Source: Patescibacteria group bacterium (GTDB lineage Bacteria; Patescibacteriota; Patescibacteriia; Patescibacteriales; UBA12465). Taken from it: DNA of 64,000 bases. Below, piece after piece: positions 1 to 64,000 of this stretch (positions are counted from its first letter, which is position 1; every line of letters starts with the position of its first letter). The notes beneath the pieces were generated by a model. It made no database searches, was not told the DNA's origin, and was given only the letters and a program-made list of their open reading frames with translations. A program made the position numbers and the translations under genes. Location of the stretch: NCBI GenBank assembly GCA_049318005.1, contig JBMOHE010000004.1, positions 1,480-65,479 of the forward strand, read 5' to 3'.

Positions 1-361
1 CTTTATTCTTCTCGCGCGGAATATGAGTATAGGTAATTTTCTTAAAATTTAAACTTAGATTATGAATAATCAAAAATAAAGGCGCTAAATCTTGATTCTT
101 AACTTTATATTCTCTTTTTAATTGCTTAACAACTAGCTCGCTATCTAAATAGCAATCAAGCTCACTCGCTCCGAGCTCAGTCGCTTTTTTTAGGGCAGCA
201 ATTAAAGCTTTATACTCGGCTTGATTATTAGTCGCAACCCCTAAATATTCAGATACTTCAGCGACTAATACTTTATTCTCATCATATAAAACTACTCCTA
301 TCCCTGATGGACCAGGATTCCCCCGCGCGCCTCCATCCGTATAAATAATTAATTTATTCAT
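1..361 (-). CDS. rnhA: Ribonuclease HI, C-terminus cut by window edge
   Basis: My translation of the - strand from ATG at 361 gives MNKLIIYTDGGARGNPGPSGIGVVLYDE...ATNNQAEYKALIAALKKA...DSELVVKQL...HIPREKN. These are type-1 RNase H motifs (DGG, GNPG, NNxAEY, DS). Absent from the ORF track because it runs off the window. Confidence 0.75.
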   Translation of the reverse strand, partial: MNKLIIYTDGGARGNPGPSGIGVVLYDENKVLVAEVSEYLGVATNNQAEYKALIAALKKATELGASELDCYLDSELVVKQLKREYKVKNQDLAPLFLIIHNLSLNFKKITYTHIPREKNK

Positions 362-362
362 A

Positions 363-387
363 TTTGTTTACTCCGCCTTGAGCGGAT
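363..387. repeat. 25-nt GC-rich hairpin-capable motif, copy A (tttgtttactccgccttgagcggat)
   Basis: 24/25 identical to 46484-46508. Overlaps the recJ stop codon and lies just upstream of the rnhA start on the - strand. Confidence 0.6.
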
Positions 388-2197
388 TTATGTCTATCAT
401 TTTTAATTGTGGCTCACGACGACCATTAAAATCATTTACTTCTAAATAATAAACCAAATCAACTCTATCGCCAACTGTATACTCTTTATAAGTTTCCGCT
501 CCACCGAAGGCAATCGCCCAAAAAGAATGAGCATTCCCAGTTACTGAGTCAACCGAAGAAAAACGAATTTTAATATGCTGGTTATCAAACCCCATAGTCG
601 TAATATCATCGATTCTCAAATCATAAGTAACAAATCTTGGTTGCTGATTATTCTGTCCGTAAGGGGCAAGTAGATTAATCTTATCAACTAGATCTAAATT
701 AATTTCCGAAAAATTTAATTCTGCTTCAATTCTTAGCTTAGGAACAAGGGCTGATTTTTCAATGTTATCCTCGGCTAATTTTTGAATAGCCGCAATAAAT
801 TTCTTTAAATTTTCTTCTGATTTAATTGAGAAACCACAAGCCATGGGATGGCCGCCATATTTATCTAAATTAGCTGTACATTTTTCAATAGCATTGATTA
901 AATTAAATTCCTCAACCGATCGACCAGAGCCTTTAAAGGCAACTATTTTAGGAACCAATTTTTTAGTAATTGGATCAAACTCTGCCGACTCAATTAAGCG
1001 CGTTATAATTAAAGTTGGTCGATAATATTTTTCCGTAATTTTTCCAGCTACTAAGCCAATTACCCCCTCATTCCAAATCTGATCCTCACCGGCGATACCA
1101 ACAATTAAATTAGGTAGATTATCCTTATCGATTTGCTCTTCTACGGCCGCAATTATTTCTTCAGTTATTTTCTGGCGACTAATATTACGATTATTAAGTT
1201 CAGTTGCTAATTCTTCTGCCTCGGCCTGATCAGTAGTTGTTAAAAGACCAAAAGCGGTATTAGCGTGACTTAAACGACTAGCCGCATTCAATCTCGGACC
1301 AAGCTGCCAACCGATATTCCAAGCCTCTAAAGGTTTACCTACATTAATCTTAGAAACTTTTATTAATTCATTCAGTCCTAAGCGCTTATTATTATTTAAA
1401 ACTTTTAAACCACTCTTAACAAGTAACCTATTTTCCCCTAATAAGCTAACCATATCAGCCACAGTTCCGACTGCCACCAAGTCCAAACTCTTGTCTAAAA
1501 TTAATTGCTTTTGTTTTTCCGGTAAACTTGATTTATAAAGTAAGGCGCTGATTAATTTAAAGGCAACTCCAACCCCAGCCAAATACGGCCAAGGGTAATT
1601 ATCTTTTTTATCAGCCGGGTCAATATATAAACACTGCGGCGCCTCTTTAGGGTCTTCTGGTAATACATGGTGATCAGTGATTATAATTTCTAAACCCTTA
1701 CTCTTTGCATAAGCCACTTCCTCGTGATTGCGAATACCATTATCAACCGTAATTAATAATTTAAAACCCTGGCTAACAATCGAATTAATCGCCGCCTTAT
1801 TTAAGCCATATCCCTCACTAACACGATCCGGCAAATATACCTCCGCATTAGCATGTAGAATTTTTAAAGTCTCAAGTAAAATAACCGAAGAGGTTACACC
1901 ATCGGCATCATAATCTCCGTAAACAACGATTGGGCTAGAATTTTTTATGTGGGAGATAATTAAATCGACCGCTGCCTCCATATTCTTGAATAAAAAAGGA
2001 TTATAAAAAGCATGCGTCTGGTTTTCACCTATCACTAAAGTTTTTTCACCATCCAACTCACTTTCTAAAAAAGCCTTGATATCAATTTTATTTTTCAAGT
2101 TGCGATTATATAGCAACTGCAAAAGAACCGGATTTATTTCCGGGTGTTCACTTAAAAAACCAGTATCTGCTTTAGGATAAAGTTGCCATTGCTTCAT
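368..2197 (-). CDS. recJ: Single-stranded-DNA-specific exonuclease RecJ
   Basis: 609-aa ORF with DHH-family motifs (VYGDYDADGVTS, TVDNG, ITDHH), a DHHA1-like region and RecJ-like length. Confidence 0.9.
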   Translation of the reverse strand: MKQWQLYPKADTGFLSEHPEINPVLLQLLYNRNLKNKIDIKAFLESELDGEKTLVIGENQTHAFYNPFLFKNMEAAVDLIISHIKNSSPIVVYGDYDADGVTSSVILLETLKILHANAEVYLPDRVSEGYGLNKAAINSIVSQGFKLLITVDNGIRNHEEVAYAKSKGLEIIITDHHVLPEDPKEAPQCLYIDPADKKDNYPWPYLAGVGVAFKLISALLYKSSLPEKQKQLILDKSLDLVAVGTVADMVSLLGENRLLVKSGLKVLNNNKRLGLNELIKVSKINVGKPLEAWNIGWQLGPRLNAASRLSHANTAFGLLTTTDQAEAEELATELNNRNISRQKITEEIIAAVEEQIDKDNLPNLIVGIAGEDQIWNEGVIGLVAGKITEKYYRPTLIITRLIESAEFDPITKKLVPKIVAFKGSGRSVEEFNLINAIEKCTANLDKYGGHPMACGFSIKSEENLKKFIAAIQKLAEDNIEKSALVPKLRIEAELNFSEINLDLVDKINLLAPYGQNNQQPRFVTYDLRIDDITTMGFDNQHIKIRFSSVDSVTGNAHSFWAIAFGGAETYKEYTVGDRVDLVYYLEVNDFNGRREPQLKMIDINPLKAE

Positions 2198-2217
2198 GGC
2201 GATATATAAAATTTAAA

Positions 2218-2316
2218 TTAATAAAACATTGTTCCGACCGAAATGGCAACCATTGAAATCATCACGATTAAAGACACTATTGTCCAAATTATTTTCACCG
2301 CTTTTTTTCTTATCAT
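2218..2316 (-). CDS. Possible 32-aa single-TM peptide
   Basis: Hand translation gives MIRKKAVKIIWTIVSLIVMISMVAISVGTMFY*. It sits in the recJ-lepA gap. No homology argument; it is short and below the track cutoff. Confidence 0.3.
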   Translation of the reverse strand: MIRKKAVKIIWTIVSLIVMISMVAISVGTMFY

Positions 2317-2367
2317 ATAATTTTATTAAAAAAATTGTTTAAAGGCAATTTAGCTTATTTAGCTTAT

Positions 2368-4191
2368 TTATCTTTTTAATATTTTTACAAAAGTATCGGG
2401 TGGGATATCAACACTTCCCTTACCAGCAGCCATCATTTTTTTCTTTCCCTTCTTCTGCTTCTCTAATAATTTACGTTTACGAGTCACATCACCGCCGTAT
2501 AATTTAGCGGTTACATCTTTACGCATCGCTGATATTTTTTCAGCGGCAATTACTTTGCCGTGAAGAGCGGCTTGAATTTTAACCGCAAACATCTGACGTG
2601 GTAAATTATTTTTTAAAATTTCGACAACCTCTCGTCCCTCACGCATCGCTTCGTCACGATAAACGATAGTCGCCAGGGCTTCAATAATATCCTCAGCAAC
2701 TAAAATATCCATTTTAACGACATCGGCCGGTCTATAATCTAAATATTCATAATTAATAGACGCGTATCCAGCAGAAACACTTTTAATCTTATCATAAAAA
2801 TCAGTTAAAATCGCTGCCATCGGAATTTCGTAATGTAAAATTACGCGCGCCTCATCGCTATCTGACGAAATATATTCAGTATTCTTGTAAATTCCTCTTT
2901 TTTCCTGAGCTAATTTAATAATATTGCCCATATAAGATTTAGGGGCAATAACATCAAGCGTAACCCAAGGCTCTTCGATAATATCAATATGGTTTGGGTC
3001 GGGTAATCTCTGGGGAGTTCTAATTATAAGTTCCTCACCATTACTTTTTAATACTTTATAAGCAACGCTAGGAACAGTCACGATTAAGTCTAAATTATAT
3101 TCACGTCTTAACCTTTCTTGAAAAACTTCAAGATGAAGTAAACCTAAAAATCCACAGCGAAAACCAAAACCAAGGGCGTCGGATCTTTCCGGCTCGTAAG
3201 ATAAGGCGGCGTCATTTAGCTTTAATTTATCCATCGCCTCACGAAGTTCCTTGAAATCATTTCCCTCACGTGGAAAAATTCCAGCAAAAACCATTGGTTT
3301 AACGTCTTTATAACCATGTAAGACCTCAATCTTACTAAAATTAGCTACACCGCTATTAGCAGTTAATGTATCGCCAACGCGACAATCACCAACAGTCTTA
3401 AAGCCAGTAATAATATATCCAATATCGCCAGGATTTAATTCGCCAGTTGATAAATAATCGGGTTTAAAAATTCCACAATCTAAAACCTCGCTTTCAACCC
3501 TCATTGATAGAAGACGAATCTTGTCCCCTTTTTTAATAGTTCCATTAAAAACTCTAACATAAGCAACAACGCCACGATAAATATCGTACTTTGAATCAAA
3601 AATTAAAGCTCGAGGAAAATCATTACCGTTCTCCATCTTTATATCTCTTGGCGGTAAACCTTTTTTAATTACCTCGTCTAAAACAGATTCAACTCCTTCG
3701 CCCGTTTTTCCTGAACAACAAAAAATTTCATCCTCTTCACAACCTAATAATTTAATAATTTCTCTTTTTGTTTTTGGAACATCAGCGGCTGGTAAATCGA
3801 TTTTATTTACAACTGGAATAATAGTTAAATTTTGTTCAACTGCTAAATATAAATTAGCTAAAGTCTGGGCCTGAATACCCTGAGTACAGTCAACTAAAAG
3901 AACGGCTGCCTCAACGGCGGCCAAAGAACGAGAGACTTCATAGGAAAAATCAACGTGACCAGGAGTATCAATCAAATTAAGCTTATGGCCTTTATAGTCC
4001 ATAGTTACTGGCTGTAATTTAATTGTGATTCCCCTTTCACGCTCAATATCCATGCCGTCTAAAATCTGGTCTTTCATCTTTCGCTTATCAACCGTGCCGG
4101 TAATCTCAAGCATGCGGTCAGCTAGAGTAGATTTTCCATGGTCTATATGAGCGATTATACAGAAATTTCTTATTTTACTAATATCCATCAT
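2368..4191 (-). CDS. lepA: Elongation factor 4 (LepA)
   Basis: GTPase motifs IIAHIDHGKSTL, DTPGHVDF and NKID plus a LepA-type C-terminal domain. The track ORF begins at an upstream TTG; the first ATG (MMDISK) at 4191 is preferred. Confidence 0.95.
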   Translation of the reverse strand: MMDISKIRNFCIIAHIDHGKSTLADRMLEITGTVDKRKMKDQILDGMDIERERGITIKLQPVTMDYKGHKLNLIDTPGHVDFSYEVSRSLAAVEAAVLLVDCTQGIQAQTLANLYLAVEQNLTIIPVVNKIDLPAADVPKTKREIIKLLGCEEDEIFCCSGKTGEGVESVLDEVIKKGLPPRDIKMENGNDFPRALIFDSKYDIYRGVVAYVRVFNGTIKKGDKIRLLSMRVESEVLDCGIFKPDYLSTGELNPGDIGYIITGFKTVGDCRVGDTLTANSGVANFSKIEVLHGYKDVKPMVFAGIFPREGNDFKELREAMDKLKLNDAALSYEPERSDALGFGFRCGFLGLLHLEVFQERLRREYNLDLIVTVPSVAYKVLKSNGEELIIRTPQRLPDPNHIDIIEEPWVTLDVIAPKSYMGNIIKLAQEKRGIYKNTEYISSDSDEARVILHYEIPMAAILTDFYDKIKSVSAGYASINYEYLDYRPADVVKMDILVAEDIIEALATIVYRDEAMREGREVVEILKNNLPRQMFAVKIQAALHGKVIAAEKISAMRKDVTAKLYGGDVTRKRKLLEKQKKGKKKMMAAGKGSVDIPPDTFVKILKR

Positions 4192-4214
4192 ACTAAAAAA
4201 ACACAAATAATAAA

Positions 4215-5861
4215 TTAAACTCCTCTTGCTTCACCTTGATCATCAATCTTAACTTTTTTAAAAGGAAATCTATTTTTCAAAGCAGTTAAAAAACCAAATA
4301 ATTCCTCGCTCTTAAGCAAATAGCAAAAGAAAGCATAAACTAAAACTCCAACTAAGGCCGAAGAAGACAATTGAATGAAAACACCACTAAACTTAGTCAT
4401 ATCAATAAATGGCCAGACAACAACCTTCATAAGTTGAGCTGCCAATCCGGCGCCAATTGCGCTGGCAGTAAATTTTAACACAGAACTTAGAATATTGCTA
4501 ATGTCTAAACTGCCCACTGAAAAGCAAAGCCAAAGCCATAAAATAAGGAAATTTAAGATATTAGCGATTGAAAAGGCTAAGGCTAGGCCAGCCACACCCA
4601 TCGATGGCGCGAACAAATATGATAAGCAAATATTTATAGCAACTGTAAATAAACCAAGATAAAAAGGCGTTGACGAATCATGCCGAGCATAAAAAACTCT
4701 TATTAAAAGTGGCGCTGTCGCTTGAGCAAATAAACTAAGCGCAAAATATCCGAGCGTGTTCATCGTTAATACCGTATCCTGCCAGTCAAAATTTCCACTT
4801 CCCAAAACTACACGGATGATTTGAGCACGAAGTGTAATTATCAAAACCGTTGCCGGAACAATAAAAAATAAAATCTGACGCATTGTTTGTGAAAAACTCT
4901 CGCTCAGTTTTTCTTTATCAAAGGCGGCAGCTGATAAAGACGGAAAAGCGGCGATCGCAAAAGAAATGCCAAAAATTCCAATCGGAAATGACTGCAAGTT
5001 ATTCGCTAAATTAAAAATAGATAGAGACCCACTTGAAAGACTTGAGGCAATAATAGTTATCACAACCAAATTAATCTGTGAAATTGCCAAACTTAAAGTA
5101 CGCGGAACCATCATCTTCCAGATTTTCCAAGTATTTACGTCGTGCCAAGCTATTTTAAGACTATATCTAAAACCTAATTGATAAATAGCTGGAATCTGGA
5201 TTGCCATATGTAAGAATGCGCCTAAGACTACTCCCCACGCTAGCCCATATAACCCCCACCAATTAACAAAATATAAGGCCCCTAAAATAATTCCAAAATT
5301 ATAGAAAATTGGCGCGAGTGAATAAATGAAGAATCTTTTAAATGACTGCAGGGCGCCACCCAAAATTCCCGAGATACCTAAAAATAATGGAGATAAAAAC
5401 ATTACCCTAGTTAAAGCACTGGTAATAGCCTGCTCTTCGGCGTTAAAGCCAGGTGTAATTAAACGAGTTAAAAAGGGCGCAAAAATAATACCAATAGCCG
5501 AAAGAACGGCTAATCCAATTAATAAAAAGTTTAAAACATTATTTGCTAAATCCCAAGCCTCTTTATTATGGTTGCCAGGGTCGCAATTATTTTTATTTTC
5601 ACAAGAGAAGTCTTTGATTAAAGAAGTAAAGATTGGCACAAATCCAGCTGATAATGCTCCTAATACAATTAAATTAAAAATTAGATCAGGAATTCTAAAG
5701 GCCGCATAATAAATATCTAGCGTTGTGCTCGCACCAAATTGACCAGCTAAAATTCTATCGCGAACGACACCCAAAAGACGAGAGGCAAGCGAAGATATTG
5801 CCACTAAAGCGGCCGCGACCGTAATGCTATTAATTTGTTGATGAAAAATCTTCTTAAACAT
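4215..5861 (-). CDS. murJ: Lipid II flippase MurJ/MviN family
   Basis: 548-aa polytopic membrane protein with a MurJ-like N-terminus (SRLLGVVRDRILAGQFGAS..DIYYAAFRIPD). Confidence 0.85.
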   Translation of the reverse strand: MFKKIFHQQINSITVAAALVAISSLASRLLGVVRDRILAGQFGASTTLDIYYAAFRIPDLIFNLIVLGALSAGFVPIFTSLIKDFSCENKNNCDPGNHNKEAWDLANNVLNFLLIGLAVLSAIGIIFAPFLTRLITPGFNAEEQAITSALTRVMFLSPLFLGISGILGGALQSFKRFFIYSLAPIFYNFGIILGALYFVNWWGLYGLAWGVVLGAFLHMAIQIPAIYQLGFRYSLKIAWHDVNTWKIWKMMVPRTLSLAISQINLVVITIIASSLSSGSLSIFNLANNLQSFPIGIFGISFAIAAFPSLSAAAFDKEKLSESFSQTMRQILFFIVPATVLIITLRAQIIRVVLGSGNFDWQDTVLTMNTLGYFALSLFAQATAPLLIRVFYARHDSSTPFYLGLFTVAINICLSYLFAPSMGVAGLALAFSIANILNFLILWLWLCFSVGSLDISNILSSVLKFTASAIGAGLAAQLMKVVVWPFIDMTKFSGVFIQLSSSALVGVLVYAFFCYLLKSEELFGFLTALKNRFPFKKVKIDDQGEARGV

Positions 5862-5865
5862 AATA

Positions 5866-7446
5866 CTATCTTAACGTCTTATCTAAATTAAGCAAGCGCT
5901 GATAGGCAGCATAATAATAAGGATTAGAGTTTAAAGCCGCCCTAAATAACGGAATAGCTAAATCATATCTTCTTTGGCTATAATATAAATTTCCTAAATT
6001 ATATAAAGCCTTATCATACTCCGGATACATAATAAGCTCGTTTTTATATTCTTTTTCAGCTTGTCCGTAATTACCCCTTTCCTGATAAATTAAACCAATA
6101 TTATTATGGACCATGGGCTCATTAGGGCTAAGCTCCAAAGTCTTATTATAATTTATTAAAGCTAAATCAGAATTACCTTCTAAATAATACATAGCCCCCA
6201 TATTTTTTTGCGCTAATGGTGAGTGCGGAGAATCACTAACGGCTGATTTCCAAAAAGATAAACGGTTAGAAAATTTAGCACTATGCCAAAGAGTAAGGGC
6301 GGCCAGAATTATCAAAATCAAAGCACAGATAATTCTAGTATTTTTTTTGTTAAAATCTAAATTTTTAATCCAGTCTATTTCCGAAATAACAATTAAAAAA
6401 CCAATCAATGGAAGATAAAGTCTATGTTCTAAAATGAAAGGAGCGGCTGATGAAATTGCAAAGGGGGGGATAAAAAACATCAAAAACCAAGCTGAGCCAA
6501 AAATTATATAGTCCCAACGTTTCTCTCGGGATAAAAATAAAGCAATAAATAAAAGTGGCCAAGCAAAAAAACTTAAAAGTAACGATGAATCAGCCGGAAC
6601 AGGTAAAACCGATAAATTAAAAGGTAAGATCATTTTTGCGCCAAGAATGAAGGCTCCCGAAATATTATTAAAAACAGAAAGACCGGCCGCAAAGATTCCA
6701 ATATTTTCCTGTGAAAAAACATAACTTCGCATCAAATACCAAATAAACATAGCCGCAAAAGAAGTAACAACTAGAAGCATTCTATCACTCTTAAAAATAT
6801 AGTCACGACGCCCAATTGTCAAAAGATAAATAAGGACTAAGAAAGGAAAAAAAATAGCCGTTTCTTTAGTTAGAAGCGCTATAAAAAAGAATATTGAATA
6901 ACCCAGCAAAGAAATTGGCCTCGGTCGCAAAGAAAAACTAAGGAGACAAAGAAAAGAGGCTAGAATGAAAATTGTTACGAGCGAATCATTTCTTCCTGGT
7001 AGCCAGGCGACTGCTTGAGTTAAAACTGGATGGAACAAAAAAATCAAGGAAAGAAAGAAAGCTAAATTTTTATTTTTTAAAATCTTTTTAAGCACAATAA
7101 ATAGCAAAAAAACGGCAATAATATGGAGAAAAATATTATCTAAATGAAATATAAAAAAATTATCAACCCCATTTTGGGCATCAAGCATAAAGGACAAGTT
7201 TAGAAATGGTCGATAAAAAAAGTTAGCTCCTGAAGAAAATACATCTGTCGAAAAAACAGTCGGTATATTTTTTATATCCTTAATGATCTCATAACGATCA
7301 ATAAGCAAGGTGTTATCATCAAGATAAGTCAAATCATAAGAAAGTGTTTGCGCATAAAGCAGAAAACCTAAAGTAAAAATAATAAAATACGGCCGCCAAG
7401 AACGAAGCGAAAACCAATTATTAAATTTTTCCTTAAATAAAAACAT
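5866..7446 (-). CDS. GT-C type (PMT/ArnT/TMTC-like) membrane glycosyltransferase with C-terminal TPR repeats
   Basis: Many TM segments followed by clear TPR repeats (..GNSDLALINYNKTLELSPNEP.., ..GNYGQAEKEYKNEL..). Start moved to the internal ATG at 7446 to remove the overlap with the upstream gene. Confidence 0.6.
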   Translation of the reverse strand: MFLFKEKFNNWFSLRSWRPYFIIFTLGFLLYAQTLSYDLTYLDDNTLLIDRYEIIKDIKNIPTVFSTDVFSSGANFFYRPFLNLSFMLDAQNGVDNFFIFHLDNIFLHIIAVFLLFIVLKKILKNKNLAFFLSLIFLFHPVLTQAVAWLPGRNDSLVTIFILASFLCLLSFSLRPRPISLLGYSIFFFIALLTKETAIFFPFLVLIYLLTIGRRDYIFKSDRMLLVVTSFAAMFIWYLMRSYVFSQENIGIFAAGLSVFNNISGAFILGAKMILPFNLSVLPVPADSSLLLSFFAWPLLFIALFLSREKRWDYIIFGSAWFLMFFIPPFAISSAAPFILEHRLYLPLIGFLIVISEIDWIKNLDFNKKNTRIICALILIILAALTLWHSAKFSNRLSFWKSAVSDSPHSPLAQKNMGAMYYLEGNSDLALINYNKTLELSPNEPMVHNNIGLIYQERGNYGQAEKEYKNELIMYPEYDKALYNLGNLYYSQRRYDLAIPLFRAALNSNPYYYAAYQRLLNLDKTLR

Positions 7447-7478
7447 AAAATTATTAAATGAATAATAATTAAAAAATT

Positions 7479-8192
7479 TTACTTTAAAAAACCAAACAAA
7501 TATTTTAAGGCAACGCCGACGGTAGAAGTCCCATACCTTAAACTTCTCCAAAAATTTATTGAAGACGCCTCTTTAAAGTAACGAACCGGAACGGGAATCT
7601 CACCAATTCTGTATTTATGCGCCACTGCCTTAAAAAGCATTTCACTATCAAAAACAAAATCGTCAGAATTAGTTTGCCAATTAATTTTTTCTAAAACCTC
7701 CCTTTTGTAGGCTCTCATGCCAGTATGCCATTCTGATAAATTATATCCCGAAATAAAATTTTCTAGAATTGTTAAAGCGCGATTGGAAATATACTTATAT
7801 AAAGGCATGCCTCCCGCTAAAACTTCTTTGCGACTTCTAATTCGCGTGCCCAGCATGATATCAAAATAATCCTCTGCTAAAAATTTAGCAAAAAAATTAA
7901 TAAGTTTTGGGTCATACTGATAATCAGGGTGTATCATGACGACTATATCAGCGCCATGCTCAAGAGCGAGCTTATAACAATCTTTCTGATTAGCACCGTA
8001 GCCCCCATTTTTTTCTCGCGAGTATACAAATAGACCCAATTCTTTAGCGATTGTAGTCGTGCCATCATGGCTTTTATCATCAACTAAAATTATTTCATCA
8101 ACCATATCGGGGATATCAGAAACCGTCATCTCAAGAGTTGAGGCCGCATTATAGGCTGGAAGAACTACGATAATTTTTTTTTGATAATACAT
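7479..8192 (-). CDS. Family-2 glycosyltransferase (polyprenyl-phosphate sugar synthase-like)
   Basis: GT-A signature VVLPAYNAAS..VDDKSHDGT and a DPM1-like size of 237 aa. Confidence 0.8.
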   Translation of the reverse strand: MYYQKKIIVVLPAYNAASTLEMTVSDIPDMVDEIILVDDKSHDGTTTIAKELGLFVYSREKNGGYGANQKDCYKLALEHGADIVVMIHPDYQYDPKLINFFAKFLAEDYFDIMLGTRIRSRKEVLAGGMPLYKYISNRALTILENFISGYNLSEWHTGMRAYKREVLEKINWQTNSDDFVFDSEMLFKAVAHKYRIGEIPVPVRYFKEASSINFWRSLRYGTSTVGVALKYLFGFLK

Positions 8193-8200
8193 AAAAATCT

Positions 8201-10186
8201 CTAAACAATTATTCTAACATCCCCGGCCTGACAACCTTTTTCAAAAATAAACATCGGATTAATATCAAATTCTTTTATTTCTGGATGTTCATTGGCAATT
8301 TTAGATAAATTAACTAGCGCCTTAGCAAGACTTTTAGTGTCATATTTTTTCTTACCACGAGCTCCGTTAAGAATTGGGTAAATTCGTAAGTCTGCGATTA
8401 CTTCAGACGCTTGTTTAATATCTAAATCGCTAGTCGCTAATTTTACCTCCTTAAAAACTTCAGCATAAATACCTCCTAGCCCTATCATCATGATAGGTCC
8501 GAAAGAAACGTCTCTTTTAAACCCAAGGATAATTTCTTGAAAATGACTAGCCATTTCTGAAATAATTAAATAATTATTTCGATTTATAAGTGCTGTTTTA
8601 TTCTGTTTTTCTAATAGACTAACAGCCGACCTTAGAGCGGTTTCATTTTTTAAATTTACAATTACCGCATTCTTATCAGTCTTATGAAGAAAATCTGGGC
8701 CAATTGCCTTGAGAACAACTGGATACTTATAAGAGGCTACCTTATTTTTATCATATTTAACTGTTTTAACTGTTTCTATCCCATATTCACGCAAGAATTC
8801 TAAAGACTTTAAATAATCAGTAGTAGTTAAGGGGGATTTTATTTTTACTTTCGGCACTTTATACTCTTTGATTGTGCTTAAAGTTTTTTTATAAGAAATT
8901 AATTTTTTAAAACTTCTAACTGCTTCTTCGGGATAATCAAAAGTTGGGATATTATTTTTTTCAAATAAATCACGGGCTTCCGCAATTGCCTCTCCGCCAA
9001 CAAAACTAGTCATGATTAATTTTTTTGGATATTTCTTGGCATAGGCAATAATTGCTTCAGCTGTCTTTAAAGGTTCGGTTGAAGTTTGAGGAGTTAGTAA
9101 AACTAAAAGATTATTTATTTTTTTATCCGCTAGCATTACTTTAAGACCATTCTCATAACGAGCCGCGTCAGCGTCTCCTAGCAAATCCCAACTTCTACCA
9201 AAAGGCAAATTCTGACGAGAAATTTCATCGACTGTCAGAACTGCGACGCCACCAGCGTTGGTCATTACATATAACTCCTGATTTAAAGTACTACGGCAAG
9301 ATTCTTTTCTAAATAATAATAAAAGACTAAATAGTTCTTCAAGATTTTCTAACCAAATAGCTCCTGATCTCTTAACTCCAGTTTCAACTGCTGCATTAGA
9401 ACCAGCAAGCGACCCCGTATGAGATAGGGCTAACTGACCCCCAGCAGCGCTCTGCCCCGCTTTTAAAATTGCGACCGGTTTTTTCTTAGCAAGCCTTGAA
9501 ACTAGGCTCATAAATTTTTCACCATCTTTTATTTCCTCTAAATATGCAACCACTAAATCAATTCTATTATCAGTTGCTAAATAGTCAATAATTTTATTTT
9601 CATCAAGCACAGCCTTATTTCCAAGGCTTATAAAATAACCAAAATTAAAATCTTTTACTTTTAACCAATCAAGCGCAGCCGAACCAACCGCGCCAGACTG
9701 TGATAGAAGCGCAATACTTCCGGTCGCAGTATCAGCGGAGGCAAAAGTTGCATTTAATTTATGCCAAGTATTAATAAGCCCTAAGCAATTTGGGCCAAGA
9801 ATATGAAGATGATGACGACTAGCAATACTGGCAATCTCTAACTCTAGTTTTTTCCCTTCATCGCCCGCCTCTTTAAAACCTGCAGTAATAATAATAATAT
9901 TTTTTATTCCTAACTGAGCACATTTAATAACTTCCGATAATACGAATTGAACCGGGATAGCAATAACAACTAAAAGGGTTTCATATTCAGAATGCGGCAA
10001 CTTATCTAAACTAGGATAAGCCTTAAAGCCGGCCACTTTATCTTCTCTTAAGTTAATAGGGAAAATTATACCTTTAAACCCACCGGCAATAATATTATCA
10101 AGTACTTGGCGACCAATTTTTACTTTATCACTTGATGCGCCAATAACAGCGACTGATTTAGGATTGAAAAAATACTTTAAAGACAT
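8201..10186 (-). CDS. ADP-forming acetyl-CoA synthetase (fused alpha/beta, ACD type)
   Basis: CoA-binding N-terminus (SVAVIGAS), succinyl-CoA-synthetase-like motifs (GPNCLG, SQSGA) and a C-terminal ATP-grasp domain. Confidence 0.8.
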   Translation of the reverse strand: MSLKYFFNPKSVAVIGASSDKVKIGRQVLDNIIAGGFKGIIFPINLREDKVAGFKAYPSLDKLPHSEYETLLVVIAIPVQFVLSEVIKCAQLGIKNIIIITAGFKEAGDEGKKLELEIASIASRHHLHILGPNCLGLINTWHKLNATFASADTATGSIALLSQSGAVGSAALDWLKVKDFNFGYFISLGNKAVLDENKIIDYLATDNRIDLVVAYLEEIKDGEKFMSLVSRLAKKKPVAILKAGQSAAGGQLALSHTGSLAGSNAAVETGVKRSGAIWLENLEELFSLLLLFRKESCRSTLNQELYVMTNAGGVAVLTVDEISRQNLPFGRSWDLLGDADAARYENGLKVMLADKKINNLLVLLTPQTSTEPLKTAEAIIAYAKKYPKKLIMTSFVGGEAIAEARDLFEKNNIPTFDYPEEAVRSFKKLISYKKTLSTIKEYKVPKVKIKSPLTTTDYLKSLEFLREYGIETVKTVKYDKNKVASYKYPVVLKAIGPDFLHKTDKNAVIVNLKNETALRSAVSLLEKQNKTALINRNNYLIISEMASHFQEIILGFKRDVSFGPIMMIGLGGIYAEVFKEVKLATSDLDIKQASEVIADLRIYPILNGARGKKKYDTKSLAKALVNLSKIANEHPEIKEFDINPMFIFEKGCQAGDVRIIV

Positions 10187-10346
10187 ATATTTTATTTTTT
10201 TATTAAGCTAAATAAACCGCTAACAAACACCATGACAAAAATATAATTGATATTTAAATAAGATAAGATTATGTTTGGAAAAATAATTTCCAAAACAATA
10301 AAAACGACTAGCAAGCTAGAGAAAAAATAAAATATTTCTCGACTTA

Positions 10347-11828
10347 TTATTTCCAAATTTTTTGCCATATCGTTCTGCCCTCTAATTCTATTTTAATCTT
10401 ATAAATTTCTAAATTATCTTTTATATTATCATCAGACTTTAATCCGGGAACCGAAATCATGAAACTATATTTACCGTTTTCTCTATAAGCCCCTTTTAAA
10501 TTTAATTCGAAGTTGGCTGTTTTAAAACCATCCGCTTCGCTTGGTTTTTTATAATTTGCAACTACATAATTGGCCAATGTTTTAACTGAAAAATAACGAT
10601 CCGCTTTTTGCAAACTAGGATTAAATAAACTAGCCTCCGAAAAAGAAAAAACGCCATTATTTTCTAAAACAATATCATCTTTAGCTATTTTTATTAATTT
10701 ACTCTTTGAGTCATCCTTAAGCTCAAAATTAAACTGTTTATAGGTTTCGTCTAAAACAAAGTCTTTTCCCCCAAAATTTATTCCTTGCAGACTCGCCGGA
10801 TTTAGAGCTTTAACTTGTAAGTTGCTAGCATCTGTGTAAATATTTAATCCCCCATTATTTGAGACCGGATAAATTTTATTTATAAACGCCAAGCGATCAA
10901 GAGACGATACTATTTTTTTAATAACCATATCATCGGTAATCTTTACTTCAACCTTATAAACTCCAGTTGGCAAATTATTTTTTTCCAATACTAAATTTTT
11001 TTCTTCTATTTTAGAGTCTCCAAGATTCGCCTTATTGTCAGAGGCGCTCTTGCTCATAATTATGCCTTTATCCGATGATACAATTACCTCAATTGGGGAC
11101 GGTTTTAAACTTTGGTTTAAATCAACAAAACTAAAATCAAGACGTAAAGGCTCTTTATCAAGATAAACGTAAAACTGGTGAGTTCCTCTTAGAGGTTTAT
11201 CGATGATTAAGGGGAGGGCCGGCTTATAATTAGGGATTCGATATTTATAATTACTTTCATAATTATAAATAGCTAAACATTCTTCCAACCCCTCGGGACA
11301 AGCTTTGAGTTCACCGCGACCTAAATCATTCTCAAATTCGCTCAAAGTATTATATTTTTTTTCTTTCTGTAAAAATATCGTCCCGTTTTCCTCGATTAAA
11401 CTCCAGCGAAGCATTAAATAGTCAAGGGCTTTATTATCAATCGGCGTTAAATCATAACGCCAAACAATATTATCAGCCAGAACTCCAGCTTCGATAATAG
11501 GAGTATCAATACTTAAATTATCTTTATAAATTATAGTAATTTTTGCCTTATCAAAGGTTCGCGGTGTAAACAAGGAGAAATAAACCGGATCGCCAACCAA
11601 TTTTGGAACGTCTCCAGATTTAAAATCAACTCTTTCTAGCGGTGTGAATCCATTTATAAAACCCTTGCCGGATCCGAAACTAGCTGTATAGTCACGACTG
11701 TAAGTAACTTTTCCAAAAGGAACAACTTTTAGATACAAAAAAACAAATATTATTATAAGTAAAATAAGTCCCAAGACGAAACGAAATTTAAACAAAAATG
11801 GCCATTTTTTCCAAATCGCTTTAATCAT
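10347..11828 (-). CDS. Hypothetical N-terminally membrane-anchored protein
   Basis: 493-aa ORF with one N-terminal TM (FVLGLILLIIIFVFLYL). I recognise no motif. Confidence 0.6.
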   Translation of the reverse strand: MIKAIWKKWPFLFKFRFVLGLILLIIIFVFLYLKVVPFGKVTYSRDYTASFGSGKGFINGFTPLERVDFKSGDVPKLVGDPVYFSLFTPRTFDKAKITIIYKDNLSIDTPIIEAGVLADNIVWRYDLTPIDNKALDYLMLRWSLIEENGTIFLQKEKKYNTLSEFENDLGRGELKACPEGLEECLAIYNYESNYKYRIPNYKPALPLIIDKPLRGTHQFYVYLDKEPLRLDFSFVDLNQSLKPSPIEVIVSSDKGIIMSKSASDNKANLGDSKIEEKNLVLEKNNLPTGVYKVEVKITDDMVIKKIVSSLDRLAFINKIYPVSNNGGLNIYTDASNLQVKALNPASLQGINFGGKDFVLDETYKQFNFELKDDSKSKLIKIAKDDIVLENNGVFSFSEASLFNPSLQKADRYFSVKTLANYVVANYKKPSEADGFKTANFELNLKGAYRENGKYSFMISVPGLKSDDNIKDNLEIYKIKIELEGRTIWQKIWK

Positions 11829-11918
11829 ATATACCTATATTTTACTTCATTTTTATGAATTAAAAAAGGCCTAAATCAACAAGTGATTCAGGCCTAAATG
11901 AGAGTGAAAATTTATGCT

Positions 11919-12683
11919 TTAACTCGCTTTTTTAAAACGAGTTTTGCGTTTATCTTCAATTATAGGCTTAACTGGTTTTGGCAAATGACCATGAATATGG
12001 ATAATTCTTTCTTCCAGCTGTTTGCGTATTTTATTAAATGCAAACTCAATAACCCTATAAGTTACTTTACCTCCACAAGCATCGCGGAATCCATAAGGAT
12101 CCATTACCATCCAAAGTCCGGCATGCCAAGCGCTGACTAACTTGAAATTGAATTTCACTCCAAGCATATCTTCAAGAAAAAAACCATAAATCTTTTCTTC
12201 AAAAGATTTTCGGCTATTCTTGTTATAGATAAACTTAGCCATGAAACTTTCCAGGCTATCGTGAGTCACATCCATTGTGTAGGGGATGATTCTGGTATTC
12301 CGAAACGCAAAGTCCTTTTCGCAAGCCGAAACGGGTAGTAAAAAGTCTGAATCTTTGGCGATAATGGCTTCTATAAAAGTCTCATCGATAGTTTCTTTAG
12401 TCTTTTCGTCAACAATTTCTTCGGCAATTTCCACTACGCTTTCTTCCGGATTAGTTGTGGTAATTGCTTGCGAAACTTCGTTTTCCGTTTTTCTTCTTTT
12501 GTACTGTCGCCGAGTCTTAACTGCAAGCAATAAGGGTTGATCACTTATCAGATTAAAATCTGAATCAAAATTTAGAGTAACCTTATTTACTCCATTACCG
12601 GGATTAAGGACTATTACTAGTTCCTCGATGTTGTCCAATTCGTCTGGACCTAACTCAAAAATCATCTTACGCGTTACTTTCAT
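11919..12683 (-). CDS. Hypothetical protein
   Basis: 254-aa ORF preceded by a consensus promoter. No recognisable motif. Confidence 0.55.
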   Translation of the reverse strand: MKVTRKMIFELGPDELDNIEELVIVLNPGNGVNKVTLNFDSDFNLISDQPLLLAVKTRRQYKRRKTENEVSQAITTTNPEESVVEIAEEIVDEKTKETIDETFIEAIIAKDSDFLLPVSACEKDFAFRNTRIIPYTMDVTHDSLESFMAKFIYNKNSRKSFEEKIYGFFLEDMLGVKFNFKLVSAWHAGLWMVMDPYGFRDACGGKVTYRVIEFAFNKIRKQLEERIIHIHGHLPKPVKPIIEDKRKTRFKKAS

Positions 12684-12741
12684 TAGCGTTGTTTTATGAG
12701 AGGTTAATATTAAGTTTTTTCAATGTACTAATTAATCAATA

Positions 12742-12770
12742 TTTATATCACTATATATAACGCTTGTCAA
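12742..12770 (-). promoter_or_regulatory. Sigma70-like promoter for 11919-12683
   Basis: On the - strand: TTGACA (12770-12765), 17-nt spacer, TATAAA (12747-12742). Confidence 0.55.
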
Positions 12771-12810
12771 GCAAAAATGTCATAACTTCATGACACAATA
12801 TATAATATAC

Positions 12811-12840
12811 AAAAAAGAACTTATAAATAAGCTCTTTTTT
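12811..12840. terminator. Bidirectional intrinsic terminator downstream of rpoC
   Basis: Arms AGAACTTA and TAAGCTCT (one G-U pair on the - strand RNA) flanked by an A-run and a T-run. Confidence 0.6.
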
Positions 12841-12889
12841 GTTTAATTTTAGGTAAATTTATATATTACCAAATGTATTCTTTTTCTGT

Positions 12890-15800
12890 CTATTTTCCGT
12901 AATCAGTTCTCTTCTTTTTGCCTTTGTACCCTGTTCCTGAAGGAATTAAGCAACCGATAATAACGTTTTCTTTCAAGCCTTCAAGATAATCAATCTTGCC
13001 ATTAACCGCCGCATCAATTAAGACACGAGAAGTTTCTTGGAAAGAAGCGGCTGATAAGAAGCTATCCGTAGTTAAAGAGGCTTTAGTAATACCAAGTAAT
13101 AATCTATCAGCTTTAGCTGGATTCTTTAATCCCTTATTAGCTTGAGCCAATACTTCGTCCTCAATAGTTTCCCCTGGCAGCAATGCAGCATCTCCAGCTT
13201 CTTTGACTAAGTAACGAGAGAACATCTGACGAGCAATAATTTCAATATGTTTATCATTTAATGGTTGGCCCTGAGAAGAATAAACGTATTGAATTTCTTT
13301 AATAATATATTTCTGAGTTTCAAGTTGGCCTTTAAGTTTATATAATTCTCTTAGATCAAGACTGCCCTCAGTTAATTGAGTTCCTCGTTCAATAATTTCT
13401 CCATCTTTAACCATCAACATTGTACCTTTAAGAATAGAGAATTCTTTAAACTTCTCAACTTCTTTGGCGATGCTAATATACTTATCACTAAGGGTAACTT
13501 TTCCGGCTGTTTTAGCGCGAACAACTTCTCCGCTAACGCTAAATAACTCAGCATTCTTAGAAACTTCGTCGCCGTCCTTAGCAATAACTTTAACTTCTAA
13601 CTTTTTCTTATCTTTAGCCGTTGCACCGCTAGAAAGCTTAACCTCATTTAATTTCTCGGAGAAATAATATTTATCGTGATCTTTGCCTGTATAGAAAATA
13701 CTAAGAATTTTTGCTTGAGGATTATTAACGGAAATTTCTTTACCATCTTGATCTTTAATAATCTTTTGAGCGAATTCAATCTTAACGCGACCAGCCACAT
13801 CAGAAATTAAAGCTTTTCTCTTTGGCGAGCGTGCTTCAAAGATTTCTTCAACACGAGGTAAACCTTGAGTGATATCATCTTGGCCGGCTACACCACCAGT
13901 ATGGAAAGTTCTCATAGTTAACTGTGTACCAGGCTCACCAATAGACTGAGCCGCAATAATACCAACTGTTGAACCCATCTTAACTGGTTTATTATAAGCT
14001 AAATCCCAACCATAACATTTAGCACAAATTCCTTTATGCATCTTACAGCTTAAAACGGAACGGACACAGGCATCGCTAAAGTCTTTAGTTTTGAGCATCT
14101 TAACATTATCTTCGTTAAGAATTTCTCCAGCTTCTAAAATAACTTTGCCTTTAGTATCTTTAATATCTTTAGCAACATAACGACCAGTCAAACGACGGAA
14201 GAAATCATCACCACCCTTCTCTATTTCCTCGCGATTTAAATCCATACCAACTTCATCGCCACAATCATCTTCAGCGATAATAACATCTTGGGAAACATCA
14301 ACTAAACGACGAGTTAAATAACCAGCGTTAGCAGTTCTTAAAGCAGTATCAGACAAACCTTTACGTACACCATGAGTAGAAATAAAGTATTCAAGAACGC
14401 CAAAACCTTGCTTAAAGTTTCCTTTAACCGGTAATTCGATAATTGCGCCTGATGGAGAGGTAACTAAACCTTTCATACCTAAAATCTGAACTGGCTGAGC
14501 CCATGAACCACGAGCACCAGAATCAATCATAGAGAAAACAGGTAAAATATCCATTAAGCCTTTTTTACAAATATCAGCAATCTTATCTTTAGTATTGGTC
14601 CATTCTTCAATAACCTTAGCGTAACGTTCTGACTCTGTAAGAAGACCCTCTTCAAACTGTTCTTGAATCAAGTCAACTTTCTCGTTAGCTAAGTCAATCA
14701 ATTTATCTTTTTCAGGTAGTGAAGGTAAATCACCGAAGCCCCAAGATAAACCCGATTTAGTAATAAAGGCAAAAGCACGATTCTTTAAACTATCAATAAA
14801 TTTAACTGTTTCGTCTTCGCCGTATATTCTTAAACATTCACGAATCAAATCTTTTAGTTTACCTTTACCAATAACATCATTAATATATTTTAATTTTTCT
14901 GGTAGTAAAGAATTGAAGATTAAACGACCAGCCGTAGTTTTTAACATGGCGCCGTTATATCTAACACTAATCGCTTCATGAAGATCAATAAAGTTACTTT
15001 CGTAAGCTAGGTTAGCCTCATCTTCATTCCAAAAATATTTCATGTCCTCAACTTTCTTTGTCTCGTAATTTTTATCAGTTGAAGTAATATAATATGTACC
15101 CCAAACAATATCCTGAGCTGGAGCAACAATAGGATCGCCAGTCGCTGGTTTAAGTAAGTTATGAGTTGAAAGCATTAATGTTTCCGCTTCATGGCGAGCT
15201 TCTTTAGTCAAAGGAACATGAACGGCCATTTGGTCACCATCAAAGTCAGCGTTAAAAGCAGTACAAACAAGAGGGTGAATCTGAATAGCTTTACCTTCAA
15301 TTAAAATTGGGCGGAAAGCCTGAATACCTAGGCGATGTAAGGTAGGAGCACGATTTAATAATACAAATGCGCCCTTAACAATTTCTTCTAAAATATCCCA
15401 AACTTCATCATGACCAGCTTCAATATAACGAGAAGCACTACGAACATTATGAACAATCTCTCTCTTAATTAATTGGGAAATGATAAACGGTTTGAATAAC
15501 TCAAGAGCCATGATCTTAGGTAAACCACATTGATCAAGATTCAAACGTGGGTTAACTACGATAACTGAACGACCAGAATAATCTACACGTTTACCAAGTA
15601 AATTCTGACGGAAACGACCCTGTTTACCTTTTAAAGTATCAGCTAAGGATTTTAATTGTCTTTTTTGACCAGTCGAAGCAGTCACAGTTTTTGTGTGACG
15701 TGCGCTGTTATCAATTAAAGCATCAACTGCTTCTTGTAACATACGCTTTTCGTTACGACAAATAACTTCAGGTGCATTTAAATCCATTAACTGTTTTAAG

Positions 15801-16816
15801 CGATTGTTACGATTAATTACGCGACGATATAAATCATTTAAGTCCGATGCGGCAAAACGACCACCGTCTAAAGCAACCATAGGACGTAAATCTGGTGGCA
15901 CAACTGGAAGAACAGTCATAATCATCCATTCAGGACGAATATCATTATTGCGGAAGCTCTTTAATAATTTTAACCTCTTAACTAATTTTTCCTTTTTAGA
16001 ATCAACTGCATCAGTTAATTTTTCTTCAAGATTAGTGATACTAGCCTGAAGATCAATTTTTTCAAGTAATTTACGGATAGCTTCGGCACCAATTGATGCT
16101 TCAAAGATATGACCAAATTTTAAACTTAGATTCTGATATTGTTGTTCAGATAAAATCAAAAGCTGTTTTAATTCTTTTAATTCTTTTTGAGTAGTTCCAA
16201 AATCTTCGTCTAATCGTTCCATTCTTTCTGCCTTGGCTTTAATTGCATCTTTAGTTTCCATTTCAGAATTATCACCCTTCTCTTCTTTAATCTTTTTTAT
16301 TTGATTATTGAATTCATTATCAATACTCTTAACTTTAGATTTATATTCAGCCTTGACCTGCTCAATAGTTGCTTCTTTTAGAGATTCATCAATGTCGGTA
16401 ATAATAAAACTGGCATAGTAAATAACTTTTTCAAGTGATTGAATGCCTAAATTTAAAAGCAATCCAATTTTAGAAGATAGGCCACGTAAAAACCAAATAT
16501 GAGTAGCTGGAACTTGAAGAGTAATGTGACCAAGACGTTCACGACGAACAACGCTGCGAGTTACTTCGACTCCGCACTTGTCGCAAACAATTCCCTTGTA
16601 ACGAATTTTTTTATATTTACCACAAGCACATTCCCAATCCTTAGTTGGACCAAAAATCTTTTCGCAGAATAAACCATCCTTTTCTGGTTTTTGGGTGCGA
16701 TAATTAATTGTCTCTGGTCTTGTAATCTCGCCGTGTGACCAGTTTAAAATATCTTCTGGCGAGGCAAGCTTTAGACGGATAGCGTCGAAGTCGCTTGTTT
16801 TTATTGGATTTAACAT
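12890..16816 (-). CDS. rpoC: DNA-directed RNA polymerase subunit beta'
   Basis: 1308 aa with an N-terminal zinc-binding CxC..CxxC, the catalytic NADFDGDQMAVH motif and bridge-helix/trigger-loop regions. Confidence 0.97.
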   Translation of the reverse strand: MLNPIKTSDFDAIRLKLASPEDILNWSHGEITRPETINYRTQKPEKDGLFCEKIFGPTKDWECACGKYKKIRYKGIVCDKCGVEVTRSVVRRERLGHITLQVPATHIWFLRGLSSKIGLLLNLGIQSLEKVIYYASFIITDIDESLKEATIEQVKAEYKSKVKSIDNEFNNQIKKIKEEKGDNSEMETKDAIKAKAERMERLDEDFGTTQKELKELKQLLILSEQQYQNLSLKFGHIFEASIGAEAIRKLLEKIDLQASITNLEEKLTDAVDSKKEKLVKRLKLLKSFRNNDIRPEWMIMTVLPVVPPDLRPMVALDGGRFAASDLNDLYRRVINRNNRLKQLMDLNAPEVICRNEKRMLQEAVDALIDNSARHTKTVTASTGQKRQLKSLADTLKGKQGRFRQNLLGKRVDYSGRSVIVVNPRLNLDQCGLPKIMALELFKPFIISQLIKREIVHNVRSASRYIEAGHDEVWDILEEIVKGAFVLLNRAPTLHRLGIQAFRPILIEGKAIQIHPLVCTAFNADFDGDQMAVHVPLTKEARHEAETLMLSTHNLLKPATGDPIVAPAQDIVWGTYYITSTDKNYETKKVEDMKYFWNEDEANLAYESNFIDLHEAISVRYNGAMLKTTAGRLIFNSLLPEKLKYINDVIGKGKLKDLIRECLRIYGEDETVKFIDSLKNRAFAFITKSGLSWGFGDLPSLPEKDKLIDLANEKVDLIQEQFEEGLLTESERYAKVIEEWTNTKDKIADICKKGLMDILPVFSMIDSGARGSWAQPVQILGMKGLVTSPSGAIIELPVKGNFKQGFGVLEYFISTHGVRKGLSDTALRTANAGYLTRRLVDVSQDVIIAEDDCGDEVGMDLNREEIEKGGDDFFRRLTGRYVAKDIKDTKGKVILEAGEILNEDNVKMLKTKDFSDACVRSVLSCKMHKGICAKCYGWDLAYNKPVKMGSTVGIIAAQSIGEPGTQLTMRTFHTGGVAGQDDITQGLPRVEEIFEARSPKRKALISDVAGRVKIEFAQKIIKDQDGKEISVNNPQAKILSIFYTGKDHDKYYFSEKLNEVKLSSGATAKDKKKLEVKVIAKDGDEVSKNAELFSVSGEVVRAKTAGKVTLSDKYISIAKEVEKFKEFSILKGTMLMVKDGEIIERGTQLTEGSLDLRELYKLKGQLETQKYIIKEIQYVYSSQGQPLNDKHIEIIARQMFSRYLVKEAGDAALLPGETIEDEVLAQANKGLKNPAKADRLLLGITKASLTTDSFLSAASFQETSRVLIDAAVNGKIDYLEGLKENVIIGCLIPSGTGYKGKKKRTDYGK

Positions 16817-16840
16817 ATATTAATAATTGCTAATAAATTA

Positions 16841-19800
16841 TTATTCTTTGTCTCCGCCTTCTTCTAATAAGGTCGCGATAACTTCTGGTTTATCGAAAAT
16901 TAATTTGTCATCATTTTGTAATTCTTCATCAATCTCAGTAATAACCTCAGAAGCTGGCTGACCACCGGAGCCACCCAATAACTCGACGTTTAAGCCTAAG
17001 CCTTTTAACTCACGAATTAAAACATTAAAGGATTCAGGAACATTTAATTTTTCAATTTCCTCACCCTTAATAATAGATTCATAAGCCTTGCTTCGACCTG
17101 GAACATCGTCTGATTTAATAGTTAACATTTCTTGTAAAGTATGAGCTGCACCGTAACCTTCAAGAGCCCAAACTTCCATTTCTCCAAATCTCTGTCCACC
17201 AAATTGAGCTTTACCACCCAAAGGCTGTTGAGTAATCAAAGAGTATGGACCAATAGAACGTTGGTGAATCTTATCTTCAACCATGTGGTTTAGTTTTAAG
17301 ACATATTTATAACCAACAGTAATAGTGTGATCATATGAATTACCAGTTTTACCATCATATAAAGTAACTTTTCCATCTTCTGGTAATCCCGCTTTAATTA
17401 ACTCGCCTCTAATCTGATCTTCAGTAATACCATCAAGGGCCGGAGTCATAATTCTATAGCCCAATTTTTTAGCCGCAAAACCTAAATGAGTTTCTAAGAG
17501 CTGACCAAGGTTCATACGAGAAATAATACCAAGCGGAGATAGAATTACGTCGATTGGAGTACCGTCAGCCATATAAGGCATATCTTCAATTGGAACTACA
17601 CGAGAAATAACACCTTTATTACCATGACGACCAGACATCTTGTCACCAACTTGAATTTTTCTTAAGTTAGCAACCGCAATTTGAATAGACTGTAAAACGC
17701 CGGCTGATAATTTATCACCATCTTCACGTGAGAAAATTTTAATATCAACAATTTTTCCATGTTCACCATGTTCAAGATATAAAGACGAATCACGAACATC
17801 TTTAGCTTTTTCACCAAAGATAGCGCGTAATAATTTTTCTTCAGCTGATAAGGTTGTTTCACCTTTTGGAGTAATTTTACCAACTAAGATATCGCCACTT
17901 GAAACTTCAGCTCCAATTCTGATAATACCGTCTTCATCTAAATTCTTTAATTTTTCTTCGCTGATATTTGGGATATCATTAGTAATTAACTCTGGACCAA
18001 GCTTAGTATCGCGAACGTCGATTGTATAATTTTCAATATGGATAGAAGAATAAATATCTTCCTTTACTAAACGTTCAGAAATAATAACCGCATCTTCATA
18101 GTTGTAGCCTTCCCAAGTCATGAAAGCAACTAAAACATTTCGGCCCAAAGATAATTCACCATTATCAATGGCTGGGCCGTCAGATAAAATATCGCCCTTC
18201 TTAACTTTTTGACCAACATCAACTACTGGATGTTGATTAATACAAGTTGAAGAATTAGAACGTAAAAATTTATTCAATGGATATTTATCAATTGCACCTT
18301 TTTTATTTTCAATTTCAATATTAGCGGCCTCAACTTTAATAACAATACCGTCTTCTTTAGCAATCGCTACGTGACCGGAATCACGAGCGGCTCTTTCTTC
18401 AACGCCGGTACCAACAATAGGCGCTTCAGCCTTAACTAAAGGCACGGCCTGACGTTGCATGTTCGTTCCCATTAAAGAACGCTGTCCATCGTTATGTTCC
18501 ATGAATGGAATTAAGGAAGTTGCAATAGAAATAATTTGGTTAGCGGCAAGGCCAACAAAATCAATCTTAGAAACTTCTTCAACGCCCGGTTGGCCATGCT
18601 TTCTAACTTCAAATTTATGAACTAAGAAATAACCATCCTTATCAAAAGGAACAGTTGCATCAACTGTAATATATTTTTCTTCTTCAAAAGCATCAAGATA
18701 AACAACTTCGTCAGTTACGCGACTGCCTTTTTTATCTTTAACTACTTTACGATATGGAGTTTCTAAAAAGCCGTAACTATTTAAACGAGCATAAGAAGCT
18801 AAGTGACCTACCAAACCAATATTTGGACCTTCAGGAGTAGCAATAGGACAAATACGACCATAATGAGTAGCGTGCACATCACGAACATCAAAGCCAGCAC
18901 GTTCACGAGTTAAACCACCTGGACCCATAGCCGATAAACGACGCTTATGTTCAAGTTCAGCAAGTGGATTAGTCTGATCCATGAACTGAGACAATTGAGA
19001 TGACATGAAAAATTCACGAACAACACCAATTACAGGACGAGCGTTAACTAATTTCGAAGGCGTAAGCGCAACGATATCAGTCGTTGACATACGGTCCTTA
19101 ATAATACGCTCCATACGAGCCAAACCAACACGGAAACGATTTTGGATTAAACCACCAATCGCGCGGATACGACGATTACCAAGATGATCAATATCATCTT
19201 CTGGTTCTTTAACAATATTTAAACGAATAACTTCTTTAATAATCAAAACTAAATCTTCCTTACGTAAAATTCTATTTTCTTTTTTATTGGTTGGTAAATT
19301 TAAATCAAAACGACGATTTAATTTATAGCGACCAACACGACCGAAGTCATAACGATCAAAGCGGAAGAACATTGAGTAAATAAGTTGACGAGCATTTTCG
19401 ACCGATGCTAAATCACCTGGGCGAATGCGTCGATAAACTTCCTGTAAACCTTCAGCCTCAGTCTTGGCAGCATCCTTTTCTAAAGTTGCTTCGATATAAG
19501 ATTTTTCATCTTTACTCTTAACAAGATCAACATCCGCAAATAACTTAATCATTTCCTCATCAGTTGTATAACCAAAAGCACGTAACAAAGAAGTTACGGC
19601 AACTTTTCTTTTTCTATCAATACGAACCCAAAGAACTTTATTTGAGTCAGTTTCAATTTCTAGCCAAGCACCACGATTTGGAATAATTTTTGCACCATAG
19701 CATTTTTTACCCTTAGTAAATTCAGCGGTAAACATAACACCGGCACTGCGGATTAACTGAGAAACAACAACTCTCTCAATACCATTAATAATGAAAGTTC

Positions 19801-20140
19801 CCTTATCAGTCATCAAAGGAAAATCACCAAGGAAAACCTCCTGGTTAATTGCTTTATTAGTTTTTTTATTGAGTAGTCTTGTCTTAACACGTAAAGGAGC
19901 TTCGTAAGTTATATTCTTTTCACGACTTTCAATTTCAGAGAACTTTGGTTCATCCAAATAATAGTCTTCAAGATATAACTCTAAGTCACGACCGATAAAA
20001 TCGGTCACCGGATTTATTTCGTCAAATAATTCAGCTAGTCCCTCTTTTAGGAACCAGTCATAAGAATCTTTCTGAATCTCGATTAAGTCTGGCATGGGTA
20101 GTACTTCCCGTAGCTCAGAAAATGATTTTCGTTTAGACAT
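16841..20140 (-). CDS. rpoB: DNA-directed RNA polymerase subunit beta
   Basis: 1099 aa with conserved [17 protein letters not shown] and [23 protein letters not shown] blocks. Lies immediately upstream of rpoC. Confidence 0.97.
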
Positions 20141-20336
20141 AAGACGTATATTTTATAAAATATTTATGTAAAAATAGACAAAAAATAGAGGGTACGAATA
20201 TTTCTTTAACAAAAAAATCCCAATCCCAAATTGGCTTGAGTTTAACGTTTATTTAATTAATTATTTTTTTGATAAATCACTTTTTTTAGTTAAAAAAGTG
20301 TTAATATTCTTATAATATAATACCTTGGCCACTTTG

Positions 20337-21773
20337 TCAACACACAGTTTTTCCACAAAGCTTAAGGTTAATCTCCTCTTTCACGACCAGTCTCTCGTCC
20401 CATGGGATCATCTGACCATCTTTAACACAAATCTGCTGTTCAGCGCCCTTGCCAGTAAATAGAATCAAATCCCCTTCCTCGGCTAAAATTAGCGCTTTTT
20501 TTATAGCTTCACGCCTGTCTAGAATAGTAAAAAGATTAGTGTTTATTACTTTCCCCGCCTCTTCGGCTCCAGCCGCCACGGAATTGATGATTGTCATTGG
20601 ATCCTCATCGTAAGGGTCTTCATTAGAAACTATGACAATATCCGCCTTCTCAGCTGCTATTTTGCCAAGAATCGGTCGTCTGGCACGGTCACGCCCACCA
20701 CCAGCTGAACCAAGTAAATGAATAATCTTATTCTTAGGAATTAAAGCAATTGCCTCATATAGCTTTTCTAAAGCCTTGGGTTCAAACGAATAATCTACAA
20801 TCGCTGTAAAGTTTTGACCAGCCGAAATTAATTCTAATTTTCCAGCCAAGCCTTGGACACTCTCTAAGCCTAATTTTATTTTTTCAATTTTTATTTTCTG
20901 ATTTACCCCGACCGCATAAGCGCTCAAAGCATTAATCGCGTTAAAGCTACCAAGAAGTTTTAATTTAAATAATTCATCTTTGATTTTTAAATTTATTCCC
21001 TGAGGACTTGCTTCTACGTCAGAGCCTTGAATAAAAGTAAAATCTTTAATTACTGCTTCACTAGCTAAACTTTTAAGCAAGGCGGCCTCGTTTAAATCTT
21101 TATTAAAAGTGCAGACTATTTTTGCCTCACTCCAAAAATTTAAAAAGTAATTAGCATTTTCGTCATCTCCATTAACAATAATAGTCTTTAAAACACGGGC
21201 CAAATCTAATTTTTTTAAATTGTTTTTAGGTTTAACGACTAACTTGTCGTCATTAATATATTTTGTAGAGCAATGTTTAAGATGTGAAAATAAATGCCCC
21301 TTTGCTTCTTTATATTTTTCAAAACTCCCATGAGACTCGATGTGCTCGGGGTATAGTCCAGTAAAAATTAAAACATCATAATTAATAAAACTATGGCGAA
21401 ACTGTTTTATTCCCTCGGAGGTTGTCTCAACTATTGCATAACGACAATTGTTTTTTACCATTTGCGCGAGATTTTTTTGAATAAAAAATCTACCCGGCAT
21501 AGTCATTTTTTTATCGTTCAACCATTCTGAGTTACCATTTGAGATTACCGAAGTCGAAGTAAAGCCGGTCTTATAACCAGCCTCGGACAGCATCTTCGCA
21601 ATCATGTAAACCGTTGATGTTTTGCCAGCCGTTCCAGTTATGCCAATTACAATTATCTTTCGACTCGGAAATTTGTAGACTAAAGCCGCCGCTAAAGCAA
21701 TTATAAAATGATATATAGGCTGAAAGGCCTTAAAAAATTTTCGGGGAATTAATTTTTTTATTTTTTCTAACAT
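20337..21773 (-). CDS. murE: Mur ligase family protein, MurE-like
   Basis: P-loop GITGTAGKTST with Mur ligase middle and C-terminal domains. Start set at the internal ATG (MLEKIKK). Substrate specificity cannot be decided by eye. Confidence 0.7.
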   Translation of the reverse strand: MLEKIKKLIPRKFFKAFQPIYHFIIALAAALVYKFPSRKIIVIGITGTAGKTSTVYMIAKMLSEAGYKTGFTSTSVISNGNSEWLNDKKMTMPGRFFIQKNLAQMVKNNCRYAIVETTSEGIKQFRHSFINYDVLIFTGLYPEHIESHGSFEKYKEAKGHLFSHLKHCSTKYINDDKLVVKPKNNLKKLDLARVLKTIIVNGDDENANYFLNFWSEAKIVCTFNKDLNEAALLKSLASEAVIKDFTFIQGSDVEASPQGINLKIKDELFKLKLLGSFNAINALSAYAVGVNQKIKIEKIKLGLESVQGLAGKLELISAGQNFTAIVDYSFEPKALEKLYEAIALIPKNKIIHLLGSAGGGRDRARRPILGKIAAEKADIVIVSNEDPYDEDPMTIINSVAAGAEEAGKVINTNLFTILDRREAIKKALILAEEGDLILFTGKGAEQQICVKDGQMIPWDERLVVKEEINLKLCGKTVC

Positions 21774-21847
21774 ATAGCATATTATAACAGAGTTTATCAG
21801 AAATAAAAAAGCCCTTCTATAAATTAGAAGGGCGCAATACAAATCCT

Positions 21848-23467
21848 TTATTTGATAATTTTTGTACTTTTAGTTCCAGCTTCAGAAATTACGTTTATTA
21901 CGTAAACTCCATTGGCCCATGAACTGGTTTCAATTCTTAACTCCTCAGAGCTTTTTAAAGGCGATGAGAAAATAATCTGGCCAGTTAAACCAACAACTTG
22001 AACTTTTCCATTTCCTGAATATTTAACGTTTACATAATCCAAGACTTTAGTCGGATAAACTGAAACGCTAAGGTTGTTTTTAGGAGAAGTTAAGTTAGTT
22101 AAACTTTGCTTAACCTTTACAGTTTCTACCCTAACATTTTTTACTCCTATTGGAAGTTTAATCTGTTCACCAATTTTTCCCGTAACCTGAAATAATTTAC
22201 CGTCAGCTTTCTGCGCAGTAACATTATACAAATTTGCGCCAGGAGCATTAATACTTAAATCTTCACCGGAAATAGAGAAACTATTTTTTACTCCATAAAC
22301 AGGCGTTGTCGATAAACCAGGAGCTGTCTTAGACATCAATTCTCCGATACCTAATCCTTGAACGAGTGGGTCGTTTTTATCATTTAACCAAATATTTATA
22401 AGGCAGTTAGAAATGAAGTCGGGCATAGTAAATATAACAATACCAGCACCATAGTTCATTCCTCTTTCAGAATACATATTCTTTAAAGATAAACATGGAT
22501 TATACAAACCATTGTCTAAAACATCTCTTAAAATATCAAGGTCTGTTTGATCAACTACTCCGTCGTCATTCACATCTCCACGAATTCGGTCTATTACTTT
22601 AATAGTTTTGAACAAATTATCATAACTAAGACCCAGGCCGCTTAAAGCAATTTTTACATTTAGATAGACTTTGGCTTCAGACCCAACTGCCATTCCTCTC
22701 GCTTCTCCTTGAAACGAATTAAGCCAAAAATAATTTATGGCATTAGCTGATGCGTTGGCCATCCACTGACAAGACGAATTGTAATTTTCAGAAGTCGAGG
22801 TTTTAAAATAATATTTTCCTCCCTGTAAATTATAATCTTGATAAGCACTGTCTGGCCAAAAGGCTTGAACACTTGAGTAATAAGATTGTTCTCTTGAAAA
22901 ATCATAAGCGTAAGAGTCAAAATCAAAACCAATAATTGATTTCTGATTGTTTTTTTGTCTTTTAACACTGAGCTCACTTAATGAAAATTGTTGATAGAAA
23001 TATTCATTAGGAAGAACGAATAAGGTCGGATAATAATCTTGGGCGATGAGCCCGTTCCAGGAAGAAATTATTCTCACCTGAGTATCATCTACACCTAAAT
23101 AAAATTTATTATTAACTTTATTTGTTTCGCTAACTTCATTCTTTGAATCTAGCGTTATCGAAGCAACATTTTCCGAAGAAGAAAGCCTTATCGGCTTAAA
23201 TTCACCGGAGTTTATTGTTATCGAACAACGTATTGAATCCACTGAAGACGGAAAACCACCATCATAAGTAATCATAAATGCCCCCTGAAAATCCTCAGGG
23301 CCATTATTCTGTACATTAACGTAAAGACCGGCATCCAGGTTACTGATTATTTGATCGGCGGCGGTAACAAGAAACACATTTCTAGGCTGTAAATCAACCT
23401 TAGCGGCTGAAACATAGGTAACTAGCGCAAAACTTGCGCAAACGAGTAATCCTAAAACTTTTTTCAT
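21848..23467 (-). CDS. Secreted protein with dockerin-like repeat and T9SS/Por-type C-terminal sorting-domain-like tail
   Basis: Signal peptide MKKVLGLLVCASFALVTYVSA, a Ca-binding-like GDVNDDGVVDQTDLDIL, and a C-terminal ~80 aa (VSVYPTKVLDYVNVKY..GVYVINVISEAGTKSTKIIK) resembling Por_Secre_tail. Confidence 0.65.
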   Translation of the reverse strand: MKKVLGLLVCASFALVTYVSAAKVDLQPRNVFLVTAADQIISNLDAGLYVNVQNNGPEDFQGAFMITYDGGFPSSVDSIRCSITINSGEFKPIRLSSSENVASITLDSKNEVSETNKVNNKFYLGVDDTQVRIISSWNGLIAQDYYPTLFVLPNEYFYQQFSLSELSVKRQKNNQKSIIGFDFDSYAYDFSREQSYYSSVQAFWPDSAYQDYNLQGGKYYFKTSTSENYNSSCQWMANASANAINYFWLNSFQGEARGMAVGSEAKVYLNVKIALSGLGLSYDNLFKTIKVIDRIRGDVNDDGVVDQTDLDILRDVLDNGLYNPCLSLKNMYSERGMNYGAGIVIFTMPDFISNCLINIWLNDKNDPLVQGLGIGELMSKTAPGLSTTPVYGVKNSFSISGEDLSINAPGANLYNVTAQKADGKLFQVTGKIGEQIKLPIGVKNVRVETVKVKQSLTNLTSPKNNLSVSVYPTKVLDYVNVKYSGNGKVQVVGLTGQIIFSSPLKSSEELRIETSSWANGVYVINVISEAGTKSTKIIK

Positions 23468-23557
23468 TTTTCTCTTTATTTAGAGGGTTTAACATAATTT
23501 TTTAAAGGGCATTTTCAAGCCTTAAATATATCATATATACATATTTTTGTCAATAAC

Positions 23558-23588
23558 AAAAACTACCCCGATTCCGAGGGGTAGTTTT
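23558..23588 (-). terminator. Intrinsic terminator after ftsK
   Basis: AAAACTACCCC / GGGGTAGTTTT stem followed on the - strand by TTTTTGTT. Confidence 0.7.
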
Positions 23589-23728
23589 GTTGAAATTTTT
23601 ACTATTTGTGTTTAAGCCGCTATTAGAATTTACCTGTTGATAACTCTAATCGACTATCTATACTTAATAATACGTAGATATAACAATATTGTTACACTAG
23701 CATTACTCTAATAATAATATATTATTTA

Positions 23729-26368
23729 TTATTTTGCAAAAAACATCTCATCGTCATCATCAAAAGCTTTATTGCTTGGCTTTGGGGATTCTTTTTTAAT
23801 AACTTCCACCTTGGGCTCAACCGGTTTTTTCATTTCCTTTTCAACGTGTATTTCTTCTAAAATTTCATCCTCATCTTCAATTATTTCCTCCTCTTCTTCT
23901 GGCGTTAAGGTTAATTCTTTTTTTATTTCTTCTCTGAGAGAATCTGGAATGTTTTCTTCTTCCATTTCTTCTTCAACTTCTTCTTCAACCTCTTCTTCGG
24001 TCTCTTCTTCTATATCATCTTCTTCATCATCTTCTTTTTTAATATCACTCTTGAAAACAAGTGTATCGTCGTTACCTTCATCTCCCGATAAGTAACTATC
24101 AGGACGTTTAGCTGTGGCTCTATCATGGACAGGGATGCCGCTAATGACTTCTGTGCTCATTGAATCATACTGTTCCTGACTAATCATAACTTCACGCGGC
24201 TTAGCACCATTAGAGGGGCCAATAATTCCACCTTCTTCGAGCATGTCTAAAATTTTAGCCGCTCGGCCGTAGCCAATCGAAAGACGACGCTGAAGCATTG
24301 AAGTAGATGCCTTGCCGGCTTTAACAATCAACTCTTTAGCGGCTTCAAATAATTCATCTTCATCGCCATGTGTGCCATCAAGCCCAATGCCGGCGTTACC
24401 GCCAACTTTTTGTCTATCAGTTACTCCCTCTAAATATTCAGCAGGGCCACATTTATCTTTAATATAATTTACAACATCATTAATTTCACTATCACTTAAA
24501 TATGCACCCTGAATTCTTTTTGGTTTAGAAAATTCAGCCGTCATAAACAACATGTCACCCTGACCTAATAATTTTTCCGCTCCCGAAGAATCTAAAATTG
24601 TTTTTGAATCGACTAAAGACGCAACTGAAAAAGCAATTCTAGTCGGAATGTTTGCTTTAATCAAACCGGTAATAACATCGACGCTAGGTCTTTGGGTAGC
24701 TAAAATTAAATGGATACCAATAGCGCGCGACATCTGGGCCAAGCGAATAATTGCCGCTTCCATTTCTTTGCCGCTACCCATCATAAAGTCAGCTAATTCA
24801 TCGATAATGAAAACGATGTATGGCATTTTCTCTTTAGCGACAAGATTATACGACTGGATATTGCGTTTACCGGCCTTACTTAAAATATCATAACGCTTTT
24901 CCATTTCATTTAAACACCACTTCAAAGCATTAATAGTTTTATTAACATCAGTAATAACCGGAGTTAATAAATGAGGAATACCATTATATGTAACCAGCTC
25001 TACTCTTTTTGGATCAACCATAATAAAGCGCAAATCATCGGGATTGTTTTGATAAAGAAGACTAACAATAATTGCATTTAAACAAACGGACTTACCCGAA
25101 TTAGTTGCACCCGCAACGAGTAGATGAGGCATTTTGGTTATATCATAAAGCCAGGCTGTGCCAGCAACATCTTTACCAAGAACCACAAATAAATTATTTT
25201 TTCTTTCTTTGAAAGCTTGATCTTCTAAAATTTCACGAAGCCCAACAATCGCTTTAGATTTATTAGGGACTTCAATCCCAACTAAAGATTTTCCAGGAAT
25301 AGGGGCTTCGATTCTAATTGGATGAGCAGCTAAAGATAAAGACAAATCATTACTTAAAGTTGTGATTCTTGAAAGTTTAACTCCTTCAGCGGGCCTAAAC
25401 GCATATTGAGTAACAGTTGGACCGACTTTAGATTCGCCCATCTCAACCTCAATTCCAAATTTATTTAAAGTTTTTTGAATCTTCAAAGCGTTGGCCTCAG
25501 TATCGCCGCCAATCGCTTTAGAAAATTTATTGTTTAATAATTCAATCGGCAAATCAATCTTAACGGAATTCTTAGGCCACGCAATTTTTTCTTGAACTTT
25601 TGGTTTATTTGATTGAGCTTGTTTTTTAGCTACATTTATAGTTGCCGCCTCGTCTTCTTCGTCGTCATCATCTTCTTCAAGATCTTTTTCGTTAGCCCTA
25701 ACTTCCTTTTTTTGCCAAGCATTTAATATTTCTTCCTTAGCTTCAGCAACAAATTTTCGACCATCATTTTCTTCTGGGTCTTTACTTGAAAATAAATTTT
25801 TAAAAAATAAGGCAAACGGTTTGAAAACTTTTGCAAACAAACTTTCTTGACCAATAATTCGAGATAAGGAGGTATTGAAAACTAAAACTAAAGAAATAAG
25901 CAGAAAAGCAAATAAAACAAGAACTCCTCCCCAAAAACCAAATATATAATTAAACATTTGGCTTAAGTATAGACCAATATAGCCGCCGCCAGTGCCAAGC
26001 GCCGCACTGGTCTCCCAATTAGCCGGTTCAAGAAAAAAATGAAAAAGAGTCTGATAAGAAATGAAGAGTAAGCCTAAGCCTAAATAATCTGTGAACTTCA
26101 AAGGATTTTTTGTTTTTCTAATTAAAATTAAAGCCCAGTATAAAAATATTAATGGCACTAACCATTTTCCGTATCCAAAAATTAAAGATATATATTTAGA
26201 GATAAACTCACCAAAATGACCAGCTAAGCTAAACAAGCCAAGTAAACTTATAAGACCAAGAACGATTAGGCCAACAATAAAGATACTCCGCTTAGCTCTA
26301 TCATCGAGCTCGACTTTTGGTAGGTTTATATAATCCATTGGATTATTAGATTTTTTCTTTCTGCCCAT
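23729..26368 (-). CDS. ftsK: DNA translocase FtsK/SpoIIIE with long acidic C-terminal tail
   Basis: N-terminal TM segments, Walker A GATNSGKS, Walker B IIDELAD and a gamma wHTH (SMLQRRLSIGYGRAAKILD), followed by ~150 aa rich in E/D. Confidence 0.9.
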   Translation of the reverse strand: MGRKKKSNNPMDYINLPKVELDDRAKRSIFIVGLIVLGLISLLGLFSLAGHFGEFISKYISLIFGYGKWLVPLIFLYWALILIRKTKNPLKFTDYLGLGLLFISYQTLFHFFLEPANWETSAALGTGGGYIGLYLSQMFNYIFGFWGGVLVLFAFLLISLVLVFNTSLSRIIGQESLFAKVFKPFALFFKNLFSSKDPEENDGRKFVAEAKEEILNAWQKKEVRANEKDLEEDDDDEEDEAATINVAKKQAQSNKPKVQEKIAWPKNSVKIDLPIELLNNKFSKAIGGDTEANALKIQKTLNKFGIEVEMGESKVGPTVTQYAFRPAEGVKLSRITTLSNDLSLSLAAHPIRIEAPIPGKSLVGIEVPNKSKAIVGLREILEDQAFKERKNNLFVVLGKDVAGTAWLYDITKMPHLLVAGATNSGKSVCLNAIIVSLLYQNNPDDLRFIMVDPKRVELVTYNGIPHLLTPVITDVNKTINALKWCLNEMEKRYDILSKAGKRNIQSYNLVAKEKMPYIVFIIDELADFMMGSGKEMEAAIIRLAQMSRAIGIHLILATQRPSVDVITGLIKANIPTRIAFSVASLVDSKTILDSSGAEKLLGQGDMLFMTAEFSKPKRIQGAYLSDSEINDVVNYIKDKCGPAEYLEGVTDRQKVGGNAGIGLDGTHGDEDELFEAAKELIVKAGKASTSMLQRRLSIGYGRAAKILDMLEEGGIIGPSNGAKPREVMISQEQYDSMSTEVISGIPVHDRATAKRPDSYLSGDEGNDDTLVFKSDIKKEDDEEDDIEEETEEEVEEEVEEEMEEENIPDSLREEIKKELTLTPEEEEEIIEDEDEILEEIHVEKEMKKPVEPKVEVIKKESPKPSNKAFDDDDEMFFAK

Positions 26369-26435
26369 ATTTTATTTCAAATTATACTCTAATATTACAG
26401 CATCTTATTGATTTAGGCTACAAAAAGCGAAATCT

Positions 26436-27473
26436 TTAATTAATTTCAATATCAATAAAGACTGCTTGCGGAACGGCGGAACGAATTTTCTTTTCAATAT
26501 CATCAATTTTTTTGCCAACTAAACGAGGGACTCTATCCAGATAGCTTACCGAAAATCTCATAAAATTCTCATAACTTTCTCGCGCCTCTTCATATTCATT
26601 TTCAAAAAAATGATGCTGCGACATTTCTCTCATAAGCGCCGAGGCATTAAATTCAACGTCACATTTAATTAAATACTTATCAACATCTAAAATAGCTGAT
26701 TTAAAATCTAATACCTTCTCAATAGTTGGGTCATTATAAAAAATATCCATGACTATATCTTCAATGTCTTTAGGGATTGATTTTGTAATTAAATAATTTC
26801 TATTTTTAGCAATTAAAAATATTGCCATTACTCCCAACATTAAACCGATTATAATAGAAGCGGCGGCATCGAAAAAAACCTTGCCGGTCAGATATGTCAA
26901 ACCTATTCCAATTAAAGCGATAATAATACCAATAACCGCCAAGCCATCTTCATATAGAACTGCCAATAAAGAAGGGTCTGCTTCAGCTAAAGCTTTTTTA
27001 AAACCATGCTTTGATTTTCTAATTATATGACCTCTTATCTCTCTAACTGCAATTAAAAAAGTTGTAAACTCAATTAAAAAAGAAACAACTAAAATTATTA
27101 AGGCCCAAGAACTAAAATGAATTTTCTGATGATCGATTAAAAGGCTAATCCCATGATAAACAGTCACTCCACAACCAATAAAGAATATCCCGCAAGCTGA
27201 TATTAGAGCCCAGATATACCTTTCCTTGCCATGACCATAATTAAATTTTTCATCTGGTCCCTTGGCTGACTGTCGAATACCAATAACAAGCAAAAATTGA
27301 TTGGCTGTATCAGCAAGACTATGGATTGCTTCAGAAAATAGAGAGCCAGAGCCGGTAATAAAAAATCCTATGAACTTAGCGATGCAAACAATCGAATTGC
27401 CAATTAAGGCAGCAATTATAGGGAAAATGCCTGAAATTTTAGCTTTATTTTCAGATTTAAGCTCGGAAATCAT
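26436..27473 (-). CDS. Cation diffusion facilitator family transporter
   Basis: Six-TM N-terminal domain with SEAIHSLADT and a cytoplasmic C-terminal domain; CDF-like layout. Confidence 0.8.
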   Translation of the reverse strand: MISELKSENKAKISGIFPIIAALIGNSIVCIAKFIGFFITGSGSLFSEAIHSLADTANQFLLVIGIRQSAKGPDEKFNYGHGKERYIWALISACGIFFIGCGVTVYHGISLLIDHQKIHFSSWALIILVVSFLIEFTTFLIAVREIRGHIIRKSKHGFKKALAEADPSLLAVLYEDGLAVIGIIIALIGIGLTYLTGKVFFDAAASIIIGLMLGVMAIFLIAKNRNYLITKSIPKDIEDIVMDIFYNDPTIEKVLDFKSAILDVDKYLIKCDVEFNASALMREMSQHHFFENEYEEARESYENFMRFSVSYLDRVPRLVGKKIDDIEKKIRSAVPQAVFIDIEIN

Positions 27474-27477
27474 ATAT

Positions 27478-28500
27478 TTAAATCAACTTACTCAAAAATT
27501 TAACCTGTTTAGAATTAATAGTTTTTTTAATCTTTAAAAATTCTCTTTTATATTTATTTCTATTTGCAAAAACAAATTTTGATCTTTCAAGTAATTCACC
27601 TTTTTTTAAATTTTTCAAATCAATAACTAATTCTGGGTGCCCAATAAATTCAGCGAAACTATGGTTTCGTAAATCATAAGCGACGCTTATCTCTGGTGTC
27701 CCGGCACCAAAGGCCATTACGCCGACATGAAGCATCATTCCAACAACTAAATCAAGTTGGCCGTAAATATATTTCTGCTCGCCCGGCTTTAAATCAACTA
27801 CTTTAAGATTTTTTATTTTAAGTTCCGAATAAATTTTATTTTCACCAATATGATGCTTTAAATAATAAATTTGCGCGCCATATTCTTTTTGAAAATATAG
27901 AGCTACTTCGCGATATGCATTTAATATATCATCATGCCACTTACCAAAACCCAACCAGCCGGAATAGTTTAAATTTAATCCGATTTTGATAATATTAGAT
28001 TTTTTATTATCTATTTTTAGTTTAAGGGATTTTTTTTCAAGTAGAAGCGCGGCTGGGTCACCGATAACTTCTATTTTTTTTAAACTAACACCATTTAGAG
28101 CCAAGAAATTCTTTGTATTATAATCTCTAACACCAACTAGTTTTGCCTGCTTAGCTAAAAAGGCGACGCTTCTAGCCGCTTCCAAACTTAAATTAGGCGC
28201 GTCGACTTCTTTAATATAACCAGCCCCAAAAATAGCGATTGGTTTTTTTATTAACTTAATAAATTCTTGATTATAAGGGAGAAAATAGGAATAAAAAATT
28301 CCACCCCCGCCAATAACAACTAAATCGGCCGAATTTATTTTTTTTGCATCTTTCTCTTTGCCGTCCTTTAAAAGATTAACCGGAAAATCAACTATTTTAC
28401 ATTTAGGGAATCTTTTTTTTAATAATTCTTGAACAGCCAAAACAATCGCAAAGTCACCTTTATTCTTTTTATCCCAAACATGAATGTGAGCAATGACCAT
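27478..28500 (-). CDS. Polysaccharide pyruvyl transferase family protein
   Basis: 340 aa with VIGGGGI and a C-terminal GMMLHVGVMAFGAGTPEISVAYD block typical of the PS_pyruv_trans family (from memory). Confidence 0.6.
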   Translation of the reverse strand: MVIAHIHVWDKKNKGDFAIVLAVQELLKKRFPKCKIVDFPVNLLKDGKEKDAKKINSADLVVIGGGGIFYSYFLPYNQEFIKLIKKPIAIFGAGYIKEVDAPNLSLEAARSVAFLAKQAKLVGVRDYNTKNFLALNGVSLKKIEVIGDPAALLLEKKSLKLKIDNKKSNIIKIGLNLNYSGWLGFGKWHDDILNAYREVALYFQKEYGAQIYYLKHHIGENKIYSELKIKNLKVVDLKPGEQKYIYGQLDLVVGMMLHVGVMAFGAGTPEISVAYDLRNHSFAEFIGHPELVIDLKNLKKGELLERSKFVFANRNKYKREFLKIKKTINSKQVKFLSKLI

Positions 28501-28502
28501 AG

Positions 28503-29564
28503 CTATAGATTTAAATTACTTTTTACCATGTTTAATAATTCCTCAGCTCTTTCCTCGTTATGACCAAACTTTAAAAATAAATAAGTTGAAGTTCTAATCG
28601 CTGTAAAGTTATAATACATGGCAATTCTCTCTTCTAAGTTTTTATTTAATTCCAAGCCAGAGGCAATAAGATAAGTATGCAAAAACAAATCTTTCATGCG
28701 AGTGGCAAACTCTTGATCATCCATTTTCATCATTATCTTATATTCAACTTGCTGAGTAAAAGCTCCTAAATCTCGAGCAAAGTCACTAAGACATAAATCA
28801 GTAAAATCAATCATGCCTATTCTATTTTCTGATGTTTTAATAATATTTTCCGGATGAGCATCGCCGTGAATTAATTTCAGAGGCTCGCCAGAATTAAAAA
28901 ATTTTTCTTCTTGAGAAATAAAATAACTATAAATCTTTTTTAAACTTGGACAGTATTTATCCCCATAACGCGCCGTCATTTCTGTAAATATCATATCCAC
29001 TCCCGGCACAACTGTTCGAATACGAGAATTAATTGGATTAAAATTAGCTTCCCCACCGACTGATAAAGCATGTAGCTTGGCGAATAGCTCAGCCGCTTCA
29101 TAAACAATTTTTTCAACTGCTTCAAAATCTTTATTCTTAATATAAAATAAAAGATTTTCACCTTGAAGGGCTCTATAAAAAGTACCATTGAATTCTTCCG
29201 AATAAAATAATGGTCTTGGCAAATCAATCCCCTGACCATTAATTTTCTTTGACCAAAGGTATTTTAAAGCTGAATAAACATTTTCTCGGGGCTCATCGCT
29301 ATGCGCCGAACAAACAAGCGGAACTTTTATTTCTTTATTATCCGAATTTAAAAAATATACCTCAAAGCCAATTACAACATGATAGGTTGTTTCCCAAACC
29401 ATCTTTTTATATGGCTTAATTTCTACTCGAGAAATATCCTTAAAGTCCGGATATAACGGCAGGGCCTTATCTCGCAAATATTTAAGCGCAAAATCTTTAT
29501 CTAGTAAATTTAAAATTTTATTCATATTTTTTTCTGCCAGTGTTTTTTCCAATGTGTCTCCCAA
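28503..29564 (-). CDS. APH/choline-kinase-like phosphotransferase (possible sugar kinase)
   Basis: Catalytic-loop-like HGDAHPENI and metal-binding-like IDFTD. An alternative start at 29525 would give an ATGA overlap with the GH57 stop. Confidence 0.6.
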   Translation of the reverse strand: MGDTLEKTLAEKNMNKILNLLDKDFALKYLRDKALPLYPDFKDISRVEIKPYKKMVWETTYHVVIGFEVYFLNSDNKEIKVPLVCSAHSDEPRENVYSALKYLWSKKINGQGIDLPRPLFYSEEFNGTFYRALQGENLLFYIKNKDFEAVEKIVYEAAELFAKLHALSVGGEANFNPINSRIRTVVPGVDMIFTEMTARYGDKYCPSLKKIYSYFISQEEKFFNSGEPLKLIHGDAHPENIIKTSENRIGMIDFTDLCLSDFARDLGAFTQQVEYKIMMKMDDQEFATRMKDLFLHTYLIASGLELNKNLEERIAMYYNFTAIRTSTYLFLKFGHNEERAEELLNMVKSNLNL

Positions 29565-30694
29565 ATTAATTTTTTAATACGTAAATAATATTTTTCCGCT
29601 TCTAATTTATTCTTTTTAGTTTTTAAGTCATTAATAGAACGGACGCTTCTAATTAAGTCTTCAAGACCACGTTCAATATCATCAGGGCTCCAAGCATAAG
29701 GACCAAACATTTTAGAAAAATCCCTAGCACTCGCCCACCAAAAAGTACAACTAGCCAGTCCTCGGGCTAAATGCCAGCGATACCAGTAATAATTTTTATC
29801 TTTTTTATATTTGAGTTCTAAGGATAATGCTAATTTAGCTAATCGCCAAAGATAGGTTTGAATCTTATTATTCTTATCCTCCCATAAAGCATACGGGCGC
29901 CTTACTTTAAGTTCACTCTCAGTCGACTCCCAGGAAGAAGAATGGATTTTTATCTTGATGGCTTTTTTATTTTCAAGTTTCTTAAAATAAGAGGATATGC
30001 TTAGAGTTTTAATTTCTTTTAACTTAACAATTTTTTCCATTTCTCCAGTTGGATCTTCGTGGCGCAAACCATAAAGCTCAGCATCGGTCGCGGTTAAAAG
30101 CGTAAGCTTTTCTTTTGCTAAAGATAAAATTTTATCCGGTGGATAGGCACTGGAGATTTCGCGGTTACGAAATATTACCTTCAACCCACTAGCTTCATCG
30201 ATATATAAGTTTTTAATATCTGGTTTATTTTTTAACAAACCACTATATGAAATTTCGTCTAATATAATCCACTGATAGCCGAGCCGTTTAACAATTCTAG
30301 CGATGCTAGGAGAATAAGCCATTTCAGGAAGAAAAAAACCATTTGGTTTAAAATTCTTACCAAATATCCTTTTTAAAATTTTCGCATTTTCCTTAATTTG
30401 GCGACCAACTTCAATATCTGGCAGAAGTGGTAAAAATCCATGGTAATAAGCTGAGCCCGTTAATTCAATTCTTCCTTTTTTAACTAAAAATTTTAAACGA
30501 TCTAAAAAAGCTGTTTCTTTAGCCTCTTCTAAGCGTTCAAGTAAACAACCACTAATATTAAAAGTCATTTTTAAGTCGGTATGCTCTTCGGCTAAACGCA
30601 AAAGACGCCAATAGCTTTTATCTAGCGCTTTGCGAATATTATAAAATTCGGTATTAGCTGGCTGGTATAAATGTAAAAAATTTAACCACAACAT
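29522..30694 (-). CDS. Glycoside hydrolase family 57 protein
   Basis: N-terminal LHLYQPAN, FLPEMAY and WIILDE blocks resembling GH57 conserved regions. Adjacent to glgA. Confidence 0.7.
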   Translation of the reverse strand: MLWLNFLHLYQPANTEFYNIRKALDKSYWRLLRLAEEHTDLKMTFNISGCLLERLEEAKETAFLDRLKFLVKKGRIELTGSAYYHGFLPLLPDIEVGRQIKENAKILKRIFGKNFKPNGFFLPEMAYSPSIARIVKRLGYQWIILDEISYSGLLKNKPDIKNLYIDEASGLKVIFRNREISSAYPPDKILSLAKEKLTLLTATDAELYGLRHEDPTGEMEKIVKLKEIKTLSISSYFKKLENKKAIKIKIHSSSWESTESELKVRRPYALWEDKNNKIQTYLWRLAKLALSLELKYKKDKNYYWYRWHLARGLASCTFWWASARDFSKMFGPYAWSPDDIERGLEDLIRSVRSINDLKTKKNKLEAEKYYLRIKKLIWETHWKKHWQKKI

Positions 30695-30696
30695 AA

Positions 30697-32154
30697 TTAA
30701 TATTTAATTACCTTTTTATATAACTCAACATACTTTCTGGCCGGAATTTCCCAACTAGTTGACTGCTTCATCGCTCGTTTAACTAAATTATGCCAAACTT
30801 TTTTATGTTTATAGTTTTCTAAAGCTCTAATAATAGTAGTATAAAATAACATTTCGTCTTCAGTCTTAAAAGTGAACCCAGTTCCCTTGCCACTAATAGG
30901 ATTAAAATTTTCAACCGTATCATAAAGACCACCAATTTCTCTAACAACAGGAATACAGCCGTAACGCATAGCGATTAGCTGATTGATTCCACAAGGTTCA
31001 TGATTAGATGGTAATAAAAATAAATCAGCGGCCGCATAAAGAAGATTTTCTTTTTTCTGATCAAAAGGAAGCCAAACAAGTTTATTTTTATATTTCTTTT
31101 GAATTTTTTTTATAGGCTGGATATATTCCTTATTGCCATCTCCCATGAATATCAACTGAATATCAAGTTTCAAAAGAGAATTAATAATTTTTAAAATTAA
31201 ATTAAAACCTTTTTGAAAAGTTACGCGAGAGGTTGTGATTAATATTGGCACGTCTTTATCGACTGGCAAACCTATCTGTTTTTGGAGAAATTTTTTATTA
31301 TCTGATTTAACGCTTAATTTATTTAATGAGTAACGCTTATGTATATCCTTATCTTTTTCAGGATTATAGGTATTATAATCAATCCCATTAATAATACCGA
31401 ATAAACGACTCTCACGATTTTTTAATATACGCTGCAAATCCTGACCGAATTTCTTAGTCATGATTTCTTCGCGATACTGTTCGCTAACTGTATTAATAAT
31501 ATCTGCCGAACGAATCGCTCGTTTAGCAAAATTTATATCTTCTAAACGAGGGTCACTTAAATGAGGGATTTTACTTCGACCATAATCTTTTCTCTCGGGT
31601 GGAATTTCCCACCAATTATGTCCTAATTGAAAAATTAGATTATGAATAGTAAAAATTGTTTTAGCTTTTTTTAAAGTTTTCGAATAACGAAAATCAGTTT
31701 TTAAATAATAAGGAATTAAACCTGTTTGCCAATCATGACAATGAATAATATCGGCCGGAAATTTTAATAACGATAATAATTTTAAGGCCGCTACATTAAA
31801 AACTAGAAATCGTGCATTCTCTCGAGAAGAACCGTAAATCTTTTTGTGTTTAGAAAAAAAATGAGCATTCTCAATAAAGTAAACCGGCAAATCTTCCATC
31901 AAAAACCCGCGCCAATAATTTACTTTAATTTTTTCTTGAGAATTTAAACGTAACTCAACGTTTTCAAAAATTAATTCTAATTTATACTCTTTTTTGTTTA
32001 TTGATTTTCCGTATAAAGGCGTAATTGAAATCAAATCATGGCCCAATCTTTTTAAAGCTTTAGGTAAACTACGGGCAACATCGCCAAGACCACCGGTTTT
32101 AGAAAACGGCGCTAATTCTGAACTAATATGAACAATTTTTAATTTTTTTGACAT
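30697..32154 (-). CDS. glgA: Glycogen/starch synthase (GT5)
   Basis: IVHISSELAPFSKTGGLGDV N-terminal signature and GT-B C-terminal motifs. Start set at MSKKLKIV. Confidence 0.85.
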   Translation of the reverse strand: MSKKLKIVHISSELAPFSKTGGLGDVARSLPKALKRLGHDLISITPLYGKSINKKEYKLELIFENVELRLNSQEKIKVNYWRGFLMEDLPVYFIENAHFFSKHKKIYGSSRENARFLVFNVAALKLLSLLKFPADIIHCHDWQTGLIPYYLKTDFRYSKTLKKAKTIFTIHNLIFQLGHNWWEIPPERKDYGRSKIPHLSDPRLEDINFAKRAIRSADIINTVSEQYREEIMTKKFGQDLQRILKNRESRLFGIINGIDYNTYNPEKDKDIHKRYSLNKLSVKSDNKKFLQKQIGLPVDKDVPILITTSRVTFQKGFNLILKIINSLLKLDIQLIFMGDGNKEYIQPIKKIQKKYKNKLVWLPFDQKKENLLYAAADLFLLPSNHEPCGINQLIAMRYGCIPVVREIGGLYDTVENFNPISGKGTGFTFKTEDEMLFYTTIIRALENYKHKKVWHNLVKRAMKQSTSWEIPARKYVELYKKVIKY

Positions 32155-32633
32155 AGTTTGCAATTTAAACCACAAATAGCAATCGCTAAAGCATCGGCTG
32201 CATCATCAGGTTGAGGCAGCTCTTTTAAATTAAGAATTAATTTAACCATTTTTTGAACCTGTAGTTTTGAGGCTTGACCGTAAGCCGAAACAGCCGACTT
32301 AACTTGGGATGGAGTAAAATCAAAAATTTCTAATTTATTCTGTTTTAGAGTTAGAAGGGCAACGCCCCTAGCCTGGCCAACAATTAAAGCGGTTCGAACA
32401 TTCTTATTAAAAAACAACTGTTCGATTGAGGCGTAACTTGGTTTATGTTTTTTGATTATTTTATCGAGTTCGGAGTGTAAAATTTCAAGTCTTGTTACTA
32501 AATCTAGTTTAGAGCTTGTTTTAATAGAGCCATAAGCTAAGCAGGTTAATTTACTGCCCTCAGCTTTAATAACTCCATATCCAGTATCAGCAATCCCCGG
32601 GTCTATCCCTAAAATAATTTTAATGTTTGCCAT
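32139..32633 (-). CDS. ruvC: Holliday junction resolvase RuvC
   Basis: ILGIDPGIADTGYGVI N-terminus, DAADALAIA near the C-terminus, 164 aa. Confidence 0.9.
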   Translation of the reverse strand: MANIKIILGIDPGIADTGYGVIKAEGSKLTCLAYGSIKTSSKLDLVTRLEILHSELDKIIKKHKPSYASIEQLFFNKNVRTALIVGQARGVALLTLKQNKLEIFDFTPSQVKSAVSAYGQASKLQVQKMVKLILNLKELPQPDDAADALAIAICGLNCKLCQKN

Positions 32634-32644
32634 AGTTAATGGCT

Positions 32645-33364
32645 TTAGATTAGATTAGTATAGTAATCACTCACATCTTCATTATCCTCAAGCGCTTCCA
32701 TAAACTTTTCTAACTTTTCCTTATCTTCAGCCGGAGACTCCATTTTTTCTTTAGAAACATATTCAATTTCAGCTGATTCAACTTTTAGTCCTTTCTTTTC
32801 TAAATACTCTTTAATACCTAGTAAGTCTTTCATCTCTGTATAAATAGTAATGCCTTCATCTTCCTTTAGAAAATCAACGATATTATGATCGATTAGTTCT
32901 AATTCCAGCTCTTCATTACTTAGTTTTTGGGCTTTAATCTGGTCACTAGAAATACGAATAACGCCTAATTGAGAAAAATTCCAAAGAACAGCCCCAAAAG
33001 CTCCCCCATTTTTAGTAAATAGGTGGCGGACAGAAGCGCCACTTCGGTTTTTATTATCAGTTAAGCACTTAACAACCACCTGAATACCCGGTGGCAAAAT
33101 TCCTTCGTAGAATAATTCTTCAACTACCGCGCCTCCAAGTTCGCCCGTTCCCTTTTTAATGGCTCTTTCAATATTATCTTTAGGCATGCTAACATCCCTT
33201 GCGCGGTCAATGGCTGCGCGAAGAGATGGGTTAGCGCTAGGATCGCCGCCCTTACGAGCCGCAATCGTAATAATATTAGCTAATTTAGTAAAAATAGCCC
33301 CTCTTTTAGCATCAACTAGTTCTTTTTGGCGATGCGTTGTCGCCCATTTTGAGTGTCCAGACAT
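32645..33364 (-). CDS. yebC: YebC/PmpR family transcriptional regulator
   Basis: MSGHSKWATTHRQK..KRGAIFTKL signature. The upstream extension in the track is rejected. Confidence 0.9.
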   Translation of the reverse strand: MSGHSKWATTHRQKELVDAKRGAIFTKLANIITIAARKGGDPSANPSLRAAIDRARDVSMPKDNIERAIKKGTGELGGAVVEELFYEGILPPGIQVVVKCLTDNKNRSGASVRHLFTKNGGAFGAVLWNFSQLGVIRISSDQIKAQKLSNEELELELIDHNIVDFLKEDEGITIYTEMKDLLGIKEYLEKKGLKVESAEIEYVSKEKMESPAEDKEKLEKFMEALEDNEDVSDYYTNLI

Positions 33365-33461
33365 ATAAAAAATTTCGTTAATTATCATCTTTATCCTATC
33401 GCAAATTGAAATAAAAATCAAGATGAATTATAATTAAAAAGAAGTAAAATAACATAAAAAT

Positions 33462-34373
33462 ATGACTTATACTAATTTGCCGAATCTTAATGAAGTTGTT
33501 TTAGCCGCCCTCGATTTTTTCGCTAAAAATAAACCAGCTAGCCTAAACTTAAAATCGTTTTCATTCCCAATAGTAGTGGGGAGTGGCAATGCTTATAACG
33601 CTGGCCAAATAATTTTTGCCGACCAACCAGCTATTATTGCGACCGAAAGTAATTTTAAAAAAATTCTAACTGATTATAAGAAGTTAATTAATAATAAAAC
33701 AATTACTCAGGCGGTAGTTATTTCAGCCTCTGGCGAAAAAGATTCTGTTTGGGAAATAAAATTAGCTAAAAAGAATAAACTAAAAACAACCCTTTTAACT
33801 TGCAGTCCCGACTCTAGTGCCGCAAAATTGGCTGACCATGTGATTGCTTATAAAAAACTACCAGAACCATATACTTATAATACCTCAACTTATTTAGGTA
33901 TAATCATGGCGGCCGGAAAAGAAGAGGTTGGCGGTACTAAAGATTTCATAAAAAAACTAAAATTGCCGACTAACTTTAAAAAATACAGTGCCTATTCTTT
34001 TATTTTGCCAGATGAATTTGGAGCAATTGCTCCTATGTTAGAGATAAAGAGAAACGAATTATTTGGCCCTTACTTATCATTACGTGCTTTTAGCTTTGGC
34101 GAAGCTCGTCATGCTAAATTTGTTAATAACTTTGATAAAGAATTAGTTATAAGTTTTGGAGAAAATAAATACTTTGGTTTAAAAAATAACCGCTTCCAAA
34201 TAAAAATACCTAATAATGCCGGCAATAGTTTTATTATGGCGCTCGCGTATTACTTAATTGGCCTTATCCAAGAATCAAAGCCAGCCTATTTTAAAAAGAA
34301 TATTGAAAAGTTTTGCCTTGAAGGCCCTAAAGCCTATGGAAGTAATAAGCCGTTTTCTGTTATTGTGAAATAA
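33462..34373 (+). CDS. Hypothetical protein (weak SIS-like pattern)
   Basis: 303-aa ORF. The only weak resemblance is VVISASGEKD, which recalls SIS-fold sugar-phosphate-binding proteins. Confidence 0.5.
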   Translation: MTYTNLPNLNEVVLAALDFFAKNKPASLNLKSFSFPIVVGSGNAYNAGQIIFADQPAIIATESNFKKILTDYKKLINNKTITQAVVISASGEKDSVWEIKLAKKNKLKTTLLTCSPDSSAAKLADHVIAYKKLPEPYTYNTSTYLGIIMAAGKEEVGGTKDFIKKLKLPTNFKKYSAYSFILPDEFGAIAPMLEIKRNELFGPYLSLRAFSFGEARHAKFVNNFDKELVISFGENKYFGLKNNRFQIKIPNNAGNSFIMALAYYLIGLIQESKPAYFKKNIEKFCLEGPKAYGSNKPFSVIVK

Positions 34374-34705
34374 AAAATAATTATATTAATAAAAATTTTT
34401 TAGAACAATTTAAGAAGATCGCCGTTGAGATTGGACTATTCTCAATCAAGACTGCACTATTCTTAAAAAAGGTCTTAGTTCATCCTTTCCGGTTTTTAGC
34501 CGGTTTTTTTCGTTTTATATTTAAACTCCTTTTTTATAAAATATTAGTTAAGATTTATTACCAATTATTTCGTTTACGTAAGAATGGAATAATAAAAAAT
34601 TCTCCACTTGAACTATTATGGAGACAGCCGGTTTATATTTTTATTTTTTCTCTAGTTTTTTTAATTATATTTTCAAACTTAACCGATACTAATAGAGCGG
34701 GGGCG

Positions 34706-35773
34706 ATGGAAACAAAAATTCCCAAGACAGTCATGTCAAACCTGGTGGCCACTGAGTTTAGCTCTGTTCCTGATGAAGAATTAATTGAAGAAACAGCTAC
34801 TCCCAATCGCGCTATAACCGCCGGCATGGATAAATATGTTGATAGTTCGTGCACGCTTGAGAAGCAAGTCCCAAGTGATTCAAGTGAAGACATATTACCA
34901 ATTGACTCTCTTTACTTTAGTGAAGGCAATGATTTAGTTTTCAAGCCCCAAATAAACGGCAATGGGTCATCAAGTAGTGGAGACACTGGGGAGGCGACAG
35001 CAAGGAAAGAAATTATATATTATACTGTTCAAAATGGGGACACAATCTCAACTATTTCTCGTCGCTTTGGCTTAACCGTTAATACTATTTTATGGGCCAA
35101 TAACTTAAGTGCCTTTAGTGTAATTAGAATCGGTGATCGCTTAGCTATTTTGCCTTATAGCGGCGTTTTATATACCGTTAAAAAGGGCGATACTCTTGCT
35201 AGGATTTCGCAAACTTATGGGATAGAACTAGAAAAAATATTAAGTTGCAATTCGCTTGGCAATAGTCTTTCAGTTGGAGAAAAAATTATTATTCCCGGTG
35301 CTAAAAAAATTAGCGACGTAGTCGCAGTTCGTAAAACTAGTAACACAAACTATACTGGTATTTCTATAATTAAAGATTTGATAAAGAGCCCGGTCGCGAA
35401 AGTAACTGGGAATAAAATGGCTTGGCCAGCGGGAGGATATCGTATTAGTCAATATTTCTCTTGGCGTCACCCAGGCATCGATATCGCCAATAAGATTGGC
35501 ACCCCTATTTATGCAGCTGACGATGGCGTCGTTATTATTTCTCAAGGTGGCTATAACGGTGGCTATGGGAATACTATTGTTATTGATCACGGCGGCGGAA
35601 AGAAAACTCGCTATGGACACGCCTCTAAGTTATTTGTTAAAGTTGGAGAAAGAGTTGAAAAGGGAGAAAATATTGCCGCTATGGGATCAACCGGAAGATC
35701 GACTGGCTCCCATCTTCATTTTGAAGTTATTATTAGTGGGGCTAAATATAATCCTTTAAGTTACGTAAAATAA
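34706..35773 (+). CDS. LysM-LysM-M23 peptidoglycan endopeptidase
   Basis: Two LysM repeats (YTVQNGDTISTISRRFG, YTVKKGDTLARISQTYG) and M23 motifs (HPGIDI, GSTGRSTGSHLHFE). The frame stays open upstream to 34349 and encodes a TM-like segment with no ATG/GTG/TTG, so the 5' end is uncertain. Confidence 0.85.
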   Translation: METKIPKTVMSNLVATEFSSVPDEELIEETATPNRAITAGMDKYVDSSCTLEKQVPSDSSEDILPIDSLYFSEGNDLVFKPQINGNGSSSSGDTGEATARKEIIYYTVQNGDTISTISRRFGLTVNTILWANNLSAFSVIRIGDRLAILPYSGVLYTVKKGDTLARISQTYGIELEKILSCNSLGNSLSVGEKIIIPGAKKISDVVAVRKTSNTNYTGISIIKDLIKSPVAKVTGNKMAWPAGGYRISQYFSWRHPGIDIANKIGTPIYAADDGVVIISQGGYNGGYGNTIVIDHGGGKKTRYGHASKLFVKVGERVEKGENIAAMGSTGRSTGSHLHFEVIISGAKYNPLSYVK

Positions 35774-35777
35774 AAGT

Positions 35778-36029
35778 ATGGGACAAATTATTTTTGGTAT
35801 AGCCATTGCTGTTGGCGGAATCTTCATGGTTTTAAAAACAGAATGGCTAATGAGTAATTTTGGCAGAATTGCCTGGTTCGAAGATAAGCTTGGCGCAGAA
35901 GGCGGCAGCCGATTAGGCTATAAATTGATTGGTATTATCGCAATCTTTGTCGGCCTAGTCTTTGCAACTGGCAGTGGTTCTAGTTTCATGGAATGGATGC
36001 TTAGTCCGCTTATTAAAGCTGGAAGATAA
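35778..36029 (+). CDS. Small two-TM membrane protein
   Basis: 83-aa ORF with two hydrophobic helices, starting 4 nt after the M23 stop. Confidence 0.5.
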   Translation: MGQIIFGIAIAVGGIFMVLKTEWLMSNFGRIAWFEDKLGAEGGSRLGYKLIGIIAIFVGLVFATGSGSSFMEWMLSPLIKAGR

Positions 36030-36097
36030 GTTACCCCCTTCACAAATTTTTATTTTCTGTTTATAATCAAAAAGTCATTATTAGATAGTGACTTAAT

Positions 36098-36170
36098 GGG
36101 CCCTTAGCTCATCTGGTAGAGCACCTGCTTTGCAAGCAGGGGGTGGCAGGTTCGAGTCCTGTAGGGTCCA
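36098..36170 (+). tRNA. tRNA-Ala (UGC)
   Basis: Cloverleaf folded by hand: acceptor GGGCCCT/AGGGTCC with the G3:U70 Ala identity pair, anticodon loop CUUGCAA, T-loop GGTTCGAGTCC. No encoded CCA. Confidence 0.95.
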
Positions 36171-37659
36171 CATTACGAGATTTGGAGTATTCCAAATCTC
36201 TTTTTGTTTCTAAGATTGGCGATAATTTCGGAGTTTGAAATGTGTAAAAATTAAAAGAGGGCTTTTCTTTAAAAATCGAACTCTGAACTTTGAGTTTAGT
36301 GGCGTAATTGGCCTTTTCATAAAAGTCCGGCAGATCGCACATAAAATCAAAAACTTTATCCAGATTCTTTTTAACGTCAAAACCGTCGTCTTTGCAGTTT
36401 AAGAGTCTTTCCTGTTTATCGGACAGCATAATTTTTACTTTATCCATTTCTTCCCTGAAATCCTCATCATCCAATAATTCCTTTTTCTTCATCTCAATTA
36501 ATTTATCTTTTTCCGCCTTCAGATTTTCTAGTTGCGACTTGAGCGAACCAAAATTACTATGTATCTCATTCTTTCTCTCATCATAAACATCAATAATCGC
36601 TTTTTTAACGGCCTTGACCATATAGGGCTGATAACTAATCTTTTTTAGGCCTAATGAAAAACTATCTTCAACTTCTTTTTTAGTAATTGATTTTAACTGA
36701 CCGCATTTTTTGTTATAGCATTTATAATAAGGATATTTAATGCCCATTTTACCGGTTGAAAAACAAGCAGTTAGCGGACTACCACAATGTGGACAAACCA
36801 CAAAATGCCTTAAGGGAAAACTTTCGTTAACTCGCCCCAAAGAAATACAATCGCCCTTATCGGCGTTTCTAAATAATTTCTGACACTGCCAAAAAATACG
36901 CTCATCAATAAATTTTTCATGACTACCGGCGTATTCTTGATTCTTAACTGTCATAATCCCGATATAGAATTTTTCTCGGAGTAATTCATGGAGTGTCTGC
37001 AAAGTTAACTCTCGGCCTTTATGCGTTCTAAACCCTTTATCATTTAACATCTTTCTGACTTGTTCAATTTGATATAAGCCGGTCGCAAACCGCTCAAAAG
37101 CTAATTTAATTAAAGGCATACGCACCTTATCAAAGATGATCATAGCCTTATTTTGATTATCTCGAGCGTTTAAATAGCCAAAGGGAGCTTTAAAGCACCA
37201 AACTCCTTGTTTTATCCGTTCGTGCATACAAGAGGCGATTCTTTCGCTCCTAACATCATTATCAAATTGAGCGACAGAGGCAACAATCGTTCCAACTAAT
37301 CGACCGCTCGGCGTCTCGTCAACCGTTTCCGTCGTTGATATAAACTTAATTTTAAGTTTATAGAGCGACGCCAGGATGCCGGTATAATCATTAACATTCC
37401 GAGACAAGCGGTCAATTTTATAAACAATCACACAGTCAAGATTCTTGGCATTTTTTACACAGTATTTTAATAATTCTTTTAAGCCCGGCCGTTCAATAGT
37501 TTTCGCTGATACGCCGTCATCGTGAAACATTTCAACAATTTCAATATCGTGCTTGAGGGCATATTCCAAACAAGCATTTTTTTGTTGTTCCAAGCTAACA
37601 CCGGATTGAGCCTGATCTTCAGTTGAAACCCGGTAATAGATAATTCCTTTTTTAGTCAT
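36109..37659 (-). CDS. Large serine recombinase (integrase)
   Basis: Resolvase catalytic domain (IIYYRVSTEDQ, VYKIDRLSRN), recombinase domain, zinc ribbon (CPHCGSPL..YYKCYNKKCG) and coiled coil. Start set at MTKKGIIYY. The last ~32 codons are antisense to the tRNA-Ala terminator and the tRNA itself. Confidence 0.9.
   Translation of the reverse strand: MTKKGIIYYRVSTEDQAQSGVSLEQQKNACLEYALKHDIEIVEMFHDDGVSAKTIERPGLKELLKYCVKNAKNLDCVIVYKIDRLSRNVNDYTGILASLYKLKIKFISTTETVDETPSGRLVGTIVASVAQFDNDVRSERIASCMHERIKQGVWCFKAPFGYLNARDNQNKAMIIFDKVRMPLIKLAFERFATGLYQIEQVRKMLNDKGFRTHKGRELTLQTLHELLREKFYIGIMTVKNQEYAGSHEKFIDERIFWQCQKLFRNADKGDCISLGRVNESFPLRHFVVCPHCGSPLTACFSTGKMGIKYPYYKCYNKKCGQLKSITKKEVEDSFSLGLKKISYQPYMVKAVKKAIIDVYDERKNEIHSNFGSLKSQLENLKAEKDKLIEMKKKELLDDEDFREEMDKVKIMLSDKQERLLNCKDDGFDVKKNLDKVFDFMCDLPDFYEKANYATKLKVQSSIFKEKPSFNFYTFQTPKLSPILETKRDLEYSKSRNVDPTGLEPATPCLQSRCSTR
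36177..36205 (+). terminator. Intrinsic terminator after tRNA-Ala
   Basis: Perfect 10-bp stem GAGATTTGGA/TCCAAATCTC, 4-nt loop, then TTTTT. It lies inside the antisense recombinase ORF. Confidence 0.75.
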
Positions 37660-37681
37660 AAATTTAAAATTAATAAAAAGA

Positions 37682-37807
37682 GAGCAGTAAACTGTCGGAC
37701 ACAATTAAGCAAATACTCAATTGAAACAGTCACTGCTCCCTTTATCTCAAAACGACATCTCGCCGTCATTATGACTTGAGTAAATATTTGCTATATTAAT
37801 TGTGTCC
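37682..37807. other. Nested imperfect inverted repeats upstream of the recombinase gene
   Basis: GAGCAGTAAACTGT (37682-37695) pairs with ACAGTCACTGCTC (37726-37738). GGACACAATTAAGCAAATACTCAA (37697-37720) pairs with TTGAGTAAATATTTGCTATATTAATTGTGTCC (37776-37807). Confidence 0.5.
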
Positions 37808-37849
37808 ATTAAGGATATTAGCATAAATTCTCTTTTTTACAAGATTAAG

Positions 37850-38002
37850 CTACATTAAGGTTGGATTAATATGGCGTTTATAATACTCAAAGGCCAAATA
37901 AGCTAATTGATACAAATCACGGCTAACTTCCATTAATTGAGCGTCAGTATATTCCGAAGATTTCGGGCCGACTAACTCTTTCATTTTTTCTAATGTTAAC
38001 AT
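37850..38002 (-). CDS. Small helical ORF A (50 aa), paralog of ORF B
   Basis: Hand translation: MLTLEKMKELVGPKSSEYTDAQLMEVSRDLYQLAYLAFEYYKRHINPTLM*. Shares the pattern ..(D/E)xxLxE(V/I)xxD(L/I)YxxA(Y/H)LAF(E/D).. with 38028-38177. Confidence 0.45.
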   Translation of the reverse strand: MLTLEKMKELVGPKSSEYTDAQLMEVSRDLYQLAYLAFEYYKRHINPTLM

Positions 38003-38027
38003 ATATTTTATTGATTATTATTTATAT

Positions 38028-38177
38028 TTATTTAAATAAGTTAGGATTTTGCTGATGGATATCAAAGGCGAGATGAGCAAAGGCATAAATATCGTGCCTT
38101 ATTTCTTCAAGCTCTTCATCGGAAAACCGCTTAGCACGACTTCCCAGCAGTTTTCGCAGAGCCTCTAAGCTCATCAT
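38028..38177 (-). CDS. Small helical ORF B (49 aa), paralog of ORF A
   Basis: Hand translation: MMSLEALRKLLGSRAKRFSDEELEEIRHDIYAFAHLAFDIHQQNPNLFK*. Confidence 0.45.
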   Translation of the reverse strand: MMSLEALRKLLGSRAKRFSDEELEEIRHDIYAFAHLAFDIHQQNPNLFK

Positions 38178-38232
38178 TCAATTCCGAAAAATGTCTGCAG
38201 AACATTTTAATTAGTGAATTAAAATGTCTTTA

Positions 38233-39087
38233 TTAAAAGACAATATCGTCTATATTCAGTTCTTTATTTTTTGTTGTTTTTTCTGATTTATTATTTTTAA
38301 TAATTTTATCCAATTCTTCGTTGTTTATTTCGTTTATTTTATATATAGTTTCTTTTATTTGACCCAGGCGGTCGCTATAAAATTCCCGTTCTTTAATGAG
38401 ATCTAAAGAATCGGGGCTAAAGAAGTCTAAGAAATCATTAACCTCATCCGGGTAGTCGATTATTTCCGGTTGATTCAGATTTTTTGAATAGAAAAATTTT
38501 CGTTTCTTAAAATACCTCGGATCGAACATTTCTTTGCTTAAATATTTCGAGATATAAATACCGATATTCTTGGCGTTATTAATAGGCCTAAAATTAATAA
38601 AACCATTTTTCCAGTATTTATCGGCAAACCACCGTTCATATTCTTTTCGCTTATCACCAGTTTCAAATTCCGGCAGAGGATAATTAGAAACTAAATGATA
38701 ATGAACTCTTTTTGACTGCGACTGAAATTCGGGAACAGCTAAATATTGAAAGTCATCTTGGCTATAACTGATCCGCTTAATAAAGCGGTCAAAATATTTA
38801 TTGGCCGTTTTTAAATCCAATATTTCGTCTTTGAATGTCAGCGTTAAAAAAGTTTTAAGTTGCGGATTAGAATTAATTAGGCGAGTTATTTTCTGTCTGG
38901 CTCGCTTAACATTGTCTTCTCTAATTTTAATCTGCTCCGATTCTAAGCGAATATGCTTAAATTCAGGGTGATGAATTTTCCGATACTGTGGCCAACCGAC
39001 CCAATATGATTTCTCATACTCAAATATCTCAATAATATTTCCGGACTTGATGATTTTTTTCTTGACCTCGTAAGGTAAACCATCCAT
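38233..39087 (-). CDS. HUH-superfamily rolling-circle replication initiator (Rep)
   Basis: Motif I FLTLTF, motif II RVHYHLV (HUH), motif III GIYISKYLSK (Y..Y/K), in the order and spacing of pC194/Microviridae-type Reps. Confidence 0.75.
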   Translation of the reverse strand: MDGLPYEVKKKIIKSGNIIEIFEYEKSYWVGWPQYRKIHHPEFKHIRLESEQIKIREDNVKRARQKITRLINSNPQLKTFLTLTFKDEILDLKTANKYFDRFIKRISYSQDDFQYLAVPEFQSQSKRVHYHLVSNYPLPEFETGDKRKEYERWFADKYWKNGFINFRPINNAKNIGIYISKYLSKEMFDPRYFKKRKFFYSKNLNQPEIIDYPDEVNDFLDFFSPDSLDLIKEREFYSDRLGQIKETIYKINEINNEELDKIIKNNKSEKTTKNKELNIDDIVF

Positions 39088-39234
39088 ACGCTTTTTATTA
39101 TTGTCTTAGACTAATAACTTGTTTTTTCGACTCGTGTAATATGAGTGAATAATCAAGTTATTTATTAAGTTTTTAAAGTACACGCTCGGGCGTTAGCAGA
39201 ACGCCCTCGCTTTTGTTTCTTTACGCCTATCCGG

Positions 39235-39300
39235 CCATTCCGTTTTTCGGCCCGGCTCCCCCACGGGGGATCCGCCGGGTCCGAAAAAAACGGAAAATGG
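39235..39300. other. GC-rich long imperfect hairpin (candidate replication origin or structured RNA)
   Basis: CCATTCCGTTTTTCGGCCCGGCTCCCCC-AC-GGGGGATCCGCCGGGTCCGAAAAAAACGGAAAATGG. Strikingly GC-rich in AT-rich DNA, between the HTH gene and rep. Smaller hairpins at 39188-39206 and 39329-39351. Confidence 0.55.
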
Positions 39301-39394
39301 CGAGAAAAGGGGCGATATAAACAAAAAACCATAAGCTTAGTGTTTATGGTCTTATGATAACGAATTGAGTCGTGGCGATATATACCCGCTAAAA

Positions 39395-40084
39395 TTATTT
39401 TGCTTGTCCGGTAAGTTTCTTTGAATAGTCGAGGAGTCTTTTAACAATTTTAGCAATATCTTGATAGCCGAGAATTTTGTCCGGGTATTTCTCGTTAATT
39501 ATTGAGGCTATTTCCTTATCTTTTTTACCGTTTTGGCGTAATTGGTATATTTCCAAGTCTCGAGCGACATTAACTCGTGGCGAGGCTTTCAGAGGCTTAT
39601 GGGCGGATAGTTTGGCGACTTCTTTCCTGATTCTGTTCCAATTCTTCTGCAGTTCCGTTATGGTCGTTTCCGGGTTTAAACGGATAACTGTAAATTCTTC
39701 TCTAGGATTGACAGGATTAGCAATATTAAACGGCCAAAGCTCTGCCGGCATATCCGAAAGACGACCCCTGTCCTCTATCTCGATAAAATCTTTAAGCGGT
39801 TCTTGATAGGAGGAAGATAAATTATATTTTAATCTTAAATCGGAAACGGCTTTGATATAATTATTTATTATACGCTGGACATCGACCGATGAGCCGACTT
39901 CGAGAGATGATTTATCAGACTTAGTATCCTCCATTTGCTCCTCTATTTCCGCCCCAGGAACATAGTACATTATCATAGGAACATTTTCTCTAATATATTT
40001 TATATCATCTCTAAAGTTTCCATTTGTTGCATAGATTATATGAAGATTTTGAGAAAGATTAGAAAGCATAAATTTATTAAGCAA
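39395..40084 (-). CDS. Hypothetical protein with C-terminal HTH-like region
   Basis: The C-terminal ~50 aa (RDLEIYQLRQNGKKDKEIASIINEKY..LGYQDIAKIVKRL) resemble a resolvase/sigma-r4-type HTH. TTG start at 40084, first ATG at 40069. Confidence 0.5.
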   Translation of the reverse strand: MLNKFMLSNLSQNLHIIYATNGNFRDDIKYIRENVPMIMYYVPGAEIEEQMEDTKSDKSSLEVGSSVDVQRIINNYIKAVSDLRLKYNLSSSYQEPLKDFIEIEDRGRLSDMPAELWPFNIANPVNPREEFTVIRLNPETTITELQKNWNRIRKEVAKLSAHKPLKASPRVNVARDLEIYQLRQNGKKDKEIASIINEKYPDKILGYQDIAKIVKRLLDYSKKLTGQAK

Positions 40085-40128
40085 AAAATCTGTTAATTTC
40101 GTTATTATAGAATTAGCTTAGCTAAATT

Positions 40129-40157
40129 ATGATAATAACTATTGTCTGATTTGTCAA
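40129..40157 (-). promoter_or_regulatory. Sigma70-like promoter between RT and the HTH gene
   Basis: On the - strand: TTGACA (40157-40152), 17 nt, TATCAT (40134-40129). Confidence 0.5.
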
Positions 40158-40176
40158 AAAGTGCTATAATAATTTG

Positions 40177-41163
40177 TTAAACCAGGCCAGCCGCTTCCTT
40201 TAGTTTATAAGTATTGCCGTGTTTCAAGAGGGCTAGACAAGCGGCTCTCGTCGCTAGCTCATTATTTTGTTTGAGCCTCTTTAACATCCGATTCTTAGTA
40301 ACCGTCCTTAGGACTCTGTGATTGCTAAACTGTATCCACCCTAAAAAATCTACACCGCTGGCTAAAGTTTTATAATACGTTTTCTGAGGATGCAAAGATA
40401 ATCTTAAACGTCCTTCTAAAAACTCATCTAAGTTCGGTCTTAAGGTGATTAGCTCATTCTTATTCTCGCTTAAAAATACAAAATCATCAGCGTAACGAAT
40501 ATAATGTTTTATTTTTAGAGTCCGCTTAACGAATTGATCAAATTCGTTCATATAGACATTAACCAAGAGTTGGGAAGTTAGATTGCCTAACGGCAAGCCG
40601 ACTCTGGGCCGACCAGGAGTTTCAAAACTATCAATTACCTGTCCGAATAACCATAATAAATCTTTATCATTAATGTATTTTGCTAAAATGTTTTTTAAAA
40701 TCTCATGGTCAATACTCGCAAAAAATCTTTTAATGTCACATTTCAAAATCCATACTGTTTTTTTATTATTTTCAGAAACTCGACCGCTAAATTTCGCGAG
40801 ACGAAAGACCGATCGATGGGTGCCCTTGTCTATTCGGCAAGAATAGGAATCATTAATAAATTGCTTATCAAAATATTGATAAGTTTCCCGATATAATAAA
40901 TGATGGAGAAGCCGGTCGCGGACAATCGCTTTATGAATATGCCTAGGTTTGGGGTCGGAAATCTTAAAAGATTGATACCCGCCGTGCTCATAGGTTTTTT
41001 CTTTCAAGCTACGGTAAAGACTTAAAATATTGTCCATCATCTTCCCTTGGAAGGAGGCAACGTCACGACGCTTTCTCTTCCCTGTTAAAAATTCTTCCCA
41101 AGCTAAAAGCAAATTAGGGACGGTTATAATTTCACAATAAGTTTTAGTAAATTTTTTAATTAT
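40177..41163 (-). CDS. DGR reverse transcriptase
   Basis: RT motifs CDIKRFFASIDH, the DGR-type LGNLTSQ, YADDFVF and VDFLGW. The track ORF starts at TTG 41112, but the in-frame upstream codons encode KKFTKTYCEIITVPNLLLAW, which looks like the conserved RT N-terminus. The real start is therefore probably ATA/ATT at ~41163/41160. Confidence 0.9.
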   Translation of the reverse strand: MIKKFTKTYCEIITVPNLLLAWEEFLTGKRKRRDVASFQGKMMDNILSLYRSLKEKTYEHGGYQSFKISDPKPRHIHKAIVRDRLLHHLLYRETYQYFDKQFINDSYSCRIDKGTHRSVFRLAKFSGRVSENNKKTVWILKCDIKRFFASIDHEILKNILAKYINDKDLLWLFGQVIDSFETPGRPRVGLPLGNLTSQLLVNVYMNEFDQFVKRTLKIKHYIRYADDFVFLSENKNELITLRPNLDEFLEGRLRLSLHPQKTYYKTLASGVDFLGWIQFSNHRVLRTVTKNRMLKRLKQNNELATRAACLALLKHGNTYKLKEAAGLV

Positions 41164-41169
41164 AAATTT

Positions 41170-41556
41170 ATGAGTACAGCTCTTCGACCGCCCATAGTGC
41201 TCGTTAAAACCAAGGAAACATACAGCCTTTGGTTTCAGACTCTCTCAGACTTTCCCAAGATTTATCGATATAACTTGGGCGGCAAAATCGAAAGCTGTTT
41301 TTTGTCTCTCTTAGAAAATACTTTTATCACTGCCTATTTATCTGGCGAGAAAAAATCTGCCCAACTTTCTCTAGCGATTTTAAAACTTGATAGCCTTAAA
41401 TTTTTTCTGCAACTGGCTTGGGAAAATAAATGTATTTCTAATCTTAAATATTCTTCTCTATCCGAACGACTGGATGAAGTTGGGCGTATGCTGGGTGGTT
41501 GGAAAAAGGGGCTAGAAAATAAAACTCCCTCGAACGAGCGAAGGAGAAACCGATAA
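41170..41556 (+). CDS. avd: DGR accessory variability determinant (Avd, four-helix-bundle family)
   Basis: 128 aa, helical, basic C-terminus, with a ..LDEVGRMLGGWKKG.. block like Avd/23S-IVS-protein family members. On the strand opposite to the RT, TR and targets. Its stop codon overlaps the TR end. Confidence 0.8.
   Translation: MSTALRPPIVLVKTKETYSLWFQTLSDFPKIYRYNLGGKIESCFLSLLENTFITAYLSGEKKSAQLSLAILKLDSLKFFLQLAWENKCISNLKYSSLSERLDEVGRMLGGWKKGLENKTPSNERRRNR
41525..41546 (-). other. Hairpin 6 nt downstream of TR in - strand RNA
   Basis: On the - strand, CTCCTTCG-ctcgtt-CGAGGGAG forms 8 bp including one U-G wobble. That position would be a C-A mismatch in + strand RNA, favouring function in the - strand transcript. 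Confidence 0.45.
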
Positions 41557-41667
41557 GTTGCGGGGAGACGACCCGGTGACGATACTGACCGTTTAAGACA
41601 TTGGCATTGCCAAGGCGATTCACGTTGACGTTCAGACCGTCAGAATTCACGTTCACGTTAACCACAA
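41553..41667 (-). repeat. DGR template repeat (TR), 115 bp
   Basis: Aligns without gaps to VR1 and VR2. Every difference lies at a + strand T, which is a - strand A. In coding sense it is rich in AAC/AAT codons (VVNVNVNSDGLNVNVNRLGNANVLNGQYRHRVVSPQLI). Confidence 0.92.
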
Positions 41668-41906
41668 AAATGTATAAAACGCCTTCTAATCTCACCGCCG
41701 CCCTGACGAACACGAAAGAAACGGCTGAATATTATTCGGGACCTAAAAGTCCACCAGCGCTCTATACCAACTTATATATTTTTTGATTAAAAATAGTCTC
41801 CCTATTTCGCAAGCCGTAACCAACGAAAATCTCGAAAATATTTTTAAATAGTCTTGGTCCGATAGCCGTGACCAGCGGGCAAAACAAAACCATGTCTTCA
41901 TTATAC

Positions 41907-41966
41907 AAAAAAATCCCCCGGAATCCAAGAGCTTAGTTTAGGACTAAGTTCAAAGGATCCGAGGGA
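41907..41966 (-). terminator. Probable intrinsic terminator after DGR target 1
   Basis: On the - strand an outer imperfect stem (TCCCTCGGATCC / GGATTCCGGGGGA) encloses a perfect CTTAGT/ACTAAG hairpin, followed by TTTTTTT. Confidence 0.5.
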
Positions 41967-41971
41967 CAAAG
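41948..41971. repeat. Conserved 24-bp element downstream of VR1 (gttcaaaggatccgagggacaaag)
   Basis: 23/24 identical to 42745-42768. Located 33 nt from the VR1 end; the other copy is 32 nt from the VR2 end. Confidence 0.7.
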
Positions 41972-41988
41972 TAACAAATTTAAATGGT

Positions 41989-42663
41989 CTAAGTGACCGA
42001 GGGAATAAGTTGCGGGGAGACGACCCGGCGACGAAACTGACCGTCAAAGACATCGGCATCGCCAAGGCGATTCACGTAGACGTCCAGACCGTCAGAATTC
42101 ACGCGCACGCCAACCACAACCAAGTTATCTTCAGGATTATCCTCATTGATTGGTTTGTTCTCATCCTTTTTAATAAGAGAAAACGTACCATATCCTTCCT
42201 GCCTTAACCAGTCAGGCAAAGTTTCACAGAAATCAATGAATTGATTTTGTGATAGCCATTTTTGGTTCCAGGTTCCTGGTAAAGATTTAAAGATATCCAT
42301 TAATTTACCGTCGCCGATCATTTCATGCACCTGCACGAAGGCTTCCATGGTAGCAACGCCGGGATTATTTACGCCCCAGTTGACGAAATCGCCATCAATG
42401 CCAGACTTGAAAGTGTCTTTAGCATTGTAGATTAAACGGCTACCGTCCAAAGCTTTAATGGTAAGAGTGCTGTCACCAGAGATAAGACGAATGATGCCTT
42501 CGGTAACTTTAGCAGTAATCTTTCTCTTCAAGAAATCGTCTAATTCTTCTTCTGTAGAATTGACAAGTTTTTTAAGAGCACTGTTAAACAGTGATTTTTC
42601 GTTTTGAACTCTCTCGATTACTGCTTTAATGAGTCCAAGACCAGTGTTGTCCGTTGTGTTCAT
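41989..42663 (-). CDS. DGR target protein 1 (224 aa, no signal peptide)
   Basis: The C-terminal 38 codons equal VR1. Paralog of 42785-43456, sharing blocks such as ALDG, IDG.F..WG, FCE..P.WLRQ.GY.TF and VNSDGLDVYV. Confidence 0.85.
   Translation of the reverse strand: MNTTDNTGLGLIKAVIERVQNEKSLFNSALKKLVNSTEEELDDFLKRKITAKVTEGIIRLISGDSTLTIKALDGSRLIYNAKDTFKSGIDGDFVNWGVNNPGVATMEAFVQVHEMIGDGKLMDIFKSLPGTWNQKWLSQNQFIDFCETLPDWLRQEGYGTFSLIKKDENKPINEDNPEDNLVVVGVRVNSDGLDVYVNRLGDADVFDGQFRRRVVSPQLIPSVT
42005..42119 (-). repeat. DGR variable repeat 1 (VR1)
   Basis: 12/115 differences from TR, all at TR adenines (- sense). The 24 nt at the 3' end are identical to TR. Confidence 0.92.
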
Positions 42664-42744
42664 TTTTCACCAGTATTATGGTTAGTGATTGTTATCAGCA
42701 CTTCCCGGCTGAATAAGGTAAACCCTCGGGGCCTAAGAACATGT

Positions 42745-42768
42745 GTTCAAAGGATCCGAGGGGCAAAG
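42745..42768. repeat. Conserved 24-bp element downstream of VR2 (gttcaaaggatccgaggggcaaag)
   Basis: See 41948-41971. CCCTCGG (42723-42729) can pair with CCGAGGG (42755-42761). Confidence 0.7.
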
Positions 42769-42784
42769 AATCAAAGACTAAGGA

Positions 42785-43456
42785 TTAAGCTGACAAAGCT
42801 ATAAGTTGCGGGGAGACGACCCGGCGACGACACTGACCGTACAAGACACTGGCATCGCCAAGGCGATACACGTAGACGTCCAGACCGTCAGAATTCACGT
42901 GCACGTCAACCACAACATACTCATCATTAACTTTTGTTAAGAAAAAAGTGGCATATCCGTCCTGACGGAGCCAGGTAGGGTGTTTTTCGCAAAAACGAAT
43001 AATTTGAGCTTGCGTCATTACAAGTTTTTCCAAACCAGGATTGAGTGAGGTGAAAATTTTAACAAAATTTCCATCTTCAACAACTTCGTGGATGTCCACT
43101 AATGTTTCGAGAGTAGCGGGGCCTGATTTATTGAGTCCCCAACTTTTAAAATTTCCATCTATAAACGAACGGAATGTTTGTTTGGCATCAGCGATATACG
43201 CCTTACCATCGAGAGCTTCAACCATCACCTTTTCTCCGACGGAGATAAGGCTAAGCATTGAAGATTTTTGTTCTACATCTTTTGCGAACAAATCTTCAAC
43301 GAGCTTGAAAACTACTCCTGGTTTGCCGACGATTTTCTGTACTTCGTCCAAACTTGAACCGTTCTTTTTTGCCGTGCTGGCAATTGCTTTAAGCACGGTA
43401 CCGGCGAGTTCCAGCCCTTGTCCGAAACTGGGATCTTGTTGGCTACTTTTTTCCAT
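42785..43456 (-). CDS. DGR target protein 2 (223 aa, no signal peptide)
   Basis: The C-terminal 38 codons equal VR2. Paralog of target 1. Preceded by a consensus promoter. Confidence 0.85.
   Translation of the reverse strand: MEKSSQQDPSFGQGLELAGTVLKAIASTAKKNGSSLDEVQKIVGKPGVVFKLVEDLFAKDVEQKSSMLSLISVGEKVMVEALDGKAYIADAKQTFRSFIDGNFKSWGLNKSGPATLETLVDIHEVVEDGNFVKIFTSLNPGLEKLVMTQAQIIRFCEKHPTWLRQDGYATFFLTKVNDEYVVVDVHVNSDGLDVYVYRLGDASVLYGQCRRRVVSPQLIALSA
42801..42915 (-). repeat. DGR variable repeat 2 (VR2)
   Basis: 11/115 differences from TR, all at TR adenines (- sense). Confidence 0.92.
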
Positions 43457-43540
43457 TTTACAATTTATTTGTATTGTTAAAGTATTTTCTGCGCTTTACC
43501 CAGCAGAATTGGGTATTACTCATTATTTGAGTATTAATAC

Positions 43541-43569
43541 ATTATATCATAAAAGTTATTATATGTCAA
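43541..43569 (-). promoter_or_regulatory. Consensus sigma70 promoter of the DGR target genes
   Basis: On the - strand: TTGACA (43569-43564), exactly 17 nt, TATAAT (43546-43541), ~85 nt upstream of the target 2 ATG. Confidence 0.7.
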
Positions 43570-43696
43570 CCATTAGACAATGCCCCATGAAACGACATAA
43601 CCAAATAACTACAAGTTTAAAAACCCCGTCCAATATTTAATTTCCTCAATAATTTCGTCTAAAGAGTTGGAAATCCGTTTTTTAACGACCACTAAA

Positions 43697-43732
43697 ATAA
43701 AAACAACTTCGTTAATGCGAAGTTGTTTTTTT
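43697..43732. terminator. Bidirectional intrinsic terminator
   Basis: Perfect 10-bp stem AACAACTTCG/CGAAGTTGTT with a 6-nt loop, an A-run upstream and a T-run downstream. Confidence 0.7.
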
Positions 43733-43734
43733 AT

Positions 43735-43767
43735 TTGACAAATCACAACTCAATGTACTAATATAAT
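43735..43767 (+). promoter_or_regulatory. Promoter of the small ORF 43788-43973
   Basis: TTGACA at 43735-43740, then TAATAT (18-nt spacer) or TATAAT (21-nt spacer). AAGGAGG lies 8 nt before the ATG. Confidence 0.55.
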
Positions 43768-43787
43768 TTTGAAAGGAGGTTTATTGT

Positions 43788-43973
43788 ATGAATACTGATG
43801 TTTCTTTTATTCGTTCTTTATTATCCTTCGTTCCTCTTATCTTTCTGGCTATCCCCGTGATGATCAGAAAAGATGGGCAAACGGCATTCGCAACTTGCGA
43901 AGGCCAACCTCAAACCAAAAAGAAGAAGAAAAATCGCATGGTGGTAGGTTCAGCCCACGGAGACGAACGATGA
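43788..43973 (+). CDS. Small hydrophobic/polybasic protein (61 aa)
   Basis: Strong SD (GAAAGGAGG) and promoter. N-terminal TM-like SLLSFVPLIFLAIPVMI, then QTKKKKKNR. No homology assignment. Confidence 0.45.
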   Translation: MNTDVSFIRSLLSFVPLIFLAIPVMIRKDGQTAFATCEGQPQTKKKKKNRMVVGSAHGDER

Positions 43974-44138
43974 GGTGTATTGTATAGAATTAAACGGCTG
44001 CGCATAATGCCTTTAATTTTATGGGGGAGTTTTTAATTCTGAAGTTTAATCTTTTGTTTTAACGGCTAACACTACACCGATGACTAGGGAAACATCGTTT
44101 CCCTCTCCCAAAAATTTTTCTAACCGAGTTTTCTAAAC

Positions 44139-44167
44139 TTAAAAAGGCTTTCCCTGCGGAAAGCCTT
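44139..44167 (-). terminator. Intrinsic terminator after the helicase gene
   Basis: Perfect 10-bp stem AAGGCTTTCC/GGAAAGCCTT with a 4-nt loop, followed on the - strand by TTTTT. Confidence 0.75.
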
Positions 44168-44172
44168 ATTTA

Positions 44173-46473
44173 TTATCTTTTGATAATTTCCATTATTTTT
44201 TTAAATGCTTGTCGAATATCTTCATACTGACATTCTAAGAATGGATTCGGATTACCAATGATCATTAAAGATTCTTGAGCTCTTGATAAAGCCACATTCA
44301 ATCTTCTAATATCATTATTAAATCCAATTTCACCCTTACTGTTTGAACGAACTAAACTGACAAAAACAAATTTTCTTTGACCACCTTGAATTGCGTCAAC
44401 GGTAATTACTAATTGACTCAATATCTCTTCGATATTTTTCTCGTTCACCTGCTCTTTTAAAGTGCTATTAAACAATAAATGTTTTCTTAGTCTTTTTTTA
44501 AATAGATGAACTTGGGCCATATACGGAGTAATTATAACTAAATCAGTAATCCTCCCTTTTTGTTTAAGATGATTAACGGCTGTCATAATAAATTTAGCTA
44601 TTACCAAATTTGCTTCACCAGGATTAACATAAGAGGTCCCCATTTTCTTTTCCGGAGTCAAGGTTTCTATAAAAGTTAATTTACCACTGTTTGACGGATT
44701 AAATCGACCAGTCTTTAATTTACCCTCATAGAAAACCGTGCTAACCAAGTTATTGATTTTTTCAAGCGAGCGTCTATTGGTTGATAGCAAATTCGCTGGA
44801 AAATAATTAAGTTCAATCAATGAGTTAAAAAATCCTCGTTCAAAATAATAAGCTAATGATTTTGGTAAATCCAGTTTACTAAAATTCTCATGTTCACTTA
44901 TTTTTTTTTCAAAAAATTCCATTAACTCTTTCGGCAAACTTATATTACCCAGTTGTTTATTATCCCCAATTAAAACTACCTTATCTCTTGCGGCCATGAT
45001 TACTGGCAACAAATCCAGAAAGAAACCTCGGCTCGCTTCATCGACTACGACCACATCAATTTTAATGTCTAGGCCTTTCAAATACTCAGACACCCAGCGA
45101 AAAGAGTCAATCGTACAACCCAAGATTAAGCCCTGCGGATTTTTTCGCAGATAATCTCTTTCGTACTTTCTTGGATTGTCTTTCAGCATGAAACGTTTTT
45201 CACAATGAAATTGCTGAGCAGGCGCAGAAATTACTTTTAAATCATTTCCCAAACGAAAGACCTTGTCATCAGAATATTTGGCAGTTTCGCAAATCAAATT
45301 ATCCACGCCAAGGTTACTATGAGAGACAATTAAAACGTTGCGATTGTTTTTGTTGAATTGATAATTAGCGGCGGCTGTTAAAAACGTTTTCCCAGTCGCT
45401 GCCGGACCAACTACGAGTGTAAAAAACTCAAGGCCCATAATTTTAATCATCGCCTCAACTTGACTACGGTCGCGCCTTATTTTATCAGTTTCATTACTAA
45501 AGAAAATAGTTGAATAATTATTCAAGAAATCATCCCGTTTATTGCTTTTGGCTTTTTCTCCTAAAGCTAAAAATTCAGCTGGCCCGTAAGGGACCTTCTT
45601 GTTTAGTAAGGCCTCAAAAGAAAATATGGCATACTTTTTTTCAAGCAAATCGATTATTGGTCGCGCTTTGAATGATTTAATATGAGAAAGAATGTTTCGA
45701 CTTACTGGCTCGCCGAAAGAAAATGTGACTTCAGTATCAGTTGCCTGGATAACTAAAGTTTCAATGTCTTCCAAGAAAATCTTGTCTCCTTCTCTAACAA
45801 TAGGCAAGCCTTTATAATTATTCTTCAAGGCGGCCACGGCACTTTTTACTTTTTTGTTCTTTTCAGAATATTCAAAAGTAATAGGAATATCAAGATTAAT
45901 AAGTTCGATCTCCCAAGCGTTTAACCAGTCAATATAAAGTTTTGATAAATATATCATCGCTTTAATAAACTCGGAAAACCCTTCTTTAATTGGTTTAAAA
46001 TTTGGTTCTCGATTAATTTCATAAACCATTCTGGCCCGTCTTCCAATGTCGTTATAATAACGATCATTAAAATAATGGGTTAACAATTTATTCTCTTTAA
46101 GGCGTTTTCGCAAATTTTCAACATTACAGAGAAATTCAAACTCTTTCCAGCTAGAGAAAGGAACGAAATCGAGGTATTCCTCATTTACAACGGACATAAA
46201 AGGAGAAAAATCCTTCTTACCTCCATTGATCAAGATAATAAGACTTGAGGAAAAAGTTCTCTTCATAATTAACCCATCCTTGTGAGAATAGTTAATCAAA
46301 AGAATTAAGCTTGGAGAAACCTTACCCGAAGGACTAGACTCTAGCTTAAAGTTCATAATTTCTGTTTGAAGCTGATCGCGAAAATTTCTTCGCGTTACAT
46401 TCCAGCCTCTGCCTTGAAGATATTTTGAAAAAACATCTTCCGGTAATTCATTGATAACAAGAATTTCACTCAT
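44173..46473 (-). CDS. Upf1/DNA2-like SF1 helicase with ~340-aa unassigned N-terminal region
   Basis: Walker A VVGPAATGKT, Walker B VVVDEASR, and later motifs TVDAIQGGQRKFVFVS and RRLNVALSRAQESL (AAA_11/AAA_12-type). I see no motif in the N-terminal third. Confidence 0.85.
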   Translation of the reverse strand: MSEILVINELPEDVFSKYLQGRGWNVTRRNFRDQLQTEIMNFKLESSPSGKVSPSLILLINYSHKDGLIMKRTFSSSLIILINGGKKDFSPFMSVVNEEYLDFVPFSSWKEFEFLCNVENLRKRLKENKLLTHYFNDRYYNDIGRRARMVYEINREPNFKPIKEGFSEFIKAMIYLSKLYIDWLNAWEIELINLDIPITFEYSEKNKKVKSAVAALKNNYKGLPIVREGDKIFLEDIETLVIQATDTEVTFSFGEPVSRNILSHIKSFKARPIIDLLEKKYAIFSFEALLNKKVPYGPAEFLALGEKAKSNKRDDFLNNYSTIFFSNETDKIRRDRSQVEAMIKIMGLEFFTLVVGPAATGKTFLTAAANYQFNKNNRNVLIVSHSNLGVDNLICETAKYSDDKVFRLGNDLKVISAPAQQFHCEKRFMLKDNPRKYERDYLRKNPQGLILGCTIDSFRWVSEYLKGLDIKIDVVVVDEASRGFFLDLLPVIMAARDKVVLIGDNKQLGNISLPKELMEFFEKKISEHENFSKLDLPKSLAYYFERGFFNSLIELNYFPANLLSTNRRSLEKINNLVSTVFYEGKLKTGRFNPSNSGKLTFIETLTPEKKMGTSYVNPGEANLVIAKFIMTAVNHLKQKGRITDLVIITPYMAQVHLFKKRLRKHLLFNSTLKEQVNEKNIEEILSQLVITVDAIQGGQRKFVFVSLVRSNSKGEIGFNNDIRRLNVALSRAQESLMIIGNPNPFLECQYEDIRQAFKKIMEIIKR

Positions 46474-46483
46474 GATCTTTTGT

Positions 46484-46508
46484 TTTGTTTACTCCGCCTT
46501 GGGCGGAT
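46484..46508. repeat. 25-nt GC-rich hairpin-capable motif, copy B (tttgtttactccgccttgggcggat)
   Basis: 24/25 identical to 363-387. Lies in the 5' leader of the helicase gene on the - strand; TCCGCC/GGCGGA can form a stem. Confidence 0.6.
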
Positions 46509-46581
46509 GGTTTTTAAATTTTTAAATTACTAGGAAGATTTATCCTAAAATAAATACGGCTAATAGTCAAGGAAAATAGCA

Positions 46582-46608
46582 TTAAAAAAGCCCCATTAAC
46601 TGGGGCTT
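46582..46608 (-). terminator. Intrinsic terminator after the HD/dGTPase gene
   Basis: Perfect 8-bp stem AAGCCCCA/TGGGGCTT followed on the - strand by TTTTTT. Confidence 0.7.
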
Positions 46609-46612
46609 AAAA

Positions 46613-47737
46613 TTACCAAGCGTCAAAGCGCTTAAATTTACTTTTATCAAGATCGGCATTAAAGATATCAATTTTAGAATTTTTTGGCAGGTTTGAAAGA
46701 ATTTCATAGAAGCCAAAGCTAGAAAAAAAACCAGGGGCATAAATCTTTTTTTTATCCTTTTTTAGAGTAAGAGTTATTTTCCTAATTTCACTATCCGTCA
46801 TTAAGGCTAGAGCCAGAAAAACATTATGTCCAAGCTTACCAAATATATCTTCTAAAAATGGGTATACTTTTTTAAAGTCATCGTAAACAGCTTCTCTTTG
46901 AACTTCATGATCAAGCTTACGATAAAAATTATGAAAACTCCATTGGCGTAATGATTCAAATTGCTGAGCGACTTGCGAATCAGAAAAAGAAATGAACTGT
47001 TTTTCAGCGCTCTCTTTAACTAAATGAAGAATGCAATTATTCGTCCGCTCTCTTTGACTTTTCCCAAGAGCAAAAAATTCTGCCGGCAACTGACTTTCCT
47101 GAAAATATGAACAGCGTAAAGCGTCATTAAGATCGGAAAAAGTATAGGCAATTTTATCGGCGAACATAACAACTGCATATTCAAGCGGCAAAGACCTATT
47201 CATTATTAATTGGCCATCACCACGAGAATGATTAAGGATTCCTTCCAGGGTTTCCCAGGATAGGTTTAAACCCTTTCCCGATCGTTCTACTTTTTGCGCA
47301 ATAACCAGGCTCATAACTTGATGCGTAAATTTACGACCAGCTAATTCGCTAATCGCTCTTTCGCCAATATGCCCATAAGGCGTATGGCCTATGTCGTGAC
47401 CAAGCGCTATTGCTTCAACTAAATGAACGTTAAGCCCTAAAATAGTTGCGATATAAACTGCGACCGAAACAACTTCATCGGTATGAGTTCTTCTGTTTCT
47501 CAGATGCGGATTATTTTGCCTATCTACGAACACCTGCGTCTTATCGTTTAAACGACGCAAGGACTTACTAAGGCGAATCTTTTCTTTATCTATAAAGAAG
47601 GGGTTTAAGGCACCCAGATAAATACCGTCATCATCTGAATTTTCAATAGTAGATCGACGACCAACACTCTGACTAGACGCGAATTGCTGAAAAAATAGGG
47701 CCATCTGAAAAGGCGAAAACTGATTTTCTTTTCTCAT
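46613..47737 (-). CDS. dGTPase-family HD-domain dNTP triphosphohydrolase
   Basis: RRTHTDEVVSVAVYIA..ALGHDIGHTPYGHIGE..GLNLSWETLEGILNHS matches the dGTP triphosphohydrolase family signature as I recall it. Confidence 0.8.
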   Translation of the reverse strand: MRKENQFSPFQMALFFQQFASSQSVGRRSTIENSDDDGIYLGALNPFFIDKEKIRLSKSLRRLNDKTQVFVDRQNNPHLRNRRTHTDEVVSVAVYIATILGLNVHLVEAIALGHDIGHTPYGHIGERAISELAGRKFTHQVMSLVIAQKVERSGKGLNLSWETLEGILNHSRGDGQLIMNRSLPLEYAVVMFADKIAYTFSDLNDALRCSYFQESQLPAEFFALGKSQRERTNNCILHLVKESAEKQFISFSDSQVAQQFESLRQWSFHNFYRKLDHEVQREAVYDDFKKVYPFLEDIFGKLGHNVFLALALMTDSEIRKITLTLKKDKKKIYAPGFFSSFGFYEILSNLPKNSKIDIFNADLDKSKFKRFDAW

Positions 47738-47820
47738 AATATAGGGGTTTTATTTTGTTTTTAAAGAATGATTATTAATAAAAAATTTTATAATTAATAC
47801 TAATAAATGTCAATTAGAAA

Positions 47821-47860
47821 TAAAAAAGAGCCTTGATTTCTAATGAAATCTTTGGCTCTT
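47821..47860 (-). terminator. Intrinsic terminator after 47882-48661
   Basis: Composite stem AAGAGCC..GATTTC/GAAATC..GGCTCTT followed on the - strand by TTTTTT. Confidence 0.55.
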
Positions 47861-47881
47861 AAATCTAATCATCTAGGCTCA

Positions 47882-48661
47882 TTAATAATCAACAATTTTG
47901 AAGTTTAGATTCAAAAAGGCGTTAACAAATCGAGACGAGGCTTGGAATTCTTTAGCGTTTTCCGGTTTTAGCATAAAATTTAAATTTATTCCGGGATTAA
48001 TTGTGATGTCGCCTTCCAGAATCGATATTCCTAGACCAATATTTACTGGCAACGTATACGCGAGTATTTTTTGCTCAAAAATAGTCTTAAAACCCTTTCT
48101 GTCCCAACCGTTCACGGCAACGAAAGACATGTAACTTGCGCTCATTAATATTGTTGGAGACATTTTATTTCTCCAAGGAATATACTCGGCTACAAAACCG
48201 GGCACAATATTTATTTCTGGCACAAAAAACTTAAGACCAAGTAAGCTTGTAGGACCTCTGAGCGTTGTACCGCAAAAGCTAGAAGAACTTCCAGAATAAT
48301 CGGATATAAAACCTGGACTATCAACATAACTTTTTTCTTCAAGGTTATAAGCAGATAATAGAGCTACTATGTCGTAGCCCAATCTAATTCGCTTATTATT
48401 TACAAAAATTTTTCGATAACCGATTCTACCATAAATAGGTATATCGTAGGAATTTTTACTAATTAACCCTGATAAGCCAGTCCCATCGTCTTCGTGAATT
48501 GGAATATTTCTAAAAGATTCTGGCACGCTTGAAGCGGTAAAGCCTCCTGAATAAACTTCTACAATAAAATAATTATTGTTTTCTTGCCCAAGAACAGTAT
48601 TTAATTTAGCGCTTAGGCCAAAAAAAACAAAAAGTATACTTACAAATACTAACCTTTTCAT
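47882..48661 (-). CDS. Secreted beta-rich protein with OMP-like C-terminal signature
   Basis: Signal peptide MKRLVFVSILFVFFGLSA, alternating hydrophobic pattern, and a terminal ..LNLNFKIVDY ending in an aromatic residue. Confidence 0.55.
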   Translation of the reverse strand: MKRLVFVSILFVFFGLSAKLNTVLGQENNNYFIVEVYSGGFTASSVPESFRNIPIHEDDGTGLSGLISKNSYDIPIYGRIGYRKIFVNNKRIRLGYDIVALLSAYNLEEKSYVDSPGFISDYSGSSSSFCGTTLRGPTSLLGLKFFVPEINIVPGFVAEYIPWRNKMSPTILMSASYMSFVAVNGWDRKGFKTIFEQKILAYTLPVNIGLGISILEGDITINPGINLNFMLKPENAKEFQASSRFVNAFLNLNFKIVDY

Positions 48662-48837
48662 TGTGTCTATTTTTTTTATTTATATTTTAATTGTTAAAGG
48701 AATGATTAACGTTACCAATAATATTAACAATTGTCAATTATAGCTTCTCTGATATTTGACATTTGTTAGTTAAAATTATAATATCATTTATTAATAAAAT
48801 AATTATTTTCGAACATTAACATTTTAAATTTTTACAA

Positions 48838-49275
48838 ATGAAATTTTTAGGATTTGGACTAGCCACCATACTAGCCGTAGTGATAGCCTTATTTGGATTA
48901 TCAGCTCTTAGTAACCTTAGTAACTCAATCGATAATAACGTGTTCTTACAAATGAATTGGAAAGAGATAGTTATTTCAATGCCTATTTCAATCGCCATAC
49001 TATTGGCCGCGATATCTTTCCTGGGGAAGGGCTCTGAAACCTTATGGAACTTTGCTGCCATTATAAGTTGGTTTTTATTTTTATTGACTTTCATGAGAGG
49101 ACTTTACAGCCTGAATCACTACTTCTTTGTAGCATGCCTACTTGGCGTTGGAGTATTGGCCGCTGCTCATTCTTCAATTAGAACAGAGAAAAATGACCAA
49201 GCGGGAGTCGCCGTTATGGCCTTATTATTCTTCTTTGCTACTGGGGGATCAATCGCTATAATGGTAATTTGGTAA
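48838..49275 (+). CDS. Small integral membrane protein (~4 TM)
   Basis: 145-aa hydrophobic ORF. Preferred over the overlapping - strand 92-aa ORF. Confidence 0.55.
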   Translation: MKFLGFGLATILAVVIALFGLSALSNLSNSIDNNVFLQMNWKEIVISMPISIAILLAAISFLGKGSETLWNFAAIISWFLFLLTFMRGLYSLNHYFFVACLLGVGVLAAAHSSIRTEKNDQAGVAVMALLFFFATGGSIAIMVIW

Positions 49276-49398
49276 AGAATTTTCCTAGTCTCGGCGTTAT
49301 TAAGAACAATCTTTATAACGCCTTTTTTATTACATAAACCAAATATTATCGCTATTTGTCAAATTGCCCCACGGGTTTAAAGATGATAAAATTAAACT

Positions 49399-52170
49399 AT
49401 GTCTAAAACAAAACCCAAGTTAATAATTATTGATGGAAACGCCCTTATCCATAGAAGTTTTCATGCCTTACCGCCAACGCTTCGTACTAAAAAAGGAGTT
49501 CTGGTTAATGCTGTCTATGGATTTACATCATTCCTCTTAAAAGCTTTAAACGAATTTCACCCGGAATACGTGGTTTTAACTTTAGATAAAAAGGGGCCAA
49601 CTTTTAGACATGAAACTTATACTGAATATAAAGCAACTCGCGTTAAGGCGCCTGACGAATTATATGAGCAGATTCCCCTGGTTAAAAAAGTAGCCGAGGC
49701 TTTTAATATTCCAATTTTTGAATTAAGCGGTTTTGAGGCTGACGATTTAATTGGCACGATTTGCGAGAAAACTAATTCCGAAAAGAATTTAGAAAAAATC
49801 ATTATTACCGGTGATATGGATACGCTCCAGTTAATTAATAATAAAACTAAAGTCTATACCATGAGTCGCGGTTTATCCGATAGTGTTTTGTATGGCGATG
49901 AACAGGTTAGAGCTCGTTATAATTTAAATCCTGACCAGATTATTGATTACAAAGCTTTGCGAGGCGACCCTAGCGATAATATTCCTGGCGTTAAAGGGAT
50001 TGGTGAAAAAACAGCTAGTGATTTACTTGTTGAGTTTAAAACTTTAGACGGGGTTTATAAAGCGGTTAAAGAAAATAGCGATAAAATTAGACCTCGTATT
50101 TTAGAATTACTAAAAGAACATAAAGACAATGCTTATCTAAGCCAAGACCTCGCAACCATTCGTCTAGACGCGCCTTTAAAATTTTCTTTAGACGATATTA
50201 GTTTCACTTCTTTTAAACTAGATAATGTTTTGAGTATTTTTAGCGAATTTGAATTTAAATCACTACTACCAAAAGTTAAAGATTTGCGCGATAGAATTAA
50301 TAAAGATCATGGCGTTAAAGATAGCAAAGAAACTAATGAGAAAGATACAAATAAAAACAGTGGGGCGGAAAAATTTACCCGCAATGCCAAAAAGTTTGAT
50401 TATCAATTAGTAAACGACGATAAAAAGTTCTCCTCTTTTTTAAAAAAGTTAAAATTGCAAAAAGAATTTACTCTTGATACCGAAACTTCTGGGCTAGACC
50501 CAATTACCGCCAGTCTAATAGGCATTAGTTTTTCTTGGACCGAGGGCGAAGCTTATTTTATTATAAGTAATGAAAAAAGATTAGCTGAGTTAAAAGAAAT
50601 TTTAGAGAATAAAAAAGTAAAAAAATACGGACATAACTTAAAATTTGATTGGAGGGTTTTGAAAAACCAAGGAGTGGAATTAAAAGGCTTAAGTTTTGAT
50701 ACCATGCTCGCTTCTTATCTACTCAACCCCGGTAACCGCCAACATAATTTAGACTCAATTGTTTTTAACGAACTGGGCTTTGAAAAAATTAGTAAAGAAA
50801 ACTTAGCCGCTACCCAGGCAACTCAGTTAAGCCTTGATTTTAGCGCCCTTGATCCAGAGAAATTAAGTCTTTATTCTTGCGAAGATGCTGATTTCACTAA
50901 TCGTCTCGTTAAAATTCTAACTAAACGTTTAAAAGCGGAAAATTTAATTGAATTATTTACGCTTTTAGAAATGCCTTTAATTTCTATTCTCGGCGAAATT
51001 GAAAATAACGGAATTAAGCTTGACTTAAAACCAATAAAAAAATTAAGTCTTGAGGTCGGAGATAAATTAGAGACTTTAGAAAAAAATATTCATAAATTAG
51101 CTAAGACTAAATTTAATATTAACTCCACTAAGCAGTTAAAAGAAATTTTATTTGAAAAATTAGCTATCCCAACCGACAATATTAAAAAAACCAAAACTGG
51201 TTTTTCTACTGCTGAAGATGAACTTGAAAAATTAAACGATCTTCATCCAATTATTCCGCTTCTCCGCGACTATCGAGAATTAAATAAACTTCAAACTACT
51301 TATTTAAGTGCTTTGCCGGGAATGATAAATTCTAAAACTGGCCGCATTCATACTAGTTTTAACCAAACCGTAACTGCGACTGGCCGCTTATCATCAAGTG
51401 ACCCAAATCTGCAGAATATTCCAACCAGAACCGAAGAGGGTCAAAAAATTCGCGAAGCTTTTATCGCCGCTCCAGGATATAAATTATTGGGTTTTGATTA
51501 TTCTCAGATTGAACTACGTTTAGGCGCTCATATTTCTGGAGACAAAAAAATGATTGCGGCTTTTAAAAATAATGAAGATATTCATACTGCCACGGCCGCA
51601 GAAATTAATGGCGTAAAATTATCTGAAGTGACTAAAAGTATGCGCCGCGAAGCCAAGGCGATTAACTTTGGCATTCTTTACGGCCAAGGTCCTCATGGTT
51701 TAAGCCAATCAGCTGGTATTCCATATTTTCAAGCCAGTGAATTTATTAAAAAATATTTTGTTGCTTACCCAAGTATTAAAAAGATGATCAGCAATTCAAT
51801 TGCTGAGGCTCAGAAAAATTCTTACGCAATTACCTTATTCGGACGTAAACGCCCACTGCCAGAAATTAATTCAAATATGGGCATGGTTAGAAAAAGTGCC
51901 GAGCGCATGGCTATAAATACCCCTCTTCAAGGAACAGCCGCTGACATGATTAAAATGGCGATGATCAAAGTTGAGGAATTAATTTACGGCCATGAAGATG
52001 AAATCCGTATGATTCTTCAGGTTCACGATGAGTTGATTTTTGAAGTTAAAGAAGATAAGCTTGATTCTTACGCTAAAGATATCAAAAATATCATGCAAGA
52101 TGTTTTAAAATTACGCGTACCAATTATCGTTGACCAAAATATTGGCGATAACTGGGGCGACTTAAAATAA
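49399..52170 (+). CDS. polA: DNA polymerase I
   Basis: 5' nuclease domain (IIIDGNALIHRSFHA), 3'-5' exonuclease-like domain (TLDTETSGLD) and polymerase motifs DYSQIELR, RREAKAINFGILYG and QVHDEL. Confidence 0.95.
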   Translation: MSKTKPKLIIIDGNALIHRSFHALPPTLRTKKGVLVNAVYGFTSFLLKALNEFHPEYVVLTLDKKGPTFRHETYTEYKATRVKAPDELYEQIPLVKKVAEAFNIPIFELSGFEADDLIGTICEKTNSEKNLEKIIITGDMDTLQLINNKTKVYTMSRGLSDSVLYGDEQVRARYNLNPDQIIDYKALRGDPSDNIPGVKGIGEKTASDLLVEFKTLDGVYKAVKENSDKIRPRILELLKEHKDNAYLSQDLATIRLDAPLKFSLDDISFTSFKLDNVLSIFSEFEFKSLLPKVKDLRDRINKDHGVKDSKETNEKDTNKNSGAEKFTRNAKKFDYQLVNDDKKFSSFLKKLKLQKEFTLDTETSGLDPITASLIGISFSWTEGEAYFIISNEKRLAELKEILENKKVKKYGHNLKFDWRVLKNQGVELKGLSFDTMLASYLLNPGNRQHNLDSIVFNELGFEKISKENLAATQATQLSLDFSALDPEKLSLYSCEDADFTNRLVKILTKRLKAENLIELFTLLEMPLISILGEIENNGIKLDLKPIKKLSLEVGDKLETLEKNIHKLAKTKFNINSTKQLKEILFEKLAIPTDNIKKTKTGFSTAEDELEKLNDLHPIIPLLRDYRELNKLQTTYLSALPGMINSKTGRIHTSFNQTVTATGRLSSSDPNLQNIPTRTEEGQKIREAFIAAPGYKLLGFDYSQIELRLGAHISGDKKMIAAFKNNEDIHTATAAEINGVKLSEVTKSMRREAKAINFGILYGQGPHGLSQSAGIPYFQASEFIKKYFVAYPSIKKMISNSIAEAQKNSYAITLFGRKRPLPEINSNMGMVRKSAERMAINTPLQGTAADMIKMAMIKVEELIYGHEDEIRMILQVHDELIFEVKEDKLDSYAKDIKNIMQDVLKLRVPIIVDQNIGDNWGDLK

Positions 52171-52171
52171 A

Positions 52172-53440
52172 ATGCCTAAGTATAAATATTTAGAAAAATT
52201 TAATAATAAGAAGATTGCTCTTTTAGGACTTGGTCTAGATAATCAGGCCTTATTAGAATTATTAAAGAGCCAGAAAGTAAAAGCGGAAATTACTATTAAA
52301 GATGCTCGCCAGGACCCTAAGGGATTCAATAAAAATCTTTATCAATTTGATATTTTATTTCGTTCCCCGGGCTGGCCTATTCTTTGCCCAGGAATTCAAG
52401 AAGCTTTAAATAAAGGAAAGACAGAAATGACTAGCCCCTTAAATTTATTTTTTGCACTTTGCCCAAGTAAAAATATAATTGGCGTAAGTGGAACTAAAGG
52501 GAAAGGGACGACCGCTAGTTTAATTTATCAGATTCTAAAAGATAGTGGCAAAAAAGTTTGGCTAGGCGGAAACATCGGCATCGCGCCCTTAGGCTTTTTA
52601 AATAAAATTAAAGCGAGTGATTATGTTGTTCTTGAATTATCAAGTTTCCAGCTCGAAGATTTAAAATTCTCACCGATGATTTCGGTTATTACTAATCTCT
52701 ATAAAGAACATTTAGCGCCCGCTGATCCTAATAATCCAAATTTTCATAACTCTTATAGCAAGTACTGGCAAGCAAAATTAAATATTGCAAAAAATATACA
52801 AAATAAATATTTAGTTATTAATTCTAGTTTAAAATCTAAAGTTAAAAAAATTAAACTCCCAGGAAAGTTAGTTTATTTCTCCGCAAGCCAAATAAGTTCA
52901 AAACTAGTTGGCACATATAATAAAGAAAATATTGGCGCCGCTTTAGAAGTAGCTAAAATCCTAAAAATAAATAACAAATCAGCCGAAAAGAGTGTTGCCA
53001 AATTCGGTAACCTTGAACACCGCCTAGAGCTTGTTGAAGAAATAAATAAAATTAAATATTTTGATAATAGTTTTTCTACAACTCCTGAAAGCACGGTTCT
53101 AGATTTAAAATCATTTACTACTCCAATAATTCAAATTGCTGGCGGAGCTGATAAAGGCGCAAGTTTTAAAGACTTGGCTAAAACTATGAAAGCCAAAGTT
53201 AAGTTTCTAATTCTTCTTCCCGGTAATGGCACTAAAAATATTAAAAAAGAATTAATTAAAATAAAATTTCCAAATATTAAATTTAAAGAGGTGGAAAATA
53301 TGGAGGAGGCAGTCAGAATCGCTGAACAAAAAGCGGTGGCTGGTGACACAGTATTGCTATCAACCGGTTGTGCTAGTTTTGGAATTTTTAAAAATTATAA
53401 AGAGCGAGGTGATTTGTTTAAAAAATATGTTAGAAACTAA
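52172..53440 (+). CDS. murD: UDP-N-acetylmuramoylalanine--D-glutamate ligase
   Basis: MurD-type Rossmann N-terminus (LLGLGLDNQAL), P-loop GVSGTKGKGTT and Mur ligase C-terminal domain. Next to murI. Confidence 0.85.
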   Translation: MPKYKYLEKFNNKKIALLGLGLDNQALLELLKSQKVKAEITIKDARQDPKGFNKNLYQFDILFRSPGWPILCPGIQEALNKGKTEMTSPLNLFFALCPSKNIIGVSGTKGKGTTASLIYQILKDSGKKVWLGGNIGIAPLGFLNKIKASDYVVLELSSFQLEDLKFSPMISVITNLYKEHLAPADPNNPNFHNSYSKYWQAKLNIAKNIQNKYLVINSSLKSKVKKIKLPGKLVYFSASQISSKLVGTYNKENIGAALEVAKILKINNKSAEKSVAKFGNLEHRLELVEEINKIKYFDNSFSTTPESTVLDLKSFTTPIIQIAGGADKGASFKDLAKTMKAKVKFLILLPGNGTKNIKKELIKIKFPNIKFKEVENMEEAVRIAEQKAVAGDTVLLSTGCASFGIFKNYKERGDLFKKYVRN

Positions 53441-54266
53441 GCCTAAAAATATAATTGGCGTTTTTGATTCTGGACTAGGCGGTCTAACGGTTTTTAAATA
53501 CTTTTTAAGTGACTTGCCAGAATATAGCTATATTTATTTCGGTGATAACGCGCGTCTACCATACGGAACAAAATCTCAAGAAACTATTTACGAATATACT
53601 CGTGAAGCAGTTGAATTTCTATTCAAACAAGGATGTAATCTTATAATCATTGCCTGCAATACCGCTTCTTCTCAGGCTCTAAGAAAAATTCAACAAGAAT
53701 ATTTACCTAAACATTATCCTAATCGTCGCGTGCTAGGCGTCATTCGTCCGCTCGTTGAAGAAATTACTAACAATAAAAATTTAAAACGAGTCGGCATTCT
53801 AGGAACTAAAGCTACAATAAATTCTAAGGCCTATGAAATTGAGCTAAAAAAAATAAACCCAAAAATTGAAGTTGTTTCTCAAGGCGCTCCTTTGTTAGTC
53901 CCTTTAATTGAAGAGGGCTATTTAGATAGACCAGAAACAAAAATGATTTTAAAAAAATATCTCCACCCTTTAAAAACAAAACAAGTCGACGCTTTAATTT
54001 TAGCCTGTACTCATTATCCCTTTCTTTATAAAAAAATAATTAAAATAATGGGCAAATCTACTAAAGTTCCTCATCCAGGCGAAATCATTTCAGCAAGTTT
54101 AAAAAAGTATCTATCTCGACACGAAGAACTTGGGTTAAGTCAAGGTAAAAAACCTGAAGTTAATTATTATACCAGTGATAATCCAAAACTATTTAAAGAA
54201 CTAGCCGAAAAATTTTTAGCCAGAAAAATTAGCAATCTAAAACAGGTTGATATTACCGAATTTTAA
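53427..54266 (+). CDS. murI: Glutamate racemase
   Basis: IGVFDSGLGGLTV, IIACNTAS and LACTHYP motifs. Start set at MLETKP, overlapping the murD end by 14 nt. Confidence 0.9.
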   Translation: MLETKPKNIIGVFDSGLGGLTVFKYFLSDLPEYSYIYFGDNARLPYGTKSQETIYEYTREAVEFLFKQGCNLIIIACNTASSQALRKIQQEYLPKHYPNRRVLGVIRPLVEEITNNKNLKRVGILGTKATINSKAYEIELKKINPKIEVVSQGAPLLVPLIEEGYLDRPETKMILKKYLHPLKTKQVDALILACTHYPFLYKKIIKIMGKSTKVPHPGEIISASLKKYLSRHEELGLSQGKKPEVNYYTSDNPKLFKELAEKFLARKISNLKQVDITEF

Positions 54267-54268
54267 TT

Positions 54269-55237
54269 ATGATAATATTTTTACACGGAGCCGATACCTT
54301 TCGTAGCCATCGCATGCTCCAAGAAATGAAAAATAAGTTTATTAAAGATAGCGATAAAGATGCTAATAGTTTAAGCGTGCTCAGTGGCGCATCAACCAGC
54401 CTCAAAGAAATCGCAGAAAAGGTTAATACCGGCTCCCTTTTTGTAAAAAAGCGTTTAACAGTCATTGAAAATATTTTTAAAAACAAAAAAACAAAACTAT
54501 TTACTGAGCTGGTTGATTATTTAAAAAAGTTTTCAGACAGTGAAGATAATATTATCATTTTTATTGATGAAGAATTAAATAGCAAAGAAAAACCATTAAA
54601 GGCTGACGCCAAAAAGTTATTCACTTTTTTAAATAAACAAAAGTTTGTTCAGGAGTTTTCCGCATTAACCAATATTCAACTTCTAAACTTCATTAAAAAA
54701 GAATGCGAACTATATAATAAAGAAATGAGTGCTAGCGCCGGCACACTTTTAATAAGCTACACTGGCGGCGACCTATGGCTAATGACGAGTGAACTAAAAA
54801 AATTATGTTTTTATTGCACAAATAAAATAATATCCGAGGGCGACGTGAAAGAAATGTGTGCAGGCTTAATCAATGAAAATATCTTTGCACTTACTGACGC
54901 CCTAAGCATAAAAAATAAAACCCAGGCTCTGAAATTATTAGAAGAACAATACGCTGCCGGCCTAAATGATGAGTATTTAATTGCCATGCTAATTCGTCAG
55001 TTTAAAATTCTTTTACAAATCAGAACAACAATTGATAATAATTTAAGCCCAAGCGAAACGGCTACTATTTTAAAGCTTCATCCCTACGTTATTAAAAAAG
55101 GACTATCCCAGGCAAGGAATTTTTCAGCTACTACTTTAAAAAATTATCTAAACCAGCTAATACGCCTAGACTTTTCCAATAAAAACGGCTTAAGTGATAT
55201 AAAAACCGAATTAATGCTTTTAATTTCTACCCTCTAA
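54269..55237 (+). CDS. holA: DNA polymerase III delta subunit
   Basis: 322 aa. N-terminal IIFLHGADTF, an overall helical C-terminal half, and size typical of HolA. Assignment by resemblance only. Confidence 0.7.
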   Translation: MIIFLHGADTFRSHRMLQEMKNKFIKDSDKDANSLSVLSGASTSLKEIAEKVNTGSLFVKKRLTVIENIFKNKKTKLFTELVDYLKKFSDSEDNIIIFIDEELNSKEKPLKADAKKLFTFLNKQKFVQEFSALTNIQLLNFIKKECELYNKEMSASAGTLLISYTGGDLWLMTSELKKLCFYCTNKIISEGDVKEMCAGLINENIFALTDALSIKNKTQALKLLEEQYAAGLNDEYLIAMLIRQFKILLQIRTTIDNNLSPSETATILKLHPYVIKKGLSQARNFSATTLKNYLNQLIRLDFSNKNGLSDIKTELMLLISTL

Positions 55238-55288
55238 GGACTTGCCTTTTTATTTAATATTTGATATATTTTTATTCGTAAATTCAGA

Positions 55289-55362
55289 GGGCGATTAGCT
55301 CAGTTGGTTAGAGCGCTACACTGATAATGTAGAGGTCGGAGGTTCGAATCCTCCATCGCCCA
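55289..55362 (+). tRNA. tRNA-Ile (GAU)
   Basis: Acceptor GGGCGAT/ATCGCCC, anticodon loop CUGAUAA, T-arm GGAGGTTCGAATCCTCC. Confidence 0.93.
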
Positions 55363-55394
55363 CATTGCTACTTCGTAGCTTTAAAAAACTTAAT

Positions 55395-55467
55395 AGCGGG
55401 ATAGAGCAGTTGGCAGCTCGCTAGGCCCATAACCTAGAGGTCGTCGGTTCGAGTCCGACTCCCGCAA
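55395..55467 (+). tRNA. tRNA-Met (CAU), initiator-like
   Basis: Hand fold: 1:72 is an A-A mismatch, A11:U24 is present, the anticodon loop is CCCAUAA (C at position 33), and the T-arm is GTCGGTTCGAGTCCGAC. tRNA-Ile2 cannot be excluded by eye. Confidence 0.8.
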
Positions 55468-55477
55468 CTAATGTCGC

Positions 55478-55549
55478 GCCTCGGTAGCTCAGTGGTAGAG
55501 CAAAGGATTGAAAATCCTTGTGTCGTCAGTCCGATTCTGACCCGGGGCA
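55478..55549 (+). tRNA. tRNA-Phe (GAA)
   Basis: Acceptor GCCTCGG/CCGGGGC (one U-G pair), D-arm GCTCAGTGGTAGAGC, anticodon loop UUGAAAA. Confidence 0.9.
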
Positions 55550-55574
55550 CAGAGCAAGGTTTAAACAGCTGACA

Positions 55575-55649
55575 CGGGGTGTGGCCCAGCTGGTCTAAGG
55601 CGTCTGGTTTGGGACCAGAAGATCGAGAGTTCGAATCTCTCCACCCCGA
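55575..55649 (+). tRNA. tRNA-Pro (UGG)
   Basis: Acceptor CGGGGTG/CACCCCG, anticodon loop UUUGGGA, T-arm GAGAGTTCGAATCTCTC. Confidence 0.92.
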
Positions 55650-55654
55650 CATAA

Positions 55655-55688
55655 TAAAAAATACAGCCCATAAGGCTGTATTTTTTTA
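55655..55688. terminator. Bidirectional intrinsic terminator after the tRNA cluster
   Basis: ATACAGCC-cataa-GGCTGTAT flanked by an A-run and an 8-T run. Confidence 0.75.
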
Positions 55689-55693
55689 TATAT

Positions 55694-55975
55694 CTATCTC
55701 ATTTTCATTTCTCTGTTCTGCTCACCACCATCTTTAAATTTATTAAGTTTTATTAGAATCTCCTTTATCTCATTTGGATCAGTCAAATCTTCCCAGGGAT
55801 TGAACTTTAATAATTGCTCAAGCTTAAATTCACCTTCAAGTTTCTTTGTCTCCATGTCCCACTGCTCAACTAAAACCTCCATTGCTTCCTCGGTTCCAAT
55901 TTTTGAAATATCAGACTCCTTGGCTATTAAAATTCTTTTCCCTAATTTTGCGATTGGTTTATCGTATTTATTCAT
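55694..55975 (-). CDS. Hypothetical 93-aa protein
   Basis: ORF downstream of the 945-aa gene with a 19-nt gap. No motif. Confidence 0.5.
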   Translation of the reverse strand: MNKYDKPIAKLGKRILIAKESDISKIGTEEAMEVLVEQWDMETKKLEGEFKLEQLLKFNPWEDLTDPNEIKEILIKLNKFKDGGEQNREMKMR

Positions 55976-55994
55976 AAAATTTAATTAATTACAA

Positions 55995-58832
55995 TTAATA
56001 AACTACTATTTTAATTATATTATTTGCGTTTTTTCCATTATACTCATTAACCATCTCTTCAACCTCGAGCATTACTTCTTTGCTCATGCTATTTTTTTCG
56101 GAAATATGTATTGACTCAATAAGCGAAGTGCGTAATGGCCAATGAAACTGAGCCTCTAAATAGTTTGCTCCCCAATCCTGAGGTTTAGACGCCTGCTTAA
56201 TTAAACGCGGGTCATGTCTTTTTCCTAAACTTGAAAAATGGGGTTTTATAGAAGGAGTTGGAGGATTTTCATCGGCTGGACTAAGAGAGTCGTCAAAAGT
56301 TACCGTGGTTCTGTCCGCCACTTGTTCTTTTTTAAATTTTACGTGTATATTGCCATATCGACTAACCTTAGAGTGAACATTGTTTTCATCGAAGGAGCCT
56401 ACTATCCCATTCTCATTATCTGACATATATCCATAATTTGGTCTTACAGTCTCACCTTTATTTTCATCAACAACATAATTAAACATTTTATTTTCTTGCT
56501 CAGCGCGGTATCGAGGGTTAAGCGTCCCATTGCTAGAATGCGTTTCAAACTGGGTTTTAAATCGTCCGGCTGCTAAAATTTCTTTTAAAACAGAAGGATA
56601 AACCGCTTTAAAATAATCGGCATTATTTGTTGTTGCCTCTAGCCCTTGTTGAGCCTCTCTTTGCACTTGTTCTAAGGTAGCATTTTTATTAAGTGCGTAT
56701 TTAAAATAATCGAATAAATTTTTTTGCTCTGTTTTCTTTATATTCTCCTTAATCTTTCCTAATACTCGATTTGGTAATTTCAATCCACTGCTCTCTAACT
56801 GTTCAAAATACTCATTAGTAACTTTATGTTCGCCAGCTTCTATAACGAGAGCCTTTATGCGCTCAGCGTTCTTCTCCCAGCCTCCCGGGTAATTAACCGC
56901 TTGCCTAATAAATCCTTCCAACCCATTTTCGAAAAGACCGCTTGGCAATTCTTTAAAAAATTCTTCTTGCTCCTTGAATTCTTCTTTAAAAATCGTTCTA
57001 AATTTATGTATCAAGTATGGTGCGTCTTTTTTGACAATTTTTTTAAATATCTTTAATTCCTCTTCTGTTAATTCTGTGCTAGAAGACAATGATTTCATAG
57101 CGCTCAATGTCTTTTCTAACTTTTCGGGACTACTAGTAGCCTTTTCCAAAAGCAATCTATTTTGTTCTGACGATGGTTTAAAAGCCTCTCGATTAGCAAA
57201 TAAATTAGCTGCATCATAATTCAGTAATTTAGCAAAAATTTCATCCTTATTAGCTCCTAATTTTTTTAAATTATCCTCTGAATGTAAAACTTTGTAATTC
57301 TGGTCACTCATCAGTCTGTCAATTAAATAAGCTTTATGAAACTCACTGAGATTAAGCTCATCAAATTTAGCAAAAACTTCATTGGAATTATATTGTATTA
57401 AACTTCCATTAAGCTGATCACGTTCGTCTAGCGGCATTGAATCATACATATCCTTCATTATTCCCATTTGGGATAAGATAGCTCTATTATTATGCTTTTT
57501 ATATGATTCAAAGAGCGGTTTTAATACTTTTTCGAAATCTTGATCTTCAAAATCTTCAGCAGTATATTTAGCTATATATTCAGAGGCTCCTCTTTTCTTA
57601 TAAGTTTCTTCAACAATTCTAATCTTATCTTTAGATGAAAAATAATCATAACTGTTTTGATATTTTGAGCCAGACGCAAGTAAGTCTAAATTACCATCAA
57701 AAGCGGCCATAATTTTTTCTGAGTCAACAGCCCCTCTTGTCATCTTACTATATATATGAGCGCCTATCCCTGATATATCCTTATCTTTAAGAAATTCATT
57801 TGGTATATTTTTATATTCAGTTAAAGCATTCTCTAATAAACCTTCAGTTTCGTCATGATAAAAGCCCGCAACATTTATTAAATGATATTTAAGTGCATTA
57901 AAAATTCTTTCTTCTATACTCTGTCTTTTTTCATCAGCTATTTGGTCCTTGAACTTTAAAAAATAGTCGACTGCCTTAGCAACTTGTTTACAGTCTCCAT
58001 CATCCTCCTTAAGCAGTTCCTCTAACTCTTCAACAATTTTTTCTGTCGACAATCCGGATTCCCTTAATTTACGAATTCTAATCGCTTCTAAAACCTCCTT
58101 CTCTAAATTTTCTCTATCGTCTCCTACTAGCAAATCTTTATGTTTTTCAAAATAATCAGCTGCTTGTTCGGCGTCTTTATAATCATGTTTAAGATAATCA
58201 AATTCTAGAAATTTTCGTAATTCTTCAACTGTTTTTTCAGATAGCGCTTCAGCTTTTCTTTGTTCGTGAATTTTAACCGCTTCTAGGACCTCAATTTCTA
58301 GTTTTTTTCTATCTTCTCCTACTAGTAAATCTTTATGTTTTTCAAAATATTCTAACGCTTTGTCAGCATCCTTATAATCCAATCCCGCAACTCTCAAATC
58401 AACGCTCAAAAACTCATGCAACCTCTCAGCCGTTATTTTCGAGACAATCTCTGCATTCTTTTCCTCAGCCAAACTCGTAAGCTTCGATCCTGGAAGATAT
58501 TTCTTTAAAAGATCCGCAGACTTGAGTCTGATTTTTCCGACTAATGAGTCGGCTAATATTTGCCTTGCTAATTCAGCCTGTTTGTTTAGTTCAGCTAGCG
58601 CTGTTTTTGTTTCCTGGTCGACTTCCCCTTCCATTTCAGACGCAATAATCTCCGCCATTGGCAGACCTGAAGATACGAATTCATCAAGATCAGTTTTTGA
58701 ATCTTCTAGCATCAAGTCAAACTCGGCCATATCTTCTTCAAGAGAAGATTCTTTCTTGGGCAATTCTGGTGATTCTGCGCCCTTCGCATGTTTTATTTTT
58801 TTTTCTAATACTTCAGGCATATTTTTTGGCAT
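55995..58832 (-). CDS. Large hypothetical protein (945 aa) with internal ~65-aa repeats
   Basis: Long ORF with no signal peptide. Repeated DYKDA..YFEKHKDLLVG(E/D)DR..LE.EVLEA block. The C-terminal ~200 aa form a compact domain (..RYGNIHVKFK..TVTFDDS..YLEAQFHWPL..) that I cannot assign. Confidence 0.7.
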   Translation of the reverse strand: MPKNMPEVLEKKIKHAKGAESPELPKKESSLEEDMAEFDLMLEDSKTDLDEFVSSGLPMAEIIASEMEGEVDQETKTALAELNKQAELARQILADSLVGKIRLKSADLLKKYLPGSKLTSLAEEKNAEIVSKITAERLHEFLSVDLRVAGLDYKDADKALEYFEKHKDLLVGEDRKKLEIEVLEAVKIHEQRKAEALSEKTVEELRKFLEFDYLKHDYKDAEQAADYFEKHKDLLVGDDRENLEKEVLEAIRIRKLRESGLSTEKIVEELEELLKEDDGDCKQVAKAVDYFLKFKDQIADEKRQSIEERIFNALKYHLINVAGFYHDETEGLLENALTEYKNIPNEFLKDKDISGIGAHIYSKMTRGAVDSEKIMAAFDGNLDLLASGSKYQNSYDYFSSKDKIRIVEETYKKRGASEYIAKYTAEDFEDQDFEKVLKPLFESYKKHNNRAILSQMGIMKDMYDSMPLDERDQLNGSLIQYNSNEVFAKFDELNLSEFHKAYLIDRLMSDQNYKVLHSEDNLKKLGANKDEIFAKLLNYDAANLFANREAFKPSSEQNRLLLEKATSSPEKLEKTLSAMKSLSSSTELTEEELKIFKKIVKKDAPYLIHKFRTIFKEEFKEQEEFFKELPSGLFENGLEGFIRQAVNYPGGWEKNAERIKALVIEAGEHKVTNEYFEQLESSGLKLPNRVLGKIKENIKKTEQKNLFDYFKYALNKNATLEQVQREAQQGLEATTNNADYFKAVYPSVLKEILAAGRFKTQFETHSSNGTLNPRYRAEQENKMFNYVVDENKGETVRPNYGYMSDNENGIVGSFDENNVHSKVSRYGNIHVKFKKEQVADRTTVTFDDSLSPADENPPTPSIKPHFSSLGKRHDPRLIKQASKPQDWGANYLEAQFHWPLRTSLIESIHISEKNSMSKEVMLEVEEMVNEYNGKNANNIIKIVVY

Positions 58833-59038
58833 TTATCATTTAGATAATTTTTTATTGATTTGATCAATTTTTTTAGCCGTTACTTTTTGTGAAAAATTAT
58901 TCAAAATCAAGCTCTGTTTTTTTCTTAACATAAGCATTTTGCCTTTGAATTCTTTAAAAGGTTTCTCTAGTTCCGGAAAGCTATTTTTTGATTTTGAATT
59001 ACCTATCACAAACAAATTTATTTATTAAATTAAATATT

Positions 59039-61060
59039 TTATTCTTCTTCTGGGGATTTAGCATCCTCTTTATAGGCTAGTCTCCAGCCCATAAGATAAG
59101 CAGTGTCCGAACGGGCCTCAACTATTAGTTCATCGCCCGCTTGTATTAGGCTACTGTCTGATAATGGGCCACCCGCGAATATTCCTTGAGGAGGAATATT
59201 TATATTCTCCATAAACCATTCTATATCACCAGAATTTGCGCGTTTAATGCCGGCCCATAACTTAGCATAACCCAAACGAGTATGACGGCCCGTCTTTGGA
59301 TTAATTTCTTTTAAATGCTCCGTATCACCCACGGCAACTTCAATTTGAACAAGCTCCTTGCCTGGTTCCAATTTAATAAAAAGTTTGCCATCTCGCATTT
59401 CAGCTTCAGGGCCTGCATCTTTGGCTAGTTCATATAAAGACTCTCTTGATTTATTTAAGGCAACCGCTCCAATATACTTACCTTCGGTGTTAGAGCCACC
59501 GCCATACTTAGGTAGAGTTTTCCCTTTTTCTAAATCTATAAATTCGGTTCCTTGGCAATAAACTTGCTCTTGATATTTAACATTTTTTTCTTCAGGAAAA
59601 AATATAACTTCAATTCCATGAACGTTAGCCGTACTATATTCTTCATGCTGGCCTACGTTTGTTAACCTAATTGCATCTGGCTTTATTTCTCCAACCATTG
59701 CCACCCAATCATGTAATACTTCATGTTCTGGACTGCTTGCTGAACGAGGTTCTGCAAACTTATCAGTCTTATATCCTTTTGGATCTTTCCATTGCTGCCA
59801 CTGATCACTTTCGCTATTGTGCAATTCCACTCTCGTATACGCGCCATGAGGGTCCCAGCGATCTGCTCCAATATCAACTCTATACTTCTCGCCTTTGCGA
59901 TGACGCAAAATAACATCGCGCACAATTCTATTTTTAAATTCATCAGGGACAACAAAAGCTAGACGACGCCCTGGTTTTAACTCCTGACCATCATAATCAG
60001 GCATCTCATAATTAATACTCATTTGAGAAAGAATTCTCGGTTTATCGAAGATGGTGTCTACGCTAGAGTCCTGCTCTAAAATTTCTTTAATATTGGAAAC
60101 TACATTTTCCTTATTTTCCTTTGATTCTATTTTAAAGTGTTTTATTAAAAATTGGCGCCTACCTTTTAAACCAGTTTTAAGAGTTTCGGCCATTTCTTCA
60201 GAACAGCCTGACTGCTCAATAATTTTATCAATATCCTCTTCGGACAAAGCATTAATTAATTTTTCAGCTTGTTGGCGCATATTCTCTTCAGTAATATCTC
60301 CAAATACTCTTCCTGAAGGAAAATTTAAATCTCGCATGTTTTTTAATTCAGGTATTTGATCAGACGGATATTCTTTTTGACCACCCCTAGCTCGAAACGT
60401 TAAAGAACCTCCATTATCAATACGGTACATTTTACCATCTTCGCCCTTAACTAAATTATCATAACTAGCTCCAGTCACGTCCCAATTGGCCAAATAGGCA
60501 TCAGCCACAAAACCAGAGCGAATTTCTTCGCTTTGTTTTACTTCATCTTCATATACAGACTTAGCCCCAGATATTTCTGATGAAGCGATCGCCTCTTCAT
60601 TATCCACGGTCTTAAGCTCTGATTCAACGGTATTTATACCAAGTTTTTTATATATAGCATTGGCAATATACTCCACTCGTGCCTGATCAAAATTCTTGTA
60701 AAATTTAACGTAAAATTTTTCCTTGGAAGCGCTATCCTCATACCAGCCACCACGATTAGATCCTAATTGTTCACTTATCTTTGCAAAAGAAGATTCAGTA
60801 ATTTGTTCTGCCTCGATCTTTAACTCCTCTATTTCGGCCTTTACTTCTGGCTCTTCGACAAAAGTAGCAACTTCGTCTAATTTTTTCTCTAAACTTCCAT
60901 AATTGCTCTTAAATTCTAAAAGAAGTTTATTCTTAATTCTAGAAAACCAATTAACTTCACTTTCAGCAATTTGGCCCTCTTGATTAAAAAGTTTACTGGC
61001 GGTTTCAGGTGAACTAAAATTCGATGATATTTCTGCGCTTTTTCCAAAATTAATAGCCAT
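59039..61060 (-). CDS. Large hypothetical protein (673 aa) with possible atypical kinase-like region
   Basis: Long ORF with no signal peptide. Residues ~100-240 contain FYVKFY..ADAYLANWDVTGASYDNLV..MYRIDNGGSL, reminiscent of PI3/4-kinase-type catalytic and DxG segments. Weak, from memory. Confidence 0.7.
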   Translation of the reverse strand: MAINFGKSAEISSNFSSPETASKLFNQEGQIAESEVNWFSRIKNKLLLEFKSNYGSLEKKLDEVATFVEEPEVKAEIEELKIEAEQITESSFAKISEQLGSNRGGWYEDSASKEKFYVKFYKNFDQARVEYIANAIYKKLGINTVESELKTVDNEEAIASSEISGAKSVYEDEVKQSEEIRSGFVADAYLANWDVTGASYDNLVKGEDGKMYRIDNGGSLTFRARGGQKEYPSDQIPELKNMRDLNFPSGRVFGDITEENMRQQAEKLINALSEEDIDKIIEQSGCSEEMAETLKTGLKGRRQFLIKHFKIESKENKENVVSNIKEILEQDSSVDTIFDKPRILSQMSINYEMPDYDGQELKPGRRLAFVVPDEFKNRIVRDVILRHRKGEKYRVDIGADRWDPHGAYTRVELHNSESDQWQQWKDPKGYKTDKFAEPRSASSPEHEVLHDWVAMVGEIKPDAIRLTNVGQHEEYSTANVHGIEVIFFPEEKNVKYQEQVYCQGTEFIDLEKGKTLPKYGGGSNTEGKYIGAVALNKSRESLYELAKDAGPEAEMRDGKLFIKLEPGKELVQIEVAVGDTEHLKEINPKTGRHTRLGYAKLWAGIKRANSGDIEWFMENINIPPQGIFAGGPLSDSSLIQAGDELIVEARSDTAYLMGWRLAYKEDAKSPEEE

Positions 61061-61070
61061 ATTATTAAAT

Positions 61071-61265
61071 TTATAATTGTTTACGAATTTGATCTATCTC
61101 GATAGCCTCGGCTTTTTTGCCAATCTCGTCTAAGCGTCTGCCTAAACTATCAAGAAGACGTTGAATTTCTTCTATATTTTTTTTTGGCAATCTTTTAAAT
61201 TGTATTTTAGTAGTAGACTTCATATTTATTAAGATTATATCATTAAAATATATAATCCGAAACAT
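61071..61265 (-). CDS. Small helical protein upstream of the 673-aa gene
   Basis: ORF ends 10 nt before the 673-aa start. A likelier start is the internal MKSTTKIQ at 61223 (50 aa). Confidence 0.4.
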   Translation of the reverse strand: MFRIIYFNDIILINMKSTTKIQFKRLPKKNIEEIQRLLDSLGRRLDEIGKKAEAIEIDQIRKQL

Positions 61266-61293
61266 TTTTTATAATCTTTACATTATTATAATA

Positions 61294-61698
61294 ATGTGTC
61301 ACACTAGCCTATTAAATAGTAAATTGTTCTTAAAAATTAAAATATTTGTATCACCTAAAATTAGTATAATGGAGAGAGATGTTTTCTTTGTTTTTTATGG
61401 TTTGGCTGAAACGATAAACGCCATTTATGTTTATCGCCTAAAAAAAGAGTGGTTCAACTTATGGGCAACTTCTTTGTGGGGAATCAGTTTTGTTCTTGTG
61501 GGGATGGCCGACGTGCTTGATCTATCTATATCTTTAAAAATTGCCGCCTGCGTATTATTTGGATTAACCTGGTTTCCAATGATGGGAACCCCTTGCGCTA
61601 TAAAATTTTTAAGGAAGAATCAGAAGACATTACTTCTGAGAAAAATAATGTTTGCTATTATCGGAGCAGCCATTTTAATAATTGCATTCTATAAATAA
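61294..61698 (+). CDS. Small integral membrane protein
   Basis: Four hydrophobic segments. Alternative start at ATG 61369. No SD at either start. Confidence 0.5.
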   Translation: MCHTSLLNSKLFLKIKIFVSPKISIMERDVFFVFYGLAETINAIYVYRLKKEWFNLWATSLWGISFVLVGMADVLDLSISLKIAACVLFGLTWFPMMGTPCAIKFLRKNQKTLLLRKIMFAIIGAAILIIAFYK

Positions 61699-61787
61699 GA
61701 ACTTACAGGGTCGAGATTCCATAATCTTGGCCCTTTTTAATAAGAAAGAAGGCGGGAGCCTTCTTTCTTATTTATTCAACTATTATT

Positions 61788-63986
61788 TTATTCTTTTCCA
61801 CTCAACTTCGCTTCTAAAGATTTAAATTCATTATATTTAGCAACCAGTCCAACCGGAACCTCTTTATCAATAAAGTTTGACAACTCTTTCCTCAAATCAT
61901 TAAATATTTCGTTGGCTTTACCATTAGCTCTTTGGATATTTTTCATCTTTCCTACTTCTGAGTACTCATCGCGAGTGCCAACGCTATAATACTTCTTTTT
62001 ACGCGCCTCATCCTTTTCTTCTCTTAATCTCGTAATTTTTTCTTCTAAACTGATTTTTTCAGTCTCTGAATTTTCTAAATCTCTTTTTAACTTATCTTTG
62101 CCGAACCAAGGGTTAGCTGATTTTTTATTATCAATATCCTTAATTTTATCTTGTAATTTTTTCTCTTCCACCTCGATTTCCTTTTCCAAGTCTACGGCTT
62201 TTTTCTCAAAAGAAGGTACAGAAACATACGACCCGCCGAAATGTAATTCTTCATCCTGAGGTAACTCTGCCTGCAAATTAATAATAGTTTTCATTAAATC
62301 ACTGGCATCTTGTTTATTTGTTTCAATATTGCGAATAAATGATTCTATGCTTGAAAAACTAATTGAATCTGGCCTATCACCCACTCCTTCTTCAACTGCT
62401 AATTTTTTAAGTTCAACTAAATTAATTTGATATTGAACAATTTCTTTCACCTTATCAGAAATTCTCTTTTCAACCTGATTACTTTCATTAATTTTTTTAT
62501 CTAAATAATCCAATGCCTCATTATAACTTTTACTAACAGCCATCAATTTAAGGGTTGTTTCTATGTTACTGCCTTTCTCAAACTCAAATCTTGCCTCAGC
62601 TTGCAAATCTGTTTTAATTGCTTGTTTGGCGAAATTCCCAACATAAATATCAGATTTCCCGTTTGATAAAAAATCATTAACATCTTCTTCGGTTTTAAGA
62701 TTTTTTACAACTTCAATAAGTTTACTCAAAGACTCTAGTCTTGATGCAATTATTTTTTGTAGTTTTTTAAAATCATATTTTGGTGGAAAACTATTCTTAT
62801 TTAATTCATTAAAAAGATCTTCTACGCCCCCATCTCTATAAGTGCCAGAACGACTGTACGCCTCGAGGCCAATTATTTCTTCATAAGGAGCTCCATAGTT
62901 TGATGCATAATCTGGACTAAAATCAATCCCCTTAGCTTTTAACTCTTCAGATTTTTCCTTTATAATACTTAGAAATTCATTTTGTTTTACTTCAAACTCA
63001 ACTAGAGTTTTTTGGGCGCGGTTATTTTCTTCAGGACTTATTGAATCTAATTGACTACGCAAAAAAGTTGTGTGATCTCTTTTATCAATTTTTGCAAATT
63101 CTTCATGAATCTTATTTTGAAAATTCTTTTCTAGAGCCGCATTGGCAATTTCTTTCCCATAGTAATATTTTTTATTTTCAAAACTATCAGGAATAGCTTT
63201 TAATTTATAGTAATCTTCCAAAATGGTCTTATCGCCAAAAAATTTAAAACGTAAATTATTACTACCAGACTCACCCGCTTTTTTAAAATCAAAGTTATAA
63301 TAAGAATCCTCTTTATCGCGATTAAAACCAGCGTCATGTATTTTGTCATGTGATCCTTGACCCATATACATGAAATTTCCGGTCTCTTTAGAAAATTCCT
63401 CGGCTAATAAACCTATAAACTCTTCTTTCCCTTCTGGGGTCTTTAATTTTTCTTGAGTTAATTCTTGATTAACTAGCTCAAGTTTTTTCCCAATCTGTTG
63501 ACTAGCTCTTTCATAAGAAAATTTTTCATCATCAATTTCAATGCCAAACTCGGCTAATTTTTCTTTTAATTTGTCGTCTGAAAGTTTTAATCCCTCACCT
63601 CGCTTTAAAGCTTTTTTATAATTAACAACTTCCTCTTCTTCGGAAAATTCTGGGTTAGTCATCAGCTGCTCTTTGGTTTCAACGCCAACGCTAGCAAGCG
63701 CTTCTTTATGCTCATTCATTAAGCCTTCAAGTTGAGAATCTTCTTTTTTGATTTTTTTATCAGTATTTAAAGCATAGTCTTTCATCCCTTCATGATCAGC
63801 CGGATTATTTATATCTTCAAAATCTAAAGAACCCTTTAGAATCTCCAAGGATTTTTTTTCTTTATCAAGTTTTTTAATATTTGCTCTAACCGGTTTTAAT
63901 TCCGCCGTCTGTTCAACCGATTTCTTTTCTTGCTTTTCGGTTTCTACTTTTTGAGTTAGAGCGCCTAATTTGTCTTTAAGAGCCAT
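61788..63986 (-). CDS. Large hypothetical coiled-coil-rich protein (732 aa)
   Basis: Long ORF, K/E-rich with heptad-like stretches at both ends. No signal peptide and no recognisable catalytic motif. Confidence 0.7.
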   Translation of the reverse strand: MALKDKLGALTQKVETEKQEKKSVEQTAELKPVRANIKKLDKEKKSLEILKGSLDFEDINNPADHEGMKDYALNTDKKIKKEDSQLEGLMNEHKEALASVGVETKEQLMTNPEFSEEEEVVNYKKALKRGEGLKLSDDKLKEKLAEFGIEIDDEKFSYERASQQIGKKLELVNQELTQEKLKTPEGKEEFIGLLAEEFSKETGNFMYMGQGSHDKIHDAGFNRDKEDSYYNFDFKKAGESGSNNLRFKFFGDKTILEDYYKLKAIPDSFENKKYYYGKEIANAALEKNFQNKIHEEFAKIDKRDHTTFLRSQLDSISPEENNRAQKTLVEFEVKQNEFLSIIKEKSEELKAKGIDFSPDYASNYGAPYEEIIGLEAYSRSGTYRDGGVEDLFNELNKNSFPPKYDFKKLQKIIASRLESLSKLIEVVKNLKTEEDVNDFLSNGKSDIYVGNFAKQAIKTDLQAEARFEFEKGSNIETTLKLMAVSKSYNEALDYLDKKINESNQVEKRISDKVKEIVQYQINLVELKKLAVEEGVGDRPDSISFSSIESFIRNIETNKQDASDLMKTIINLQAELPQDEELHFGGSYVSVPSFEKKAVDLEKEIEVEEKKLQDKIKDIDNKKSANPWFGKDKLKRDLENSETEKISLEEKITRLREEKDEARKKKYYSVGTRDEYSEVGKMKNIQRANGKANEIFNDLRKELSNFIDKEVPVGLVAKYNEFKSLEAKLSGKE

Positions 63987-64000
63987 AAAATTACTATAAA

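Follow-up and report, generated by a model that had tools for sequence, protein, structure and literature searches.

How does a diversity-generating retroelement (DGR) supply its reverse transcriptase (RT) with a functional template RNA when the gene avd lies, in inverted orientation, between the template repeat (TR) and the RT gene? The question is raised by a cassette in the window, i.e. the whole stretch of 64,000 nucleotides of patescibacterial DNA that was analysed: its gene order is targets, TR, inverted avd and RT, with the targets, the TR and the RT in the - sense and avd in the + sense. To our knowledge, Bordetella phage BPP-1 is the only system in which DGR reverse transcription has been dissected. 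The order in that DGR is mtd-avd-TR-Sp-brt, and a cryo-EM description of its DGR RNA is available (Handa et al., bioRxiv 10.1101/2023.10.23.563531; PDB 8ub7-8ube); the BPP-1 module order and geometry used below are taken from that preprint. The answer that we consider probable is that the cassette is a Patescibacteria-type DGR of the published architecture B3 with a self-contained TR RNA, which would have a permuted leader at one end and a terminator hairpin, located in the avd tail, at the other.

Repeats, targets and genes of the cassette

The TR is an AAC-rich repeat of 115 nt on the - strand (41553..41667), with the 3' end CAACUUAU (41560->41553). The 115-nt repeat is shared with two variable repeats, VR1 (42005-42119, -) and VR2 (42801-42915, -), which are located at the 3' ends of target gene 1 (41989..42663, -; 224 aa) and target gene 2 (42785..43456, -; 223 aa), respectively, with 14-16 nt between the end of each VR and the stop codon of its open reading frame. 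Every mismatch between the TR and the VRs along the repeat falls at a TR adenine, as read in the - sense (12/12 in VR1 and 11/11 in VR2); 25 of the 27 TR adenines are located at codon positions 1-2, and the last 24 nt, an invariant GC-rich, IMH-like end, are identical in the TR and both VRs. Downstream of VR1, a hairpin that is conserved across loci, CCCUCGGAUCC...GGAUUCCGGGGG with a U-run (41915..41965, -; terminator-like inner part 41931->41915), is by its sequence the terminator of target gene 1, and it is possibly also a VR-flanking recognition element. A 31-nt element is repeated after both VRs. Between strains that are 97-98.5% identical elsewhere, the VRs differ by 15-18%, mostly at TR-A sites, and both VRs carry the counterparts of two TR substitutions; as judged from such comparisons, the DGR has recently been active in the lineage. 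The copy in the window, whose RT gene begins with ATT instead of ATG, may or may not still be active. No att-type repeat of tRNA-Ala delimiting an integrated element was found at 35900-48000 with a seed of 12.

The RT gene (40177..41160, -; 327 codons) was assigned from its match to RVT_1 in Pfam (6e-19), from its similarity to the Bordetella phage bRT, its best solved relative (8ub7; E 8.2e-36, with the alignment starting at residue 9), and from the starts of its relatives; its translation contains the motifs LGNLTSQ and YADD, as in the RTs of the DGR clade. At 41160-41158, close relatives have the codon ATG where the window has ATT (CAT versus AAT on the + strand), and the RTs of the relatives are 327-330 aa long; on this alignment of starts, the true RT start is 41160, and not the TTG at 41112 that is given by a mechanical ORF call. 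The starts of avd and RT are thus only 9 nt apart, back to back, so that their promoters must overlap each other's coding starts, or the RT must partly use read-through.

The avd gene (accessory variability determinant; 41170..41556, +; 128 aa) is divergent from the RT gene and convergent with the TR RNA. Its product matches PF22296, bAvd (58.3 bits versus a cut-off of 40; 1.2e-15), and 618 Avd homologues were found; a PDB sequence search with Avd returned no match to solved structures at E <= 1, and the assignment therefore depended on Pfam. The sequence-only reading of this locus, which had placed avd on the + strand between the TR and the RT gene, was correct in all of its coordinates.

The layout among related loci

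That reading had also set the layout against the canonical one. The layout is not unusual: it is the published architecture B3, TR-(avd)-RT, in which avd is located on the reverse strand between the TR and the RT gene, and to which 90% of the CPR DGRs belong in Wu et al. 2018 (Nucleic Acids Res 46:11; PMC5758913); the cassette is an ordinary Patescibacteria-type DGR, and its layout is not in itself new. The counterpart of B3 in Roux et al. 2021 (PMC8144416) is DGR clade 2, which is restricted to Patescibacteria; in that paper, as in PMC11661182, the orientation of avd is not discussed. Our survey of avd orientation gives the same picture: the RT gene is on the opposite strand to avd and directly upstream of it in 77 of 80 related loci, a - sense TR is found at the avd 3' end in ~66 of these 80, and the TR and the RT share one strand in every relative. 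The layout and the hairpin described below recur together in ~74 of the 81 sequences searched, far beyond chance, and the relatives with this layout come from Falkowbacteria, Nomurabacteria, Paceibacterota and other Patescibacteria. By itself, then, the inverted avd is a textbook case of a catalogued layout and changes nothing.

The avd stop codon TAA (41554-41556) does overlap the start of the TR/VR homology, as had been pointed out: it falls within the first bases of the homology, ATAAGTTGCGG, which begins at 41553. The overlap is incidental, since the position of the stop floats among 66 relatives, being at one extreme 43 nt short of the TR and at the other 81 nt within it (-43 to +81).

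The hairpin that follows the TR

Six nt after the TR, the - strand encodes a conserved, terminator-like stem-loop, CUCCUUCG-CUCGUU-CGAGGGAG (41525..41546), followed by the U-tract UUUUAUUUUC (41515..41524, -), with which the TR RNA is predicted to end and whose + strand encodes E-N-K-T of Avd. In the - sense (41546->41525) the stem has 8 pairs, one of them a U.G that becomes C.A in the + sense, which bears out the earlier observation that the pairing is complete in the - sense only. Across 64 non-identical relatives, the stem comprises 447 Watson-Crick pairs, 41 G.U pairs in the - sense and a single A.C, i.e. a + sense wobble; 95.4% of the stem cells are paired (82.7% when shuffled), and the covariation score of 0.405 is far above both the shuffled (0.176) and the slid (0.07-0.14) controls. 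The hairpin had been proposed to be a functional - strand RNA element, with covariation as the check, and the proposal is supported. A covariance model of the hairpin matches once per locus and only at the TR 3' flank, in 74 of 81 sources; the base of the stem, CUCC/GGAG, is invariant across deep lineages, and in 58 of the 64 relatives at least 7 of the first 9 nt of the U-tract are U.

An action of the hairpin in the + sense, as the 3' end or a stabiliser of the avd mRNA, would agree with its location at the avd 3' end and with the avd stop codon that sits in the loop in some relatives, but the wobbles favour the - sense by 41 to 1, the + strand has no U-run after the hairpin, only AAAC, and no + strand terminator was called at the hairpin; we regard such an action as exceedingly improbable.

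The hairpin followed by UUUUAUUUU is the top terminator-like site of the region and, by its sequence, would qualify as an intrinsic terminator. Because of the U-tract, the hairpin looks like an intrinsic terminator and the 3' stem-loop of a separate TR RNA, which makes it unlikely that the TR and the RT are obligatorily co-transcribed, as had been suggested. On that suggestion, the TR and the RT would form one - strand transcript, antisense through avd, with a spacer-like priming region in the avd C-terminal codons. It accords with the common strand of TR and RT in every relative, with the hairpin being a - strand element, with the 9 nt between the RT and the avd ATG, which leave no room for a conventional upstream promoter, and with the fact that intrinsic terminators are seldom 100% efficient. 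We nevertheless consider it very unlikely, in view of the conserved, textbook terminator signature and of the two observations that follow, one from the avd codons and one from the leader. Some functional read-through into the RT is compatible with the location of the RT on the TR strand in every relative.

Synonymous constraint in avd

A structured spacer of 100-140 nt inside avd would impose an extra constraint on synonymous sites, whereas avd codons 1-117 show none: in the alignment of the relatives, the synonymous entropy is approximately as expected through codon 117, collapses at codons 118-120 (K118-T119-P120) and stays frozen in the tail; the codons over the U-tract include AAA (33/33) and ACT (31/33). 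Opposite the last ~11 codons, on the other strand, lie the U-tract, the hairpin and the linker of the TR RNA, and these elements, ~38 nt, are the only constrained sequence 3' of the TR; no long antisense RNA element was detected inside avd beyond the last ~11 codons by the synonymous-site entropy test, and thus no long spacer is embedded in the gene. In this tail, the conserved Avd residues E-x-K-T-P share their positions with the U-tract and with the invariant base of the stem (CUCC/GGAG), and the constraints on RNA and on protein are not cleanly separable there. The priming region that had been placed within the avd C-terminal codons is not supported by these results, and the spacer-like modules appear instead 5' of the TR.

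The predicted promoter and the structured leader that precede the TR

Right after the terminator of target gene 1 there is a -10 box, TATAAT (41900..41905, -), with TG directly upstream (41907->41906), which is predicted to act as promoter for the TR RNA. The box is invariant in 16 close loci, and most of 49 loci have TATAAT, TATACT or TAnnnT at this place; TTGGAT makes a weak -35 element, and a consensus promoter scan did not call this promoter. The ~225 nt up to the TR (41668..41893, -) form a structured leader according to RNAalifold, covariation and MFE. Along the - strand, the leader consists of the hairpins H1/P1 (41893-41848) and H2/P2 (41847-41787), which share a GGUYANGGCU loop; an A-run and then the primer-like AUAAGUUG (41775->41768); a 12-bp long-range helix, H3 (41767-41756 with 41683-41672); and, between the strands of H3, the hairpins P3 (41752-41739) and P4 (41725-41697), separated by a conserved A-rich single strand.

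The RNAalifold structure has 57 pairs, 51-52 of which show compensatory (double) changes. Paired cells amount to 93.5%, against 72.0% in shuffled and 43-48% in slid controls, the covariation is 0.693, against 0.273 and 0.12-0.17, respectively, and G.U pairs outnumber A.C pairs by 419 to 44; in H3, 97.4% of the cells are paired and 9/12 pairs are compensatory. The structure is reproduced by the single-sequence MFE of the window RNA, the total folding energy of which is not unusual (z = -0.93), a measure that is uninformative for an AU-rich RNA. Between strains, the leader diverges by 0.4%, the least in the cassette, against 1.3-1.6% for RT and avd. Conservation of the leader as a small ORF (41743-41928 or 41601-41786) was ruled out by frequent indels of 1-2 nt and by the pairwise compensatory changes. 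Rfam 15 has no match in 41400-42100, hairpin and leader included, even at E <= 1, and at the gathering threshold only 5 tRNAs are matched in the whole window. A strongly covarying leader 5' of the TR, which has its own predicted promoter and carries the spacer-like modules, is the second observation against the co-transcript.

Predicted pairing of the leader with the TR 3' end

In the single-sequence MFE, AUAAGUUG and CAACUUAU form a duplex, which is stacked on H3. The pairs that flank its core are paired in 60.2% of the cases, compared with 50.1+-2.1% in shuffles, and the contiguous pairs number 71, compared with 30.6+-7.3; for both measures, 0/5000 shuffles reach the observed value. This test used a motif-based anchor, the 3'-most anchor allowing G.U having been discarded since it chose U-rich linker sites. 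A compensatory AAUUG:CAAUU is found in three loci; the core, AGUUG:(C/A)AACU, is nearly invariant, so that the support from covariation is modest, and it is absent in one clade, in which the leaders end in AUAAAAGUUG. In 18 loci the last G of the leader motif faces A. A primer-like duplex between the leader motif and the TR 3' end has statistical support, if modest.

It can also be argued that the hairpin is a generic terminator only, that the leader has another role (regulation, stability or target recognition) and that priming differs, e.g. with the 3' OH of the terminated RNA as primer. The plain terminator signature, the weak covariation of the core primer duplex and a leader with neither sequence similarity to the BPP-1 RNA nor an Rfam family speak for this account, as does the proposal of 3'-OH priming by nicked template RNA for BPP-1 (PMC5703328). 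Against it, the covariance-model matches are unique to the TR 3' flank, the CUCC/GGAG stem base is invariant across deep lineages, and each module of the leader has its match, in the same order, in the cryo-EM description of BPP-1; we consider this account rather unlikely.

A proposed self-contained TR RNA and its meaning

On the reading that we favour, a self-contained TR RNA, the TR would be made as its own non-coding RNA of ~380 nt from the - strand. Its transcript ends, its binding by Avd and RT and its priming are what we infer from the elements described above: the RNA would start from the conserved -10 box (41905->41900), just after the target gene 1 terminator, and would end at the hairpin and U-tract (41546->41515), which lie within the ~11 final codons of the convergent avd, antisense to them. 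The hairpin probably has two functions, terminating the TR RNA and serving as the TR-adjacent stem-loop that Avd is predicted to grip, as in the Bordetella phage. The modules of the BPP-1 spacer, located 3' of the TR there, would here be placed 5' of the TR in the ~225-nt leader: first the strand AUAAGUUG, pairing with the TR 3' end; second the 12-bp helix, stacked directly on the primer strand and with its other strand stopping 5-6 nt before the TR; and then the short stem-loop, the A-rich single strand and the long stem-loop. Leader and TR together would be the Bordetella DGR RNA in circularly permuted form.

Whether B3 DGRs in general use such a circularly permuted RNA, the leader providing a primer strand, a stop duplex, a thumb-ring-like strand and an RT-binding-like stem-loop, and only the Avd-binding-type stem-loop remaining 3' of the TR, is in our judgement an evenly balanced matter; order, size and position are what suggest that the leader modules are equivalent to those of the BPP-1 spacer. 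As far as we found, the permuted-leader reading appears to be undescribed, and a literature search of incomplete coverage returned no description of an upstream leader for CPR TRs. The arrangement suggests that an inverted avd directly after the TR is tolerated because the structured RNA sits 5' of the TR.

What could matter, therefore, is the RNA logic behind the B3 layout. The conservation of DGR RNA beyond BPP-1 had been inferred with the functional RNA assumed to be downstream of the TR. Patescibacteria/CPR are the most DGR-rich bacterial lineage; if the modules are permuted in them, what is conserved in the mechanism would be its three-dimensional organisation, the gene order being free to vary, searches of the downstream TR flank alone would miss the functional RNA of the B3 class, and the inverted avd of a whole DGR class would be explained. 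A minimal RNA would also be defined for the DGRs of uncultured bacteria, and the 380-nt RNA with RT and Avd would be a concrete construct for in vitro reconstitution and for the engineering of compact diversifiers.

Comparison with known systems

As in intrinsic terminators, the window hairpin has a G+C-rich stem followed by UUUUNUUUU; unlike them, it has a fixed stem base (CUCC/GGAG) and a fixed position relative to the TR across deep lineages, and it is embedded antisense in a coding sequence, that of avd. Compared with B3 in Wu et al. 2018, the order, the orientation and the host group are all the same, with no difference in layout, whereas the TR-flanking RNA elements, i.e. the hairpin/terminator inside avd and the structured 5' leader, are undescribed in that survey.

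Putative Avd-binding stem-loops just downstream of the TR have been reported in 207 of 278 Avd-containing DGRs, CPR included (bioRxiv 10.1101/2023.10.23.563531), and the window family resembles them in its stem of ~8-9 bp a few nt after the TR. The same survey folded only 40 nt upstream and 100 nt downstream of the TR and assumed that stop duplexes form between upstream and downstream sequence, so that a 225-nt upstream leader would be invisible to it; in contrast with this assumption, the stop-like duplex of the window family is formed wholly by upstream sequence.

The window DGR shares with BPP-1 a homologous RT (E 8e-36), an Avd-family accessory protein and an adenine-specific transfer from TR to VR; a stem-loop right after the TR, at the place of the BPP-1 Avd-binding stem-loop (Sp3-33 compared); a predicted duplex of the TR 3' end with a distal strand, with G as the next template base; an adjoining duplex of 11-12 bp, the second strand of which stops a few nt short of the TR on its 5' side (5-6 nt in the window); and then a short stem-loop, an A-rich single strand and a long stem-loop. 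It differs from BPP-1 in that avd is inverted and follows the TR, and in having no structured spacer of ~140 nt between TR and RT; 5' of the TR, in what would be a permuted connectivity, it has the spacer-like modules, together with two extra hairpins, P1 and P2. The loop of the post-TR hairpin is 3-15 nt long in the window family, unlike the UNCG tetraloop of BPP-1, and this stem-loop is followed by a U-tract, at which the RNA probably ends.

Cassette genes and their layout among relatives

The region contains a complete diversity-generating retroelement (DGR). The reverse transcriptase (RT) ORF is located on the minus strand (Pfam RVT_1, 6e-19), with the RT of the Bordetella phage BPP-1 DGR, bRT, as its closest solved relative (8ub7, E 8.2e-36); avd is located on the plus strand (41170-41556) and is a member of the Avd family (PF22296 bAvd, 58.3 bits; cut-off, 40), for which 618 homologues were found, the named ones all from Patescibacteria. 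Three 115-nt repeat copies are present: the first is the template repeat (TR, 41553-41667), and the other two are the variable repeats VR1 (42005-42119) and VR2 (42801-42915), located at the 3' ends of minus-strand ORFs of 224 aa and 223 aa, respectively. All three copies end in the same 24 nt, and 25 of the 27 TR adenines occupy codon positions 1-2. In the minus-sense reading, 12/12 and 11/11 of the TR/VR differences within the repeat fall on TR adenines; because all mismatches sit on adenines of the first copy in this sense, 41553-41667 is the TR in minus sense, as the earlier, sequence-only reading had proposed.

That reading had also regarded the inverted avd as an unusual layout, to be checked against DGR catalogues; it is already catalogued as architecture B3, "TR-(avd)-RT", where the parentheses denote the reverse strand (Wu et al. 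2018, PMC5758913), and it is the norm for this DGR class. We have compared 80 loci with Avd relatives (54-89% identity), obtained from MAGs that are mostly labelled Patescibacteria: in 77/80, the RT lies directly upstream of avd and runs on the other strand; of the remaining three loci, two are truncated at contig ends and one (L063) has no RT match. In about 66 loci, a repeat is located at the avd 3' end with a copy 300-490 nt further on, and nearly all mismatches between the two are T on the avd strand and hence A on its complement. The window is typical of the B3 class. Many cassette-bearing contigs (L002, L003, L006, L009, L010, L020 and others) bear MAG labels of other taxa ('uncultured Gammaproteobacteria', 'Ignavibacteria', 'Saccharibacteria', 'Nanoarchaeia'); on Patescibacteria-type cassettes, such labels probably reflect mis-binning or mislabelling, not host range.

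A TTG at 41112 has been rejected as the RT start, as relatives open the frame at the equivalent of 41160; in close relatives this start is ATG, giving 327-330 aa, and the bRT alignment begins at residue 9 of the longer RT. The codon at this position (41160->41158, minus strand) is ATT in the window and in L083, an independent assembly that is 100% identical to it, and ATG in the 92-97% identical contigs L081, L082 and L084 and in most distant relatives; either the RT is down-tuned or dead, or a rare start codon is used. Since the RT starts at 41160 and not at 41112, the RT and avd starts are back to back, 9 nt apart (41161-41169; about 9-14 nt in relatives), and therefore each promoter must lie within the first codons of the other gene, unless the mRNAs lack leaders. 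The conserved RT codons for E-I-I-T contain a -10-like TATAAT (41125-41130, plus strand).

The avd 3' end and the hairpin that follows the TR

The TR/VR homology does include the avd TAA (41554-41556) among its first bases; this overlap is incidental and not meaningful, as the stop position floats among 66 loci: its end may precede the homology by up to 43 nt or lie up to 81 nt within it, with an overlap in 26/66. The TR starts ~382-392 nt after the avd ATG, wherever avd stops. Beyond the conserved ...GLENKTP, the Avd tail varies in length and sequence, and is simply the translation of whatever lies antisense to it.

Any spacer-like priming region 3' of the TR had been expected to lie inside the avd C-terminal codons. 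Synonymous-site entropy, computed over a codon alignment of 36 non-redundant avd genes to reveal a hidden antisense RNA, tracks the expected level through codon 117 and collapses only at K118 (AAA 33/33), T119 (ACT 31/33) and P120 (CCC/CCT only), which correspond to GGAGUUUU on the opposite strand. The expectation fails, since nucleotide-level constraint in avd is confined to the U-tract, the hairpin and the linker, i.e. about the last 11 codons; no BPP-1-like 100-140-nt spacer was found within avd in these 36 genes.

On the minus strand of 64 non-identical relatives, the TR 3' end is followed by a 5-10-nt linker ending in UUU, a hairpin and a U-run. The hairpin consensus is CUCC, a variable stem, a 3-15-nt loop, the returning stem and GGAG, then UUUUNUUUU; U's make up 7 or more of the 9 nt past the stem in 58/64 relatives. 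The window hairpin (41546->41525, minus strand) starts 6 nt past the TR, and its single U.G pair in minus sense is C.A in plus sense, as previously described. Across the 64 relatives, the stems contain 447 Watson-Crick, 41 G.U and 1 A.C pairs, A.C being the plus-strand wobble. A covariance model built from 22 examples has one match per locus, always at this position, in 74/81 sources, and a single marginal match elsewhere in 612 kb. Paired alignment cells reach 95.4% (82.7% shuffled), double-change cells 83 (18 shuffled) and the covariation score 0.405 (0.176 shuffled, 0.07-0.14 in slid registers); the excess of G.U over A.C pairs and this covariation among related DGRs bear out the proposed functional minus-strand RNA.

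The hairpin is also the top-ranked terminator-like site of a consensus scan of 40000-43700. Because a stem and a U-run directly follow the TR, most TR transcripts probably end there, and a TR-RT co-transcript antisense to avd, as formerly envisaged, would not be their usual form. In three loci (L015, L016 and L022; avd 3' end, about 4360-4400), a G-run replaces the CUCC...GGAG hairpin, with the TR and the AGUUGG leader motif retained; this natural variant could separate a terminator from an Avd-binding role.

A structured leader upstream of the TR

Strong conservation extends over the ~340 nt that separate the VR1 end from the TR. On the minus strand, the closing hairpin and U-run of target gene 1 (41965->41908) are directly followed by an invariant TATAAT with TG just upstream (41907->41900), and then by a leader of ~225 nt (41893->41668). 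In an alignment of 49 diverse loci, RNAalifold gives ten helices with 57 pairs in total, of which 51 show compensatory changes; by pair counting, 93.5% of the cells are paired (72.0+-0.5% shuffled, 43-48% slid), with double changes at 52/57 pairs and a covariation of 0.693 (0.273 shuffled, 0.12-0.17 slid). Since G.U pairs exceed A.C pairs by 419 to 44, the leader RNA is minus-sense. It is the least diverged part of the cassette between 97-98.5% identical strains (1 difference in 238 nt), and Rfam holds no family that matches it, even at E <= 1.

The leader opens with two hairpin domains, H1/P1 (41893-41848) and H2/P2 (41847-41787), whose near-identical loops share GGUYANGGCU (41857-41880, 41805-41828) and look like a duplicated module. 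An A-run and the invariant AGUUGG follow (AUAAGUUG in the window, 41775->41768), and the next base begins H3, a 12-bp long-range helix (41767-41756 with 41683-41672) that is 97.4% paired, has compensatory changes in 9/12 pairs and whose 3' strand ends 5-6 nt before the TR/VR homology. H3 encloses P3, which is a short stem-loop (41752-41739), a conserved single strand rich in A (CCGAAUAAUAUUCAGC), P4, which is a long stem-loop (41725-41697), and a conserved GGYRGUG. Almost all leaders retain the A-run (41776-41786), 4-6 nt upstream of AGUUG; after transcription, it could base-pair with the U's on either side of the terminal hairpin (41515-41552) to give a three-way junction.

The unconstrained MFE fold of the predicted RNA (41893->41515) recovers all leader elements and also pairs AUAAGUUG with the TR 3' end CAACUUAU (41560->41553), stacked on H3. 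The duplex core AGUUG:(C/A)AACU is nearly invariant across loci, with a compensatory AAUUG:CAAUU in three. When leaders and TR ends are swapped between loci, pairing at the eight flanking positions falls from 60.2% to 50.1+-2.1% and contiguous pairs from 71 to 30.6+-7.3; 0/5000 shuffles reach either value, and slid registers give 32-51%. As one clade has no extension past the core, the support for this predicted duplex is significant but moderate, i.e. weaker than that for the leader helices.

Recent activity and possible mobile context

In RT, avd, TR and leader, contigs L082 and L084 share 97-98.5% identity with the window; their VR1 and VR2 differ from it by 15-18%, mostly at TR-adenine positions, and both of their TR substitutions (41612, 41666) are mirrored at the matching sites of VR1 and VR2. 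These VR differences and mirrored substitutions indicate that TR-to-VR transfer has been active since the strains diverged.

A 31-nt element (GTTCAAAGGATCCGAGGGRCAAAG...), conserved in related loci and corresponding to the 5' arm of a hairpin plus a U-run, is located about 30 nt downstream of each VR (41948-41978, 42745-42775) and is absent from the TR; it may serve to terminate the target genes, correspond to the VR-flanking hairpin that BPP-1 requires for homing, or both. Target gene 2 is preceded, at a distance of about 85 nt, by a perfect sigma-70 consensus promoter (43541-43569, minus strand; TTGACA, 17 nt, TATAAT, with TG).

A large serine recombinase ORF (Resolvase, Recombinase and Zn ribbon) overlaps with its 3' end a plus-strand tRNA-Ala gene (36098-36171; region 36098-37704), and a Rep protein (PF23343) and a 229-aa gene are located between the recombinase and the DGR (region 38233-39087). 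L081-L083 keep the synteny of Rep, the latter gene (224 aa in relatives), RT, avd and the targets; the short contig L084 has only RT, avd and the targets. The context suggests that a small integrative or replicative element carries the DGR; a search of 35900-48000 for an att-type repeat of the tRNA-Ala, at seed 12, found none. An SF1 helicase (AAA_11/AAA_12, 766 aa) and an HD-domain protein adjoin the targets (44173-47737); related DGR contigs have a 174-aa gene and a Hydrolase_2 gene there instead, and the cassette is thus variable on its right side.

Comparison with the BPP-1 DGR RNA

Most likely, the TR RNA would be self-contained and have its own promoter, the structured 5' leader would supply the spacer functions, and the terminal stem-loop/terminator would be written antisense into the avd tail. 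We consider a permuted RNA to be the part worth pursuing. We have found no description of a permuted B3 TR RNA in the literature, of which our coverage is incomplete; the conservation survey of the BPP-1 cryo-EM preprint (bioRxiv 10.1101/2023.10.23.563531) folded 40 nt upstream and 100 nt downstream of each TR, and so could not see the upstream leader.

In the BPP-1 structure (bioRxiv 10.1101/2023.10.23.563531), the TR is followed by the spacer RNA (Sp), beginning with the Avd-binding stem-loop Sp3-33; next comes a strand that pairs with the TR 3' end; priming starts at Sp A56, and the first template base, TR G117, is a G; adjacent to it, Sp59-70 forms an 11-bp duplex with a segment 8 nt upstream of the TR ('cPRT Stop'), followed by a short stem-loop, unpaired adenosines, the single-stranded 'Thumb Ring' and a long bRT-binding stem-loop. 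From the primer strand on, the window leader repeats these modules in that order and at similar sizes: a primer-like strand, a 12-bp helix to the pre-TR segment, a short stem-loop, an A-rich single strand and a long stem-loop; here, too, a G lies directly 5' of the paired TR segment. The P1/P2 module has no counterpart in the BPP-1 RNA. Unlike in BPP-1, the window chain enters at the primer strand and exits via the pre-TR strand into the TR, and only the post-TR stem-loop stays 3' of the TR. As the modules match in order while the connectivity differs, we infer from order, geometry and covariation that the B3 TR RNA may be a circular permutation of the BPP-1 DGR RNA: joining the ends of the latter and cutting it between the Avd-binding stem-loop and the primer strand gives exactly the window order.
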